A stretch of DNA of 64,000 bases from an uncultured delta proteobacterium (GTDB lineage: Bacteria > Desulfobacterota > Desulfomonilia > UBA1062). The position numbers were made by a program, and so were the translations under genes. The stretch lies in assembly GCA_963752595.1 (NCBI GenBank), contig CAVVYZ010000017.1:128001-192000 (forward strand). The letters run 5' to 3'. Shown piece after piece: positions 1 to 64,000 of the stretch. Numbering within the stretch: position 1 is the first letter of the stretch; the number at the start of each line of letters is the position of its first letter. Under the pieces are notes generated by a model. The model was not told where the DNA came from. It did no database searches and saw nothing but the letters and a program-made list of their open reading frames with translations.

Positions 1-226
1 TGTCCATACCTTACCTCATGGGCAAAAAGATGTACAGGGATTAGTTCCACACCACACTCCAGCCAAAGGAAAATTCGAGATCAAATATCATACAAAAAGA
101 GTAAGGGCTCTGTTCTGTTTTTCAATGGATGAAAGATGATCGATGTTGAGAAATTTGAAGGTATTCCAAAAAGGAAGCATGAATGAAAAAAAGGATAAGC
201 AGTCGAAGACAGTCGACAAAAGTACC

Positions 227-255
227 TTGACAAAGAAAATGTAGTTGCTTATATG
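227..255 (+). promoter_or_regulatory. sigma70-type promoter of tRNA-Gly
   Basis: TTGACA (227-232), 17 nt, TATATG (250-255), 16 nt upstream of the tRNA. Confidence 0.6.
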
Positions 256-271
256 GGTAGGGTGTTTTTGG

Positions 272-346
<75 letters not shown>

Positions 347-454
347 AACTTTTACTTTAGTCTTTCTTGGAAAGATAAACCTCCCTTCGGCAATATCATT
401 TCTTGCACGAACCTTGTGGTCCTGTGCCTCATATCATTCGTCAGAGATAGTGGC

Positions 455-494
455 AAAAAAAGCCTTGCGGCGCATACCGATCCGCCGCAAGGCC
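455..494 (-). terminator. Intrinsic terminator downstream of asnS
   Basis: Minus strand hairpin GCCTTGCGGCG...CGCCGCAAGGC followed by T7. Confidence 0.8.
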
Positions 495-542
495 GCGTAC
501 TTCTTTACTTCTGAGCCCTCAACCCATTCCTTCTTGCCCCTC

Positions 543-1838
543 TTACGGATATGCGCGATAGATCATCCTAGGGAACGGAATGGTTTCACGTACATGCTTG
601 AGCCCGCAGATCCATGAGAGGGTCCTCTCGATCCCGAGGCCGAACCCGGAATGGGGGACGCTGCCGTACTTTCTCAAATCGAGATACCAGCCATAGCGCT
701 CCGGCTCGAGATTATTGTCCCGTATTGCCTGAATAAGCTTGTCGTAATCGTCCTCGCGCTGAGATCCGCCGATGATCTCCCCATATCCTTCCGGCGCCAG
801 CAGGTCGGCGCACTTGACATACTCGGGTTTGTCCGGGTGCTGCTTCATGTAGAATGCCTTGACCTTCTTGGGGTAGTTCTCGATGAAGATGGGTTTGTCG
901 TAGAGGCTCGTTATGATGGTTTCGTCATCTCCCCCGAGGTCGGCCCCCCACTGGATGTCCGAGCCGTTCTTCCGGAGGAGTTCTAACGCCTCGTCGTAGG
1001 TGATTCGATTGAAAGGCGGCTTGACCTTTTTCAAAGGCTCAAGATCTCTCTCCAGGGATATAAGCTCTGCTTCCATCTCTGCAAGGGTGTTCTGGACGAT
1101 GTACGAAACAAAGTCCTCCTGGAGTGCGAGATTCTTGTCATGATCGAAGAACGCCATCTCGGCCTCGACCATCCAGAACTCGATGAGGTGCCGGCGCGTC
1201 TTGGATCGTTCCGCTCTGAATGTGGGGCCCAAGCAGAAGACCTTCCCCAGCCCGAATATGGCAGCCTCGAGGTAGAGCTGGCCGGTCTGGGAGAGGTATG
1301 CCTTCCCGAGGTCGAAGTAATCGACCGAAAACAGGCTTGAGGTATCCTCGCCGCAGGTGGTGGTGAATATGGGCGAGTCGATCAGGGTGAAGCCGTTTTT
1401 ATGGAAATATTCCCTGACATGCCGTACCAGCGCGTCCCTTACCCGCATGATGGCAGTCTGTCTGCTTGATCTGAGCCAGAGATGGCGGTTGTTCAGGAGA
1501 AAGTCCGGGCCGTGCTCCTTCTTTCCGATGGGAAACTCCTCGGACTTGTGAACGATCTCTACCTTTGTTGCGTTCATTTCATACCCGCCCGGCGATCTGG
1601 GCTCTTCCCGTACCGTTCCCTGAACGATCACGGACGATTCAATGGGGATCTTCTTGATTTCAGGATAGATCTCCTCGCCCATGACTTCTCGTTCCGCAAT
1701 GACCTGGCAGATACCGCTTCCGTCCCGGATAATGAGAAAAGAAAGCTTGCCGCTGGACCTCCTGTTGGAAACCCATCCCTTGATGATGACCTCTTCTTCC
1801 GTATGTTTGGAGAAGTCCTTGATGAGACATTCTATCAT
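543..1838 (-). CDS. asnS: Asparagine--tRNA ligase
   Basis: OB-fold N-terminus, NRHLWLRS, YLSQTGQLYLE, FRAE..TRRHL.EFWM.E, GGSQRE, PHSGFGLGIER. Confidence 0.95.
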   Translation of the reverse strand: MIECLIKDFSKHTEEEVIIKGWVSNRRSSGKLSFLIIRDGSGICQVIAEREVMGEEIYPEIKKIPIESSVIVQGTVREEPRSPGGYEMNATKVEIVHKSEEFPIGKKEHGPDFLLNNRHLWLRSSRQTAIMRVRDALVRHVREYFHKNGFTLIDSPIFTTTCGEDTSSLFSVDYFDLGKAYLSQTGQLYLEAAIFGLGKVFCLGPTFRAERSKTRRHLIEFWMVEAEMAFFDHDKNLALQEDFVSYIVQNTLAEMEAELISLERDLEPLKKVKPPFNRITYDEALELLRKNGSDIQWGADLGGDDETIITSLYDKPIFIENYPKKVKAFYMKQHPDKPEYVKCADLLAPEGYGEIIGGSQREDDYDKLIQAIRDNNLEPERYGWYLDLRKYGSVPHSGFGLGIERTLSWICGLKHVRETIPFPRMIYRAYP

Positions 1839-1945
1839 ATCGTCTTATCAGCCTCCTTTGCCTGTGAACGTTCATAACGTATTAGCCATCTTGAATCAAC
1901 TACAAACAATTGATTCTTTGCAAGCATAGTGCTATCTCTTGCACT

Positions 1946-2299
1946 ATGAATTTCGGATATAAAATTTGGATCGAAAAGGACGGGAATACGGTTTTCGGGA
2001 TGGGGATCTTCAGGCTCCTGACCCTTGTAGCGGAGACAGGGTCATTGCATAAGGCTGCCCAGGAACTCAAGATGTCTTATCGTGCAGCATGGGGAAAGGT
2101 CCGGGATTATGAAGAAAGGCTCGGGATAGGCCTGCTTGAAAAGGGAAGGCACGGCAGGACCGGCGCCCACCTGACTCAGGAGGGTCAGCAGATCATGACC
2201 CGCTTCAAGGATATCCTCAAAGAGGTGGATAAGACCCTTACCGCAGACCCCATCGCAAAGTTGATAAACAATATCGGACATGTCGATCCGACCGCGTGA
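1946..2299 (+). CDS. ModE-family winged-helix regulator (DNA-binding domain only)
   Basis: KIWIE...FG.G...LL..V.ETGSL.KAA.EL.MSYRAAW motif; no TOBE domains. Confidence 0.85.
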   Translation: MNFGYKIWIEKDGNTVFGMGIFRLLTLVAETGSLHKAAQELKMSYRAAWGKVRDYEERLGIGLLEKGRHGRTGAHLTQEGQQIMTRFKDILKEVDKTLTADPIAKLINNIGHVDPTA

Positions 2300-2302
2300 C
2301 CG

Positions 2303-2764
2303 ATGGCGACCGTCGAACGCCTAAGCCGCCTCATAGCGACCTTTTTCGGTGCAGGCTATGCGCCGAAGGCCCCGGGAACGGTTGGAACCTGTGCGGCTTT
2401 GCCGCTGTATTTCCTGCTCAGGATGATGACGCTTCCCCGCTACCTTCTGGTTATCGGCGTCCTCACCTTGCTGGGAGCAGCTGCATCCACAAGGGTGGAG
2501 GCGCAGTGGGGGAAAGATCCTTCCAGGGTGGTGATCGACGAGGTCGTGGGATTGCTTATAGCGCTCGTCTCCAGGCCCAAAGGGGTCAAAGAGATTTGTT
2601 TGGCCTTTGTGCTGTTCCGGTTTTTCGACATCATCAAGCCGCCGCCGGTGAGCTCCATGGAATCCCTTCCCGGAGGAGCCGGCATCATGGCCGATGATAT
2701 GGCCGCAGGGGCATTGAGCGCGTTGGTGCTGGCCGGGATCCGGACAGCAGCGAAAAAATACTAA
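2303..2764 (+). CDS. pgpA: Phosphatidylglycerophosphatase A
   Basis: PKAPGTVGT, DPSRVVIDEVVG, FRFFDIIKP, GIMADD. Confidence 0.95.
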   Translation: MATVERLSRLIATFFGAGYAPKAPGTVGTCAALPLYFLLRMMTLPRYLLVIGVLTLLGAAASTRVEAQWGKDPSRVVIDEVVGLLIALVSRPKGVKEICLAFVLFRFFDIIKPPPVSSMESLPGGAGIMADDMAAGALSALVLAGIRTAAKKY

Positions 2765-2771
2765 AATACTT

Positions 2772-3860
2772 ATGGAAGTCTCCATCATTATCACCGGCTC
2801 CGAGATCCTGCGGGGCATGCGCCGGGATATGCTGATCCAGCCCATTGCCTCCATGATGGTAGCGCGCGGCATAACCATGGGGGAGATCCGCATCATAGGC
2901 GATGATCCGAGGATGCTTTCTGCCGCTGTACGCGAACTGGGTTCAGCGTCCGATGTCATTATCGTCACCGGCGGCCTCGGCCTGACACCGGACGATACCA
3001 CCCATACGGCGGTCAGGGAATTGCAGGCAGACCAGAAGGTTCGCATGAACCCTGAAATACAGAATCCCGTAGGCTCTGCCAAAGGCATAGACCTGCACCT
3101 TGAATCAGGCGCCCGGGTCATTTTTCTCCCCGGCGTTCCGCGGGAGATGTTGGCGATGTCCGGCAGCCTTGTCCAGAATTTGCGCCCGGAGTCCCCGGCA
3201 GTTACGGAGATAGCGGTCTTCGGCTTGCGTGAGGTGGAAATCGCAAGGCGCCTCGGGAAGTTGGCCGATTCGTGCGCCTTTCTGCCGAGGGACATGGAGG
3301 TTGCCCTGATCGTGCCTGACAAGATAGAGCAGGAGGTCCGCGGGATATTGAAGAGGCATGCCCTTGAGGAACAAAGCCTGAACGCTTCTGTCGGGGCTCT
3401 GCTCAAACGGAAAGGATTGACGGTTACCGTGGCCGAATCCTGCACCGGAGGCCTCATAGCGCATCTCATTACACAGCTCCCGGGCAGCTCTGCCTATTTT
3501 AAAGGAGCGGTCGTCTCTTACAGCAATGAGCTCAAGAGCACGATCCTGCATGTTCCGGCAACCCTGATCGACCGTCATGGAGCGGTGAGCCGCGAGACCG
3601 CCGAGGCTATGCTCAAGGGGGTCCTGGAAGCTACCGGAGCGGATACGGCCATGGCAACTACGGGGATTGCCGGCCCGTCGGGAGGATCCGAAGAAAAGCC
3701 GGTGGGAACGGTATGGATCGCCGCAGGCATGCAGGATTCCTATACGGTCAAAAATTTCTGCTTCCCGTTCGACAGGCAGGGGAACAAGATGATCTTTGCA
3801 AAGACAGCGCTCTTTCTCTTGAGGGAATTTATCCATGATACGGACGTTCATAGCCTTTGA
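2772..3860 (+). CDS. cinA: CinA family protein (MoCF-like domain plus NMN deamidase)
   Basis: GSEIL, TGGLG.T.DDTT, AESCTGG, TGIAGPSGGS..KPVGTV; between pgpA and recA. Confidence 0.92.
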   Translation: MEVSIIITGSEILRGMRRDMLIQPIASMMVARGITMGEIRIIGDDPRMLSAAVRELGSASDVIIVTGGLGLTPDDTTHTAVRELQADQKVRMNPEIQNPVGSAKGIDLHLESGARVIFLPGVPREMLAMSGSLVQNLRPESPAVTEIAVFGLREVEIARRLGKLADSCAFLPRDMEVALIVPDKIEQEVRGILKRHALEEQSLNASVGALLKRKGLTVTVAESCTGGLIAHLITQLPGSSAYFKGAVVSYSNELKSTILHVPATLIDRHGAVSRETAEAMLKGVLEATGADTAMATTGIAGPSGGSEEKPVGTVWIAAGMQDSYTVKNFCFPFDRQGNKMIFAKTALFLLREFIHDTDVHSL

Positions 3861-4389
3861 GCTCCCGGATGAGATCAAGGCCTGCCTGGGAGAGGTCATT
3901 TCCGGCCTGAAGCAGAAGAACCGGGCGGTGAAGTGGGTTCACCCCGAAGGCCTCCATGTTACGGTGAAATTCTTAGGCAGCATCGATGAAACCCTCGTAG
4001 AGCCTCTTTCCCGTGATCTGGACGCGATAACAGCCCTTCAGAAGCCCATACGCGTGTCCCTCGCTCGGATGGGGGCTTTCCCTGACCGGAAAAGGCCCCG
4101 GGTCATCTGGGCCGGTCTGAGCGGGGATACGGCCGTTATGGCCATGATTGCCCGGCAGGTTGACGATATGTGTGCCGGATACGGCATGAAACCTGAAACC
4201 AGGCCGTTTCGGGCACACGTAACCATGGGTAGACTAAAGGTGCCGAGTGTGGTAGATTTGGCACAGGAAATTGAGGAAAGGGACTTCGTTATAAACAAAG
4301 TAGTTTTATACAAGAGCGAATTGTCCCCTTCGGGGGCCCGCTACGTTGTTTTGCATTGGAGCGTTCTTGGGCAAGAAAAAGGAGAATAA
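3835..4389 (+). CDS. thpR: RNA 2',3'-cyclic phosphodiesterase (2H family)
   Basis: RTFIA, two HxT motifs (HVTVKFLG, HVTMGR), S.L.P.GARY. Confidence 0.93.
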   Translation: MIRTFIAFELPDEIKACLGEVISGLKQKNRAVKWVHPEGLHVTVKFLGSIDETLVEPLSRDLDAITALQKPIRVSLARMGAFPDRKRPRVIWAGLSGDTAVMAMIARQVDDMCAGYGMKPETRPFRAHVTMGRLKVPSVVDLAQEIEERDFVINKVVLYKSELSPSGARYVVLHWSVLGQEKGE

Positions 4390-4392
4390 ATA

Positions 4393-5484
4393 ATGGAAGA
4401 CGGAAGAAAGCGTGCGTTACAGGATGCCATAACGAAGATCGAGCGTTCCTACGGGAAAGGCTCCATCATGCGTATGGGAGCCGACGACATCGGCAAGGAC
4501 GTTCCGGTCATTTCCACAGGGTCGATGCTCGTTGATTTCGAGGCGCTGACCATCGGTGGGATCCCCCGCGGAAGGGTGACCGAGATTTATGGGGCCGAGT
4601 CCTCCGGAAAGACCACTCTGTCTCTGCATTGTATCGCATCAGCCCAGGCCCAGGGCGGAGTTGCTGCATTCATCGATGCTGAGCACGCACTGGACATCAA
4701 TTATGCAAAGAAACTCGGCGTCAATGTCGAAGATCTCCTGGTATCCCAGCCGGATTCCGGCGAGCAGGCCCTCGAAATCGCCGAGACGCTGGTCCGGTCG
4801 AATGCCGTGGATATCGTAGTAATCGACTCGGTGGCAGCTCTGGTTCCCAGAGCTGAAATCGAGGGAGACATGGGTGATTCCCATATGGGTCTCCAGGCAC
4901 GGCTCATGTCCCAGGCGCTGCGGAAGCTTTCGGGCGCTATTTCCAAAACGAACACAACGGCCATATTCATCAACCAGACACGGCAGAAGATCGGCGTCCT
5001 CTACGGCAACCCTGAGACCACGACAGGCGGCAACGCTCTGAAGTTCTATGCGAGCGTAAGGCTCCAGATCAAGAATGCCGGCCCCATCAAGGAAGGTACC
5101 GAAGTGGTCGGCAACCGGACCAAGGTCAAGGTGGTAAAGAACAAGATGGCCCCGCCGTTCAAGGAAGTGGAGTTCGATATCATGTTCGGCGAGGGGATAT
5201 CCCGTTTCGGTGAGATCCTGGATGTCGGAGCCATGCCCAGCAGGGGGATCATCGAAAAGTCCGGCGCGTGGTACAGTTATAAGAAACAGCGCCTCGGACA
5301 GGGAAGGGAGGCCGCCAAGGCGTACCTGAAGGAACATCCGGAAGTATTCGCCGAGATCTATGAAGACCTCAAGAAGACCTTCGCTGTTGCCGAAAACCAA
5401 GGAAAAAGGGTACAGCCCGCCGAGACTCGGGACAAGCCGGTCGAAGCCCTTGAGAACGAGGCAGGTACGTACGGGGAGGCTTAA
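4393..5484 (+). CDS. recA: Recombinase A
   Basis: [45 protein letters not shown]. Confidence 0.99.
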
Positions 5485-6619
5485 ATGGATATTAACGATG
5501 TCTTGAGACAGGCAGTTGAAATGTCTGCCTCAGACATTCACATCAAGGTGGGCCTGCCTCCGGTTATCCGGAGGTTCGGTGCGCTCATTCCTTTACGGGA
5601 TCGTGAGCGTCTAACGAATGATGACATCTCATCCATGGCGTACAGCCTCATGAACCAGTACCAGCAGGCGAAATTCGATACGACCAATGAGATAGATCTG
5701 GCGCACAGCCTGTCCGGAGTGGCGCGTTTCAGGGTAAACTGCTTCAGGCAGAGGGGAAGCTACGGCATGGTGCTCAGGGTCGTCCCCACAGACCCTCCTG
5801 ATCTCGAAGAGCTCCATCTGCCCGAAGTCATTCAGAAGATCAGCGTGGAGCGCAAAGGGCTCATCCTCGTTACCGGTACGACGGGTTCGGGTAAGTCCAC
5901 AACGCTCGCAGCCATGGTGAATCATATTAATACCTACCGGAACTGCCACGTGATCACCATCGAAGACCCCATCGAGTTTCTGCACAAGGACAGGAAATGC
6001 ATCATCAACCAGCGAGAGGTGGGCGCTGACACTAACTCCTTCGCCATGGCGCTCCGGGCGGCGCTGCGTCAGGACCCGGATGTAATCCTGGTGGGTGAAA
6101 TGCGTGACCGGGAGACAATCGATATCGCACTCTCCGCTGCAGAGACAGGTCACCTCGTGCTCTCTACGCTGCATACCCTTGATGCGGTGGAAACCATCAT
6201 GCGCATCGTTTCCCAGTATCCACCTCACCAGCACCTGCAGGTAAGGCTCCAGCTCGCAGGCGTCGTCAAGGCGGTCATCTCACAGCGGCTCCTGCCGAAG
6301 GTCGACGGTGAAGGCGTGGTCCCTGCCTGCGAGGTCCTCGTATCCACAGCACGGATACGGGAGTGCATTATCGACGAGACCCGGACCAACGAGGTTCCGG
6401 ATGCCATTGCCGAAGGCCAGATCGCCTACGGCATGCAGACCTTTGACCAGTCCCTCATGGCGCTGGTGAAAGACGGCAGCGTAAGCTACAACGAGGCAAT
6501 GCGCCAGGCCACCAACCCCAATGACTTTGCGCTGCGCATGAAGGGGATCAGGGGCACCAGCGATTCGAAGTGGGACAGCTTCGAAGGGGAAAAGGCAGAA
6601 GAGCGGGGAGAGACCCCAG

Positions 6620-9737
<3,118 letters not shown>

Positions 9738-9741
<4 letters not shown>

Positions 9742-10316
9742 GAACGGCTACGGTCAGCAGGAAGACAAAAGAAACCGAGATAACGGTAAGTTTAGACCTT
9801 GAAGGAGGAGAGCTGATCCTTGACATCCCCTCCGGATTCCTGACCCACATGCTCGATGCCTTCTCAAAGCATGCGGGGATAGGCCTTACGGTGGAGGCCA
9901 AGGGCGATGTGCACGTGGATCTGCACCACACGGTTGAAGATATCGGCATCGTTTTAGGCCAGGCTATGAAGAAGGCACTGGGGGATAAGCGGGGGATCAC
10001 CCGCTACGGCCTGGCAAAGGTGCCCATGGACGAATGCCTCGTGGAAGTATGCCTCGACATCTCCGGCAGGTCCTATTTCCAGATTCACGGTGGGGACGTG
10101 TTCCATGGCCAGGCAGGAGACCTAGATCTGGAGCTCGTGCCCGAGTTTTTCCGAGCAGTAGCCTTCAATGCGGGCATCACCTTGCACATGACCGTATGCG
10201 CTGCGGGCAACGGCCACCACCTGGCAGAGGCCTCCTTCAAGGCATGTGCGCGGGCCATCAGAGAGGCGGTTGCCGTAACCGGCACCGAGATTCCCTCGAC
10301 AAAGGCCAGCCTATGA
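9738..10316 (+). CDS. hisB: Imidazoleglycerol-phosphate dehydratase
   Basis: R.TKET.I, HML, D.HHTVED, PMDE, HH.AEA.FK, IPSTK. Confidence 0.96.
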
Positions 10317-10570
10317 TGAAATTCCGGCACGCCAAGGTCAAGACAGCAGACAGCTACACCGCTCCCGGGAAGCCTTTTCACATGGAGATAGACGGAGCAG
10401 GCGTTGAGATCGAGCAGGTCATGAACCACTGGCGGCAGTCGTACGAAGATCCGAGTTTTTATCCCGAGGAGTTCTACGAGGTGAAGACATCCGATAAAAA
10501 GGTGTATATCCTTCGCTACTGCATCCTCTTCAACAGCTGGTGGGTAAAAGAGTACGAGAGGGCGTCATGA
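10313..10570 (+). CDS. Small hypothetical protein, DUF6504-like beta domain
   Basis: 85 aa; ATGA overlaps with both hisB and hisA; pattern I..V...W......FYEV.T......L......W. Confidence 0.7.
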   Translation: MMKFRHAKVKTADSYTAPGKPFHMEIDGAGVEIEQVMNHWRQSYEDPSFYPEEFYEVKTSDKKVYILRYCILFNSWWVKEYERAS

Positions 10571-11286
10571 TCGTCATCCCTGCCATCGATCTCCATGAGG
10601 GAAACGTGGTTCGCCTGAAGAAGGGCGCATTCGACGACGTCACCCGCTACAGCAGCGTGCCATCCGATGTGGCAAAGGCATTCCGCGATGCAGGGGCCAA
10701 GCGGATCCATGTGGTAGACCTCGACGGTTCACTGAAAGGGGAAGGCATCAATACGCAGGCAATAGAATCCATCTGTGCTGCGGCCGGAGTCGAGGTGGAG
10801 CTGGGGGGAGGCATCAGGAGCCTGGATGATGCGCGGCGGGCGTTCGATCTTGGCGTAACCTATGTGATTCTGGGAACGATCACGGCTGCCATGCCGGATA
10901 CTGCAAAAGAAATCATCAGGGCATTCCCGGGAAAAGTCGGGATCGGGATCGATGCCCTGAAAGGCTATGTAGCGATCAAGGGGTGGAAAGAGATTACCCC
11001 TAAGACCGCTGTTTCCCTGGCACGGGAGTATGAAGAGGCAGGTCCTGCGTTCGTAGTGTACACCGATATCGACCGTGACGGCATGCTCGCCGGACCCAAC
11101 ATCGAAGCAACAGGCGAAATGGTGCGGAGCGTCCACATCCCGGTTGTTGCCTCAGGCGGGGTTGCAGGCATAGAGGATGTCTGCGCTCTGAAGCAGATAC
11201 CTTCCCTTTTGGGTGTGATTACCGGCAAGGCGGTTTATGAAGGCCGGATAGATCTGAAAGCTGCCATACGTGAGTGCGAATCCTGA
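10567..11286 (+). CDS. hisA: ProFAR isomerase HisA
   Basis: IPAIDL..G.VVRL.KG, HVVDLDG, GGGIR, TDI.RDG.L.GPN, ASGG, GKA.YEG. Confidence 0.96.
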   Translation: MIVIPAIDLHEGNVVRLKKGAFDDVTRYSSVPSDVAKAFRDAGAKRIHVVDLDGSLKGEGINTQAIESICAAAGVEVELGGGIRSLDDARRAFDLGVTYVILGTITAAMPDTAKEIIRAFPGKVGIGIDALKGYVAIKGWKEITPKTAVSLAREYEEAGPAFVVYTDIDRDGMLAGPNIEATGEMVRSVHIPVVASGGVAGIEDVCALKQIPSLLGVITGKAVYEGRIDLKAAIRECES

Positions 11287-11300
11287 ATTAGGAGGAAGAG

Positions 11301-11636
11301 ATGGGTTGTATCTTCTGCAAGATTGTAGCGAACGAGATTCCCTCGTCAAAGGTTTATGAGGATGATCTGGTTGTTGCGTTCGATGACATCGAGCCATTGG
11401 CACCGGTGCACGTGGTCGTGATTCCCAAGAAGCACATTGCGGACATAGGCGAGCTCGATGACAGCGCAATCTGGTTTGCCATGCTCAAGGCCGCACAGAA
11501 GGCAGCGAAGATAAAGGGTGTGGACCGGACCGGGTACCGCCTCGCCATCAACTGCGGGAAAGACGGTACCCAAATCGTCCAGCATGTTCACCTCCACGTC
11601 ATGGGGGGAAGACAGCTCGAGAGCAAGATGGGATAA
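11301..11636 (+). CDS. Histidine triad (HIT) nucleotide-binding protein
   Basis: CIFCKIV, DI.P.AP.H...IPK.H, Q.V.HVHLHV.GG. Confidence 0.95.
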   Translation: MGCIFCKIVANEIPSSKVYEDDLVVAFDDIEPLAPVHVVVIPKKHIADIGELDDSAIWFAMLKAAQKAAKIKGVDRTGYRLAINCGKDGTQIVQHVHLHVMGGRQLESKMG

Positions 11637-11757
11637 CAAGGACAGAGGTAAGGATTCAGGGCCCGGAATCATAACGACCCTAAAATGAAATGCCCCGGTT
11701 TTATTCTTTATAAGAAAAACGGCCAAGCATATCCGTTACACTCAGCGCACCCTGAAC

Positions 11758-13029
11758 TCATGCAAAGGGGTGGTTCGATTTTTTCCTTTTTTGCAGGTGG
11801 CTTTCCCGGGTATCAGGGATCGAGAAGACGAAGAGGCTTCCTTTTTCCCCGTCGCTCTCCACGCTGATACAGCCGAAATGGGCCTCGATTGCCATTTTGC
11901 AGAATGTCAGGCCGAGCCCGGTGGAGAATCTTCTCCCGTCATTCTTCTTCGTGATCTGGAAGAATTTATTGAAAACGGCATCCTGGTATTCAGGGGCAAT
12001 GCCGGGTCCATGGTCCTGTACATGCAGCAATACTCCGTCAACGGTGTGCGTGAATCCGACCTCAACAAATTCACCAGCCGGAGAATGCTGGATCGCATTC
12101 ACGATCAGATTCTGCATGACCCGCAACAGAATGCCGCGGTCACCCCGGATGTTTCCCCGATCCCTATTTCCGGGGATAGACTCCTTGAGGATAATATCTC
12201 TGGCCTTCGCCATGCTGTTCAAACGGATTACGGCCTCATGAACAAGATCTGCCGGATCGATATCTTCATACAAAAGATTGATGCACCCCTCCTCAAGCCT
12301 GGTGATATCGAGGAGATCCGAGATCATGCGGAACAGGGTATCACAGGCGGATTGCGCCGACTGGACCCGTTCGAGGTCGTCATCGGCAGTGGTGTACGAA
12401 AGGATGTCGATGTTAGCCACAATCTCGGACAAAGGGCCTTTGAGATCGTGGATGAGCATGTTGAAGAGTTCGGTGCGGACCCTCTCCAGTTTCTGCAACT
12501 CAGCGTTCTTTTTTTTGATTTCATCCCTGCTCCTCCTCAGTGATTCGCCCTGACGCTGGCTTTCAATGGTGCTGATCACGGAAGAGGCAATGGTCAGGAG
12601 GAGCTCCTGCTCTTCGGCACTGAAGGTATCCTCGCCTTTCTTGTCGGTGATGCTCAAGACTCCGATTACCTTGCCCCGGCTCATGATCGGGGCAAGGAGG
12701 AAGGCCTCTTTTTTATAATGCGTAAACCTTTTATGGAATGCCGTTTCTTCTCCGCCCGGACCCATGTACAGGGTCCGCTTGTTCCTGACGACCCATGAAG
12801 AGGGGGTATCCTCTTCCACCGGATGCCTGAGCCCTACGAGGACAGGGTTTGTTGATGCAGCGATTTCAAAGGTATTATTCCCACGGAGAAGCATAATCGA
12901 GCCCTTTTCAGTATTCATGCAAAAGAGCACCTGCTCCAGAATGGACTTCAACTTCTCATGAAAGGAAAGGGATTTCTTATGAGATATCTCAACTATTTCC
13001 AATAAGGTTTTGAAGCTGTTCGAGTTCAT
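11758..13029 (-). CDS. GAF-domain sensor histidine kinase
   Basis: GAF domain, H-box HDLKGPL, NLIVNA, D.GPGI, GLGL.FCK. Confidence 0.92.
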   Translation of the reverse strand: MNSNSFKTLLEIVEISHKKSLSFHEKLKSILEQVLFCMNTEKGSIMLLRGNNTFEIAASTNPVLVGLRHPVEEDTPSSWVVRNKRTLYMGPGGEETAFHKRFTHYKKEAFLLAPIMSRGKVIGVLSITDKKGEDTFSAEEQELLLTIASSVISTIESQRQGESLRRSRDEIKKKNAELQKLERVRTELFNMLIHDLKGPLSEIVANIDILSYTTADDDLERVQSAQSACDTLFRMISDLLDITRLEEGCINLLYEDIDPADLVHEAVIRLNSMAKARDIILKESIPGNRDRGNIRGDRGILLRVMQNLIVNAIQHSPAGEFVEVGFTHTVDGVLLHVQDHGPGIAPEYQDAVFNKFFQITKKNDGRRFSTGLGLTFCKMAIEAHFGCISVESDGEKGSLFVFSIPDTRESHLQKRKKSNHPFA

Positions 13030-13043
13030 ATAATGCCCCCCTC

Positions 13044-14198
13044 TCAATCTAATTGCTTTAAAAGCTCTCTGGCCTCCCTGTTCCCCGGGTTGATTTTATC
13101 GACCTTCTGGAGAACCAGGTCGGCCCGTGCCGTCAGTTTCAGGGAGATATAGACCCTGGCAACCTTCAGGAGGGGCCGCACGTCTTTGTTCTCCTTCTTT
13201 TCGATCTCCGTGAGGTACGGCATGGCCTTTTTTGAATCTCCCGAACGTACATAGGCATCCACGAGCCTGGACATGAGATCGACACGGCCGGGGATGTGGC
13301 GGAGGACGAAAGTGTAGAGGTCTATGGCATACCCGTACTCCCCGTTGTTCATACAGATCGAGGCAATGTCTTCCCTGAGAGAAAGAGGGTCTTCGGCAAG
13401 GTCGAGAATCTGGGCAAAGACCTTGAGCGCTTTATTTATCAGGCCCTTCTCCAAAAGGATCTTGCCCAGATTCATGCCCCGCTCGAGGTGGCGCGGGCTG
13501 ATGACCATCGCCCGTTCATAATATTTGGCCGCACTGTCCATGTCTCCCTTCTTGAGGTAGATGTCACCTAGATAGTGGAAGGCAAAAACATCCATCGAGT
13601 TCATTTGAACGGCCTTGAGGAAAAGCTTTTCCGCCCCTTCCAGATCGTTCATTTTTAAGTAGAGGTATCCCAGTTCCCTGACGGGCCTTGAAGATGAAGG
13701 ATTCGCATCCATTGCAAGGCGCGCTTCGTCGATCGCCTTGTCGATATGTCCGCCCTCTTCGAGAATGCGTGAGTTCTTTAAATGAAGAAGCATGGGAGGC
13801 GGGCAGTTCGCCTTGGTAATGACCAGCTTTATCCGGTCTTCGAGGGCCTTTACGGTAACGGGCTTGAGAATATAGGCATCAATATCCGATTCTGCGGCCT
13901 CTGCAACGATCTCGCGGTTCGCCTCGGCAGTGACCATCACAACAGGCAGGTCGCGCAAGTTCCGGTCATCACGGATACGCCCCAGGAGCTCTACCCCGGT
14001 CATTACCGGCATGTTCCAGTCTATGATGGCAAGATCGATCTGTTCACCGCGCTCCAGGATTTTCCATGCATCTAACCCGTTAAAGGCGTAAAAAACCTGA
14101 CCGCCGATATTCAGGACTTTGAGCATGCTCTTGATCGCCTTGCACATATTCTCCATGTCATCAACGATAAGTACATTCATATGCTGCATATCTATCAT
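13044..14198 (-). CDS. Response regulator with C-terminal TPR repeats
   Basis: LIVDD, IIDWNMP, VMVTA, YILKP receiver followed by TPR helices. Confidence 0.9.
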   Translation of the reverse strand: MIDMQHMNVLIVDDMENMCKAIKSMLKVLNIGGQVFYAFNGLDAWKILERGEQIDLAIIDWNMPVMTGVELLGRIRDDRNLRDLPVVMVTAEANREIVAEAAESDIDAYILKPVTVKALEDRIKLVITKANCPPPMLLHLKNSRILEEGGHIDKAIDEARLAMDANPSSSRPVRELGYLYLKMNDLEGAEKLFLKAVQMNSMDVFAFHYLGDIYLKKGDMDSAAKYYERAMVISPRHLERGMNLGKILLEKGLINKALKVFAQILDLAEDPLSLREDIASICMNNGEYGYAIDLYTFVLRHIPGRVDLMSRLVDAYVRSGDSKKAMPYLTEIEKKENKDVRPLLKVARVYISLKLTARADLVLQKVDKINPGNREARELLKQLD

Positions 14199-14297
14199 GG
14201 CACCAACCTAATGTAGAATGATATAGATTACTTATACCCCTGTACGTCATTTTCAAGAAAAAAGTTAACGGGAAAAGCAAAGAAAAGAGCGAGGCAC

Positions 14298-15452
14298 CTA
14301 TTCCACGTAAAGAATATGCCCGAAGAGATGGATGCCCTGGGGGTGAGTCGGCAGGACCGGGAAGTCACGGCCCTCGTGGAGGGGCTCTATGAGCTTGACG
14401 GTTCGGGATGTCTGTTCAGCTGCGCCTTGGACCGCTTTATAAAATTCCAAAGGTGTAAACTGGGGACCGAGGTATGAGGTTGCAAAGAGCAATCCCGAAC
14501 TTTTCAACCTCTCGAGGGAAAGGGCCATAACCTTTTCCAGGTCATCGGACTCTTTTGGAAAGGCGGGCGGATCGCATATGATAATGTCATAGCGGGACCG
14601 GTCGTCCTGGAGGAACCTGAAGGCATCGTCACGCACGTGTTTCCAGACAAAAGGCGCTATTTTGTTTACCTCCAGGTTCTTTTTGGCCAGGGCCTGGGCA
14701 GGAGACGAGGAGTCGACGGATACTACCGATTTTGCCCCTCCTTTGAGGGCATGCACTGCATAGGCGCCGGTATAGGAAAAGAGATCGAGTACATCCTTGC
14801 CGGCAGCGGCTGCCTGGAGTTTTGCGCGGTTATTCCGGTGTTCGAGGTAAAAGCCTGTCTTGTCTCCTGTGAGAACATCGACCATGAAGGGTATTCCCAT
14901 CTCATGGACAAGGACCTCTCCCTCCTCGACGGCACCTGAAAGCGGTCCGCTCAAAGGGCGAAGCCCCTCGGACGACCTGGACCTCAAATCGGAGCGCTCA
15001 TGGATGGGGCATTTGGGATAGAGCTCCTGGAATATGGAGACGATATCTCCTTTGATTTCATCCATACCCGTGCTCAAAAACTGCATGACCACAACCGTAT
15101 GGAAAAAATCCACTACGAGTCCGGGAAGCATGTCCCCTTCTCCATTGACGAGACGGTAACATGTGGTGTCGGCAGGGATGAGCGATTCCCTCAGCCTGAT
15201 CGCCTGCTTTATCCTCCTCTGGAAGAATGCCCGGTCAATAGTTTCCTTGCCTCTGGAGAGAACCCTTACCGCGATCTGGGAGTAAGGATTGTAAAAACCC
15301 TGGCAGATGAACCTTCCCCGGGAATCAATGACCCTGCAGAGGCTGCCTTCTTCTGGGGATCCTTGAATTTTATCCACTGCCCCGGAAAATATCCAGGGAT
15401 GGCCTATAATTACAGGTATCTCTTTTTTTGGTTTGAGCCGGACGATCAGCAT
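14298..15452 (-). CDS. RlmI-like class I SAM-dependent rRNA methyltransferase
   Basis: PUA GHPWIF, RLVNGEGD.LPGL.VD, KTGFY, VLDLFSYTG, DPPAF. Confidence 0.88.
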   Translation of the reverse strand: MLIVRLKPKKEIPVIIGHPWIFSGAVDKIQGSPEEGSLCRVIDSRGRFICQGFYNPYSQIAVRVLSRGKETIDRAFFQRRIKQAIRLRESLIPADTTCYRLVNGEGDMLPGLVVDFFHTVVVMQFLSTGMDEIKGDIVSIFQELYPKCPIHERSDLRSRSSEGLRPLSGPLSGAVEEGEVLVHEMGIPFMVDVLTGDKTGFYLEHRNNRAKLQAAAAGKDVLDLFSYTGAYAVHALKGGAKSVVSVDSSSPAQALAKKNLEVNKIAPFVWKHVRDDAFRFLQDDRSRYDIIICDPPAFPKESDDLEKVMALSLERLKSSGLLFATSYLGPQFTPLEFYKAVQGAAEQTSRTVKLIEPLHEGRDFPVLPTHPQGIHLFGHILYVE

Positions 15453-15561
15453 AGGGTTTAAGCCTTTACCATAGTTTATTGCACGATGCTACAGCTTATT
15501 GAGTTTATTATATGAAATAAACTTGTAAAAATCGAGAGAGCATCCAAAAAGGCTTCCGGCA

Positions 15562-16062
15562 TTATCTCGGTCTGTTCGGGCTCTCTATGAAGTCGCAGAT
15601 CTTTGGAATATCTTCAAAGGAAAACCAGGGAACTCCTGCATCGATATATTCTTTGCTCACCAGTGCAATATAGGAAACATCAGGTTCTTCAATGCACATG
15701 GGGGTATCGTAGAGAGCAGGATTAAAAACCTCAATTTTCCTGAAAGGACCATTCTTGAAGCCCTCTACGAGTACGATGTCCATACCGTTTCGCGCGAGCG
15801 AGGAGAGATGCTCTATACCGGGCTCGGAGAGCTCATAAAGCATCAGCGCATTGTCGGAGAACAGGATGATGCGGTCAGCCCCCTGCTGAGAGAACTTATA
15901 GGTATCCTTGCCTTTTTTATCCACCTCCATCAGGTGGGTGCTGTGCTTGACGGCCGCAACACGTTTCCCCCGTGCTTTGAAGGCACTGATAAGTTGTTCG
16001 ATGAGATAGGTTTTTCCGCTGTTGGTCCCTCTGGCAACAAAGGCTACGATGTTTTCAAACAT
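15562..16062 (-). CDS. mobB: Molybdopterin-guanine dinucleotide biosynthesis protein B
   Basis: NSGKT, VKH..H....D..GKDT, VEGFK. Confidence 0.92.
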   Translation of the reverse strand: MFENIVAFVARGTNSGKTYLIEQLISAFKARGKRVAAVKHSTHLMEVDKKGKDTYKFSQQGADRIILFSDNALMLYELSEPGIEHLSSLARNGMDIVLVEGFKNGPFRKIEVFNPALYDTPMCIEEPDVSYIALVSKEYIDAGVPWFSFEDIPKICDFIESPNRPR

Positions 16063-16265
16063 GGCGTTTTCATCTTCTCCCAAACCCTATCCGGATGCGT
16101 GTAAAGAACCGGTCAGGGTAGGGGATATTGTATGACAAAGATCTTCCCTTTTGTAAACCCCGGCACGAAGTTTCTTAAGCAAAAGATCTTCACGATCCTT
16201 AGCTTGTGGGAGAAAAGGGAAGGATGAAAAGATAGTATATTTCTGGAGTAATTTCCTGACAACCC

Positions 16266-16700
16266 TCAATTTTTTTCTGCAAGAATCGGATGCCGGTGCG
16301 AATAGTTTTCGTCCGGGCATATGATCTGAAGGGCGCAGCGTTTGTTGACATTAATGATGATGGGCCCCAGAAGGTTGATGGTCATCTTGTCCGGCTGATT
16401 GAGCGGGATGGTAACGACACACATGACTTCGAGCTCGGATAAGTTCTCTGCATGGAGCTCTTTAAGGAGATTTTCTTCTATATTGATGGTATAATCGGAC
16501 TTCACCAGCTGTGGGTTCATGACCACGAAGGCGATTGTCCCGTCATCGACGCTCTGCAACCAATAAAAAGGGGATCCTTCCGTATGCGGGAAAAGGATAA
16601 ATTTTTTATTCTGGGAAAAACCCAGGATCCCTTTGGGAAAAAGGATTACCTTATCTTCCTGAGCCGTTATGGTTCCGAACCTCGCAGTTTGAATTTCCAA
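16266..16700 (-). CDS. fliW: Flagellar assembly factor FliW
   Basis: T.RFG, FP.GI.GF, WLQS.D, T.NL.GPI.IN. Confidence 0.95.
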   Translation of the reverse strand: MEIQTARFGTITAQEDKVILFPKGILGFSQNKKFILFPHTEGSPFYWLQSVDDGTIAFVVMNPQLVKSDYTINIEENLLKELHAENLSELEVMCVVTIPLNQPDKMTINLLGPIIINVNKRCALQIICPDENYSHRHPILAEKN

Positions 16701-16710
16701 GATCCTCCTC

Positions 16711-17820
16711 CTATATGTAATCTACAAGACTCATGCTCGTAATCATGGATGCACTTTTCAAGGTCGCCTGATAGATCGTTTGCTGGTTCTGCAGGGAAGT
16801 AAGGGCATCGGCATAGTCCAAGTCCTCGATATCCGATGTGGTTTTCTTATTGTCGACCACTGCAAGCTGGAGAACCGATTTCGTATGCTCGAGCCGGTTG
16901 ACCACAGCCCCAACCTTTGCAAGCTTGTTCATAAGATTTTTACTTGAATTTTCAAGCTCGGGGAGGCTGTCCTTGATTCTTTGGACATCGTTGTTGCGAA
17001 GTGCCTTCTCAAGCTTCATGAGGGTCATGAGGACATCTCCTGACGAGCTTCTGAAGAGCTGGCTGCCGGGGACATTGATTTCCGCCGTATCGGTTTTGCC
17101 GATCTTAACGGAAAAGGTATCGTCGTTCCCCGCATACTGGGTGGACCACCGGCCGTCGTGGTATACGTAAAGCTCATTTTCGCTCTGCACTACCGCCGAT
17201 GTTCCTTCGCCTGCCGCAGTACTTATCTGCCAGGCCGCTCCATCGTATTCGTAAATATTGCCGTCCGTAGTATTTATGTAGCGGTCTCCGGCTGAGGCTG
17301 CACCGCCGAGGTTCGCCACTGCTCCCGCGTTATCTGCAGCCATGGTACCCACATCATCCTGCCAGTCCGTAACGGGTGCAGACAGGAAAGGTGCTTCCTG
17401 AGTCATGGTGCCGCCGAAGATATACTTGTTTCCATACTTGGAGTTTGCATGGCCGAGGATCATCTCACGGATTTCTTTTATTTCCTGGGCCTCGCCCAAT
17501 CTTGCGCTTGCGTCCGACGTAGAGGAAGCCATCTGGACTGCAATCTCGGATGCACGGCCGAGCAGGTTATCCACATCATTGACGATGGAATCCGTTCGTG
17601 CGAGCCATCCGTTGGCAAGGTCGATAGACCTCTGGTATTGCTCAAAGGCATTCAATTCGGTGCGGTTTATCAAAACCCTGGAGAGCCCGAGAGGATCCTC
17701 GGAAGGCTTGTCTATACGCTTGCCCGATGAGATCTGGCTGTTCAGCCTGAAGAGCTTTTCCGTACTCTTCCCGAGATCCTTGACAAGCTGGTCGTAGAGA
17801 AATCTATTGCTCACTCTCAT
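16711..17820 (-). CDS. flgL: Flagellar hook-associated protein 3
   Basis: MRVS...QISSGKRI.KPS.DP, ANS..G..YIFGG, ED.DYA, YQA.L...SLVDYI. Confidence 0.92.
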   Translation of the reverse strand: MRVSNRFLYDQLVKDLGKSTEKLFRLNSQISSGKRIDKPSEDPLGLSRVLINRTELNAFEQYQRSIDLANGWLARTDSIVNDVDNLLGRASEIAVQMASSTSDASARLGEAQEIKEIREMILGHANSKYGNKYIFGGTMTQEAPFLSAPVTDWQDDVGTMAADNAGAVANLGGAASAGDRYINTTDGNIYEYDGAAWQISTAAGEGTSAVVQSENELYVYHDGRWSTQYAGNDDTFSVKIGKTDTAEINVPGSQLFRSSSGDVLMTLMKLEKALRNNDVQRIKDSLPELENSSKNLMNKLAKVGAVVNRLEHTKSVLQLAVVDNKKTTSDIEDLDYADALTSLQNQQTIYQATLKSASMITSMSLVDYI

Positions 17821-17828
17821 ATATCCAC

Positions 17829-17878
17829 CTATCGGCAAGCTGAACTCGCCTCTTTATTACTTTGCAATGATTCTGCCA
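17829..17878 (-). promoter_or_regulatory. Tandem sigma54 and sigma28 promoter motifs upstream of flgL
   Basis: Minus strand TGGCAG-N5-TTGCA (17878-17863) and TAAA-N16-GCCGATAG (17856-17829). Confidence 0.65.
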
Positions 17879-17921
17879 GGGTGGATAATCCAAGGAGGGC
17901 CTTGAGAAAGGCACGCGGCAG

Positions 17922-17961
17922 GGGGAAAAGAGTTCCCTTCTAAGGAGGAAGTCTTTTCCCC
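17922..17961 (-). terminator. Stem-loop right after the mtaD stop codon
   Basis: GGGGAAAAGA...TCTTTTCCCC inverted repeat; no clear U-tract. Confidence 0.45.
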
Positions 17962-17962
17962 T

Positions 17963-19249
17963 TCAGCTCTTAGAAACCCTTTCCTGGATCTTGCGGCATT
18001 CCCTGATGAGCGCTTCCTCGTCGACCGTAGTCGAAGTAAAATCCCTGACAATGATCCGGCCGTTTATGACTACATCCTTCACATTGGAGCCGGAAGCCGC
18101 ATAGATTACATGGGAAACAGGGTTATAGACCGGAACCAGATTCGGCGCATGACCGTCCAGGGTTATGATGTCGGCGAGTTTTCCCGGCTCCAGGCTTCCG
18201 GCATCTAGCTTAAGCGCTCGGGCAGCATTTTCGGTCATGAGGGACAGCGCAGTGCATTCATCGAGCACGGTCGGGTCCATGGTATTGATCTTGTGCAGCT
18301 TTGCAACCGTAGATATCTCCGTAATCATGTCCAGGTTATTATTGCTCGCACACCCGTCGGTTCCGATCGTAACGTTCACCCCTGCTGCAAGCATTTTAGG
18401 GATAGGGGCGATCCCTGATGCCAGCTTCATGTTGCTCTCGGCGTTATGGGCCACCGAGACTCCTCTCTCTGCGAGGAGCCCGATCTCGTCATCGTTAAGG
18501 ACAACGCAATGTGCCGCCAACGTGCGTGGCGAGAGGCACCCGAGAGAATCCAGGAGCTCCACAGGCGTCATTTTATATTGTTCCATTACCTGCCTGACCT
18601 CGGCCTCTGTCTCGCTCAGGTGGATCTGAAACACGAGGTCGAACTCTTCAGCCAGGCCGTAAGCCTGGACGAGAAGCTCCGGCGAACAGGTATACACGGC
18701 ATGGGGGAATACCGTAGGCCGTGCAAGCTCGTCATCGAGCCAGCGGCTTATGAATCTCCGGGAGTGTTCGATTGTGCGCGAAGGGTCAGACAGCGACGGG
18801 CTGGGAAACTGGAGGATCCCTTCGCCAAGCCAAGACCTAAGCCCCACTTCATGGGCCGCCTTTCCCACCTGGTCTTCGTAGAAATACCCGTCGCAGAAAG
18901 CCGTGGTGCCGGATCTGGTCATTTCCCATGCCGCCAGCAGCGTCCCGAGATAGACGAACTCCTTGTTCACGAACTTGGCTTCCGCCGGGAAGATATAGTC
19001 CTGCAGCCACGACATGAGGGGAAGGTCGTCGGCAAATCCCCGGAACAGGGTCATGGAGGCGTGGGTATGGGTGTTGATGAGCCCGGGCATCACGATATCG
19101 AAGGGCCCGCCGAGAACTTCATCGATGCCTTGGGGGAGGATCGGCGTTATCTCCCTGATGGTACTGCCTTCTACGACGACATAGTGGTCACGCAGCACTT
19201 CCCGGGAATTCTTGATGACATAGCCCCCCTGAACGGCGATCCTTTTCAT
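17963..19249 (-). CDS. mtaD: MTA/SAH deaminase-like amidohydrolase
   Basis: PGLINTHTH, FRG.ADDLPL..WL, PHA.YT, HLSET, SNMKLASG, GTDG.ASNN. Confidence 0.85.
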   Translation of the reverse strand: MKRIAVQGGYVIKNSREVLRDHYVVVEGSTIREITPILPQGIDEVLGGPFDIVMPGLINTHTHASMTLFRGFADDLPLMSWLQDYIFPAEAKFVNKEFVYLGTLLAAWEMTRSGTTAFCDGYFYEDQVGKAAHEVGLRSWLGEGILQFPSPSLSDPSRTIEHSRRFISRWLDDELARPTVFPHAVYTCSPELLVQAYGLAEEFDLVFQIHLSETEAEVRQVMEQYKMTPVELLDSLGCLSPRTLAAHCVVLNDDEIGLLAERGVSVAHNAESNMKLASGIAPIPKMLAAGVNVTIGTDGCASNNNLDMITEISTVAKLHKINTMDPTVLDECTALSLMTENAARALKLDAGSLEPGKLADIITLDGHAPNLVPVYNPVSHVIYAASGSNVKDVVINGRIIVRDFTSTTVDEEALIRECRKIQERVSKS

Positions 19250-19272
19250 GCGAAATGCTCCACGATTAAAAC

Positions 19273-19881
19273 TTATTTCACGTTCCTTCGGTACCGCAGT
19301 GCACTGGCCAGGGTTACCTGGTCCATGTACTTCAATTCCCCGCCCATGGGGACTCCGGATGCAATCCTGCTTACCCGGACGTTCAGTTTTCTTTCTTCGA
19401 TGAGCCTCGTGATGTAGTGGAACGTTCCTTCGCCTTCAACCGACGGGTTGGTGGCGACAATGACCTCGCTGACAGGGTTTCGCGTGAGGCGGTCCATGAG
19501 TTCGGGCAGCTTGATGTCTTCGGGGCCGATCCCGCCCATAGGTGATACGAGGCCGTGCAGCACATGGTAGAGACCCTTGTATGCATGGGCGGATTCAAGG
19601 GCGAGCACGTCGCTCGGCTCCTCCACCACGCAGATTATCGAGGAGTCGCGCGAAGGATCCTGGCATATGGAGCATTTCGGCATATCCGCGAGATTGTAGC
19701 AGACGGAGCACAGGCGGATGGTCTCCCGCACCGTGGTCAACGATCCGGCAAGATCGGCGGCAAGATTGTCCCTGTCTGCAAGGATGAACAGGGCGAGCCT
19801 GGTTGCGGTCTTTTCACCCACGCCGGGAAGGCGCTTAAGTTGTGATATGAGCTGCTTGAGCGGCTTAGGATACGGGTCCAT
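19273..19881 (-). CDS. recR: Recombination mediator RecR
   Basis: LPGVGEKTA.RLA, C4 zinc finger, Toprim ATNP.VEGE, G.P.GG.L.Y.D. Confidence 0.98.
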   Translation of the reverse strand: MDPYPKPLKQLISQLKRLPGVGEKTATRLALFILADRDNLAADLAGSLTTVRETIRLCSVCYNLADMPKCSICQDPSRDSSIICVVEEPSDVLALESAHAYKGLYHVLHGLVSPMGGIGPEDIKLPELMDRLTRNPVSEVIVATNPSVEGEGTFHYITRLIEERKLNVRVSRIASGVPMGGELKYMDQVTLASALRYRRNVK

Positions 19882-19883
19882 CT

Positions 19884-20201
19884 TCAGACGATGTCAAAAG
19901 GCAGCGGCAAACCGCCTGTGAGCTGTTTCATCTCTGATGCCATGAGTTCTCTGGACTTCTGTATCCCCTGGTTCACTGCCGCAAGGATAAGATCTTCGAG
20001 CATGGGAATATCGCGGCTGTCCACGCAGACGGGGTCGATCTTGATTTCCCTGATTTCCTGCCTGCCGGTCACCGTAACCGTAACCATGCCGCCTCCCGAG
20101 GAGGCCGTCACGGTTTTTTGGGCGAGGCCTTCCTGTATCTTCTTTGCGTGTTCCTGGATGTTCTGGACCTGCTTCATGAGTTCTTGAAAATTGAATTCCA
20201 T
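19884..20201 (-). CDS. ybaB: YbaB/EbfC nucleoid-associated protein
   Basis: SGGGMV.V, LEDLI.AA.N; directly upstream of recR. Confidence 0.95.
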   Translation of the reverse strand: MEFNFQELMKQVQNIQEHAKKIQEGLAQKTVTASSGGGMVTVTVTGRQEIREIKIDPVCVDSRDIPMLEDLILAAVNQGIQKSRELMASEMKQLTGGLPLPFDIV

Positions 20202-20327
20202 ATCAACCATTAATACGGAAAAACAACTAGGTGTCAACACGCATCATCTTGACAGCAAGCCTTCCCAATCGTTATCATAATAAAAAAATCTTCCTTATCG
20301 AGCAGTGAAAGGAATGGAGGTTTGATC

Positions 20328-21104
20328 ATGCCCCGGAGGTTCATCGACCTTTCCATCGCCATTGAAGACGGGTTGCCCAGCGACCCGCCGCTCATGATTC
20401 CCAAGATCACCTATCTGGATCACCGGATAGGTGCGGAGACCATGAAGCTTTTTTATCCCGGGCTCGATTCGGAAGACCTGCCCGGAGGGCTGGGCTGGGC
20501 CGTGGAAATCCTTGAGCTGTCCACCCATGCAGGGACCCATATGGACGCCCCCTGGCACTATCATCCGAGCCAGGATTCGGGAAAGCCTGCCCTTACCATC
20601 GATCAGTTTCCCCTGGAGTGGGCCGTTGGAGACGGAGTGGTAATGGACTTCACCGACCGGCACGACGGCTATAAGATCACCCCGGATGACATCATCGCAA
20701 AACTCGATGCCATGAACTATAGCATGAAAGAAGGCGATATCTTCCTGGCCAGGACCGGAGCGGACGCCTACTGGGGAAGGCCCGAATACCTGGTGAAGGG
20801 TTGCGGCTTCGGCCGCGAGGCAACATTATGGCTCATCAACCAGGGGATCCATGTCGTGGGGACCGATGCGTGGAGCTGGGACAGGCCGCTTGCCTTCCAG
20901 GCCGAGGACTTTATACGGACACACGATCCTTCCCTCGTCTGGGAAGGACATTTCGCCGGGATCGAAAAAGGGTACTTCCAGATCGAAAAGCTCACCAATC
21001 TGGACAAGCTTCCGCCCACGGGATTCACCTTCTATTGCTTTCCCATCAAGATCAAGGGAGCCGGCGCAGGCTGGATCCGGGCGGTTGCCGAGATTCATGG
21101 TTGA
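20328..21104 (+). CDS. Cyclase-family metal-dependent hydrolase (kynurenine formamidase-like)
   Basis: IDLS, HAGTHMDAPWH, GTD.WSWD, IEKL.NL, P.KI....AGW.RAVA. Confidence 0.9.
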   Translation: MPRRFIDLSIAIEDGLPSDPPLMIPKITYLDHRIGAETMKLFYPGLDSEDLPGGLGWAVEILELSTHAGTHMDAPWHYHPSQDSGKPALTIDQFPLEWAVGDGVVMDFTDRHDGYKITPDDIIAKLDAMNYSMKEGDIFLARTGADAYWGRPEYLVKGCGFGREATLWLINQGIHVVGTDAWSWDRPLAFQAEDFIRTHDPSLVWEGHFAGIEKGYFQIEKLTNLDKLPPTGFTFYCFPIKIKGAGAGWIRAVAEIHG

Positions 21105-21266
21105 CCAGGTACTGGTAAATGTCTTATGATTTTGTTGTAAGGGCGAAACGAGCTGCCTGAAGGCTGAACCGGACCCTTATACAGGCCTTTTCTCCATGAA
21201 GGAATGCCAAAAAAGAAATTGAAAAAAACCTTGAAGATGACCAGCGATGTGGGCTAGAGGAAGGTT

Positions 21267-22028
21267 ATGCTCGCCATTGATGTGGGCAATACCCATATAA
21301 CCTGTGCAGTCATAGAGGGGGCTGAAATCCGGGTGGTCCGGCGTATCCCGACCGAAGCATGCCTGAAAAGCGGCACCTTCTTTGAGCATCTCGACCTTGC
21401 GGGCGAACCGGTGCCCGAAGAAATAGTGCTCAGCAGCGTGCGGAAGAGCATTTCCGGCATCATCTGCAGGGAGTGCGAGGGGCTCTCCGGCATCATGCCC
21501 TTTATCGTTGCCAACGATACACCCATGGGGATTACGAACCGCTATCTGTCGAAAGAAACCCTCGGGGCAGACAGGCTCGTGGACGTAGCGGCCTGCTATC
21601 ATCTCTATACAAAGGGGCAGCAGCCCGGGATCGTAATCGATATGGGCACTGCGACGACCATTGATTACATCACAGAGAAGGGGGAATATCTTGGAGGTGT
21701 AATCGCTCCCGGTCTCATCAGCGCATACCGCGGCCTGCTTGCCTCTGCACCGGAACTGCCTGAAATCGAGATATCGCCGGTGGATAGGCTTGTCGGGACA
21801 ACGACCCGAGACTGCATCCGCTCAGGGGTGGTCGCAGGCCATGCAGCCATGGTGAAGGAGCTTTCCTCCCTAATGGCACAGGCGCATCGGTCAAAACCGG
21901 TGGTGGCGGTGACCGGCGGGCTTGCCCCAATGGTTATTGCCTGGCTGCCGGAAGAATTCATCCATGACGAGTATCTGATGATCAAGGGGTTATCATTCAT
22001 TTATCAGATAAATATAAAAGATGATTAA
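21267..22028 (+). CDS. coaX: Type III pantothenate kinase
   Basis: IDVGNT, LGADR, DMGTATT.D, GG.I.PG, TGG. Confidence 0.95.
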   Translation: MLAIDVGNTHITCAVIEGAEIRVVRRIPTEACLKSGTFFEHLDLAGEPVPEEIVLSSVRKSISGIICRECEGLSGIMPFIVANDTPMGITNRYLSKETLGADRLVDVAACYHLYTKGQQPGIVIDMGTATTIDYITEKGEYLGGVIAPGLISAYRGLLASAPELPEIEISPVDRLVGTTTRDCIRSGVVAGHAAMVKELSSLMAQAHRSKPVVAVTGGLAPMVIAWLPEEFIHDEYLMIKGLSFIYQINIKDD

Positions 22029-22053
22029 GATTTTAAAAAGGGTTTGCCGATAA
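22026..22053 (+). promoter_or_regulatory. Putative sigma28 promoter upstream of the amidase
   Basis: TAAG-N16-GCCGATAA (perfect -10 octamer at 22046-22053). Confidence 0.5.
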
Positions 22054-22124
22054 TTTCCTTGCGAGGGATTTTTATATAAAAACCCGAGGACAAGTAAGGG
22101 ATTACTTAAAAAAGACAAAACGTA

Positions 22125-23948
22125 ATGGATTACATCAATGAAAAACTAAGGCTCGCATTCTGTGTCTTTTTCTTCAGTTGCATGGTTGCCTCGATTCTCG
22201 GGGCAGAGGCATACGCTTCAAACGACGTTGCCGCCTTGTTCCAGGATGCCAATAAATCCTATGTGGAGCTCAGCAGAGACGCCTCCAAGAAGAAAATACG
22301 GGACAACTGGGTAAAGGTGATCTGTGAATTCAGGGATATTGCCGAAAGATATCCCGACTCTGCCTTTGCACCCCAGGCCTGTTTCAAGGTCGGTAAGATT
22401 TACGAGCAGTTCTACCGGTATTCAGGGAAAAAGAACGACATATTGATGGCCTCCCAGGCGTATCAGGATTTTGTCAGAAAATATCCTAAAAACGATGTCG
22501 CAGATAATGCCCTTTACAATGCCGGTCTCATAGAAGAAAACCTCGGCAACCATGATAAGGCTTCAGTCTATTACCGGCGTATCATCGATGAGTACGCCAA
22601 GGGGGATATGGCTGACCAGGCTCGGAAGAAGCTGGGCGAGAGCATCCCGGCATCGAATGCAAAAGCTTCTGTCCAGGCTGTAAAGTCTGAAAAAATTATC
22701 CCGGCAGAACGTACGGAGGGAAAAGTGAAAAAACGTTCTGTGGTGAGAAATGTTCGCGATTGGACAGCCCAGGGCAATACCCGCGTCGTAATCGATCTTG
22801 ACCGAACCGTTTCCTACAAAACCTTTGTCCTTTCCGGGGATCCGAAGGAGAACAAGCCTAACCGGCTTGTCATCGATCTCAAGGATGCCAGGGTGCCTTC
22901 AAGCATCCCGTCGAGCCGCAGGATAGAAGATTCATCCGTCTCCGGCATCCGCATCTCGCAATTTTCCGCGGATAAGGTCCGGATAGTCCTTGATTTCAAG
23001 GAAAAGCCGTATTTCGAAGCATCCGCCATGGAAGATCCTTTCCGGATAATCATCGATGTCGGCAGCAGCAGTGCATCCCTCAAATCCGCTTCATCCGAGC
23101 TGAATACGGCATCCACCCTGGATGCTTCTTCCCAGGGCGCAGCCTCCAAGGAAACAGCTCCATACCAGAGCACGGTGAAGAAGGTCGCGCCTGGTTCCCC
23201 GGCAAAGGTCAATGATAAGGAAGATGCCCCGACTATAGCATCCCAGCTCTCTTTACGGGTATCGCGCATCGTGATCGATCCCGGGCATGGAGGAAAGGAT
23301 CCGGGCGCCATCAGCCCTACCGGTGTACGGGAAAAAGAACTTACGCTGGAAATCGGGAAACTCCTTGCAAAGCGGTTGAAGTCTGACGGTTTCGAGACCT
23401 ACATGACCCGGAGCAAAGATGAGTTCCTTACCCTGGAAGAACGGACTACCTTTGCCAACAAGAAAAGGGCAGACCTGTTCATCTCGGTGCACATCAACTC
23501 TCACCAGAACAACACTGTAAGCGGCATCGAAACCTATTTCCTGAATCTCACGACGGATTCCTCGGCCATCGAGGTCGCTGCCAGGGAAAATGCCACTACC
23601 CAGAAATCGATCAGTGATCTGCAGCTGATAATCAACGATCTCATGCTCAACTCAAAGATCAATGAGTCGTCAAAATTCGCCAACTGTGTTCACACCAGCG
23701 TAGTCTCATCAGCGGTCACGACCGGATATGACGGAAAAAATCTGGGCGTAAGGCAGGCGCCGTTCTATGTCCTGCTGGGAGCACAGATGCCTTCTATCCT
23801 CCTTGAGCTCGGCTTCCTGACGAATTCCACGGACATCGGAATGCTGAAGCGGCGCACGTATCAGGAAACTTTGGTAGATGGTATTGCAAAGGGAATAAAT
23901 AATTATATAATGAACACCACATATGCGTATAGCTGGAGGAATAGATGA
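22125..23948 (+). CDS. N-acetylmuramoyl-L-alanine amidase with TPR and AMIN domains
   Basis: Signal peptide, TPR helices, RVVIDLD/RLVIDL AMIN, IDPGHGGKDPGA, SVH.N, ARENA, APF.VL, ELGF. Confidence 0.93.
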   Translation: MDYINEKLRLAFCVFFFSCMVASILGAEAYASNDVAALFQDANKSYVELSRDASKKKIRDNWVKVICEFRDIAERYPDSAFAPQACFKVGKIYEQFYRYSGKKNDILMASQAYQDFVRKYPKNDVADNALYNAGLIEENLGNHDKASVYYRRIIDEYAKGDMADQARKKLGESIPASNAKASVQAVKSEKIIPAERTEGKVKKRSVVRNVRDWTAQGNTRVVIDLDRTVSYKTFVLSGDPKENKPNRLVIDLKDARVPSSIPSSRRIEDSSVSGIRISQFSADKVRIVLDFKEKPYFEASAMEDPFRIIIDVGSSSASLKSASSELNTASTLDASSQGAASKETAPYQSTVKKVAPGSPAKVNDKEDAPTIASQLSLRVSRIVIDPGHGGKDPGAISPTGVREKELTLEIGKLLAKRLKSDGFETYMTRSKDEFLTLEERTTFANKKRADLFISVHINSHQNNTVSGIETYFLNLTTDSSAIEVAARENATTQKSISDLQLIINDLMLNSKINESSKFANCVHTSVVSSAVTTGYDGKNLGVRQAPFYVLLGAQMPSILLELGFLTNSTDIGMLKRRTYQETLVDGIAKGINNYIMNTTYAYSWRNR

Positions 23949-24619
23949 AGCGTAGTATCATGGTATGTATTCTTCTCATGGGAGCGCTCCCCCTCTTGGC
24001 GGATTCCGGTTTGAGCAATGTGGTGAGGAAGGAAATCCATCGCACCATGCCTCCTGCTCAGGCTCCCGCAGAGACAATACAGGAAACCCGGGCGCAGCCG
24101 GCACAGCCTGTACAGGAAGCAATCCGGGGACAAAAAGCGGTTTCCTTTACCAAGGCGGCCAGCTACCCTTATACGATTCACCTCGCTTCCTTTGAGAATC
24201 CCAATGATGCAGCACGCCGTTTCGAGAGGCTCAAGTCCAAGCTGGATATGCTCTTTGTCACCAAGATCGACCTCGGAGCGCCGGGCGTTTGGTACCGGCT
24301 GGATTACGGGGCGTTTCCGAACATAAAAGAAGCAGTGGGCAAACTCCAGGAGCTCAAGTCCAAGGGGCTTGTAGAGCAGGGTTCCTTTGTGGGAGGCTCG
24401 GTCGCCTATGCCATAGAGATCGGGGTATATTCAAGCAGGCAAGAGGCCCAGTCAAGGGCAAAGGCCCTGGCGGGGAAAGGGGTGGCAGGCTATATCATAC
24501 AGGAACGTGAAGACCTCTACCGCCTTCTCTCCGGTGCTTATCCCGATGAAAAAAGCGCTGCCCCTGCACTCGATGACCTGGCATCGCTGAACTTTGCGGC
24601 TACCGTAAAGAAGAGATGA
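23945..24619 (+). CDS. Tandem SPOR-domain protein
   Basis: Signal peptide; two repeats Y.I....F/Y....A...YRL..GA[FY]P. Confidence 0.85.
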   Translation: MKRSIMVCILLMGALPLLADSGLSNVVRKEIHRTMPPAQAPAETIQETRAQPAQPVQEAIRGQKAVSFTKAASYPYTIHLASFENPNDAARRFERLKSKLDMLFVTKIDLGAPGVWYRLDYGAFPNIKEAVGKLQELKSKGLVEQGSFVGGSVAYAIEIGVYSSRQEAQSRAKALAGKGVAGYIIQEREDLYRLLSGAYPDEKSAAPALDDLASLNFAATVKKR

Positions 24620-25500
24620 CCCGTGCATTCATAGATTCTTTTCTCGAGTATCTGATCGTAGAGAGATCCGCACCCGAAAATACTCTGGCAGCGTATGAAA
24701 ATGACCTTAAGGCATTCTTTACATGGCTTGAGGAACAGGGCAAGGATATCCGCGAGCTCGAATCGGGCGATCTGACCGAATTTTCCTCAGCCTGCAGGGG
24801 CAGAAAGCTCAAATCCACAAGCATCAGCAGGCGGCTCTCCGCCATCCGGCAATTTTACCGCTTCCTCCTCGAAGAAGGAGGCATCGGAAAAGATCCTACC
24901 CGCGACATGGTAGCCCCGAAGCGGGGAAGATATCTTCCCGAAGTATTGAGCATCGATGAGGTTGACAGGCTTCTTGCAGCCCCTGATGTATCGACGTCCT
25001 TAGGCATCAGGGACAAGGCGATGATCGAGCTCCTCTATGCCACGGGCTTACGGGTAAGCGAGCTTGTGGGCTTGAAGATCCATATGGTCAACCTCTATGT
25101 GGGATATCTTATCTGCAGAGGCAAAGGCAGCAAGGAGCGGCTCGTTCCCATCGGGGAATCCGCGCTGAACCGGGTGAAGGAGTATATCGTTACCATAAGG
25201 CCTGCTCTGGCCGGGCCTTCTTCTGATGTCCTCTTCTTCTCGAACCGCGGTGCTGCCATGACCCGGCAGAATTTCTGGTACATGATCCAGCGGTATGCTG
25301 CGCAGGCAGGCATCATGAAGCATATCTCCCCGCACGTGCTCAGGCATTCTTTTGCCACGCATCTGCTTACCGGCGGGGCAGACCTGCGATCGGTCCAGAT
25401 GATGCTCGGGCATGCAGATATTTCAACTACCCAGATCTATACGCACATCAATGATGTCCGGCTGAAGCAAATCCATGAGCAGTACCATCCGAGAGGGTAG
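24616..25500 (+). CDS. xerD: Tyrosine recombinase XerD
   Basis: RDKAMIELLYATGLRVSEL, GKGSKER.VP, SPHVLRHSFATHLL.GGADLRSVQ.MLGHADISTTQIYTH. Confidence 0.95.
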   Translation: MTRAFIDSFLEYLIVERSAPENTLAAYENDLKAFFTWLEEQGKDIRELESGDLTEFSSACRGRKLKSTSISRRLSAIRQFYRFLLEEGGIGKDPTRDMVAPKRGRYLPEVLSIDEVDRLLAAPDVSTSLGIRDKAMIELLYATGLRVSELVGLKIHMVNLYVGYLICRGKGSKERLVPIGESALNRVKEYIVTIRPALAGPSSDVLFFSNRGAAMTRQNFWYMIQRYAAQAGIMKHISPHVLRHSFATHLLTGGADLRSVQMMLGHADISTTQIYTHINDVRLKQIHEQYHPRG

Positions 25501-25503
25501 GGC

Positions 25504-28137
25504 ATGGAGGTAATCACCTCTCATACTCAGGCAGATTTCGATGCGTTCGCCTCCATGGTAGCGGCGCATATGCTCTATCCCGAAGCTGTCCTTGTCTTTC
25601 CCAGTGCTCAGGAAAAAAACTTAAGAGATTACCTCGCTGTGGCCCCGGAGGAAATTACCAAGCCCATCGTCAGGCAGAAGGACATCATCCTGGACGAGGT
25701 CACGAGGCTCATCATTGTGGACAACAGGCAGATCTCGAGGATCGGTGATTTTTCCAGGCTCATCGGCCGGGAGGGCGTAGAGGTGATCATCTATGATCAC
25801 CACCCCTGTTCCGTTGAAGACATCAAGGCTGATGAAGAGTACTGCATCGAATTAGGCTCCAACGTGACGATCATGGTGGATGCTCTGAAAAAGAGGGGCA
25901 TCACACCGAGCCCTGTTCAAGCGACGGCCATGGCCATGGGCATCTACGAAGATACCGGGTCTCTCCTGTTCCCCTCGACCACGCCTGAAGACTGCATGGC
26001 GCTTGCCGATCTCATCAGGTGGGGCGCGAACCTCAAGCAGGTTTCCCATGCGATCCTGCGGGAGCTCGAGGCCGAGCAGGTGGATGTCCTGGACCAGCTC
26101 ATCAAAAACGCCTATATCCTGCACTTAGGCGGCATCGACGTCCTGTTCACCCGCTCGGAGTCCTCCGGGTATGTGGAGGATTTCGCCATGCTCGTCCACA
26201 AGCTCCGGGGCATGTTCGACGTCGATGCCATGTTTGCGCTCGGCCTCATGGGCGAGCGGATTTACCTCGTGGCAAGGAGCACGCTCCCCCAGATCAATGC
26301 AGCCGACATTGCAAACCACTTCGGCGGCGGAGGGCATCCCACTGCAGCTGCAGCCTCCATCAAGGAAATCTCTTTCGACCGGGTGGAAAGCAGGCTCGTC
26401 AACCTCGTTAAAAAAGAGACAAAGCCGAGGATCATGGCCCGGGATATCATGACCTTCCCCGTCATTTCCTTGAACATGAGCTCTACGATCGACGAAGCAA
26501 GCGAAAGGCTCAACCGCTACAACATCAATGCTCTGGTGCTGCAGACAAAGGGCGGCCGTCCGGCTGGAATCATCACCCGGCAGGTGGTGAGCCGCGCCCA
26601 GGGACACGGGCTCGGAAATGCTCGCGTCAAAGACTACATGATACGGGATATCAAGCACGTGGACCCTGATGCACCTGTCTGGGAGATACGGACGCTCATC
26701 ATCGATGGGAACCAGCGTCTGCTGCCGGTAGTGGAGAACAGGAAGGTCATAGGCGTGATCACGAGGACTGATCTCATGATGATCATGCATGAGAAGATGG
26801 CAAAGGCCGAAGGGGCAGAGCCCAAGGCCCCTCAGGCAAAGAATCTGAAAAAATTGTTGGAAGAAAGGCTTCCGCAGGAGTTCTTCGATCTGCTCCGGCA
26901 GGCAGGATCTCTTGCGGCATCCATGGGATACAATGTTTATGTCGTGGGCGGGATCGTCCGAGATATGCTGCTCCGGATCAACAATCTTGATGTAGATATC
27001 GTGGTGGAGGGGGACGGCATCGCCTTTGCCAGAACATTTTCCCAGTCCATAGGAGCCCGGTACGCCGCCCATGAGAAGTACAAGACGGCAGTCATAACCC
27101 TGCCTGACGGAAACCATATCGATATTGCCACTGCCCGGCTCGAATACTACAAAACCCCGGGAGACTTCCCCATCGTGGAGCAGTCTACCTTAAAGCTCGA
27201 TCTCTACCGCCGGGATTTCACGATCAACACCATGGCCGTGGCCCTGAACCCGCAGCGCTTTGGAGACCTTATCGACTTTTTCGGCGCCCAGCGGGATATC
27301 AAGGAAAAGCGGATCAGGGTTCTGCACGCCATGAGCTTTGTCGAAGACCCGTCCCGCATCTTAAGGGCGGTCAGATTCGAGCAGCGCTATGGGTTTTCTC
27401 TCGGCAAACAGACGAGCTCTCTCGTGCATGCCGCCGTGAAGTCCGGGCTGCTGGGGAACGTCCCCGGAAGGCGCATCTCTCATGAGATCCGGCAGATGCT
27501 CAGCGAGAACGATCCGGATAAAGGCATGGAAAAGCTCCAGGATCTCGGCGTGCTCAACGCCATCCATCCCGATCTCCATTTCAGCACTCCTGTCAGGGAA
27601 TATTTCCTGCGGGTCAAGGAAACGCTCCTGTGGTTCAACATGCTCTTCACCCACGAAGAGTACCGGTCATGGTTCGTATACCTGCTCGCCCTGGTCGACA
27701 GCCTGAAGGGGAAAAAGATCATCGAGATCTGCAAACGGCTCGGCCTCACCGACGAAGAAATCCGCGGTATCCTGTCCTCACATGCACGGATACATGAAAT
27801 CCTTAAAGATTTTGTTGCTGCAAAACCGTTGCGGCCGGCGAATGTGGTAAAAATACTCGAAAACGCGTCCCTGGAGGTGATCCTCTTTGCCATGTCCAAG
27901 ACCAGGAGCAGCGAGGTCAAGGAGATGATCTCCGCCTACATTACCACCTGGCGCTCCTATAAGCCTCCGCTCAGCGGCAAGGACCTCATCGCCATCGGGT
28001 TCACCAGGGGCAAGTTCCTCGGCGACACATTGCGGCTCATCCGGGACAAGGGCCTCGACGGGGAGGTCAAAGATTTCAAGGATGCAATCGGCTTTGCCAG
28101 GATCAGGCTTCTGGAAGAACAACAGAAAAGCAAATAG
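25504..28137 (+). CDS. DHH-CBS-fused class II tRNA nucleotidyltransferase (A-adding or CCA-adding type)
   Basis: H..ADFDA, DHH, GGGH..AA, CBS pair, VGG.VRD..L....D.D, DL.RRDFTIN, EDP.R.LRA.RF. Confidence 0.9.
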   Translation: MEVITSHTQADFDAFASMVAAHMLYPEAVLVFPSAQEKNLRDYLAVAPEEITKPIVRQKDIILDEVTRLIIVDNRQISRIGDFSRLIGREGVEVIIYDHHPCSVEDIKADEEYCIELGSNVTIMVDALKKRGITPSPVQATAMAMGIYEDTGSLLFPSTTPEDCMALADLIRWGANLKQVSHAILRELEAEQVDVLDQLIKNAYILHLGGIDVLFTRSESSGYVEDFAMLVHKLRGMFDVDAMFALGLMGERIYLVARSTLPQINAADIANHFGGGGHPTAAAASIKEISFDRVESRLVNLVKKETKPRIMARDIMTFPVISLNMSSTIDEASERLNRYNINALVLQTKGGRPAGIITRQVVSRAQGHGLGNARVKDYMIRDIKHVDPDAPVWEIRTLIIDGNQRLLPVVENRKVIGVITRTDLMMIMHEKMAKAEGAEPKAPQAKNLKKLLEERLPQEFFDLLRQAGSLAASMGYNVYVVGGIVRDMLLRINNLDVDIVVEGDGIAFARTFSQSIGARYAAHEKYKTAVITLPDGNHIDIATARLEYYKTPGDFPIVEQSTLKLDLYRRDFTINTMAVALNPQRFGDLIDFFGAQRDIKEKRIRVLHAMSFVEDPSRILRAVRFEQRYGFSLGKQTSSLVHAAVKSGLLGNVPGRRISHEIRQMLSENDPDKGMEKLQDLGVLNAIHPDLHFSTPVREYFLRVKETLLWFNMLFTHEEYRSWFVYLLALVDSLKGKKIIEICKRLGLTDEEIRGILSSHARIHEILKDFVAAKPLRPANVVKILENASLEVILFAMSKTRSSEVKEMISAYITTWRSYKPPLSGKDLIAIGFTRGKFLGDTLRLIRDKGLDGEVKDFKDAIGFARIRLLEEQQKSK

Positions 28138-28182
28138 TTGACGAATACCTGTTCCTCATGTAGACAGGATTCTGGTACCTTT

Positions 28183-28255
<73 letters not shown>

Positions 28256-28260
28256 TTCTT

Positions 28261-28273
28261 TAACATATTGATA
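28261..28273. promoter_or_regulatory. IHF binding site beside the left att
   Basis: TAACATATTGATA matches YAANNNNTTGATW. Confidence 0.6.
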
Positions 28274-28617
28274 TTATTTCATATTATCTATTATATAATA
28301 CCCAAAAACGTGTGTAAAACAGCATTAGTCATTCAGTCTCCGGTTTCCGGTTCTTGATGGGGACAATATCCCCCTTCTTTTTCGTCTTGTGGATTGGTCA
28401 TCATGGGCTTTTTAGCCTTTGGCAACGTCTCTTCCCCCAGGATGTGCTGCGATAGATGGTCAAGGAGGTCACGCAGGTTGAAACAGGATGGTTCGACCAT
28501 AGTAACTGGAGCCATATCCGAGGAGTTAAAAACGCTATCCTCTCAGGCCCACAATCACGAGATAATTTATTTTCCTTCAGGGCCTGAATTGATGGCCTAG
28601 GCTAAACCGGGCATTTG

Positions 28618-29352
28618 CTACATATCTGCCAGGAGGCGTTTCGCCCAATCTGAATAGTACTTGTCATCGGATACCGATGCCTTTTGGAGGAGTTTTTTTG
28701 CCTCATCTTTGCTCCCCGTTTTCATGAGGGTCTCTGCCAGGTACACCTGTCCCTCGGGATCATTGGGGAAAGCTTTCTGGAATTCCCTTAGGTACTGCGA
28801 TGACAATTTCTTGTCCTGGAGCGGCCAGGGCAGGACGAACCAGAAACGTCCCAGGGCCTTAATGGGCCCGCCGTCGTTGTACATTTTATTTGCCTTGTAG
28901 GCCTTCTCAAAGCTGCTCTGTGTTTTGTCCTTAAGGCCTTCCCTCAGGGCGGTGAGCACACTGACGCTGTCCGAATAGCTTGCCACCGAAAATCCATACC
29001 AGGTATTCCCTTCAACATTGTCCGGGTTAAGCACGATGGCCTTTTCACCGAATTTCATACCGAGCTTTCCATACTCCTTACAGATAGCCTTCCAGTTTGT
29101 TACGTTCTCCTTTTTGGATTCATTCGCAAAATAACGGTAAGAACGTGCCGCCTTCCATGCTGCTTCATAACTGCTTGGATTCGCATCGAGGGCTTTTACA
29201 AACATATCCCCCGATTGTTTATAGCTCTCGAAACTTGTCCTGCCTTTATCAAAGAGGGCATTGCCTTCGGCCATGAAATCTCCGGCAAACAGCGCGAGAG
29301 GTACCACCCAAAATATGCAAAAAAAGAATACTTGTTTGGACATGCTCCTCAT
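28618..29352 (-). CDS. Secreted all-helical TPR-like protein
   Basis: Hydrophobic signal peptide; repeats A...NP...EA.W and AI.LNP...EG..W; last gene of the island operon. Confidence 0.7.
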   Translation of the reverse strand: MRSMSKQVFFFCIFWVVPLALFAGDFMAEGNALFDKGRTSFESYKQSGDMFVKALDANPSSYEAAWKAARSYRYFANESKKENVTNWKAICKEYGKLGMKFGEKAIVLNPDNVEGNTWYGFSVASYSDSVSVLTALREGLKDKTQSSFEKAYKANKMYNDGGPIKALGRFWFVLPWPLQDKKLSSQYLREFQKAFPNDPEGQVYLAETLMKTGSKDEAKKLLQKASVSDDKYYSDWAKRLLADM

Positions 29353-29353
29353 A

Positions 29354-30166
29354 TCATTTCCTCCCTATGCGTTTCTCATGAAAGAAACCCTGCTTCTCCA
29401 GGATACTTCTGACCGCCTTCAGGCATGGAGCATCCTCGGGGATATCGGTAATAGGCCTGTCCTGCAGATCGAGCTCCGTGATTCCGGGGTCTTCCGGCAT
29501 GAATCCAAGAACGTCTATACCCAGGACCTTTGCCTTCTTTCTCATCTCATCTTCTTCGGTGCCTCGAATCCGGTTTAGAATTACCCCCTTGGAATAGTCG
29601 CCCCGAATACCATATTCACCGGCTATCCCGCGGATGCTGGATGCGGTCCGCATGCCCTTGGCGGATGTGTCCGTCACCATGAAGAGCCTGGTGATGGTGT
29701 CCAGGACACGCCGGTTGATCTGCTCCACTCCAGCTTCACAGTCCACAAGGGTGTAGTCGAACTTCCGGGAGAGTGTGCTTATTCCATACCTGAGGAGATC
29801 GTTGATCTTGCAGAAGCAGCCCGGGCCTTCGGATTTGCCCATTACCAACAGGCTGTATCCCTTGAGGGTCATGACAGCTTCCTCTGCTATGACCTCTTCC
29901 ATAGGGATGTCGCTGATCCTCCTCTTCTCATCCGGATCCTCGATCATCTTTGTCCTGAGGTCGGCGATGGTCCTGTCCAGATTACTCCCGAGGGCATAGG
30001 CAAGGCTCACTGCGGGGTCCGCATCCACGGCCAGGACCGAGAATCCCTCCGAACTGAGGATGCGGGTCATAAGGGCGGTCAGGGTAGTCTTGCCGGTCCC
30101 TCCCTTCCCGGTAACTGCGATGATCTCATTGACAGCGCTTTTGTGAGAGCTGCAGCATTCGCACAT
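29354..30166 (-). CDS. CooC-like (MinD/ParA family) ATPase
   Basis: GKGGTGKTT, VDADP, LL.MG...GPGCFC, DCEAG.E...R. Confidence 0.88.
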   Translation of the reverse strand: MCECCSSHKSAVNEIIAVTGKGGTGKTTLTALMTRILSSEGFSVLAVDADPAVSLAYALGSNLDRTIADLRTKMIEDPDEKRRISDIPMEEVIAEEAVMTLKGYSLLVMGKSEGPGCFCKINDLLRYGISTLSRKFDYTLVDCEAGVEQINRRVLDTITRLFMVTDTSAKGMRTASSIRGIAGEYGIRGDYSKGVILNRIRGTEEDEMRKKAKVLGIDVLGFMPEDPGITELDLQDRPITDIPEDAPCLKAVRSILEKQGFFHEKRIGRK

Positions 30167-30192
30167 ATCGTCCTCCTTGTGCACTTTTCAAC

Positions 30193-31032
30193 TCAAGTAC
30201 GTACGCTCTTGGCAGCATTTCCTCCGGTCGGACCGGCCTCCCTCTGCTGGGCCTTCTGCCATCTTTCCCGGGCGAACAGCGCTGATCCCAGGGCACCGAC
30301 GATCTGAGGGTCGACCTCGCCGAGATTCACGAATTTAATACCCATGACGTCGCTGATGGCATTCACCACAGCAAAGTTTTTGGCTACCCCACCGGTGATG
30401 GCCACTCCCTCCTTGATACCGACCCGCCTGACCAGCTTCGAAATCCTCTCAGCCATGGCATAGTTGATGCCCGCAGCGATGTCGGACCGTTCGATGCCGT
30501 CACTGATCATGTACATCACCTCGATCTGCGACAGAACAGTGCAAGTCTTGGTGATAGCCACACGCCCCTTGGAGCTCAGCGATAGAGGGGCAAGATCCTC
30601 AAGACCCACTCCCAGCACCTTGGCCATACTTTCGAGGAACCGCCCAGTGCCGGCAGCACACTTGTCGTTCATGACGAAGTCCATCATGTAGCCGTACTTG
30701 TCCACCCGGATGACCTTGCAGTCCTGGCCGCCGATGTCGATGATGGTCCTGACCTCCGGGCACGCCCACTGGGCTCCCCGGCCATGGCAGGAGATCTCCG
30801 AGATGCTGCTCCGGGCAAAGGGAATCTTTTCTCTGCCGTAACCGGTGCTCACGCAGTAGTCAATGTCGGCAAGCGTCTTGCCTATCTTTCCAAGGGCTTT
30901 TTCCGTGACCTCCCGGGCAGTCTGCTCCGGCCGGGGCCTGACCCGGATGATCTCAGAGCTCAAGATCCTGTCATCTTCCAGTATGACCGCCTCCCCTGTC
31001 AGGGAGCCGACGTCACATCCAGCGAATATCAT
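30193..31032 (-). CDS. Acyl-CoA dehydratase activase / BcrA-BadF ASKHA ATPase
   Basis: G.DVGS, STGYGR, EISCH.RG, DIGGQD.K, MNDKCAAGTGRFLE, CTV, TGGVAKN, GALG.AL. Confidence 0.93.
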   Translation of the reverse strand: MIFAGCDVGSLTGEAVILEDDRILSSEIIRVRPRPEQTAREVTEKALGKIGKTLADIDYCVSTGYGREKIPFARSSISEISCHGRGAQWACPEVRTIIDIGGQDCKVIRVDKYGYMMDFVMNDKCAAGTGRFLESMAKVLGVGLEDLAPLSLSSKGRVAITKTCTVLSQIEVMYMISDGIERSDIAAGINYAMAERISKLVRRVGIKEGVAITGGVAKNFAVVNAISDVMGIKFVNLGEVDPQIVGALGSALFARERWQKAQQREAGPTGGNAAKSVRT

Positions 31033-31047
31033 AGGCTGCCTCCTGCT

Positions 31048-31833
31048 TCATGATTGCTGTACATCCCGGGCGCACAGGGCTGCCCCGACCGCGGCGATGA
31101 GCTGGTGGTCTGCTGGTACCGATTTGACGACTTCCATCCCGAGGTGCTTCTCAAGGGCGCAGACTACCCCCCTGCTCTTGGCTACCCCCCCGGTGATCAG
31201 GATCGCAGGTATGGCGCCGAGTCTGTTGATCATGGTGGCGATCCCGCTGCCCAGGGAGTAGTTGATTCCCCCCACAATGCTCTTCACTTCGATGCCGTCG
31301 TTGATGTGGCTCACGATCTCGCTCTCGCAGAACACTGCGCACTGGGTGCTCATGTGCGCACATTCTTCGGGCGGTACCACCGTCTCCCCCATCTCTTCCA
31401 CCGTAAGTTCGAGGGCCTGTGCCGCAAGCTCCAGGAAGAAACCCGGAGCCGGATGCGCATTTGTCACTCGTGCGGTACTCGATAACCTTGCCTGCTTCAT
31501 TCAGCGATATGATGGTGGTCGAAAGCCCGCCGAGGTCCACCACTGTCCGTGCCCCGGCCAGGGCCCAGAAAGATCCTCTGGCAAGGCATTTGATGATCCC
31601 CTCGTTGACATGCTCGATCCTGATATATTTATCTCCCATGCCCGTACCGCCACGGATCCTTGATGTCATCAAGGGACAGCCCGGCCCTGGAGACGGCACT
31701 ATGTATGGATGCCTCAACAAGTCTCCTTCAAAGTTCCGTTGTTCCGGGTGATGTCGTGTGCGATCACGTTGCCGTTATCCATGACTACGGTCTTGGTGAA
31801 CATGGTACCCACATCGCATCCGAGTGCAAGCAT
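31048..31833 (-). pseudogene. Second activase subunit (BcrD/BadG-like) with three apparent frameshifts (about 31722, 31656, 31443)
   Basis: MLALGCDVGTMFTK from ATG 31833; GGTGMG..DLGG..DKCASGSG in one frame; FFLE..CAVFCESE..TGGVAK..AVGAAL in another; may be intact in vivo. Confidence 0.8.
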
Positions 31834-31871
31834 GGTTAGCAGTCTCCTTTGTGCGTCTTCGCGCTTCGGAC

Positions 31872-33272
31872 TCAGAACGTAGCGAAAAAGTCGTTCATGA
31901 TCCTCTTGAGCTCGGCCGGGCTCGTAAAGCGTTTGTCCATCATATCGAACTCGAAGCGGAGTGTCGGTATGCCCGCTTTCTCCTTAACCTTATCGGACAT
32001 CAGCTTATTGAGCGCCCAGTAGTGCTTGCAGGCCATGTGGCCGCCCATGATCAGCGCATCGACCTTGAACGCCTTGCAGATGTGCACGAAGTCGTTGATC
32101 CACACGTCCGAGAAGCTCATGGTCTGCCTGGCCATGGGCATCTGCATGGACCGCCATGCAAGCCCCTCGATCATGGTTTCCATGTTGGTCGTGTCCACCT
32201 TGCCGACATCGGCTGGGAAATAGGTCAGAGTGTCTTCTGTATAGATTGCGCCATGCTCGTTCTCCAGCCAGTTGAAGAAGGGCAGGTCGAAGCATTCCCA
32301 GGTGTAACCCCATGCGAGCCTCCTCTCCTTCTTTCCCTCCGGAAGAACCCCTTCTCCTTTGTCTGCGCGTTTCTTGACGATCCCATAAAGGTCTCTGAAG
32401 TACTTGGCCCCGTGGGGGGTGCCTATCTGGCACATGAAGATGGTGTCTGCCGGCCTGTGCCATCCCGTGTCGGGACAAGGGACCATCTTCTTGAGCTCCT
32501 GTATCTTCACGATATAGTCCACGGCCTCATTCCCGTACTCCACATATTCCCTGAGCCTTCCCTCATCGATCTTCTTCCCGGCGATCTTCTCGAGGTTCGC
32601 CACCAGCCTCCTCGTCTCGCCTATCATGAACCGATGCGCCCGCTCGTTGAAGTAGTAGGGTGTCTCAGTGGTGAGGAGGGGGACCTTGCACTTGTGGGCT
32701 GCCCATTCATAGATTCGATTGCTTGCATCGCAGGGGTTCGCACCCTTAAGAAACATATCCGGTTTCGGGAGGTATCCCTTGAGCAGGAAGCCTGCCGCAC
32801 CCTTGTTGGATGAGCATAGATGGTCCGGGTAGCCCTCGCCCTCTATGGCGTCGATACCTTCCTCGCAGCCGTCTGTGTAGAGCGCCGCGGTGAGCCCCGA
32901 GAGTACCTCGAAACAAATGGGCACGATATCGAGGGCCAGCATGGGTTCGATGCTGTGGATGAAGTAGTGGTAGCACACCTTGTTCCCGGCATCGAGGCCC
33001 TTGTGCATCTCATCCACATAACTTCCAATATTATTCACGAAGTTCAGGGCGGTTTCCTTGTTCTTGTCCTCGAGGATGCAGTTGATGAGGTCGGTCTGGA
33101 TCATATCGAAGTTTTTCTGGAACACTTCTGGGAGGATATCCCTCACTACCTCCTTCCCACCCCAGTCATCGAGGTGGGTGATATCCTGGCTCAGGATATA
33201 TTTTGCCAGATCCGCGGTGACCTGCCACCATGTCGTCACTGTCCTGTCTTTACGATCACTGTATTCTGCCAT
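31872..33272 (-). CDS. 2-hydroxyacyl-CoA dehydratase / benzoyl-CoA reductase B-like subunit
   Basis: HLCSS, PCDA, ACKH cluster-ligand pattern; GIPTL..E.D..D.R. Confidence 0.88.
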   Translation of the reverse strand: MAEYSDRKDRTVTTWWQVTADLAKYILSQDITHLDDWGGKEVVRDILPEVFQKNFDMIQTDLINCILEDKNKETALNFVNNIGSYVDEMHKGLDAGNKVCYHYFIHSIEPMLALDIVPICFEVLSGLTAALYTDGCEEGIDAIEGEGYPDHLCSSNKGAAGFLLKGYLPKPDMFLKGANPCDASNRIYEWAAHKCKVPLLTTETPYYFNERAHRFMIGETRRLVANLEKIAGKKIDEGRLREYVEYGNEAVDYIVKIQELKKMVPCPDTGWHRPADTIFMCQIGTPHGAKYFRDLYGIVKKRADKGEGVLPEGKKERRLAWGYTWECFDLPFFNWLENEHGAIYTEDTLTYFPADVGKVDTTNMETMIEGLAWRSMQMPMARQTMSFSDVWINDFVHICKAFKVDALIMGGHMACKHYWALNKLMSDKVKEKAGIPTLRFEFDMMDKRFTSPAELKRIMNDFFATF

Positions 33273-33276
33273 GGCT

Positions 33277-34410
33277 CTACCTCCTGGAAATCCTCTCAAT
33301 GAATGCCTCGATCCTTGTCCTGAGCCTCCCCGTGTCGCTGAGCATGTGGTCCCTGTCGAGGTTCAGCACCGGTATACCCTTTGGCTCAAGCTCGTCCGCG
33401 AGCATCGTGGAATCCACGGCGTGGTTGTCGCAGAACACGATCTTCTGGAGGATGATGCCGTCCACATTGGCCTCCTTAGCCATCTTTTCGGTGTAAGCCA
33501 GCCGCTGTTCGAAGTGACCCATCATGCGCGGGCACGGGTTGCTGTAGTAATAGCTGCGGGCTATAGCCTCGACGGCATTGCCGTTCTTCGGTGTGGCGAC
33601 AAGGTCCTGAAAGCTCCGGGAACCGGAGCAGAGGGTATCGGTCACGATCACCGCCCCCAGGTCCTCGATCATCTCGAAGAGCTGCGGGTTGTCAAGCTCA
33701 GAGCCGCCCACCATGACCCGGGCCTTGTAGTCCGATATACCATCGGCCTTCCGGATTTCATCGAGGGCATCCTTAAGGAGCGTGTTGAACCTTTCCCTCT
33801 GCATGATGCCTGCAGCCAGAACGATCCTCAGGGCATCCGAACCCTTGATGGGAACGTTGTCCGCCTTCCTCAGCTCATAAAGATCTGCCACCAGTCGTTT
33901 CGATTCGTTGTAGATGTCGATGGACCTGGCAAGGTCTTCGGCGGTAAGTCTCGGGGCAAAGTCGCTTCGGATCTTCTCGCTGAACCGCATGATTTCATCC
34001 AGGTACCACTCGAAGCCTGCGTCATAGATGGAGTGCGGCAAGGTCACCATGTACTGGTAGTCGGTGGCGGAAATGTGCTTATCCCACACCTCGTACATGC
34101 GTCGGATCTGCTCGCAACCGTTCAGAAAGCACAGCCCGTCCAGGAAGTCGTACTTTCCGGAGAGGCCTTCCTGGAGAAGACATCGGGAATAGGTGCAATT
34201 GAACCGGTGGTAGTACACGTCCGCAAGCCCGGTCTCGGTGCACCCCCTCGCTTCCATACGGTAGGGGAATATCCCTGCTGCATGGATGATCTCGGCCGGG
34301 GCATAGTGGCATGTGTACCCGACAATGCGGCCGCCGGTTTCTTTCCATTTCGCGATGTACGGGTTCTTGTCGCGTTCGGGAAGCGATTTCAGTTCTTCAA
34401 GAGCCGTCAT
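33277..34410 (-). CDS. 2-hydroxyacyl-CoA dehydratase / benzoyl-CoA reductase C-like subunit
   Basis: WK..GG..VG..C...P.EII.AAG, CTY, GCEQ, FCD.H, R.RTRIEAF.E. Confidence 0.9.
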   Translation of the reverse strand: MTALEELKSLPERDKNPYIAKWKETGGRIVGYTCHYAPAEIIHAAGIFPYRMEARGCTETGLADVYYHRFNCTYSRCLLQEGLSGKYDFLDGLCFLNGCEQIRRMYEVWDKHISATDYQYMVTLPHSIYDAGFEWYLDEIMRFSEKIRSDFAPRLTAEDLARSIDIYNESKRLVADLYELRKADNVPIKGSDALRIVLAAGIMQRERFNTLLKDALDEIRKADGISDYKARVMVGGSELDNPQLFEMIEDLGAVIVTDTLCSGSRSFQDLVATPKNGNAVEAIARSYYYSNPCPRMMGHFEQRLAYTEKMAKEANVDGIILQKIVFCDNHAVDSTMLADELEPKGIPVLNLDRDHMLSDTGRLRTRIEAFIERISRR

Positions 34411-34448
34411 AGAAACCTCCTTTACTGGATTAGACAAAGGGAATATGC

Positions 34449-36130
34449 CTATCCCTTTTTCTGCTTCATGATCTCCTCTTCCCTGAGCTGACGTTTGAAG
34501 ATCTTCTCCGTCACGGTCAGGGGGAGATTGTCCCTGAATTCCACAGCCTTCGGCACGGCATACGGTGCAAGGTTGTTCCGGCAGTGCTCAATGATGTCCG
34601 CTTCCGTTGTCGTTTCCTTACAGGCGTCCTTCAGGACCACGAATGCCTTGATCCGCTCGCTTCCGTCACGTTCCGGGTCGGGGATTCCGATGGCCACCGC
34701 CGCGGCTACGGAAGCATGCTCGAAGAGCACCGTATCCACAAGGGTGGTATAGACCTTGTTGCCCGAGACATTGACCATGTCCTTGTCGCGGTCCACGAGG
34801 TAAAAATACCCGTCCTCATCCATCCTGCAGAGATCGCCGGTCCTGAGCCAGCCGTCAATGAGACCAGAACCCGGTTCCGGCCAGTACCCCATCATCACCT
34901 GGGGCCCGCGCACATAGAGCTCTCCCACCTCTCCGGGGAGGAGGTCCTCTCCTGTGGTTTCGTCCACGACCCTGGCATCGGTATCCACGACAGGCACCCC
35001 GATAGAGCCGACCTTCTCGAAAGGCATGAAGCCCGTTATCTTTGAAAAGCTGGAAACATTGAAGTGTGTCACCGGGCTGGTCTCGGTGAGACCGTACGCC
35101 TCGGTGATGGGCATGCCGGTCTCCTTCTTGAACTCGACCCTGACCTTCTCGGGAAGGGGTGCAGCACCGGAGGCAAAGGTGGTGTTCGTCCTGCCGATCT
35201 TCTTCTCCACGAGCCTCATGTACTGGGTGGGGACCAGCGGCGCCATGAAGGGACGGTACTTCTTCAGGAAAAAAACTATGGTGTCGGTGTCCCTCGGGTC
35301 GGGCAGCAGGAGCATCTGGAGTCCCCAGTAAACGCAGGCCCGGATAGTCCAGTGGCCATAGGAGTGGAACGTGGGAATCCCGATGAGCATGGATGCCTTG
35401 CCGATGATCCCCTTCTCAGCGGTTTGAGAACCCAGGGGAAAGCCTGGATCGTGTTCGTGACCAGGTTGCAGTGCGTGAGCATCACCCCTTTGGGCACGCC
35501 GGTGGCGCCTCCGGTGAACACCAGCTCGGCAAGGTCTTCCTTCGGGTTCACCGGGACCGCGGTAAGCATGGGATCATGGCCCGCGATCACCTTCCTGAGC
35601 TGAAGAGTCCCCGGCCTCTCTGCCAATGGCTGCTCCTCGGAGGAGAAGTCGCTCACCCTGGTGATGATGATGTGCTCAAGCTTGGTCTTGTCACGTATGG
35701 AGCTTATGAGCTCAAGTGAGTCCTCAAGGCAGATCAGGACCTTGGCACCTGACTCGCCGATCTCGTAGGCGAGTTCCCTGCTCCGGTGCAGCAGGCTGCA
35801 CGGCACATGGACCGCCCCTGCCTTGAGTATGGCATAATCACTGATGATGAACTGGGGCGAAGTCGGCAGGATGGTGGCCACCCTGTCCCCCTTGGAGATG
35901 CCCAGCGCTGCGAGCCCGGCTGCAAGCCTGTCCACCAGGTTCCTGAGCTCTTCCCAGGTATATTTTTTCCCCAGGTACTCGCATGCCGACCTTTTCGCAT
36001 ACCTTGCAGCAGTCCCGTCAAAGACCGTGGAGAGAGACACATCTGGGTATGGCGCCATGGAATCCTCAAGTTTGAACGGTCCGAGCTTGTAGTTCTTGAT
36101 CCAGGGTCTCTTGCTGTTTTCACTCATCAT
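34449..36130 (-). CDS. Long-chain acyl-CoA ligase (AMP-binding), frameshift near 35417
   Basis: FTGGATG.PKG.MLTH.N in ORF 35276-36130; YGLTE, GPQVM.GYW, TGD, VPK..EFR..LP in ORF 34449-35390. Confidence 0.9.
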
Positions 36131-37991
36131 TCATTCTCCCAGTTCATCGATTACGAAATCCAGACCGAGCTCATGGAGCTTCTCCGGGGTGGGTATCCCG
36201 GTCTGCTTGTCCCAGCCCCTGTACCCGTAGTAGGCGTCCAGGAGCGGCTCAAGGTCAACGGTGAGCCCCGCGGCAGGACCGTCGGGCAGTGGATCTTCAA
36301 GCAGTCTCTTTGGCAGGGTGTCATCCTTCCTGCTCAGCCCCTCCCGCACATTGAACGCACGGGCCAGGTTGAAGATCCTCTCGCCAGCCTGCCTGAATCC
36401 TGCAACATCAAGATTCCAGCCCGTTGCGCCGTTGATCACCGGCACGATGTCTTCGGCCATGAGGGCCATGCCCATGAACTTGCAGGCGCCCAGTGCATCG
36501 AAAGTGGTCAGGGCGTCTTCCATATCCTTGACGACCTTGGCCTCCAGGGGATTCTCTTTCGTTACATCCTCGATGGTGTTCTCCTCCACAATGAGGAAGG
36601 GGATGTCCAGGAAGGTGGGACCCTGCACATAGGCCGTGATATGATCGCCGCCCCTGTTGGCGGTGACATACGCCAGGCCCGTGATCTTCGTGGCCCGGCA
36701 GTCATAGGCGGGCAGCTCCATGCCCTTGACGTTCATGGCAAACCGCTCGCTGCCGCCTCCCAGCTGCTTCGCCATATCCTTGTCCCCTCGGCCAGAAGGT
36801 CTCCGACACCTTCCCTGGCGGCTATCCGGCGTACCAGATCGACCATGGTGTCCGTGTCTCCGAACAGGATCTCTTTGCCGCCCGTGTTCTTCTTGTTCAG
36901 GATACCCTTCTCGTAGCACTCCATGGCAAAGGCGATGGTGCTGCCGGCCGAGACCGTGTCGAGCCCGTAGTCGTTGCACAGGATGTGTGCATAGGTAATG
37001 GCCTCGATGTCACTGATATCGCACATGGGGCCGAAGGTGCCGATGCTCTCATATTCCGGGCCTTCTCCCTTTATGGCGTATTTTCCGGTCTTGATGTCCA
37101 CAAGCCTGCCGCAGGCAATGGGGCAGGCATAGCACGCCTTCCTCCCCACCAGGATCTTCTCATTGAGGGACGGAGCGTTGATCTTGTCCGCATAGGTGCA
37201 GACACCGCTCTGCCAGTTGCGCGTGGGAAGGCCTCCCTTGACGTTGACGAGATCGAGCACCATGGAGGTGCCATACACCTCGAGCGTCATCTTCAGGAGG
37301 CTTTCGCTGATGAAGTCGGATGCCACCTTTGCCGCCGCCTCAAATGCATCCTGGTCGAAGATGGGGATCTTCAGCTCACCCTTAACCGCAACGGCCTTGA
37401 GCTTCTTGGAGCCCATGACGGCCCCGAACCCGCCCCGCCCCAGAGCCCGGTGGCGCTCATTCATGATCGTGGCATACTTGACTAGGTTTTCCCCGCCCGT
37501 TCCGATGCAGGCGATGCAGAAGCCCTTGCCGAGCTGCTGCTCAAGTATCGTCGTAGTGTCGAAGACGTTCTTCCCCCAGAGTCCGTCCGCATCCTTGAAG
37601 ACCGTCTTTCCATTTTCAATGATCAGATAGACCGGTTTTTCGGAAACCCCTTCGATAATGATACCGTCATACCCGCTCCTCTTGAGCTCCCTGCCCCACT
37701 TCCCTCCTGAACCCGACTGGCCCCAGAGGCCGGTAAGCGGAGACTTGGTGACGGCATTGTACTTCCCGGAGCTGGGAGAAAGTGTCCCGGTCAGAGGACC
37801 TGACATGAAGATCAGCTTATTGTCGGGTCCGAGCGGCTCTATCCCCGGCTTGAGCTCCTGGTACAGGTACTTGGTGGCAAGGCCGCACCCTCCCAGGAGA
37901 AGGGAGGCATCTCCCCTGGGAAGGGCCTCTTCCGATAACACTTCCTGTTCGTCAGATCGACTCTGAGAATCTTACCCATGAAACCGGACAT
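36131..37991 (-). CDS. Aldehyde:ferredoxin oxidoreductase (W/Mo-bisPT, AOR family), frameshifts near 37940 and 36780
   Basis: MSGFMGKILRVDLT, KSPLTG, GRGG.GAVMGSK.LKA, C.ACPIACG, EYE, GLDT, VKGME, RG.DH, C.F, YY..RGW...GIP. Confidence 0.92.
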
Positions 37992-38017
37992 GTCTCTTTC
38001 CCCCTTGCTGTATAGTG

Positions 38018-38380
38018 TCAGTCGGACCGCATGATGGTTACCATCTTCAAGAGCTTGAGGAGGTTTCCCCTCACTTTGATCCTGCCCTTGAGCACCCCTA
38101 CGATGGGGTTAAGCTCGCCACAGCTATATGCGGCCACGGTGTCGAAATCGGCCCACAGCGCAGCCGAGGGTTTCTCAACAGGGCCGTCCTTCAGCGAGAC
38201 GCTACCCTTTTCAAAGATGATGGTTATAGCCACGCCGGTGCTTTTTCTCGTCGCAACCAGGCTCCCGGAAATTTTGCAGAGCTTCTTCATTCGATCCGGG
38301 TTATTGATGTTCTGCTCCATGATGGGCAGCAGAGTGGCGCCCAGGCCGTTGAGTTCTCCGATGATATGGATCTCATCCAT
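38018..38380 (-). CDS. SCP2 sterol/lipid-carrier domain protein
   Basis: G.LNP...V.KG.IKV.GN...L.K C-terminal SCP2 signature. Confidence 0.75.
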   Translation of the reverse strand: MDEIHIIGELNGLGATLLPIMEQNINNPDRMKKLCKISGSLVATRKSTGVAITIIFEKGSVSLKDGPVEKPSAALWADFDTVAAYSCGELNPIVGVLKGRIKVRGNLLKLLKMVTIMRSD

Positions 38381-38407
38381 GTTCGGCTCCTGATGAACGG
38401 CAAGCCC

Positions 38408-38831
38408 TCACTCGCCGAGGTACTCATTCGGGAAGGAGCTGATGGAATTGGCTACGGCCCTGACGAACTTGGCATTGCGCATAATCTTGCTCATGTCGCC
38501 CTTAAGCTTCAGGGCACCGCGCACGACCATCTCGATGAAGTCCTTCTCGCCTTTTACGACCAGCTTGAAGTCGCCATAAGAGCCCGTTACATAGAAACCG
38601 GGGTCTAAACTGCCCGCGATTATCCATCATTTTGCTTTCAAGGCATTTGCCTTCCTTGGCATCGAGAAAGATATAATGGGTCTTTTCCAGGCCGCTTCCG
38701 GGGCTTACCTCGAATACCAGGCTTCCTTTGAATCCTACACCCCAGTTCTTGCCGGACTCGGCAACCGCAGGATCATTGTTCAATGCATCCTTCCATTTGT
38801 CACACCATTCCTGAGATGGATACAGAGCCAT
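38408..38831 (-). CDS. SCP2 sterol/lipid-carrier domain protein, frameshift near 38617
   Basis: YPS.EW......LN.D......G..W; second frame VTG.Y..FK.VV.G..D....V..G.LKLKGDM..IMR. Confidence 0.8.
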
Positions 38832-38881
38832 GCTACACCTCCTTAATGTCAGTCTGCAGGCACGCTTGCGGCGGGCCTTTT

Positions 38882-40141
38882 CTACAAAGTCTCCAGTTCG
38901 TACCAATACCTGGCGTTCTCCAGGTGCTTCAGTCCAAGACCGCCCATCCAGAGTCCGATCATCTTGCTGTCCCGCCAGTGCTTCTCCACATCGAACTCCC
39001 GGGAATAACCGTAGGATCCCATGTAGTCCATGGCCGTGCTGCATACCTTTTCAACGGCCTGGCTTGCGAATATAGCCAGCCCACGGCTTTTGTGCGCCAT
39101 CTTGTTACTCCATGGGTCTGTACCATAGATTTCAGGATGATCCACCTCGCGGCAGTACATATGAATCCAAGCCGATGTAGCCTCGATGGAGATAGCTATC
39201 TCTGACAGGGCTGCCGCGACCATGCTGTGTTCTTTGAGTGGCTTGCCCGCAATGATGCGCTCGGTGGTCCACCGCTTGATGATTTCATAGATATTCTTCA
39301 TCACGCCCAGGCACATGGATGCCGAGGCCATGTTTCCATAGGTGATCATCTCGGTGAAGTACTTCAGATCGTCTCCCGGCCCGTGAGCGCGATAACTCTT
39401 GGGCACGTGCACATCCTCGAACCATATATCGGTGTTCATATCGGCTGCCATGCCGGCCTTCTGGTAGGGACCTCCCATGGCTACACCGGGTGCATCGGCA
39501 GGCACATAGATGAATGCAAAGTCGTTCAGGTCAGTGGATCCCTTTTTTGTAGTGCACACCACGCCATAAAGATTTGCCACATCTCCCGAATTCGTGGGCC
39601 ATATCTTGTGGCCATTGATCACCCACTCGTCGCCAATCAGCTTGGCTGTGGTCTGGATGGTCTTGCCGCGCATCCTGTCCATATTCTCAATGTCTGCACC
39701 GCTCGACGGCTCGGTCATGGCATTGCAACCGACATAGAGCGTCTCGCCGCAGAATTTGGGTCCGAGAACCTTAATGAGCTCCATGTTGCGATGGGGCTTG
39801 AGTATGATCGGCAGCATGGGCCACAGTGAGCAGAGGACTGCGACCGTGAACCCCGAATCGATGCGCCCGCCCTCTTCGGCGAGGATGCAGACCAGCGTAC
39901 AGGTATCGGGTATGTCGGTCCCTCCCACTTCGGCAGGGAAGAACGCAGCGTTTATCCCTAGGTCAACCAGAACCTCCTTGAGGAGGGGCTTGACAAGCTT
40001 ATGGTCTCTCCAGTCCTCATCGATCTGCTGCCTGATGGGTATGTATTGGTCCTTGCCCCATTCCCGCAGCACCTTGCCGATATCGGTTACAAAGTCCGAG
40101 ACCCATTCCTTCGGCCTGATGAAATCATCTATATTCGCCAT
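38882..40141 (-). CDS. Acyl-CoA dehydrogenase
   Basis: P.E.GG, AMTEP.SGAD, W.ING.K.W.TN, K.G, GSYGY..E..VEK.WRD. Confidence 0.93.
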   Translation of the reverse strand: MANIDDFIRPKEWVSDFVTDIGKVLREWGKDQYIPIRQQIDEDWRDHKLVKPLLKEVLVDLGINAAFFPAEVGGTDIPDTCTLVCILAEEGGRIDSGFTVAVLCSLWPMLPIILKPHRNMELIKVLGPKFCGETLYVGCNAMTEPSSGADIENMDRMRGKTIQTTAKLIGDEWVINGHKIWPTNSGDVANLYGVVCTTKKGSTDLNDFAFIYVPADAPGVAMGGPYQKAGMAADMNTDIWFEDVHVPKSYRAHGPGDDLKYFTEMITYGNMASASMCLGVMKNIYEIIKRWTTERIIAGKPLKEHSMVAAALSEIAISIEATSAWIHMYCREVDHPEIYGTDPWSNKMAHKSRGLAIFASQAVEKVCSTAMDYMGSYGYSREFDVEKHWRDSKMIGLWMGGLGLKHLENARYWYELETL

Positions 40142-40181
40142 ACCTTACGTCTCCTCCTGTCTATGAAATTCGATCTACACC

Positions 40182-40547
40182 TTACAGATTCCAGCCTAAC
40201 GTGGTGCTGAGAAAACCCTTGAGCCGGTCTTCATCTGCCACACCCAGCAGACGGTCCTTTTCTTTGCCTTTTTCGAAGAGCAGGAAGGCGGGACTGCCCT
40301 GAAGATCGAGCTTCTCCTTGAGTGCCGTGTGAGATTCTTCATCCACCAGGCACACCTTCAGATCTATAGGGTAGTCTTGGGCCATCCTTCCGAGCACATC
40401 CCTGATCAGATCCGTCTGGTTGCCGAACTGGTAGTCCCTGCGGATGCACAGCATGAGCACGGGCTTGTCGTCAGAACCGATCTCACGGTCGAACTCGTTG
40501 AACTTGATGAGCTTGATTGGATATTCCCGTTTCCCTCTTCTCTTCAT
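40182..40547 (-). CDS. Thioredoxin-fold protein lacking CxxC
   Basis: F...I...KPVL, VD......L......P...LF..G.E..R..G; no CxxC. Confidence 0.7.
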   Translation of the reverse strand: MKRRGKREYPIKLIKFNEFDREIGSDDKPVLMLCIRRDYQFGNQTDLIRDVLGRMAQDYPIDLKVCLVDEESHTALKEKLDLQGSPAFLLFEKGKEKDRLLGVADEDRLKGFLSTTLGWNL

Positions 40548-40615
40548 ATCACCACACCACGGCAGAATTATGTTCCCGATTCAAAAGCCCCCGAGGGGCG
40601 AATGTTCTCATATAT

Positions 40616-40765
40616 TGAAAATTCCATGCCAAGAGGGACATGGCAGAATATCTTCAGGGATTTAGGTTAGTTGCAAAAGAAGCGAGCGGATATGCACTGG
40701 TAATATACACAATGTTAAACCATTTACATCATAGTGTATCTGATACATAAGGTGTAAAAAATACA
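40616..40765 (-). promoter_or_regulatory. sigma54 promoter and upstream activator sites of the catabolic operon
   Basis: Minus strand TGGCAT-N5-TTTCA (40631-40616); TGT...ACA palindromes at 40713-40728, 40735-40747, 40753-40765. Confidence 0.6.
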
Positions 40766-40789
40766 GCGTAGAGAATCATTGGAGACCTC

Positions 40790-42534
40790 TTACCCCTGCT
40801 TGTGGATGCCATACTCCTGCAGCTTCCGGTAGAGCGTGGGCCTGCTCATAGAGAGCACGCGGGCTGCCTTGGCTATATTCCAGTCGGTCTGCGTGAGGAT
40901 ATCGAGGATAAGCCCTGCCTCGCTGCCGGAATGCTTTTCTTCGGCTCCCCCCTCTGCGCTAGGCCGAGCATGTATGGTGGGAGGTGCTCCGGCAGGATGA
41001 CGCGGTCGTTGCACAGCACGAACGCATGCTCTATGGCATGCTCCAGCTCCCGAACGTTTCCGGGCCAGGGGTAATTGATGAATATTCTCATCACCTCTTC
41101 GGAGATGCCGCTGATGATCTTCTTGAACGAGCCCTCGAACATGGTGCGGAAGTGATCCACGAGCAGGGGGATGTCCTCGATCCTCTCCCGCATGGGCGGC
41201 AGGTTTATCTCGACCACGTTGAGGCGGTAGTACAGGTCTTCCCTGAACTCACCCCTCTTGACCTTTTCCCTCAGGTCACGGTTCGTGCTGGCTATGACCC
41301 TGGCCTCGGTCTTCCGGGTGGCGGAATCCCCCACACGCTCGTAGGTCTTCGCCTCCAGGACCCTCAGGAGCTTGGCCTGGATGCGCGGCGGGATGTCCCC
41401 GATCTCGTCGAGAAGAATGGTGCCGTCCTTTGCCAGCTCGAACCGGCCCTGCTTGTCCTTGATCGCACCGGTAAACGCCCCCCTGATATGCCCGAAGAGC
41501 TCGCTCTCGAGAAGGCTTTCAGCCAAAGCCGCGCAGTTCACCTTTACAAAGGGCTTGATGGATTTTTTTCCTGAATGATGGAGGGCGTTCGCCACAAGCT
41601 CCTTTCCGGTCCCGCTCTCACCGGTTATGAGGACCGTGGTCTCATGATCCGAGAGGGCCTCGACCAGTTTGAAGATGTTCTGCACGTTTCTGCTTTTCCC
41701 GATGATGTTGTGAAACCTGCTTCTGTCTCTCAGCTCTTCCTCAAGATCGTGAAGCCGGGTGATATCCCTGACCACGAGAACGGCGCCCATGAATGCTCCC
41801 TGGTCGTCCGTCAGTGGTGAGCACGAGAGCAGCACGACCTGCCGGGGCCGGTCATGATGCTCGCACTCCATCCTCAGCTCCCGTATAGGTAGTTTATTTT
41901 TCAGGGTCTCCCTGATCACCTTGGAGCAGTTGTGACTGCACTTTGTGAAACAATCGTCAAACGCCCTTCCTGTAATCTTTCTTATGGACATGCCGCTGAT
42001 GCTCTCGATATGCCTGTTCGCATCGATTACGCGCATGTTCTCGTCAACCGTTATGATCGCGTCGTTCACGCTCTGGAAGATCGCCTCCAGGTTCGTGCGG
42101 TATTTCTCCTTCTCTCTCGTTATCTGCTCTTTCTCATCGAGGAGAGCTTTATGGCTGATGGCCATGGAGGCGGCACGAAGCAGGTCGTTTTTCCGGACAG
42201 GCTTTATCAGAAAATCAAAGGCCCCGCGCCTGAGCGCATCGGTGGCATTATCCAGGGTCGGGTTTCCCGTTATCATGACCACCGGATGCTTCAGATACAG
42301 CGACTTAACCTGTTTGAGCAGGTCCAGGCCCGATTCCCCCCCGAGCACGATGTCGATGAAGATGAGGTCTACCTGGGTGTGGAACAGGATCTTCCGGGCG
42401 CTTTTGAGGTCCGATGCAGTGACTACGTCATACCCTTCTTCCTTCAGGAAGTGGGAGAAGGTGAACCTGATGCTTTCCTCATCGTCAACGACGAGGATCT
42501 TCTTTTTGAGTCTCTTTTTCTCAGGCTCTGACAT
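40790..42534 (-). CDS. sigma54-dependent response regulator (REC-PAS-AAA+-Fis HTH), frameshift near 40950
   Basis: ILVVDD, GESGTGKE, GAFTGA, LDEIGD, WPGNVREL; HTH WNIAKAARVL.MSR.TLYRKL in ORF 40790-41014. Confidence 0.93.
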
Positions 42535-42548
42535 GATTTCCCCTTCGT

Positions 42549-45014
42549 TTAACGTGCCGGCAGGTCAATGATAACCTTAGTGAATTCGCCGACTCTGCTA
42601 TCGAACCACAGCCTGCCGCCGTGATTCCTGATGATCCCATGGCTGATATTCAGTCCTAGACCCGTCCCCTCGTTCAGGGGCTTCGTGGTAAAAAACGGAG
42701 AGCCGATCTTGTCGAGGATCTCTTCCGGTATTCCCGTGCCATGATCGCAGACAACGATCCTCATGGCTTTCCCCTTCTTCATCCTCGCTTTCTCGGCGCG
42801 GATCTCGATGATCTTGTTCCGGTGGACTCCCCGGTATTTCTGGTTCAAAGCATAACGGGCATTGCTTATGACATTCAGAAAGACCTGCTGGAGCTGCTGG
42901 CTGTTGCAGTAGAGTTTCGGAAGCAGGCCGTTCACATCGATCTTTAAGGAGATGCCGTCATTCTCGAGCTGCTTGGCGACCAGCCCGAGACAGGAACTGA
43001 GGATCTCATCCAATGAGGTTGATATAAATTCATCATTTCTCACCCTGGCGAAAGAAAGGAGATTGTGGACGATCCCTGCAACACGCTCCCCTTCTTGGAC
43101 AATTCTCTGCAGGATTTCATGGTCTGCAGGCGTTTTCCCTGTCTCCTCCAGAAGTATCTGGGCATAGTTGAGTATCCCGTTGATCGGGTTGTTGATCTCG
43201 TGAGCCACGCCTGCGGCAAGCTCGCCGAGTGATGCAAGCTGGCCGACGCGGACAGCCTCGGCCTCATACGCCTTCTTCTCCGTGGTGTCCCTGATAAGCT
43301 CAAGTATAAGCTCGGGTGAACCATCTTCATACCTGGTCACGATGCTCGTGGTGCTCCAGAAATCCATCTTCTTTTCGCTGCCGGGGATCATGCAGCTGCC
43401 CTCCCGCTCATACGTGCCCCCTTTGTAAAAGCACTGTTCGCCGATGCACGGGTCACAGGGGAGATCACTGCCGTGGATGATCTGATGGCATTTGTTGCTC
43501 ATCAATTCCGGGAAGAGGGAAAGGGCCTTTTCATTGGCCCATACCACCGAGTACGACCTGTCGATGATGATCATATAGTCTGTGACCGATCCCAGGATCG
43601 CAGAAAGCTTCTCTTCGCTCTCCCTGAGCGCTTTTTCGGCACGGACTGCATCCGAGGTGTCGATTCCCACCCCGACCTGATACATTTTACCGTCGATCTG
43701 TGTTCTCACCCCGGTGAAGTAATGAGGGGCCTCTATGCCGTCCTTGCTGACGACGATGGTGTTGGTGAACGCCTTGCCTCTGCTGAAAACTTCATGAATC
43801 TTATCTGCAATATTAGCCTTCTCCCTTTGCGGGAAGAAATCAAGGGCACGAACACTGTCCATCTCATGGGTAGAATAACCACCTACATTCTCCACAGGCT
43901 TATTCCATTTTATGAAACGGCCCGATTTATCGATCATGTAGAAGATGCATGGCAGCGACTTGACGATGACTTCAGAGAAATTCTTCTGCTTCAGCAGATT
44001 TTTTTCCGCTTTTCTCAAATTATCGATGACCTTCTCGAGCCTCTTGTTTGTCCGGTTCAGCTCGTAGGTCCTTTTCTGGACAAGTTCTTCAAGGCGGGTT
44101 TTGTACTTGCGCAGCTCTTTCTCGGCACTCCTTGCATCAGTGACATCGCGGACGATCCCGCGGAACCCTGTCGGGACATTGGATGCATTCATCATGAGAG
44201 ACACCGAAAATTCGACAAGGCGTTTTGTCTTGTCCTTTCTGATTATCTCCCACTCGAAGGCCTTGACAGGTTTGCCTGTCCTGAAAACTCGGTTGTATAT
44301 TGTGAAGATCCTTTTGGTGTAGCTGGGTCCGGCGAACACTTTGTACGGCATGCCCACCATGTCTTTCTTGGAGTACCCTATGATTTTGCAGAACGCATCA
44401 TTGAAGAAAATCACCCTTCCCTGGAGATCCACCTCGTAATACCCGTCCTCGATCTGGTCAAGGATGGTCCTGGACTTCTCTTCAGACTTGAAAAGTGCCT
44501 CTTCCACCTCCTTGTGGGAAGTGAGGTCCTGGAGCGTTTCCACTGCGCCTATGGTAACACCGTCGAGGTCCTTCAGAGGGGAGGCCGTGCAGAAGATCCA
44601 TTTCCCTTTGTCCCCGAGATGGGGGAAAAAGAGTTCTACTGCATAGGCCCCTTCTCTGCGGCTTATCCTGCGGAAGTTCTTACCGTAGTAGGCCTCTATC
44701 TGTTCTCTTGCGGTATTGTCGACTACAAGATCCGCAAGGGTCTTTTTTTTGCGTGAATAAAAAGGCGACCATTGCCTTTTCGTATGGAGAATCTCTACCC
44801 TGTTATACCCGGTAAGTCGTTCGTATGCCTTATTGCAGTGTGTGACGCGATGTTCCCTGTCAATGACAAAGGCTGCGATGGGGATGGATTCGATTATGTT
44901 GGAAAGTTCGTGTTCTTTCTCAAGAAGCAGTCTGATGGTGAGCTGCGTATCGTGCAAGTTATCCTCAAGCCTGCAGATCCTATCCTTCTCCATGCTGATC
45001 GTGGGCCCACCCAT
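42549..45014 (-). CDS. Cytoplasmic multi-PAS sensor histidine kinase
   Basis: Four PAS-like domains, no transmembrane segments, AHEINNP, QVFLN...NA, D.GTGI, PFFTTK, GTGLGL. Confidence 0.93.
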
Positions 45015-45402
45015 ACCCACCACCTCCAGGGTTTATTCATACAAGGATCTTCAATCCATAAACAAATCATACAGCATTTTTAGATAAATAACCACTTGTG
45101 CAAGATGCTGATATCAAATTGATTCTTTACGGTCACATAAAGCTGCATTGCTGCCTGGCCGTATTCTTGGGAGAAATAGCCCACCTATAGGGCGTAAATA
45201 TTTTGAGGAGAACCGAGTCTCCTCCCCTTGACAGCAGAATAGGAGACAGATAAACATTCACGATTGTACGAAAACATCTTGGGCAGGGGATGGACAGTCT
45301 CTCATTGATTCAGGGACGATGGCTCCGGAGGAAGCTCGCACATCGACATTGGTCGTGATTAAGAAGCGGGTCGGGCTTACTATAAGCTGTGAAGGAGTTT
45401 AT

Positions 45403-45888
45403 ATGCAGGAGAAGGCATTTCAGGACTATTATCCGGATCATTTCAGCCACTGCTACGGATGCGGCAGGTTGAATGAGCATGGACTGAAGATCAGGAGCTT
45501 CTGGGATGGAGAGGAAACCGTCTGCACCTTCACCCCTGAGCAGCAGCACAGCGCGATACCCGGATTTGTCTACGGAGGGCTGCTCGCATCCTTGATCGAC
45601 TGTCACAGCACCGGCTCCGCCGCGGCTTTCGCCCATCGGGATGAAGGCAGGGAGTTCGGCAGTGAGCCGGCTATCCGTTTCCTCACCGCATCTCTTAACG
45701 TCGATTTTCTCAAGCCTACGCCGCTCGGGGTTCCCCTGACCTTAAGATCTCATGCCAAAGAGATCAAGGGGCGCAAGGTAATAGTTGTTACCGAACTTTC
45801 GGCAGAAGGAAACGTGTGCGTAAAGGGAGAAGTGGTTGCTGTAAGGGTCCCCGAGCATCTTCATGGACAAGCAGAAACGAAATTTTGA
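45403..45888 (+). CDS. PaaI/hotdog-fold acyl-CoA thioesterase
   Basis: CYGCG..N..GL, G..YGG..ASLIDCH, TASL.V.F.KPTP. Confidence 0.88.
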   Translation: MQEKAFQDYYPDHFSHCYGCGRLNEHGLKIRSFWDGEETVCTFTPEQQHSAIPGFVYGGLLASLIDCHSTGSAAAFAHRDEGREFGSEPAIRFLTASLNVDFLKPTPLGVPLTLRSHAKEIKGRKVIVVTELSAEGNVCVKGEVVAVRVPEHLHGQAETKF

Positions 45889-46123
45889 CAAGGAAGCCTC
45901 TTTCTGGGACAACGCGCCCGGCCGGGTCACACTGGCAAACGATGTCGTAATAGTCGTCATGGAAGAGATCAGTTCAATAGCCGAGAGGAATGTATAAAAG
46001 ACTTCCTTTTTTATAAACGTGCTTAAAAAGGCACATCACCTGTACTTTTAGGGGTTGTGTCGAAGGGAATGTGTGTAAAATATGTGCAGACTGCCAGCAA
46101 AGCAAGTCTGGGTCTAATCTGGA

Positions 46124-46149
46124 GGGGGTTCGATTCCCCCCCTCCACCA
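46124..46149 (+). repeat. Displaced tRNA-Ala-like 3' fragment with CCA (attR-like)
   Basis: GGGGGTTCGATTCCCCCCCTCCACCA; first 18 nt identical to 28231-28248; no 5' half of a tRNA upstream. Confidence 0.75.
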
Positions 46150-46219
46150 TTATGGTATTGATCCCAATGAGATAAGACTGGTCAAGGTCCTTTATTCATC
46201 AGCGCAACCGCTCATCGAC

Positions 46220-46846
46220 CTAATTCCTGTATCTCAATCTGTGTCTTGCCAGGCAGATTAAGCCTGATCCCAGAAGAAGCAGCGTGGAAGGCTCTGGAAC
46301 CGTGGAACTATTATACTTAATGTCATCCATGGTAAAAACACGACCTGGAAACTCGAAATCACTGCCGAGACGTTCCACCCAGATTGTCGAAGCCCCAGTG
46401 AAATTTGCCTCCAGGAAACTGGGAGCTTCTGAAAGTGTGGACCATGCACTCAGATTCCCCAGATTATCTCGCAGTCGTATCTGTGTTGCCTGGAACTCGG
46501 TAAACGCACCTTGTGCTAAAGCAAACCATGCTCCATTAAAGAAAACCGGTGCGGCAAAAGAGAAAGACAGATTGTTGGGGCCGAACGCGTTATAAACAAA
46601 ATTGGAGCCTGAATGAGACGTTGCATAAGAAGAATCATCATATACCGACCAGAACCCTGCTTCACCGGTACTCGTTTCATCGCTGGATGTTCCCCAGGTT
46701 AGACCTGCATAGCCGCTGCCGGTCAGATCAGTCCCTCCATTGAGAGTGTCGGGTATCAAATCATCAAAGGTGATCACGATAGCCTGGGCAGGGGATATAA
46801 CGAATACTGCGCAGAGCATGAACAAGAACATTGAAAATCTCTTCAT
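46220..46846 (-). CDS. PEP-CTERM sorting-domain protein
   Basis: Signal peptide AQA-, ITFDD start, MDD, VPEPSTLLLLGSGL plus basic tail. Confidence 0.93.
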   Translation of the reverse strand: MKRFSMFLFMLCAVFVISPAQAIVITFDDLIPDTLNGGTDLTGSGYAGLTWGTSSDETSTGEAGFWSVYDDSSYATSHSGSNFVYNAFGPNNLSFSFAAPVFFNGAWFALAQGAFTEFQATQIRLRDNLGNLSAWSTLSEAPSFLEANFTGASTIWVERLGSDFEFPGRVFTMDDIKYNSSTVPEPSTLLLLGSGLICLARHRLRYRN

Positions 46847-47184
46847 AAAACCTCCTTGAAGTTCTGAACAAATTTTATAATGGAATGCATGATATGCATT
46901 CTTTATTTCAATGTTTTACCTGTACACACATACCCTCATCTTGTGAGAGCCTTGTCTCTATTCTCTTTCGTTAAGTGCTTCTCCACTTAATGGAGTAAGT
47001 ATCCTAGAAATAATTATACAAATGCTTTCTGTTAACTCAATATCATGACGGGATCAGTTATCAATTTTCATAGATACGAATAGCTACCGAGGCTTCACAT
47101 GAGATGCTCGGCGTTCTCTTCCACGATCCGGATTTCAGGAAAGACCAAAGACACATAATAAATTTTTCCGCATAGGGGAATGAT

Positions 47185-48198
47185 TCAGTGGTCAAGGATC
47201 AAATCACTGCACACCATCTGCCACGTGACTAGGGAGATGAAAAAGAAATTGAGGATAAACCCCAGCATACCTAACCTTCTCTGAATTATGGGTAATGAGT
47301 CCTGCAGGCTGGGCACCTTACGAAAAGGTTTCAGGATGCCGACGCCTGCCCCTGAGATAACACCACCAAGGAGCGTACAATAAAGCAGATAGCCTACATA
47401 GGAGTATTCACGCTGCAGGATGCAGAAAGGGCAGTGATGAGTAGGGAGCTCATAAAAATAGAGACAGATGAACGAGATGAGCGCGAGCACTGACACCAGG
47501 AAGAATCCTGTACTCGAGATCGAAAAGATACTTCCCAGCTTGTCGAAACCTCGATAAAAGAGAACGTCCAAACCCAGCGAGATGAATGCTGTTCCGTAGA
47601 AGGTTGCCCGGAGATACCCTACCGGAAGACTTATTATCATGGAAAAAGGACCTCTGCCGTCTGCCTGACCGGCACTGAAGAGGCTTTCACAGCAGGATGT
47701 AATGACATCGGCCTTCAAACTGAGGAAATATGCCCCCTGAAAGGCTGTCTCAGCGAGCATAAGCGGGGCAAGAAAGAGGAGGAACACATATTTTTTCCTG
47801 ATGAGGGGATGATCTCTGGCCCGGCTGTCAACATGGTTCATGACAAGCCAGAGGCCTGCCAGGATGAGGGTCAGGCCTTTTATCCCAAGCGTAAGGTACC
47901 CATACTCGCCGGCATTCAGGCTTCCTGCTGCGCACATTGCCCCGATGAACAGGCTGTGCAGGTTATCGGCAGCATAGATGAACAGAAAGAAAGACAGGAT
48001 CTCGAAGTCGAAGGCATATGCCATCAGTGTGGAAACAAGGTAGGTCCTTTTTTCCAGCGCGAGCTGTCTTTCGCTCCCGCTGTGCAGGTCCCAATGCCAC
48101 ACTATCTGCAGGCCGAACCATGATGCGATCATGATCATCAGGCTTATCAGGAATGAGCCCGAGAGAAGGGCTATGACGACAGGATTAAGGATCATCAT
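47185..48198 (-). CDS. Polytopic membrane protein with Cys/His motifs
   Basis: Many hydrophobic helices; [20 protein letters not shown]. Confidence 0.75.
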
Positions 48199-48872
48199 CC
48201 ATGCTCCGTAATGAAGCCGTCTCTTATCTCTATGACGTGGTCCACGATTTTTGAGCCATAAACAATGGGGTCGTGGCTTGCAAAGAGGACTATCTTCCCA
48301 CTGTGTTTAAGCTTCTCCATGGTATCCATGAAATCAATGGACAGCTTCGTGTCCAGGTGTGCGGTCGGCTCGTCGGCAATCACGACATCCGGATCATTGA
48401 TCAGTGCTCTGGCAATGGCTACCCTCTGGGCTTCGCCTCCGGACAGCCATTCCACCTTTGCATCTGCCCTGTGGACAATATTCAGCATTACAAAGAGGCG
48501 AAGCGCTCTTTTCTTGAGCGCACGATATCCCTTCCCGGTCGGATAACCGGGAAGCATAACATTCTCCAGGGCCGTAATCCCCCGGATGAGATTCAGCTGC
48601 TGGAAGATGAAACCGAAGGTTTTTCTCCTGATCTCCGTCAGGAACCGCTCGGGAAGGCTGGATATTTCTTCCCCCCTGATGTAGATCCGACCCGCTGTAG
48701 GCTTTGCCATACAGCCGATCAGAGAAAGGAGGGTCGTCTTCCCTGACCCGCTGGGTCCCCTGAATACCATGATACGGCTCCCGTCTATCTCCAGGTTTAC
48801 ATCTCGTAATGCAATGAATTCATTGGGCCTGCCCTTGTTGAACACTTTGGTGACTTTCTCAAGATCTATCAT
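48195..48872 (-). CDS. ABC transporter ATP-binding protein (LolD/MacB-like)
   Basis: [38 protein letters not shown]. Confidence 0.93.
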
Positions 48873-48895
48873 GGCGGCCTTTAAAGAGATCCCTG

Positions 48896-50029
48896 TCAGA
48901 AGCGCATTGCCGAGTCGGGCTCTATGGTTGATGCAAGCCATGACGGGATGATGGTCGCAACCGTGTAGGGTATGACCGTAAGGAAGAGAAGCACTGCTAT
49001 CTCATAGAGATCGATCGCGGGGACAAGCCTGAAATGAGGATACACGACCGCCCACCCTTTCAGAACCGGCTCGAAGAGGGTCGAAGAGGCAAAGAAAACA
49101 TGGATATAGGCAAGGATAATACCTGCAAGGAATGACGACAGAGAGATAATAAGGCCTTCCCATGACTTCAGAGCGATCACCTCGCGGGTATCCCACCCGA
49201 TTGCTTTGAGGATGCCGATCTCCCTTCTCTCTTCCATGCTCAGACTGGTGGCCTTGTCCCAGGCAAAGATCAGGAAGGCCAGGATCGCCCCGGTGAAGAT
49301 GACCAGCAGGATGCCGCTGCGCCATGCGAATGCGGCTTCATACGTCCTCAGGATTTCATCCCGGAGGATCGGCCTCGTGTCAGGGAATAGCCTCAGAATC
49401 TTATGTGCAACCGCGATCCTCTCACGTGCATTCCTGACCTTCATGGTGACATCGGTATAATACGTCTCCGGAATGCCGAAGAGGCCCCTGAAGTCATTCT
49501 CCGACAGTTCGATGAGATCAGCCGACACCAGTTCCGACTCGCTGGAAAACGTATCTACTACCTCAAAGCTCTGGTAGGACCCGTCATGTCCCCGGAGAGC
49601 TATCATATCACCTTCCCCTGCCCCGAGTGCCCTTGCTACACCCTGGCCCATTACAACATTCCCTTCTTCCCGGTCTGTTCTATCGGTTGCAAGAATGGTA
49701 TAGTTGGCGGACAGGGATGCATCGGAATAGTAGGCCCACAAGCGGCCCTGCACATCGGATACACCGGTAATTTTCAGCAGTTCATCTATATAACGGGCAG
49801 GGATCAAAGCCTGCCTCCCGGCAACGAGCCGCTGAACGACAATGTCCGGGCTTCCTTCAAGCACGGCATTCGCCTCTTTCTTGATGGCCTGGGTGAAAAA
49901 GACGATCGAGGCCAGGATAAAAACGATAAGGGTATACACCGCCGTGAGCGCAAGGTTCTTATTCGATCGCCGCATCAGCGACAACAGTGCAAAATCGATT
50001 AAGTATCTTTGCCTTTCAATCCAGATCAT
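48896..50029 (-). CDS. ABC transporter permease (FtsX/LolE/MacB type)
   Basis: One N-terminal TM, large periplasmic domain, [13 protein letters not shown], three C-terminal TMs, P.W.A....P. Confidence 0.9.
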
Positions 50030-50324
50030 ATCGGGTCAGGTGAGGCGGCGGCAACATAAGCGCACCGGAAGGAAAATAGTCAAGGGACATCGGGCTGTCC
50101 TGGAAAGAAGAATGGATATCAGCCATTGACGGGTTCCTTGTGTACCGGGCATCGGTGAAGAGGCAGATATCAGTGAGTCTGTAAACTTCGACCAGATGTC
50201 TTTCATCTTTCAGCATTGCTGCCCCGGCTTTTGAACAGATATGGGCGTGAAGGAAAAGGATTGCCAGAATCGTGAGGTTCAAGACAAGGTAGAGCATGAA
50301 AGCATTCGATTTTCTTTGCCGCAT
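50016..50324 (-). CDS. Small membrane-anchored hypothetical protein
   Basis: N-terminal TM; LTD.CL...ARY.R..S......FQD.P...D.FP; tightly packed in the operon. Confidence 0.7.
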   Translation of the reverse strand: MRQRKSNAFMLYLVLNLTILAILFLHAHICSKAGAAMLKDERHLVEVYRLTDICLFTDARYTRNPSMADIHSSFQDSPMSLDYFPSGALMLPPPHLTRYDLD

Positions 50325-50849
50325 TCAGTCGAGACCTCTGATGATTGAAGCCGTGATATCATTGTACCCGAGTGTGGCTTTCCCATGGTGATCGGTCATG
50401 AATTCCCTTGCCTCGGACTCTTTCTCGAAGGGTATGAGTTCTCTACCCATGGGGCCATAGACATCGCTGCCCATGACATAGAAGGCCTTTCTCGCATCAA
50501 TGGGGGTGAGCCGGTAGTACTCGGTCACGTAAAGAGAGGCTATGTCGTCCGGGTTTTTTCCCGGGCTGTACTTGGAAAGGGCATGAAGATACTTGAACAT
50601 ATCCTTTGCTCCGTCAAAGAAGCCGATGCTTGAATCTCTGAAGATTACCCGGGCAAGAAAATCCGGATATTTAAAGATAAACATGCCGCAGACAGGGCAC
50701 TTGTCAGCCTTCCCGGGTTTCCGGAACTCAGAGGTTCCTGCCTGTGCGAGGGAAACCGCCATAAGCATCATGAATCCGATGCACACGGTTCTTTTCATGA
50801 TTATACCCATCCGGATTTTCATCCTTCCCGTGTAAGACCTGTTACCCAC
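50325..50849 (-). CDS. nosL: NosL-family copper chaperone (start uncertain, possibly 50798)
   Basis: CPVCGM, FFDG.KDM, A.YV.GS...GPMG..L.PF.....A..F...H.G. Confidence 0.85.
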   Translation of the reverse strand: MGNRSYTGRMKIRMGIIMKRTVCIGFMMLMAVSLAQAGTSEFRKPGKADKCPVCGMFIFKYPDFLARVIFRDSSIGFFDGAKDMFKYLHALSKYSPGKNPDDIASLYVTEYYRLTPIDARKAFYVMGSDVYGPMGRELIPFEKESEAREFMTDHHGKATLGYNDITASIIRGLD

Positions 50850-50859
50850 ATTGGCCTTC

Positions 50860-51378
50860 CTACATGTTCATTTTCCCCATCTTTTTCATCTTCCTTTTTT
50901 CTCGGATCATCTTTGTGTCCGGATACATGTCATCATACGAGCACTTGATCGCTTCCTCAAAGCCCTGAAGCGCCCCGCCGTTTACCTTGATAAAATCCTC
51001 CGCATCCGCCTTGTTCTCAAAGGCCCACTTTGCTCTCTTGGTCATTACTCCGGGCTTGCTTCCTCCGATAATCCAATAAGCCTTCTCCGTATCAATCAGC
51101 TTCTTAGTCTTGTGGTCCCCCACCTCGATGGATTTGGGCGTTTTGTCCAGGCTCAATGCCAGCTCTACTGCGGCACAGTGCAGGCTGCATGTGCCTGCAG
51201 AAGTTCCGTCGTCATAGGTTATGAGCACCCGGCTGTGCGAGAACAGAGTTCGATCCATGCCGCAGTACTTGCAGGCCTTGTACATGCTCAGATCATCATC
51301 CTGAGCATTGCAGAGGCCCGCAGGCAAGCCGAAAGCAACCATTGCCATCAAGAAAACCATGCTTTTTATCGTTCCCAT
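50860..51378 (-). CDS. nosL: NosL-family copper chaperone, second paralog
   Basis: Signal peptide, CKYCGM, CSLHC, A.W..G....GVM, AF.....AE.F....GG; Met/Lys-rich tail. Confidence 0.85.
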   Translation of the reverse strand: MGTIKSMVFLMAMVAFGLPAGLCNAQDDDLSMYKACKYCGMDRTLFSHSRVLITYDDGTSAGTCSLHCAAVELALSLDKTPKSIEVGDHKTKKLIDTEKAYWIIGGSKPGVMTKRAKWAFENKADAEDFIKVNGGALQGFEEAIKCSYDDMYPDTKMIREKRKMKKMGKMNM

Positions 51379-51483
51379 AATGAAACCTCCTAATGGGGAC
51401 TAGCCGTCCCTTTATTTATTGCCGGAGCATTTCTCCCTGCACCGGCTATGCTCTTCAGTGATCAGTGCCGGTGCTCTATAAGT

Positions 51484-54400
51484 TTACATGACCATCCGCT
51501 GATTCTTCATCTGAGCCCTTCCCCACAGCAGGAATATGGCGGGATAAATAGCCAGCTCAAGGATCGTCGAAGTCACTACCCCGCCGATCATGGGGGCAGC
51601 TATGCGCTTCATGACCTCCGAGCCCATGCCGGTGCTGAACATAATGGGCACCAGACCCGCAAGTATAGTGGTGACGGTCATTACCTTGGGCCTTAGTCTC
51701 CTGACAGCGCCGTGCTTGATCGCCTCTCTGAGGTCAGTATCTGTCTTCAGCCTTCCCTGATCGCGCCACTGCCGGAAAGCCAGATCCAGGTAGAGGAGCA
51801 TGATGACACCCGTCTCTGCATCAAGGCCTGCCAGGGCAATGATCCCCACCCATACGGCTGTACTCATGTTGTAGTTGAGCAGATGGATGAGCCAGAAAGA
51901 GCCCACTAGAGAGAAAGGTACAGCCAGAAACACGATGGCTGTTTTTGTTAATGAGCGGGTATTGAGGTAGATGATGAAAAAGATAATGCACAGCGTGAAT
52001 GGGATAACGACCATTAACCGGCTCTTGGCCTTTTCCATGTATTGGTATTCGCCCCCCCACTCCAGACGATATCCGTCAGGGATCTTGATGCTTGCAATAT
52101 TCTTGTTGACAGCATCGATGTACGAACCTGTGTCGATGCCGGCAAAGTGGATATACACGGAGGCGCTCAGCATGCCCTGCTCGCTTTTGATGAGCGATGG
52201 ACCGTTGGTGATGCGGATATCGGCAAGCTCGCGGATCGGGACTTGGGCAATGGTGCCGATGCTGGGGCCGGAACCGGAGAAATATACAGCAGGGGCACTA
52301 AGCTCAACCGGAACAAGCACCCTGCCGACAGAATCAAGTTCGCCCCGGAATTCCCGTTCGTAGCGGACATTGACAGGATAACGCGCCCTGCCTTCGATGG
52401 TCGTCGTCAGGTTCACGCCGCCGATTGAGGCCTGGATGGCTGAGTTCACATCGTCGACCGTGAGGTTGTACCGTGCCGCCTCATCCCTCTTCACTGTTAT
52501 GTCGAGGTAGTATCCGGTATTGACCTTCTCGGCATATACGGTGACCGTGCCCGGGACCTGCTTGATCAGCTTCTCCAGATCGGTCCCGATACGCTCTATG
52601 GTCGAGAGGTCGGGTCCCAGGATCTTGATCCCCAGAGGTGTCCGGATGCCTGTCGAGAGCATGTCGATGCGTGCCTTGATCGGCGTGGTGAAGGCATTGG
52701 CCAGGCCGGGTATCTGCAATCTCTCGTGCATCTCTTCGACGAGCTTCTGGACCGTCATGCCCGGCCGCCATTCTGACTCGTCCTTCAGGTTTATGACTGT
52801 TTCGAACATCTCCAGAGGGGCCGGATCTGTGGCTGTTTCAGCCCGTCCTGCCTTGCCGAATACCTGTGCCACCTCAGGGATGGCTGCAAGTGTTCCATCT
52901 TGTACCTTGAGCAGATTCGAAACCTCCGAAATGGACACGCCGGGTGCCGTGACCGGCATGTAGAAGATCGAGCCCTCGAAAAGTGGGGGCATGAATTCGG
53001 ACCCTAGTTTCATCACAGGGTACAGGGTAATTGCGATGACGATCAATGCAGCAATGAAAACCTTGTTCGGGTGTTTAAGGCTGAAGCTTACGACCGGCTC
53101 GTAGATCCGTTGGAGCGATCTGTTCAGGGGATTATCATGCTCTGGTCTTAACCGCCCCCTGATGAGGATTGTCATGAGTGCAGGCGTGAGCGTCACTGCA
53201 AGCAGCGATGCCGTGAGCATGGCAAAAGTTTTGGCAAATGCCAGGGGTCTGAAGAGCCGCCCGGCTTGATCCTGCAGGGCAAAAACCGGCAGGAAGGCCA
53301 CGGTAATGACCAGAAGGGCGAAAAAGAGGGAAGGACCCACTTCTGTTATTGCAGAGACGAGCACCTCTGCCCGACTTTCTCTCCGCCCACCCGCCTCCCA
53401 TTCCTCAAGCTTCTTGTGGGCGTTTTCCACCATGATGATTCCTGCATCCACCATGACCCCGATGGTGATCGCAATGCCGCTCATGCTCATGATATTGGAG
53501 GTGACGCCAAAGAAGGAGAGAAACAGGAAGGAAAGGATAATGGCACCCGGTAGTGTGAGGAGTATCACCAGGGCGCTGGGCAGGTGCATGAGGAATATCA
53601 TGCAGACGATGCTCACTGCGATGATGAGCTTGGTTATCTCGTCGCGGAGCGTGCGGATGGATTTCATGATGAGGTCCGACCGATCGTAGGTGGTGATGAT
53701 CTCGACACCGTCCGGCAGGCTGGGCGCGATATCGCGCCCGATCTTCTCCTTCACCCGCTCCAGCACCTTGAGGACGTTCTCGCCGTACCTGACGACTACG
53801 ATCCCGCCTACGACCTCTCCCTTACCGTCTAGATCGGCAATCCCCCTGCGGATCTCGGGCCCGATCTGCACTCTCGCAATGTCGCGGAGGTATATGGGGG
53901 CTCCCCTGCCGTCAGTCCCCAGGGGAACGATCTCCAGATCCCTTGCCTCACGGATGTAGCCCATGCCCCGAACGATGTATTCCGCACCGGAGAACTCTAT
54001 GACCCGCCCCTCTATGTCGTTATTGCTCTTCCTTATGGTTTCGAAGACCCTGGTAATGGGGATTCCGTAGGCCAGGAGGCGGTTCGGATCGATGTTCACC
54101 TGGTACTGCTTGATGAAGCCGCCGATGGTCGCCACCTGGGCAACACCGGGCACGCTTTCCAGCGACAACTTCAGGTTGTAGTCCTGGAGGGAACGCAGTT
54201 CAGACAGGTCCAGAACTCCTTTCCTGTCTTTGATTGCATAGCAGAAGCCCCATCCCACGCTCGATGCATCCGGCCCCAGGAGGGGATTCACCTCTGCCGG
54301 GATTTTACCCTTCACCCCCTGCAGGTACTCAAGGACCCGGCTCCTGGCCCAGTAAATGTCTGTCCCGTCCTCGAAAATGGCATAGATGAAGGAGCTGCCA

Positions 54401-54666
54401 AGAAAGGAGTATCCCCTTACTGCCTGCACCTTAGGCATGGCCAGGAGCGTCGAGCTGATTGGATAGGTGATCTGATCCTCCACCAAGTGTGGGCTTCGGC
54501 CGGTCCATTCGGTGTAAACGATGACCTGTGTATCGCTCAGGTCAGGTAGTGCATCGAGGGCTATCCTGTTCATGGCCCAGATGCCCCAAACAATGACGAG
54601 TGAAATAAACAGCAGGACAGCGACCCGGTTCTTTACACTGAATTCTATGATATGCCTGACCATCAC
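51484..54666 (-). CDS. cusA: CusA/CzcA heavy-metal RND permease
   Basis: DALPDLSDTQV, DIYWARSRVLEYL, GSEFMPPL.EG...YMP, DPAPLEMFET, AETG..M, R.RPK.MT. Confidence 0.95.
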   Translation of the reverse strand: MMVRHIIEFSVKNRVAVLLFISLVIVWGIWAMNRIALDALPDLSDTQVIVYTEWTGRSPHLVEDQITYPISSTLLAMPKVQAVRGYSFLGSSFIYAIFEDGTDIYWARSRVLEYLQGVKGKIPAEVNPLLGPDASSVGWGFCYAIKDRKGVLDLSELRSLQDYNLKLSLESVPGVAQVATIGGFIKQYQVNIDPNRLLAYGIPITRVFETIRKSNNDIEGRVIEFSGAEYIVRGMGYIREARDLEIVPLGTDGRGAPIYLRDIARVQIGPEIRRGIADLDGKGEVVGGIVVVRYGENVLKVLERVKEKIGRDIAPSLPDGVEIITTYDRSDLIMKSIRTLRDEITKLIIAVSIVCMIFLMHLPSALVILLTLPGAIILSFLFLSFFGVTSNIMSMSGIAITIGVMVDAGIIMVENAHKKLEEWEAGGRRESRAEVLVSAITEVGPSLFFALLVITVAFLPVFALQDQAGRLFRPLAFAKTFAMLTASLLAVTLTPALMTILIRGRLRPEHDNPLNRSLQRIYEPVVSFSLKHPNKVFIAALIVIAITLYPVMKLGSEFMPPLFEGSIFYMPVTAPGVSISEVSNLLKVQDGTLAAIPEVAQVFGKAGRAETATDPAPLEMFETVINLKDESEWRPGMTVQKLVEEMHERLQIPGLANAFTTPIKARIDMLSTGIRTPLGIKILGPDLSTIERIGTDLEKLIKQVPGTVTVYAEKVNTGYYLDITVKRDEAARYNLTVDDVNSAIQASIGGVNLTTTIEGRARYPVNVRYEREFRGELDSVGRVLVPVELSAPAVYFSGSGPSIGTIAQVPIRELADIRITNGPSLIKSEQGMLSASVYIHFAGIDTGSYIDAVNKNIASIKIPDGYRLEWGGEYQYMEKAKSRLMVVIPFTLCIIFFIIYLNTRSLTKTAIVFLAVPFSLVGSFWLIHLLNYNMSTAVWVGIIALAGLDAETGVIMLLYLDLAFRQWRDQGRLKTDTDLREAIKHGAVRRLRPKVMTVTTILAGLVPIMFSTGMGSEVMKRIAAPMIGGVVTSTILELAIYPAIFLLWGRAQMKNQRMVM

Positions 54667-55910
54667 TCGCTGCAGCCTTTCAGCTTCGCCTCTGAATCGA
54701 CGAGAAAGACAGGCCTGGCAACGATCCGATCGCCCTGCTGAAGGCCTCCTAAAACTTCCACCAAGGTATCGGTCCTTATGCCCTGCCTGATACGGCGGGC
54801 CTGGAAGAAACCGTCGCCTACATCGACATACACAATCTGCCTTATGCCTGTGTCAAAGACTGCTTCTCTCGGTATGGCGAGCTTTTCACCAAGATCAAGG
54901 ACCATCTCCACATTGGCAAACATCTGGGGCTTCAGGATTTTATCAGGGTTCGGGACGATGAACCTTACCTTGACAGTCCTGGTGTTCCCCGAAAGAGCCG
55001 GATACACGAAGTCGACCTTTACAGAGAAGGCCTTTTCAGGATAGTTGCTCAAACTGATACTTGCTTCCTGGCCCTCCTGAATGGAAACAAGCTCGTATTC
55101 ATACACATCAGCCAGAACCCAGACAGTAGAGAGGTCCACGATATCGAACAGCTTATCCCCGGGGTTGACACGGCTGCCCCTGAACGCGGGCTTCTCGAAT
55201 ATATAGCCGCTGACAGGGCTTCTGACCATGATAGTCCGATATGCATCCCCTTTCTTCTCGAGCCTCTCGATATCCTTGTCCGTGAATCCCCAAAGCTTGA
55301 ACTTCTGCCTGGCCACTTCGACGAGGAGCTCGGGGTCGTAGGTGACAAACCGGCCGTTTGTTCCGTAACGGTCTCCCCACTCGAATTCTATTGTCCGTTG
55401 AAAACGGGGAACCTGATTCTTCCATTTCATCAGATTGAGGTATTCGAGCTGGACAGATGCAGCCTCTGGGCTGTAGATCTCCGCCAGGGGCTCGCCGCGC
55501 CTGACATATTTACCCGAATAGTCGGCATACAGTTTTTCCACCCACCCCTCGTATTTCATGTTTATAGTCGTCAGCTTTCTCTCATCGAATTCGATCCGTC
55601 CTACCGTGCGGATGGTCTTGACCATCCGGCTCCGTGAGACCGCAACGGTCTTGAGCCCGATTAGCTTCTGTCTGTCCGGAAGGATATCGAATGCCGGTGT
55701 CTGCCGAGTGTTAACTTGGTCAGGAACATGAGTCGTTCCTGCCGTATCCAAAGAAACATGATCAGAGGATGCCGGGTTTTCTTTTGAATATATGCGAGGA
55801 GAGGATAAATGCCGGGATGACGAAACATCGCTTTGATGAACACCGAAAATGAGCGCAGCCATAAGAGCGGCAGCAGTGAGTAGAAATACTGCAATAAGAC
55901 CCTTCCGCAT
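54663..55910 (-). CDS. cusB: CusB-type RND periplasmic adaptor
   Basis: G.I..DE, GW.EKL, G.PL..IYSPE, DLS.VW..A.VYE, TRT..VR, L.P.MF, FL.DSE. Confidence 0.92.
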   Translation of the reverse strand: MRKGLIAVFLLTAAALMAALIFGVHQSDVSSSRHLSSPRIYSKENPASSDHVSLDTAGTTHVPDQVNTRQTPAFDILPDRQKLIGLKTVAVSRSRMVKTIRTVGRIEFDERKLTTINMKYEGWVEKLYADYSGKYVRRGEPLAEIYSPEAASVQLEYLNLMKWKNQVPRFQRTIEFEWGDRYGTNGRFVTYDPELLVEVARQKFKLWGFTDKDIERLEKKGDAYRTIMVRSPVSGYIFEKPAFRGSRVNPGDKLFDIVDLSTVWVLADVYEYELVSIQEGQEASISLSNYPEKAFSVKVDFVYPALSGNTRTVKVRFIVPNPDKILKPQMFANVEMVLDLGEKLAIPREAVFDTGIRQIVYVDVGDGFFQARRIRQGIRTDTLVEVLGGLQQGDRIVARPVFLVDSEAKLKGCSE

Positions 55911-55964
55911 GGTTGAACCCCCCTTTAAGCATTACAAAAAGCTTTAAGTTACTGTTCCGACGCT

Positions 55965-56486
55965 TCAGCGTACATCTATCGGAAAGACGACCCGACAAAG
56001 GTCCGCCTGATTGTGTACGATAATCACAATGTTCCAGGGTCCTGTCATGATGAGATCCATTGTTGCCGTATACTCGTCACCTGTCATGTAAGCCGGAATT
56101 GTATAGTTCATCGGGGGCATGCCCGGCATGGGGGGCATGAAATAGTTGATTGTAACAACAGCCCCTCTCACATAATTCCCATGGGCATCTTTGATCCGGA
56201 CCCGGGTTACGTTTTTACCTATGATCGGCGGGTTCCTGTTTATGAAAGCTTCAACCGTATACCCGCCTGCTCTTCGCCTGACCTGGTAATCCCTGGCATC
56301 GGATGCCCCCCGCCCCAAAATCACCATGACCAGAAACACAACGAGACCCGTACGGAGGCCCCACAAGCTACGTTTGGCTTTTATCGCCGGAAAGGGGCGC
56401 TGTGCCCGATAACAATCAGGGGGTCCTACCGAAGGGAAGCAACGGCTCCTCCCGATTAAACCGGCTGATATGTGCGGAACGTTCAT
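55965..56486 (-). CDS. FixH/YtkA-like periplasmic protein with Met-rich motif (true start probably downstream)
   Basis: PP..G.N, MPPMPGMPPM, G.Y......M.G.W. Confidence 0.75.
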   Translation of the reverse strand: MNVPHISAGLIGRSRCFPSVGPPDCYRAQRPFPAIKAKRSLWGLRTGLVVFLVMVILGRGASDARDYQVRRRAGGYTVEAFINRNPPIIGKNVTRVRIKDAHGNYVRGAVVTINYFMPPMPGMPPMNYTIPAYMTGDEYTATMDLIMTGPWNIVIIVHNQADLCRVVFPIDVR

Positions 56487-56513
56487 GATGCGATGCCGGC
56501 TTGAACGCTCAGG

Positions 56514-56891
56514 TCAGGGTACCTGTTTGAGCACCTCGACCCTATCCGCTTTCCGCATCGAGTCGACCCTGGCTTCAATCACATCCCCGATCTTGAGATC
56601 TTTCCCGCTTATCTCACGGTCATTCCGGATGATCTTGGATCCATTCCGGATGTATACTATCTGCGATTTGCCGGCTGGATTCATGATGACCAGTGATCCA
56701 TCCCGTTCGATGAACGTGATCGTTCCCTCCACCTTTGCTGCTTCTTTTCCTGTTGCTGTTCCAGTGCCCGTCGCCTTCATTACTTCCTGTGCCGCTGTCG
56801 TGCTGCCGTCTGAATCAGCAGAAAGAGATGCCGCGCTGATAATGAACACCAGGATAAACAGGGACATGAGAGTCCTCGACCCGAAACCCAT
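56514..56891 (-). CDS. Secreted OB-fold-like hypothetical protein
   Basis: Signal peptide; V.G.I..I......I...DLK.GD.I; strong RBS. Confidence 0.7.
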   Translation of the reverse strand: MGFGSRTLMSLFILVFIISAASLSADSDGSTTAAQEVMKATGTGTATGKEAAKVEGTITFIERDGSLVIMNPAGKSQIVYIRNGSKIIRNDREISGKDLKIGDVIEARVDSMRKADRVEVLKQVP

Positions 56892-56930
56892 AGCTGGTTA
56901 ACCTCCTATTTTTTAAGGTGAAACTACATG

Positions 56931-56956
56931 AGAGGGGTCGCACATGCGGCCCCTCT
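56931..56956. other. GC-rich stem-loop after the multicopper oxidase gene
   Basis: AGAGGGGTCGCA-CA-TGCGGCCCCTCT; no U-tract in the operon direction. Confidence 0.55.
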
Positions 56957-56973
56957 TTGCATTCATGCCGATA

Positions 56974-58838
56974 CTATGGACAGCCGTCCGGCCCTGCACA
57001 GGCGCAGTTGTTTGTTGCCGGGTCGTTCACGCAGTACGGCCTCATCATCTCATGATCTTCATGAGAGAGGATATGGCAGTGCCAGACATACTCACCTGCA
57101 ATGTCGAACTTGGCAATGATACGGGTTACCGAACCCGGATTCATTACAATGGTATCCTTCCATCCTTTTTCGTTGTCAGGTGGCTGAACGGGGCTGCCGA
57201 CAAGCTGAATATTCGTCAGCGATCCATTACCGGCCTGGTCGGCAGTGAATTCCTGCCGGTCCAGGACCTGGAACTGGACGAGATGCAAGTGGATGGGATG
57301 GGCATCCGGGGTCGTGTTATATATCTCCCAGATTTCAGTGGAGCCAAGTTCGGGATTCTCTGTGATCGGTGACCTGTATTGAAGCGCACCGTCAGCTACT
57401 GTTCCCAATAGAGGCTCCAGACGGCCATATCCGTTCGTTGCCTCGGCCAGGATAAGCTGTCGCGGGGGTAATGATGTTGATAGTGGTGGTATGGGCGTAG
57501 TGCGCAGCTGAGTTGGTACCGTGCCCGGCACCACGGGGGTTGAAGCAACCCGGAAGGCCATGATCCGGCCCCCGTCCTGGGGTCAACCGGGGCCCCGGTC
57601 GGGAAAGGTACATTAGCATCGTTGGTGAGGATCAGCGTATTGCCGGCAAAGGTCGAGAAATCAACCAGTACATCCATCCTCTCGCCCGGTCCCATGAGCA
57701 GGCGCTGCGGCGATGCAATCGTCACCGGTGCATTGAGCAGGCCTCCATCAGTGCCTATCTGGACGAAGGCAGGGCCCGGTTGATTGGTGTTCTTGACCAA
57801 GAGAGCTGTATTATAGAAACGAGAGTCTGATCCATTCAAGAGATGCAGGCGGTACTGCCTGGGCTTCACATCGAGGACCGGCCATGCCTTTCCGTTGACG
57901 AGGATGAAGTCACCGAAAAACTCGGGCTGGGCGCTTGGAGCGCCACCGGGGAGAAGAGACGGCTGGGTCGGATAATACAACTGCCCGTTCGGAGTGAACA
58001 TCCGGTCCTGAATGACGAGAAGGACTTCATACGGATACTTGGGAAGATTGAGGGCAGCCTCCTTAGCATCACGAATCAGGCAGAATCCGGCAAGTCCGGC
58101 ATACACGTTCAAACGCGTGAGTCCCAGGGCATGATCGTGATACCAGATAGTCGCAGCCTCCTGGTCCATCGGGTAATTGTAGACCTCGTTGAAAAGCCTT
58201 CCCTTCTGCGCATATCCAGGGGTAAACCATGCATCCGGCAGGCCGTCACTGAGCGATTCGGTATGGCCGCCATGGAGGTGCATGCATATGGGCACAGGTC
58301 CCAGATAGGGGCCGGGCACCCTGTTTGGAGGGTCATTAAACGGGTCTGCCCAGTCCAGTGTCGAATCCACAGGAAGGAGATGCGGTAACGGATTTCCAAG
58401 GGTATCGACGAGGTTGTTCTTCCATCTGACTGTGATCGGCTTGGACGGATTTGCCCCTTTATCGATCAGAAAGGTACGGCCTGGATAGGTCGGTGACTGC
58501 GTCTTCGAACCATAACCCCAGACAGTCGTCTGCATGGGCGCCATGGTCTTGAGATTGACGAGTCCGAGGTTCTGCTTGAACTGGTATGCCCCGATCTCAT
58601 AATGAGACCCGCCGGGTGTTGTGGGCTGCCATATAAAGCCGGGACTGAGCGGGTTGGGGCACTGGTTCAGGAACTTCGGCTGAGCCACTGCATCGAGTAC
58701 GCATACCCCATTAGGGTCAAGCACCGATCCCGTCGGGCACACAGGTTGCGCACTGACTATGAGAGGCAGGGAAAAGGCCATGGCCGGCAGAAATAAAAGC
58801 CATATAAGGCTCTTCAGCATATTATTTCGCAGCATCAT
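56974..58838 (-). CDS. Multicopper oxidase (CotA/bilirubin oxidase-like), frameshift near 57570
   Basis: All four Cu motifs present: HLHG, WYHDH, HPIHLH, HCHILSHEDHEMM; N-terminal signal peptide. Confidence 0.93.
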
Positions 58839-59211
58839 GAGATAACCTCCTATTATTATTACGCAATATAATTATAATTTAAAATTGGATGAACGTGTTG
58901 GTAAATGCCTGCAGACTCTAAGGAATAATCAATAACCATGATCAGGTAAATCTCAATAAGCAAATCTTCTGCGTGGGCTGCACATAAAAATATTTCTGTG
59001 GATTCGCATGGAAAAAATATAATGAATTGTTGATATAGGTATGATACCAACAGGTACTCTTGAAAAGGATGTCACAGGTGTGCATCGCATGAGGACACAC
59101 GGAAAACTTCGGCAGAGATGACCGGGGAAGCAACCCGGGCCGGCTGCGAAAAGGAGTTTTGGGCATTATGAACCGAAACAGCAGGGCGTATCCGGAAAAG
59201 ATGGTGCCGGC

Positions 59212-60342
59212 TTGCTGAAAATCCTCTCTTCATTGAAGTTCACGGTAATGCTTTTCTTCAGTATTGCCCTGCTCTGCCTGGTCGGGACCATCTTCCCCCA
59301 GGAAGGTACCGTGATGCCTTTCGGGCACGGGTGGGTCTCCGGGATACTATCTCTACTCAGTCCCTATGACATCTTTCATTCGATCTGGTTCATGACCCTC
59401 GGATTTCTGCTCTGTGTCAATCTCGTGCTGTGCATGAGGCGGAGGATATATTTGCGCAGGAGAAGTCTCCTGATGCTGCTCCTGCACGGCAGCATTCTCG
59501 TGATCATTGGTGGATTTGCCCTCGGCGCCTTCGGCCTGGACGGTTTTATGGATATTCCGGAGGGAACAGCCGTATCCGGGGTGGTTTTGAAGGGAGGAGC
59601 CTTCAAAGACCTCGGTTTCTCTGTCCGGTGCGATCGGTTCACGGTGGATTATCACGAAAACGGCATGCCGAAGGAATTCGTGTCCGGTCTGACCTTCATG
59701 AAAAACGGCCAGGCGGTCGGTCAGGCACAGGTGAGCGTCAACCACCCGGCCCGTTTCTCCTGCTTCGGCTTCTATCAGGAGAGTTACCGGCAGGTCTTGT
59801 CCGCAACCTTGACTGTCTCCGAAGATGAGACAAAGATGACGGTCAAGGCATCCGAGGGCGATATCATCCCTCTTTCACGCGCAGGCACCCAGGCCAGAGT
59901 AGTAAAAGTCTGGGATGACCTCATGGAGGCAGGGCCTGCTGTGAAGCTCTTGATCGAAGATTCCTCAGGGGTGCGGTACCTGTGGGTGTTCAAAAATATA
60001 GACTTGATCAGGAGCCAGGCATCTGATCTCTTTGAAAGGGCACCGGAGCTCAACCCTTCGGCAGTCAGGCCCTACACGTTCTCGGTTGAAGAGACGGCTG
60101 CCTCGTACATAACAGGCATCAGGGTCAAGCGGGACCCGGGTACCCCTGTGGCAGCATTTGGCGGGGCGGTATTTCTCGTCAGTCTGATGCTTGTCTCCTT
60201 TACTCCGCGTACCAGGAAGGGGACAGGACCGGATTCCTCACGCGGGGATGCTGCCGAGACCGGCATACACCCGGGCCAGGATCAGGAAGGCCCTGCAGAG
60301 GATCTCGCGAAGGCCGGCAGAGGCAGAGAGGGCGAGGATTGA
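59212..60342 (+). CDS. resB: Cytochrome c biogenesis protein ResB (system II)
   Basis: LSSLK, GTIFPQ, S.WF, LH.SI, VNHP, YQ.SY, DPG. Confidence 0.88.
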   Translation: MLKILSSLKFTVMLFFSIALLCLVGTIFPQEGTVMPFGHGWVSGILSLLSPYDIFHSIWFMTLGFLLCVNLVLCMRRRIYLRRRSLLMLLLHGSILVIIGGFALGAFGLDGFMDIPEGTAVSGVVLKGGAFKDLGFSVRCDRFTVDYHENGMPKEFVSGLTFMKNGQAVGQAQVSVNHPARFSCFGFYQESYRQVLSATLTVSEDETKMTVKASEGDIIPLSRAGTQARVVKVWDDLMEAGPAVKLLIEDSSGVRYLWVFKNIDLIRSQASDLFERAPELNPSAVRPYTFSVEETAASYITGIRVKRDPGTPVAAFGGAVFLVSLMLVSFTPRTRKGTGPDSSRGDAAETGIHPGQDQEGPAEDLAKAGRGREGED

Positions 60343-61142
60343 GAAGCGGGATCATCATCGGCATGGTGACCTTCATCTACCTCGGGTCGTTCTCCCTGTC
60401 GCTGGTAAGCCTGATATCCGGGAAGGAAGCCCTGGCATGCCTTGCCTTCTTCGGCGCCATGGGCGGGTTTCTGATGCATACGGCAGGAATTCTCCTGCGG
60501 TGGCATGAATCCTATTCTCTGGGAATCGGCCATGTACCACTGGCAAATTTTTATGAGTCCCTTGTATTCTTTTCCTGGGCAATTGTCCTGATTTCATTCC
60601 TCGGCATCAAAGGCAGGATAAGAGATCCGATGCCGGCCTTTGTCATGCCTGCGGCTGCCCTGATGCTCGGCTATGCGTCGTTTTCGCCCGGCATAGAGAA
60701 CAGCATCCAGCCCCTCATCCCTGCGCTGAAGAGCAATTGGCTCGCCATCCACGTCATCACCTGTTTTCTTGGCTATGCATGCTTATCAATGGCCACGGTC
60801 TTTGGATTGATTATGTTGAGAGGGAGCAGCGTGTCATCCGGTGAGAAAACCTCGGGTCTGATCTTCTACCGCTGCGTGATCATCGGGTTCATATTCTTCG
60901 CCGTGGGCATCCTGACCGGATCTGTGTGGGCTCAGGTCGCATGGGGAAGGTACTGGGGATGGGACCCGAAGGAGACGTGGGCGCTCATTACCTGGCTCGT
61001 CTATGCAGCCGTGCTCCATGAGAGGATAAGGGGCGGCGGGATGACAAGGAGGGTCGCCGTGCTCGCACTGATAGGATTTTTAAGCATTCTGTTCACGTAT
61101 TTCGGGGTAAACTATCTCCCGGGGCTGCATGGTTATTTCTGA
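60339..61142 (+). CDS. ccsA: Cytochrome c biogenesis protein CcsA/ResC
   Basis: P.L.S.WL.IHV, WWD motif GSVWAQVAWGRYWGWDPKETW, GVN....LH. Confidence 0.95.
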   Translation: MRSGIIIGMVTFIYLGSFSLSLVSLISGKEALACLAFFGAMGGFLMHTAGILLRWHESYSLGIGHVPLANFYESLVFFSWAIVLISFLGIKGRIRDPMPAFVMPAAALMLGYASFSPGIENSIQPLIPALKSNWLAIHVITCFLGYACLSMATVFGLIMLRGSSVSSGEKTSGLIFYRCVIIGFIFFAVGILTGSVWAQVAWGRYWGWDPKETWALITWLVYAAVLHERIRGGGMTRRVAVLALIGFLSILFTYFGVNYLPGLHGYF

Positions 61143-61274
61143 CCACGTCATCCGGGAGAACCCGGCAGAGGTATGTGCAGGCCCTTTCCCCTGTATATGA
61201 TTCAGGCAGCCGGGCCAAGATAGTACGGGTTCGATCCCCCTACCTTCATTCATGCAGCTTCCTGATCGCATGCT

Positions 61275-62102
61275 TCAGTTTTGCACAGTTTCCTGGTCAG
61301 GGAAATCCGGCTTCTTTTTCGAGAGAAAAGCCGTAATTCCGTAGATGCATTCACCGCTCGCAATCAGGTCAACCGCCTCTTGCGTCTCCAGGGCTAACGC
61401 CTTGTCATAGGGCAGGTCAGGGGTGGATCTGATAACTTTCAGGGCATGGCGTACCGAGAGGGGGCCGTTTTCTGCAATAACCATAGCGAGTGCGAGAGCT
61501 TCTTCACATGCCTTGCCAGGCGAACTGATGCGGTTGACCAGGCCGAGCGACAGAGCCTCCTGCGCATCTACTTTCCTGCCCGATAGGATCAGGTCCGCAG
61601 CTCTTGCAGGGCCGATGAGCCTCGTGAGCCCGACAACTCCCCCATGATCCGGCATGAGGCCGAGCTTTACCTCCGAGAAGCAGAACACCGCTCCCGGGTC
61701 CATGACCCTCAGGTCGCACCGGGAAGCGATCTCTGCCCCGCCGCCATAGGCAAGGCCGTTGACTGCAGCGATCACGGGCACGGGAAGCAGGACAAGACTG
61801 TCGGTCGTTGTCCTGACGAGGCGTATGAGATCCATGGCAGGTCCCTTCTCATGCTTCTGGACTGCGTCGATAAGACTGGTAACCTGAGGATTCTCCGGGC
61901 TTACGTCAAAGCCTGCGCTGAATGCTTCGATCCCGGCTCCCGTAACGACAACGGCGCGGGGCATGAGGTTTTTGAGGTCGGATACTACCTTCCCAAGAGA
62001 AGCCCACATGCGCTCGTCAAAGGCATTCTTCTTTTCCGGCCGGTTGAATGTTACGACCGCAATCTTGCCGGTACGCTCCAGGAGCACTCCGTAACCTGAC
62101 AT
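61275..62102 (-). CDS. Enoyl-CoA hydratase/isomerase
   Basis: NRP.K.NA, FSAG.D, NG.A.GGG.E, E..LG..P..GG. Confidence 0.93.
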   Translation of the reverse strand: MSGYGVLLERTGKIAVVTFNRPEKKNAFDERMWASLGKVVSDLKNLMPRAVVVTGAGIEAFSAGFDVSPENPQVTSLIDAVQKHEKGPAMDLIRLVRTTTDSLVLLPVPVIAAVNGLAYGGGAEIASRCDLRVMDPGAVFCFSEVKLGLMPDHGGVVGLTRLIGPARAADLILSGRKVDAQEALSLGLVNRISSPGKACEEALALAMVIAENGPLSVRHALKVIRSTPDLPYDKALALETQEAVDLIASGECIYGITAFLSKKKPDFPDQETVQN

Positions 62103-62125
62103 TGGGCATGCCTCCTTTTATTGCT

Positions 62126-62680
62126 CTAGAACGCTTCTCCGAATTTGTCGCGGTACAGGAAGCCGGAGAGCTCCTTGCGGGGCGGCCCTGATTTGGGCGG
62201 TGCGGCGGGCTTGCCGATCGGCAGCACGGCAACGACCTCATAGCCTTCGGGCACGCTCAGGAGCTTCCTGCAAGCCTCGTGGTCCATGAGCCCCACCACA
62301 ACCGTTCCCAGTCCCATGGCATGGGCCTTGAGGCTTATGTTCTGGACCGCTATCCCCAGGTCGAACATATACCAGTTGGAGAGCTTGGTGACGTTTTTGC
62401 CTCCGTAGCAGCCGGATACGCCGGTCTTTGCACAGGCTACAATGAGGACCGATGCGGAGAGCGATCCTTTGGTGGCCGGATTCTTCTCGGCATAGGTGCC
62501 GACTACTTTTTCAATAAGACCTGAGTCCCTGACCGCGATAAATTCCCAAACCTGGGTATTGGCCCAGGATGGAGCCCATCTCGCTGCCTCGATGAGAGAC
62601 CTGATCTCCTGGTCGCTCACGACATAGTCGGTATATTTCCTTACGCTTCTCCTTCCAACGATTGCCTCATCGAGCTCCAT
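62126..62680 (-). CDS. Nitroreductase family protein
   Basis: RRSVRKY, APS..N.Q.W.F, D.GIA.QN..L.A...GLGT. Confidence 0.93.
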   Translation of the reverse strand: MELDEAIVGRRSVRKYTDYVVSDQEIRSLIEAARWAPSWANTQVWEFIAVRDSGLIEKVVGTYAEKNPATKGSLSASVLIVACAKTGVSGCYGGKNVTKLSNWYMFDLGIAVQNISLKAHAMGLGTVVVGLMDHEACRKLLSVPEGYEVVAVLPIGKPAAPPKSGPPRKELSGFLYRDKFGEAF

Positions 62681-62919
62681 ACATCCCTCCTGCTTCATTA
62701 TGGCTTTGATCCGTATATCAGGAATGATACACGTTCGTAGTGATATTTTCCACTGATTTCAATGGCTCGGATGAAGGAATGTGATATTCCCGAGTAAGAA
62801 ACAATGATCGGGTAAAAGTTTCTCAAGGGCATAAAGGCATTGTCTGGGAGATACGAAGTGTGGCAAAGTAAAGGGTGCTAAAGCGAAATTGGTAAAAGCT
62901 CTGGTCCGGAGGTTGCGGC

Positions 62920-64000
62920 ATGAGGATTCTTATCATCGATCCCGTGGGCGGGATCAGCGGTGACATGCTGTTGGGGAGCCTGATTCACCTCGGGTGCCCG
63001 GTGGACTACCTGAAAGGAATCTTCGATATCCTTCCCCTCGGCGGGTTTTCCTTGGAGACATCTCACCGCCCTGTCCATGGGATCGATGCGCTGGACCTGA
63101 CGTTTACCTGTGCAGAAGAGACCCATGAACACAGGACCTATGCCCTTATCAGGGATACGATCCTTGCCCCGCTTTCCGTCCCGGTAAGAGACAGGGCTGT
63201 CACGGTATTCAAAGTCCTGGCCGAAGCCGAGGCAGAAGTGCATGGTGTCGGTGTGGATGAAGTACATTTTCACGAGGTGGGAGCCGTGGATTCTATCCTG
63301 GATATCGTGGGCATCTCTGCGGCCCTTGAATATTTTGCAGCAGATGCCCTCTACAGCCTCACCGTTCCTCTCGGCACGGGCATGACGAAATCCATGCACG
63401 GAACCATTCCCCTGCCCGCTCCTGCAACCATAAAACTCCTCCAAGGCAGGCACGTCAGGTTCACCGACATCTCCTCAGAGCTCACCACGCCCACCGGTGC
63501 TGCCGTCATTGCTGCGCTTGCGGAAAAAGGCGGCCCTCCGTCAGACCTCACGGTCCGATCCGTGGGCTACGGGTGCGGCAAACGGCAGATTCCCGGCTGG
63601 CCCAACCTCTGCCGCACGATCCTGTGCGAATCTCGGTCGGCGGAGCCGGGGCTGCAGGCATACCTGGTGGAAGCAGATGTGGACGATATGATCCCGGAGG
63701 ACACCGAGGCTGCCCTGGCGAGGCTGTACGATGCAGGCGTGCGCGATGCGGGCCTGACGCCCAAGATCATGAAGCGGGGCAGGCCGGGCTTCTGCATACA
63801 GGCGATCTGCACCCTTGAGCACCTTGATGATGTCCTGAATTGCCTGCTGGCGCATACCACTTCCATCGGCGTCCGCTACCACCCGGTTGAAAGACGGGTG
63901 CTTGAGCGGAGCGTTTACCGCATCAGCACATCCCTGGGCGAGGTCAATGTCAAGGAGAGCAGGCTTCCGGACGGTTCAAAACGCATCAAGCCCGAATATC
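62920..64000 (+). CDS. larC: Nickel pincer cofactor biosynthesis protein LarC (runs off the window end)
   Basis: Not in the ORF track; ATG 62920 reads MRILIIDPVGGISGDM, AEA.VHG, VHFHEVGAVDSI.D, PAPAT, ELTTPTGAA, DDM, MKRGRPG, KPEY. Confidence 0.93.
   Translation, partial: MRILIIDPVGGISGDMLLGSLIHLGCPVDYLKGIFDILPLGGFSLETSHRPVHGIDALDLTFTCAEETHEHRTYALIRDTILAPLSVPVRDRAVTVFKVLAEAEAEVHGVGVDEVHFHEVGAVDSILDIVGISAALEYFAADALYSLTVPLGTGMTKSMHGTIPLPAPATIKLLQGRHVRFTDISSELTTPTGAAVIAALAEKGGPPSDLTVRSVGYGCGKRQIPGWPNLCRTILCESRSAEPGLQAYLVEADVDDMIPEDTEAALARLYDAGVRDAGLTPKIMKRGRPGFCIQAICTLEHLDDVLNCLLAHTTSIGVRYHPVERRVLERSVYRISTSLGEVNVKESRLPDGSKRIKPEY

Follow-up and report, generated by a model that had tools for sequence, protein, structure and literature searches.

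What do two NosL-family proteins do beside an ABC motor and a membrane protein with conserved cysteines? How copper is supplied to periplasmic cuproenzymes has been worked out in a few aerobes and, among the enzymes, for the N2O reductase NosZ. We analyzed a stretch of 64,000 nt (the window) that a sequence-only reading had taken to hold a nosZ-independent, six-gene copper-trafficking module. All six genes and their motifs were found. Six minus-strand ORFs fill positions 47185-51378 in the order NosL1, NosL2, small protein, permease, ATPase and a membrane protein, here called MEM, with junction gaps of 61, 0, -14, 23 and -4 nt. That nosZ, nosD and nosY are missing from the window also held, as no NosZ, NosD or NosY was found in a Pfam scan covering 54 window ORFs (16 + 38). 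Searches of the host genome, which is 84% complete, gave no match for NosZ, NosD or COX1, and its only NosL matches were the two of the cassette. Scans for promoters and terminators gave counts close to those expected by chance (13 vs 11.3 and 11 vs 10.8). A literature search found no description of the cassette.

The genes upstream were identified on the same strand. A CusA-type Cu(I)/Ag(I) RND pump (51484..54666, minus strand; TIGR00914 1036 bits, above cut-off) lies 105 nt upstream of NosL1 and scores 1021 bits to solved CusA vs 468 to ZneA. Beyond it are a CusB-type periplasmic adaptor (54663..55910, minus strand; Pfam HlyD_D23 238 bits), a YtkA-like protein with a Met-rich motif (55965..56486, minus strand; Pfam YtkA 47.8 bits), of a type seen close to MEM at 19/78 loci, and a multicopper oxidase (56974..58838, minus strand; Pfam Cu-oxidase_3 and Cu-oxidase_2). 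The upstream oxidase noted earlier is thus present, but in contig CAVVYZ010000017.1 of this assembly it is split into two ORFs by a frameshift near 57568. The oxidase reads as a single frame in two relatives (L081 and L082), and near-identical contigs from two runs have one base more in the C-run. The frameshift is most likely an assembly error.

Two kinds of NosL and a type VII ABC

Both NosLs scored above the Pfam NosL cut-off of 24 bits. NosL1 (50860..51378, minus strand; 41.2 bits) is a four-Cys protein with the motifs CKYCGM and CSLHC (C36, C39, M41, C64, C68 and M112) and a signal-peptide-like N-terminus. NosL2 (50325..50798, minus strand; 102.3 bits) is of an Asp/Asp type and aligns to solved NosL (7osf/7og7). 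Its ORF spans 50325-50849 (174 aa) with a likely start at ATG 50798, and in the numbering of this ORF it carries CPVCGM with C51, C54, M56, D79, D83 and M134. In SdNosL, the Cu ligands are C62, M64 and M145, and the Zn ligands are C59, C62, C88 and D92 (PMC8457098). All three Cu ligands are matched in both cassette proteins, by C54/M56/M134 in NosL2 and C39/M41/M112 in NosL1. Of the Zn positions, the first Cys is kept in both, while C88/D92 is replaced by Cys/Cys in NosL1 and Asp/Asp in NosL2; judging from the alignment, these pairs are plausible candidate Zn ligands, though not the canonical pair. CSLHC had been read as an addition in NosL1; instead, it maps onto the known Zn-ligand pair of NosL and is not an extra site.

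These residues were highly conserved among cassette NosLs. In the NosL1 alignment, C36, C39, C64 and C68 were kept in 62/62 rows and M41 and M112 each in 61/62; in that of NosL2, C51, C54, M56 and M134 were kept in 84/84 and the two Asp in 77/84 and 76/84. By a simple pattern, the lipobox Cys of the canonical NosL lipoprotein anchor is absent from both window NosLs, and the pattern occurred in 0/62 and 3/84 rows of the respective alignments. Some loci encode the cassette NosL as a fusion with an outer-membrane barrel or with cytochrome c.

The permease (48896..50029, minus strand) has the FtsX/LolC/MacB topology, with Pfam FtsX at 29.4 bits (cut-off 25.5) and a weak match to MacB_PCD. Its closest solved relatives are LolC, YtrF and LolF (E about 3e-8). 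The lolCE profile gave it 40 bits vs 414.8 for the true LolC/E of the host genome, which sits on another contig, and it formed a separate group in a tree made by a quick method, with long branches. By its sequence, the permease is a subfamily of its own within the type VII ABCs; the FtsX/LolE-type assignment made earlier therefore stands, refined to a type VII protein (LolC/LolF/MacB-like) distinct from the genome's own LolC/E. A conserved periplasmic Cys/Met cluster was not found in the permease, so its link to copper comes through its neighbors only.

The ATPase (48195..48872, minus strand; the ORF reaches 48941, with the likely start at 48872) is of the LolD/FtsE/MacB type with intact catalytic motifs (Walker A, LSGGE, DEPT and SHD). 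Its best NCBIfam matches, LolD (172.9 bits) and FtsE (170.1 bits), were like all others under the cut-off, and the LolCDE/LolDF thresholds were not reached (TIGR02212 41 vs 362 and TIGR02211 173 vs 308 bits). The pair nonetheless has the defining parts of a type VII ABC, namely an FtsX-type permease with a large periplasmic domain and an intact LolD/FtsE-type ATPase. Such systems perform periplasmic work, not cross-membrane transport (PMC5985334), and by analogy with the family described there, ATP binding would drive mechanotransmission in the cassette as well. The small protein (102 aa; 50016..50324, minus strand), whose ORF shares its last 14 nt with the start of the permease ORF, is without a known family. 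It has one N-terminal hydrophobic segment and a conserved LTDLCLFTEARYTRH...FQDHP..EHFPSGS segment in an 88-row alignment; no consistent Pfam match was found, and the Atlas returned unnamed clusters only.

The membrane protein MEM

MEM (47185..48198, minus strand) is a 337-aa protein with eight helices (AlphaFold2 pLDDT 92.6). Family searches and a PDB search with the MEM profile linked it to no family in Pfam, NCBIfam or the PDB, and it represents a new family of 1,525 clusters at 50% identity, which was not found in the plasmids or viral contigs searched. Its three motifs, GAMC (86-89), ITSCC (166-170) and HHCPFC (254-259), are all predicted from the model to lie on the periplasmic face, and the loops that carry them alternate with K/R-rich loops. 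M88, C89, C169, C170 and C256 were invariant in 269/269 homologues and kept in 118-120 of 120 full-length representatives at 50% identity. Other Cys, His and Met residues (start Met aside) were mostly variable, being kept in at most 42/120, and we therefore conclude that the motifs are not due to chance. Conservation of the Cys/His motifs, which the sequence-only reading had called for, thus applies to this core of Met and Cys but not to all of HHCPFC: its second His was found in 77/120 representatives, and its last residue, C259, was Cys in 85/120 and Asp in 32/120. Such an exchange to Asp is expected of a metal ligand.

No internal repeat between the two halves of MEM was detected (hhalign probability 0.3%). 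Foldseek and VIA gave no clear relative for MEM or its C-terminal half. The matches were generic four-helix bundles, with a best Z of 13.2 for the whole model (126 aligned, rmsd 2.5) and 10.8 for the C-terminal half (120 aligned, rmsd 2.9). DsbB, VKOR, CopD and CcmC were absent among the matches listed, which does not exclude them as relatives.

These features bear on whether MEM could instead be a DsbB/VKOR/CcdA-like disulfide relay that maintains cysteines in copper proteins in the reduced or oxidized state and holds no metal itself. A four-helix bundle with a periplasmic CxxC-like motif is a possible common feature of MEM, DsbB and VKOR. Its CPFC resembles the CxxC stretch of DsbB (NCBIfam DsbB E=0.25, residues 237-286), VKOR was matched in 2/43 rows (best E=0.0075), and TlpA genes neighbor 31/125 loci, with DsbD or DsbD_2 at some. 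However, the MEM profile aligned to six DsbB sequences with 8.4% probability over only 21 columns, and an invariant CxxC followed by Arg is not seen in MEM: the second Cys of CPFC is the residue often replaced by Asp, and the position of the conserved DsbB Arg is Arg in only 18/120 representatives. All five MEM-bearing Pseudomonadota tested (5/5) retain their own DsbB, and the invariant Met of MEM suits Cu(I). In contrast to DsbD and CcdA, MEM is predicted to have all its motifs at one membrane face. We consider a thiol relay quite unlikely.

The placing of conserved residues also argues against a copper importer, in which the ABC, with MEM as a conduit, would move Cu through the inner membrane to the cytoplasm and the NosLs would be its binding proteins. 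With binding protein, permease and ATPase encoded side by side, the gene order is in keeping with import, as are the fusions of NosL to a barrel, but the helices and cytoplasmic side of MEM have no conserved Cys, Met or His, and type VII permeases lack a membrane path (PMC5985334). This makes import highly improbable.

Distribution and copper context

Several phyla have the cassette as a conserved unit. MEM and the cassette were found in 46/301 genomes of a largely anaerobic phylum, and the cassette in 11/121 genomes of a methanotroph's order and 7/401 Pseudomonadota genomes. A requirement for MEM in methane oxidation was dropped in view of those 11/121 genomes. Among 100 loci for which 4 kb or more of upstream DNA was available, the permease was near MEM in 94, NosL in 88 (leaving 12 without a nearby NosL) and the small protein in 87, and the ATPase was directly upstream of MEM in 115/122 loci. 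In four related genomes MEM has relocated beside CusBA, and a permease orthologue (50-54%) and NosLs persist elsewhere in 4/4. One genome with a distant MEM (G199; 95% complete) had no permease orthologue and no NosL match. Inter-protein covariation on 58-89 locus-paired rows showed no signal that clearly exceeded two shuffles of each pair; with so few rows it is underpowered and weighs on neither side.

Independence from nosZ was borne out, as 41/46 MEM genomes of the phylum sample had no nos match (nos_propeller), which refutes strict co-occurrence. A MacB-type ABC has been reported near clade III nosZ; its identity with the cassette was unsupported in five genomes, and the five module profiles gave no match in the stretches retrieved around five L-nosZ-like genes of genomes other than the type strains.

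The cassette was found mostly in copper surroundings. A CusA, oxidase, SCO, nos or P1B gene was present in 55/78 well-flanked loci vs 3/188 other 20-kb tiles of the host genome, and MEM genomes exceeded those without MEM in CusA (30/46 vs 77/255), Cu-oxidase_3 (22/46 vs 49/255), nos (5/46 vs 7/255) and any of the three (38/46 vs 103/255); these enrichments are overstated, since the neighbor reference set was chosen from the same loci and the genomes are related. Of the eight MEM genomes without any of the three markers, two have an oxidase/CusA or SCO beside the cassette. The copper setting proposed earlier is thus strong, and the cassette probably handles copper in some way. The proposal that its client is the local oxidase or CusBA was not established, as Cu-oxidase_3 and a close CusA occur in only the 22 and 30 MEM genomes given above. 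The neighbors vary by lineage (CusBA, multicopper oxidase, SCO, copper P1B-ATPase or clade II nos), which points to a general module rather than one dedicated to two local neighbors. In Pseudomonadota, cassettes adjoin TlpA, DsbD_2 and P1B ATPases above the copper TIGR01511 cut-off (3/3 tested). MEM is absent from 49/71 oxidase genomes and 77/107 CusA genomes and is therefore not required.

The commonest neighbor was CusA (38/78 loci), which raises the possibility of a detoxification arm. The NosLs would scavenge periplasmic Cu(I) as CusF does, and the ABC and MEM would strip it from them and pass it to CusBA or the oxidase, which would dispose of it. None of the operon's ORFs looked CusF-like, MEM remains beside CusBA where the cassette splits, and the host genome has no COX1 or NosZ match to supply. 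Other contexts point to supply instead: cassettes lie within complete nos clusters (L066, L067 and L070), SCO adjoins the cassette in 14/125 loci, and some NosLs are fused to an outer-membrane barrel. Furthermore, 16/46 MEM genomes had no close CusA with the query used. On balance, a detoxification arm is rather unlikely.

Another cargo (Zn, Ag, Hg, heme or a lipid-linked compound), or lipoprotein or envelope trafficking, with the copper genes as fellow travelers on metal islands, would fit the solved relatives of the permease and the 23/78 well-flanked loci with no core copper gene within the fetched DNA. The Cys/Asp exchanges of NosL2 and MEM suit Zn, and NosL and MerB share a fold (PMC8457098). 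Against this, true LolC/E is encoded elsewhere in the host genome, the cassette NosLs mostly lack a lipobox, the three Cu-specific NosL ligands are retained, and the neighbors are specifically of copper type (CusA over ZneA, TIGR01511, SCO and NosZ). Such a cargo is decidedly unlikely.

A possible periplasmic copper hand-off

The genes travel together, the NosL Cu ligands and the Cys/Met/His set of MEM are kept, and the neighbors are mostly copper genes, and on these grounds we favor a copper hand-off. We give about even chances to the cassette being an ATP-driven periplasmic Cu(I) hand-off station that serves the various copper enzymes and pumps of its host, a reading in which we infer binding, direction and client. 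Hand-off would take place at the periplasmic face of the inner membrane. Cu(I) would enter the periplasm through a P1B-1 ATPase or an outer-membrane channel, or come from the medium, and two soluble carriers, NosL1 and NosL2, both with a putative structural Zn site, would take it up. MEM may then hold it on its thiol face, serving as dock or buffer at the membrane. The permease, as a dimer to which the small protein would be an accessory subunit, would spend ATP on forcing NosL docking and release, with no membrane crossing, much as NosDFY does with another ABC fold. Copper would then pass mainly to apo-cuproproteins, here the multicopper oxidase, and CusBA would remove the excess.

A close parallel is NosDFY-NosL (PDB NosL 7og7, 7osf-7osj and 7znq), in which NosL associates with and leaves NosDFY in an ATP-dependent cycle (PMC13685413). 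Both systems have NosL-family chaperones with the same Cu ligands and an ABC ATPase that probably powers a mechanical hand-off, and the cassette sometimes shares a cluster with clade II nosZ. However, the cassette has no NosD or NosY, its permease is type VII (FtsX) and not ABC-2, its NosLs are of two types mostly without a lipobox, and it adds MEM and the small protein. Most carriers lack nosZ, and those with nos also have nosD and nosY. The best reading of this comparison is that the cassette may work like NosDFY-NosL yet is not a member of that system. With LolCDE/LolDF, MacB, FtsEX, YtrF and HrtBA it shares the families to which permease and ATPase belong, and the pairing of the two genes. 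It differs in falling below every curated cut-off as a separate subfamily and in having six genes with metal chaperones as partners and no MacA-type adaptor; copper is also not named as a cargo in the part of the type VII review used here (0 occurrences of 'copper'; PMC5985334).

Two further comparisons are informative. CusCFBA and CcoI/SenC/PCuAC are frequent neighbors and likely draw on the same periplasmic Cu(I) pool, but neither an ABC motor nor MEM is found in them. CcmABCD-CcmE delivers heme with an ATPase, a permease, a one-helix subunit, a cofactor-holding membrane protein and a periplasmic chaperone, and uses ATP for release. Its parts list and logic resemble the cassette, although no sequence or fold match was found, the ABC type is different and the cargo likely is too.

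More tentatively, and a little short of even chances, the cassette could be a metal-moving type VII ABC. It would be a second counterpart of NosDFY, assembled independently and tied to no one client, with MEM as the holder of Cu(I) and ATP powering the exchange of this copper with two soluble kinds of NosL. The cassette is small enough to be expressed whole, which makes these proposals directly testable. If they are true, two new protein families would be defined, NosL would gain a general role beyond N2O reductase, and type VII ABC motors would gain a metal cargo. Anaerobes and microaerobes in sulfidic, copper-poor settings would then have a means of loading oxidases, N2O reductase and other copper enzymes, and the cassette may bear on N2O and methane sinks under limiting copper.

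The cassette and its surroundings

The six minus-strand genes and the motifs proposed by the sequence-only reading were all found, at 47185..51378. Using Pfam and NCBIfam, we assigned two NosL-family proteins (NosL1 and NosL2), one FtsX-type permease and one LolD/FtsE-type ATPase. The 102-aa small protein and the 337-aa eight-helix membrane protein (MEM) matched no family in either database. Neighbouring cassette genes abut or overlap. Upstream, on the same strand, lie a multicopper oxidase, a YtkA-like protein, CusB and a true CusA. The genome (84% complete) contained no match to NosZ, NosD or COX1, and its only NosL matches were the two of the cassette.

The oxidase occupies two ORFs. An assembly error is the most likely cause of the split: relatives at ~70-84% identity carry the gene in a single frame, the C-run at 57568 is one base longer in near-identical contigs from two runs of a single study, and further split genes are present elsewhere in the window. 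An AMP-binding ligase (34449-36130) and an aldehyde:ferredoxin oxidoreductase (36131-37941) are likewise each split over two frames, and the assembly probably contains scattered indel errors.

The interval between the oxidase and YtkA encodes, at 56514-56891 (minus strand), a protein of 125 aa that looks secreted and matches S1/OB weakly; two other loci (L081 and L082) keep it in this position. A PEP-CTERM protein (46220-46846, minus strand) lies directly downstream of the cassette and is not a recurrent neighbour. A ResB/CcsB cytochrome c biogenesis pair (59212-61142, plus strand) is divergent from the copper operon, with a 373-nt gap between them. The same genome (G000) holds a second CusA-CusB-YtkA set on contig C9, at ~20000-40000, with stops within the CusA match.

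Spread and unity of the cassette

Among 7,999 scored candidates, 5,602 were relatives of MEM; at 50% identity, MEM has 1,525 clusters. MEM was present in 46 of 301 genomes of Desulfobacterota, the window's phylum (47 initially; one 60-residue match with three stops was removed), and in 7 of 401 genomes of the phylum of a Methylobacter, this centre included, and 11 of 121 of its order. Named carriers among the best 80 of 586 included Syntrophaceae, Geobacteraceae, Nitrospirota, Methylococcales, Lentisphaerae and Methylomirabilis.

We compared neighbourhoods in 125 loci, which remained from 134 once 4 duplicates, 2 second pieces and 3 distant loci (below the tblastn threshold) were set aside. 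In 115 of 122 loci the gene immediately before MEM encodes the ATPase. Where at least 4 kb of upstream sequence was available, the permease was found in 94 of 100 loci, NosL in 88 and the small protein in 87. Four genomes of one family have a split cassette, in which MEM lies with CusBA and oxidases, and NosL2, the small protein, the permease and the ATPase are together on another contig; these related genomes amount to one or two events. Neither a permease orthologue nor a NosL was found in the genome carrying one distant MEM (G199). In Methylomirabilis (L155:8181-12238), MEM is flanked by two diverged module-type permeases, which suggests a heterodimer after duplication.

The cassette is real and widespread. 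It is apparently undescribed: we found no description in the literature searched, mainly open papers without supplements, whose gene-cluster figures could show the genes unnamed. In the parts consulted of PMC6769254, PMC7558416, PMC13477213 and bioRxiv 2025.06.28.662143, NosL is treated as a NosZ factor.

Association with nosZ and other copper genes

The proposed independence from nosZ held, and strict dependence is refuted: nos_propeller matches were found in 12 of the 301 phylum genomes and in only 5 of the 46 with MEM. Four of these five were strong, and in three of the four the cassette sits within a clade II nos cluster in which nosD and nosY occur too. The fifth was a clade III L-NosZ on a different contig from the cassette. 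Clade III (lactonase-type) NosZ-like genes were seen in five loci of the phylum (L204-L208; all five tested matched, three over the cut-off), several near cytochromes and an ABC-2-type transporter.

Of the 46 MEM genomes, 30 had CusA, versus 77 of the 255 without MEM; the corresponding counts were 22 and 49 for Cu-oxidase_3, and 38 and 103 for any copper marker. A core copper gene (CusA, oxidase, SCO, nos or P1B) was present in 55 of 78 well-flanked MEM loci, versus 3 of the 188 remaining tiles in the window's own genome. All these numbers overstate the enrichment, because the reference sequences came from the same loci and the genomes are related. The variety of partners between lineages is a stronger sign: CusBA with oxidases, SCO, nos and, among Pseudomonadota, TlpA, DsbD_2 and a P1B ATPase (TlpA in 4 of 6 sampled loci, P1B above the copper cut-off in 3). 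The cassette is very likely tied to copper, and no single client accounts for all carriers. Unusually long CusA/CzcA-family pumps (~1,295 aa) adjoin MEM in L057 (15420-19307), L050, L056 and L059.

Components and a possible mechanism

The MEM model is confident (pLDDT 92.6), with eight long helices as two four-helix bundles; structure comparisons of the model found no specific solved relative. Loops 1, 3, 5 and 7 were assigned inside by Lys/Arg counts, and the three motif loops are therefore predicted to face outside. The Cys/His motifs are conserved: among 120 representatives, M88, C89, C169, C170 and C256 hardly vary, His is retained at position 254 in 113 and at the more variable position 255 in 77, and Asp replaces C259 in 32. 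The three motifs may together form one site. The likeness of MEM to DsbB is confined to the CxxC stretch and breaks down at the second Cys and the Arg.

In the solved Shewanella NosL, according to the portion of PMC8457098 consulted, Cu(I) is bound by C62, M64 and M145 and Zn by C59, C62, C88 and D92; its authors place some NosL homologues outside canonical nos clusters. Both module NosLs keep the Cu-ligand set. At the last two Zn positions, NosL2 aligns with Asp/Asp and NosL1 has Cys/Cys, the latter by motif position, since phmmer aligned only the C-terminal part of NosL1. The CSLHC motif noticed in NosL1 is thus present, not as an addition but as these two ligand positions. Unlike canonical NosL, module NosLs mostly lack a lipobox and are therefore likely soluble. 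Variants include tandem NosLs and fusions to cytochrome c or to an outer-membrane barrel. The barrel fusion (Phenol_MetA_deg; L120:11997-13532 in Methylobacter and L066:9330-10685 in a nos cluster) is a candidate copper entry channel. NosL-cytochrome c fusions, and in a nos cluster a NosL carrying a cupredoxin-like domain, were seen at L066:7989-8741 and L067:7512-8354, 5954-6685 and 10083-10853. One clade II nos cluster holds up to five NosL genes.

The nearest solved relatives of the module permease are LolC, YtrF and LolF, but it scores far under the Lol cut-offs; the window's genome has its own LolC/E in addition, and module permeases cluster apart in a quick tree (42 rows). No conserved periplasmic metal cluster was found in the module permease. 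The small protein has conserved His residues and often Cys; one His is kept in 81 of 88 and is Tyr in the window protein. From the gene overlap, we infer that it is an accessory subunit.

The cassette may resemble CcmABCD-CcmE. Type VII ABCs convert ATP into periplasmic motion (PMC5985334, in part), and NosDFY spends ATP exchanging NosL for its client (PMC13685413, in part). The simplest reading is that the cassette would follow NosDFY-type logic with different parts: NosL would carry Cu(I), MEM would dock or buffer it, and the ABC would drive the exchange. Such a system might instead serve copper detoxification, as CusBA is its commonest neighbour, but the nos, SCO and outer-membrane barrel contexts lead us to favour delivery of copper to enzymes.
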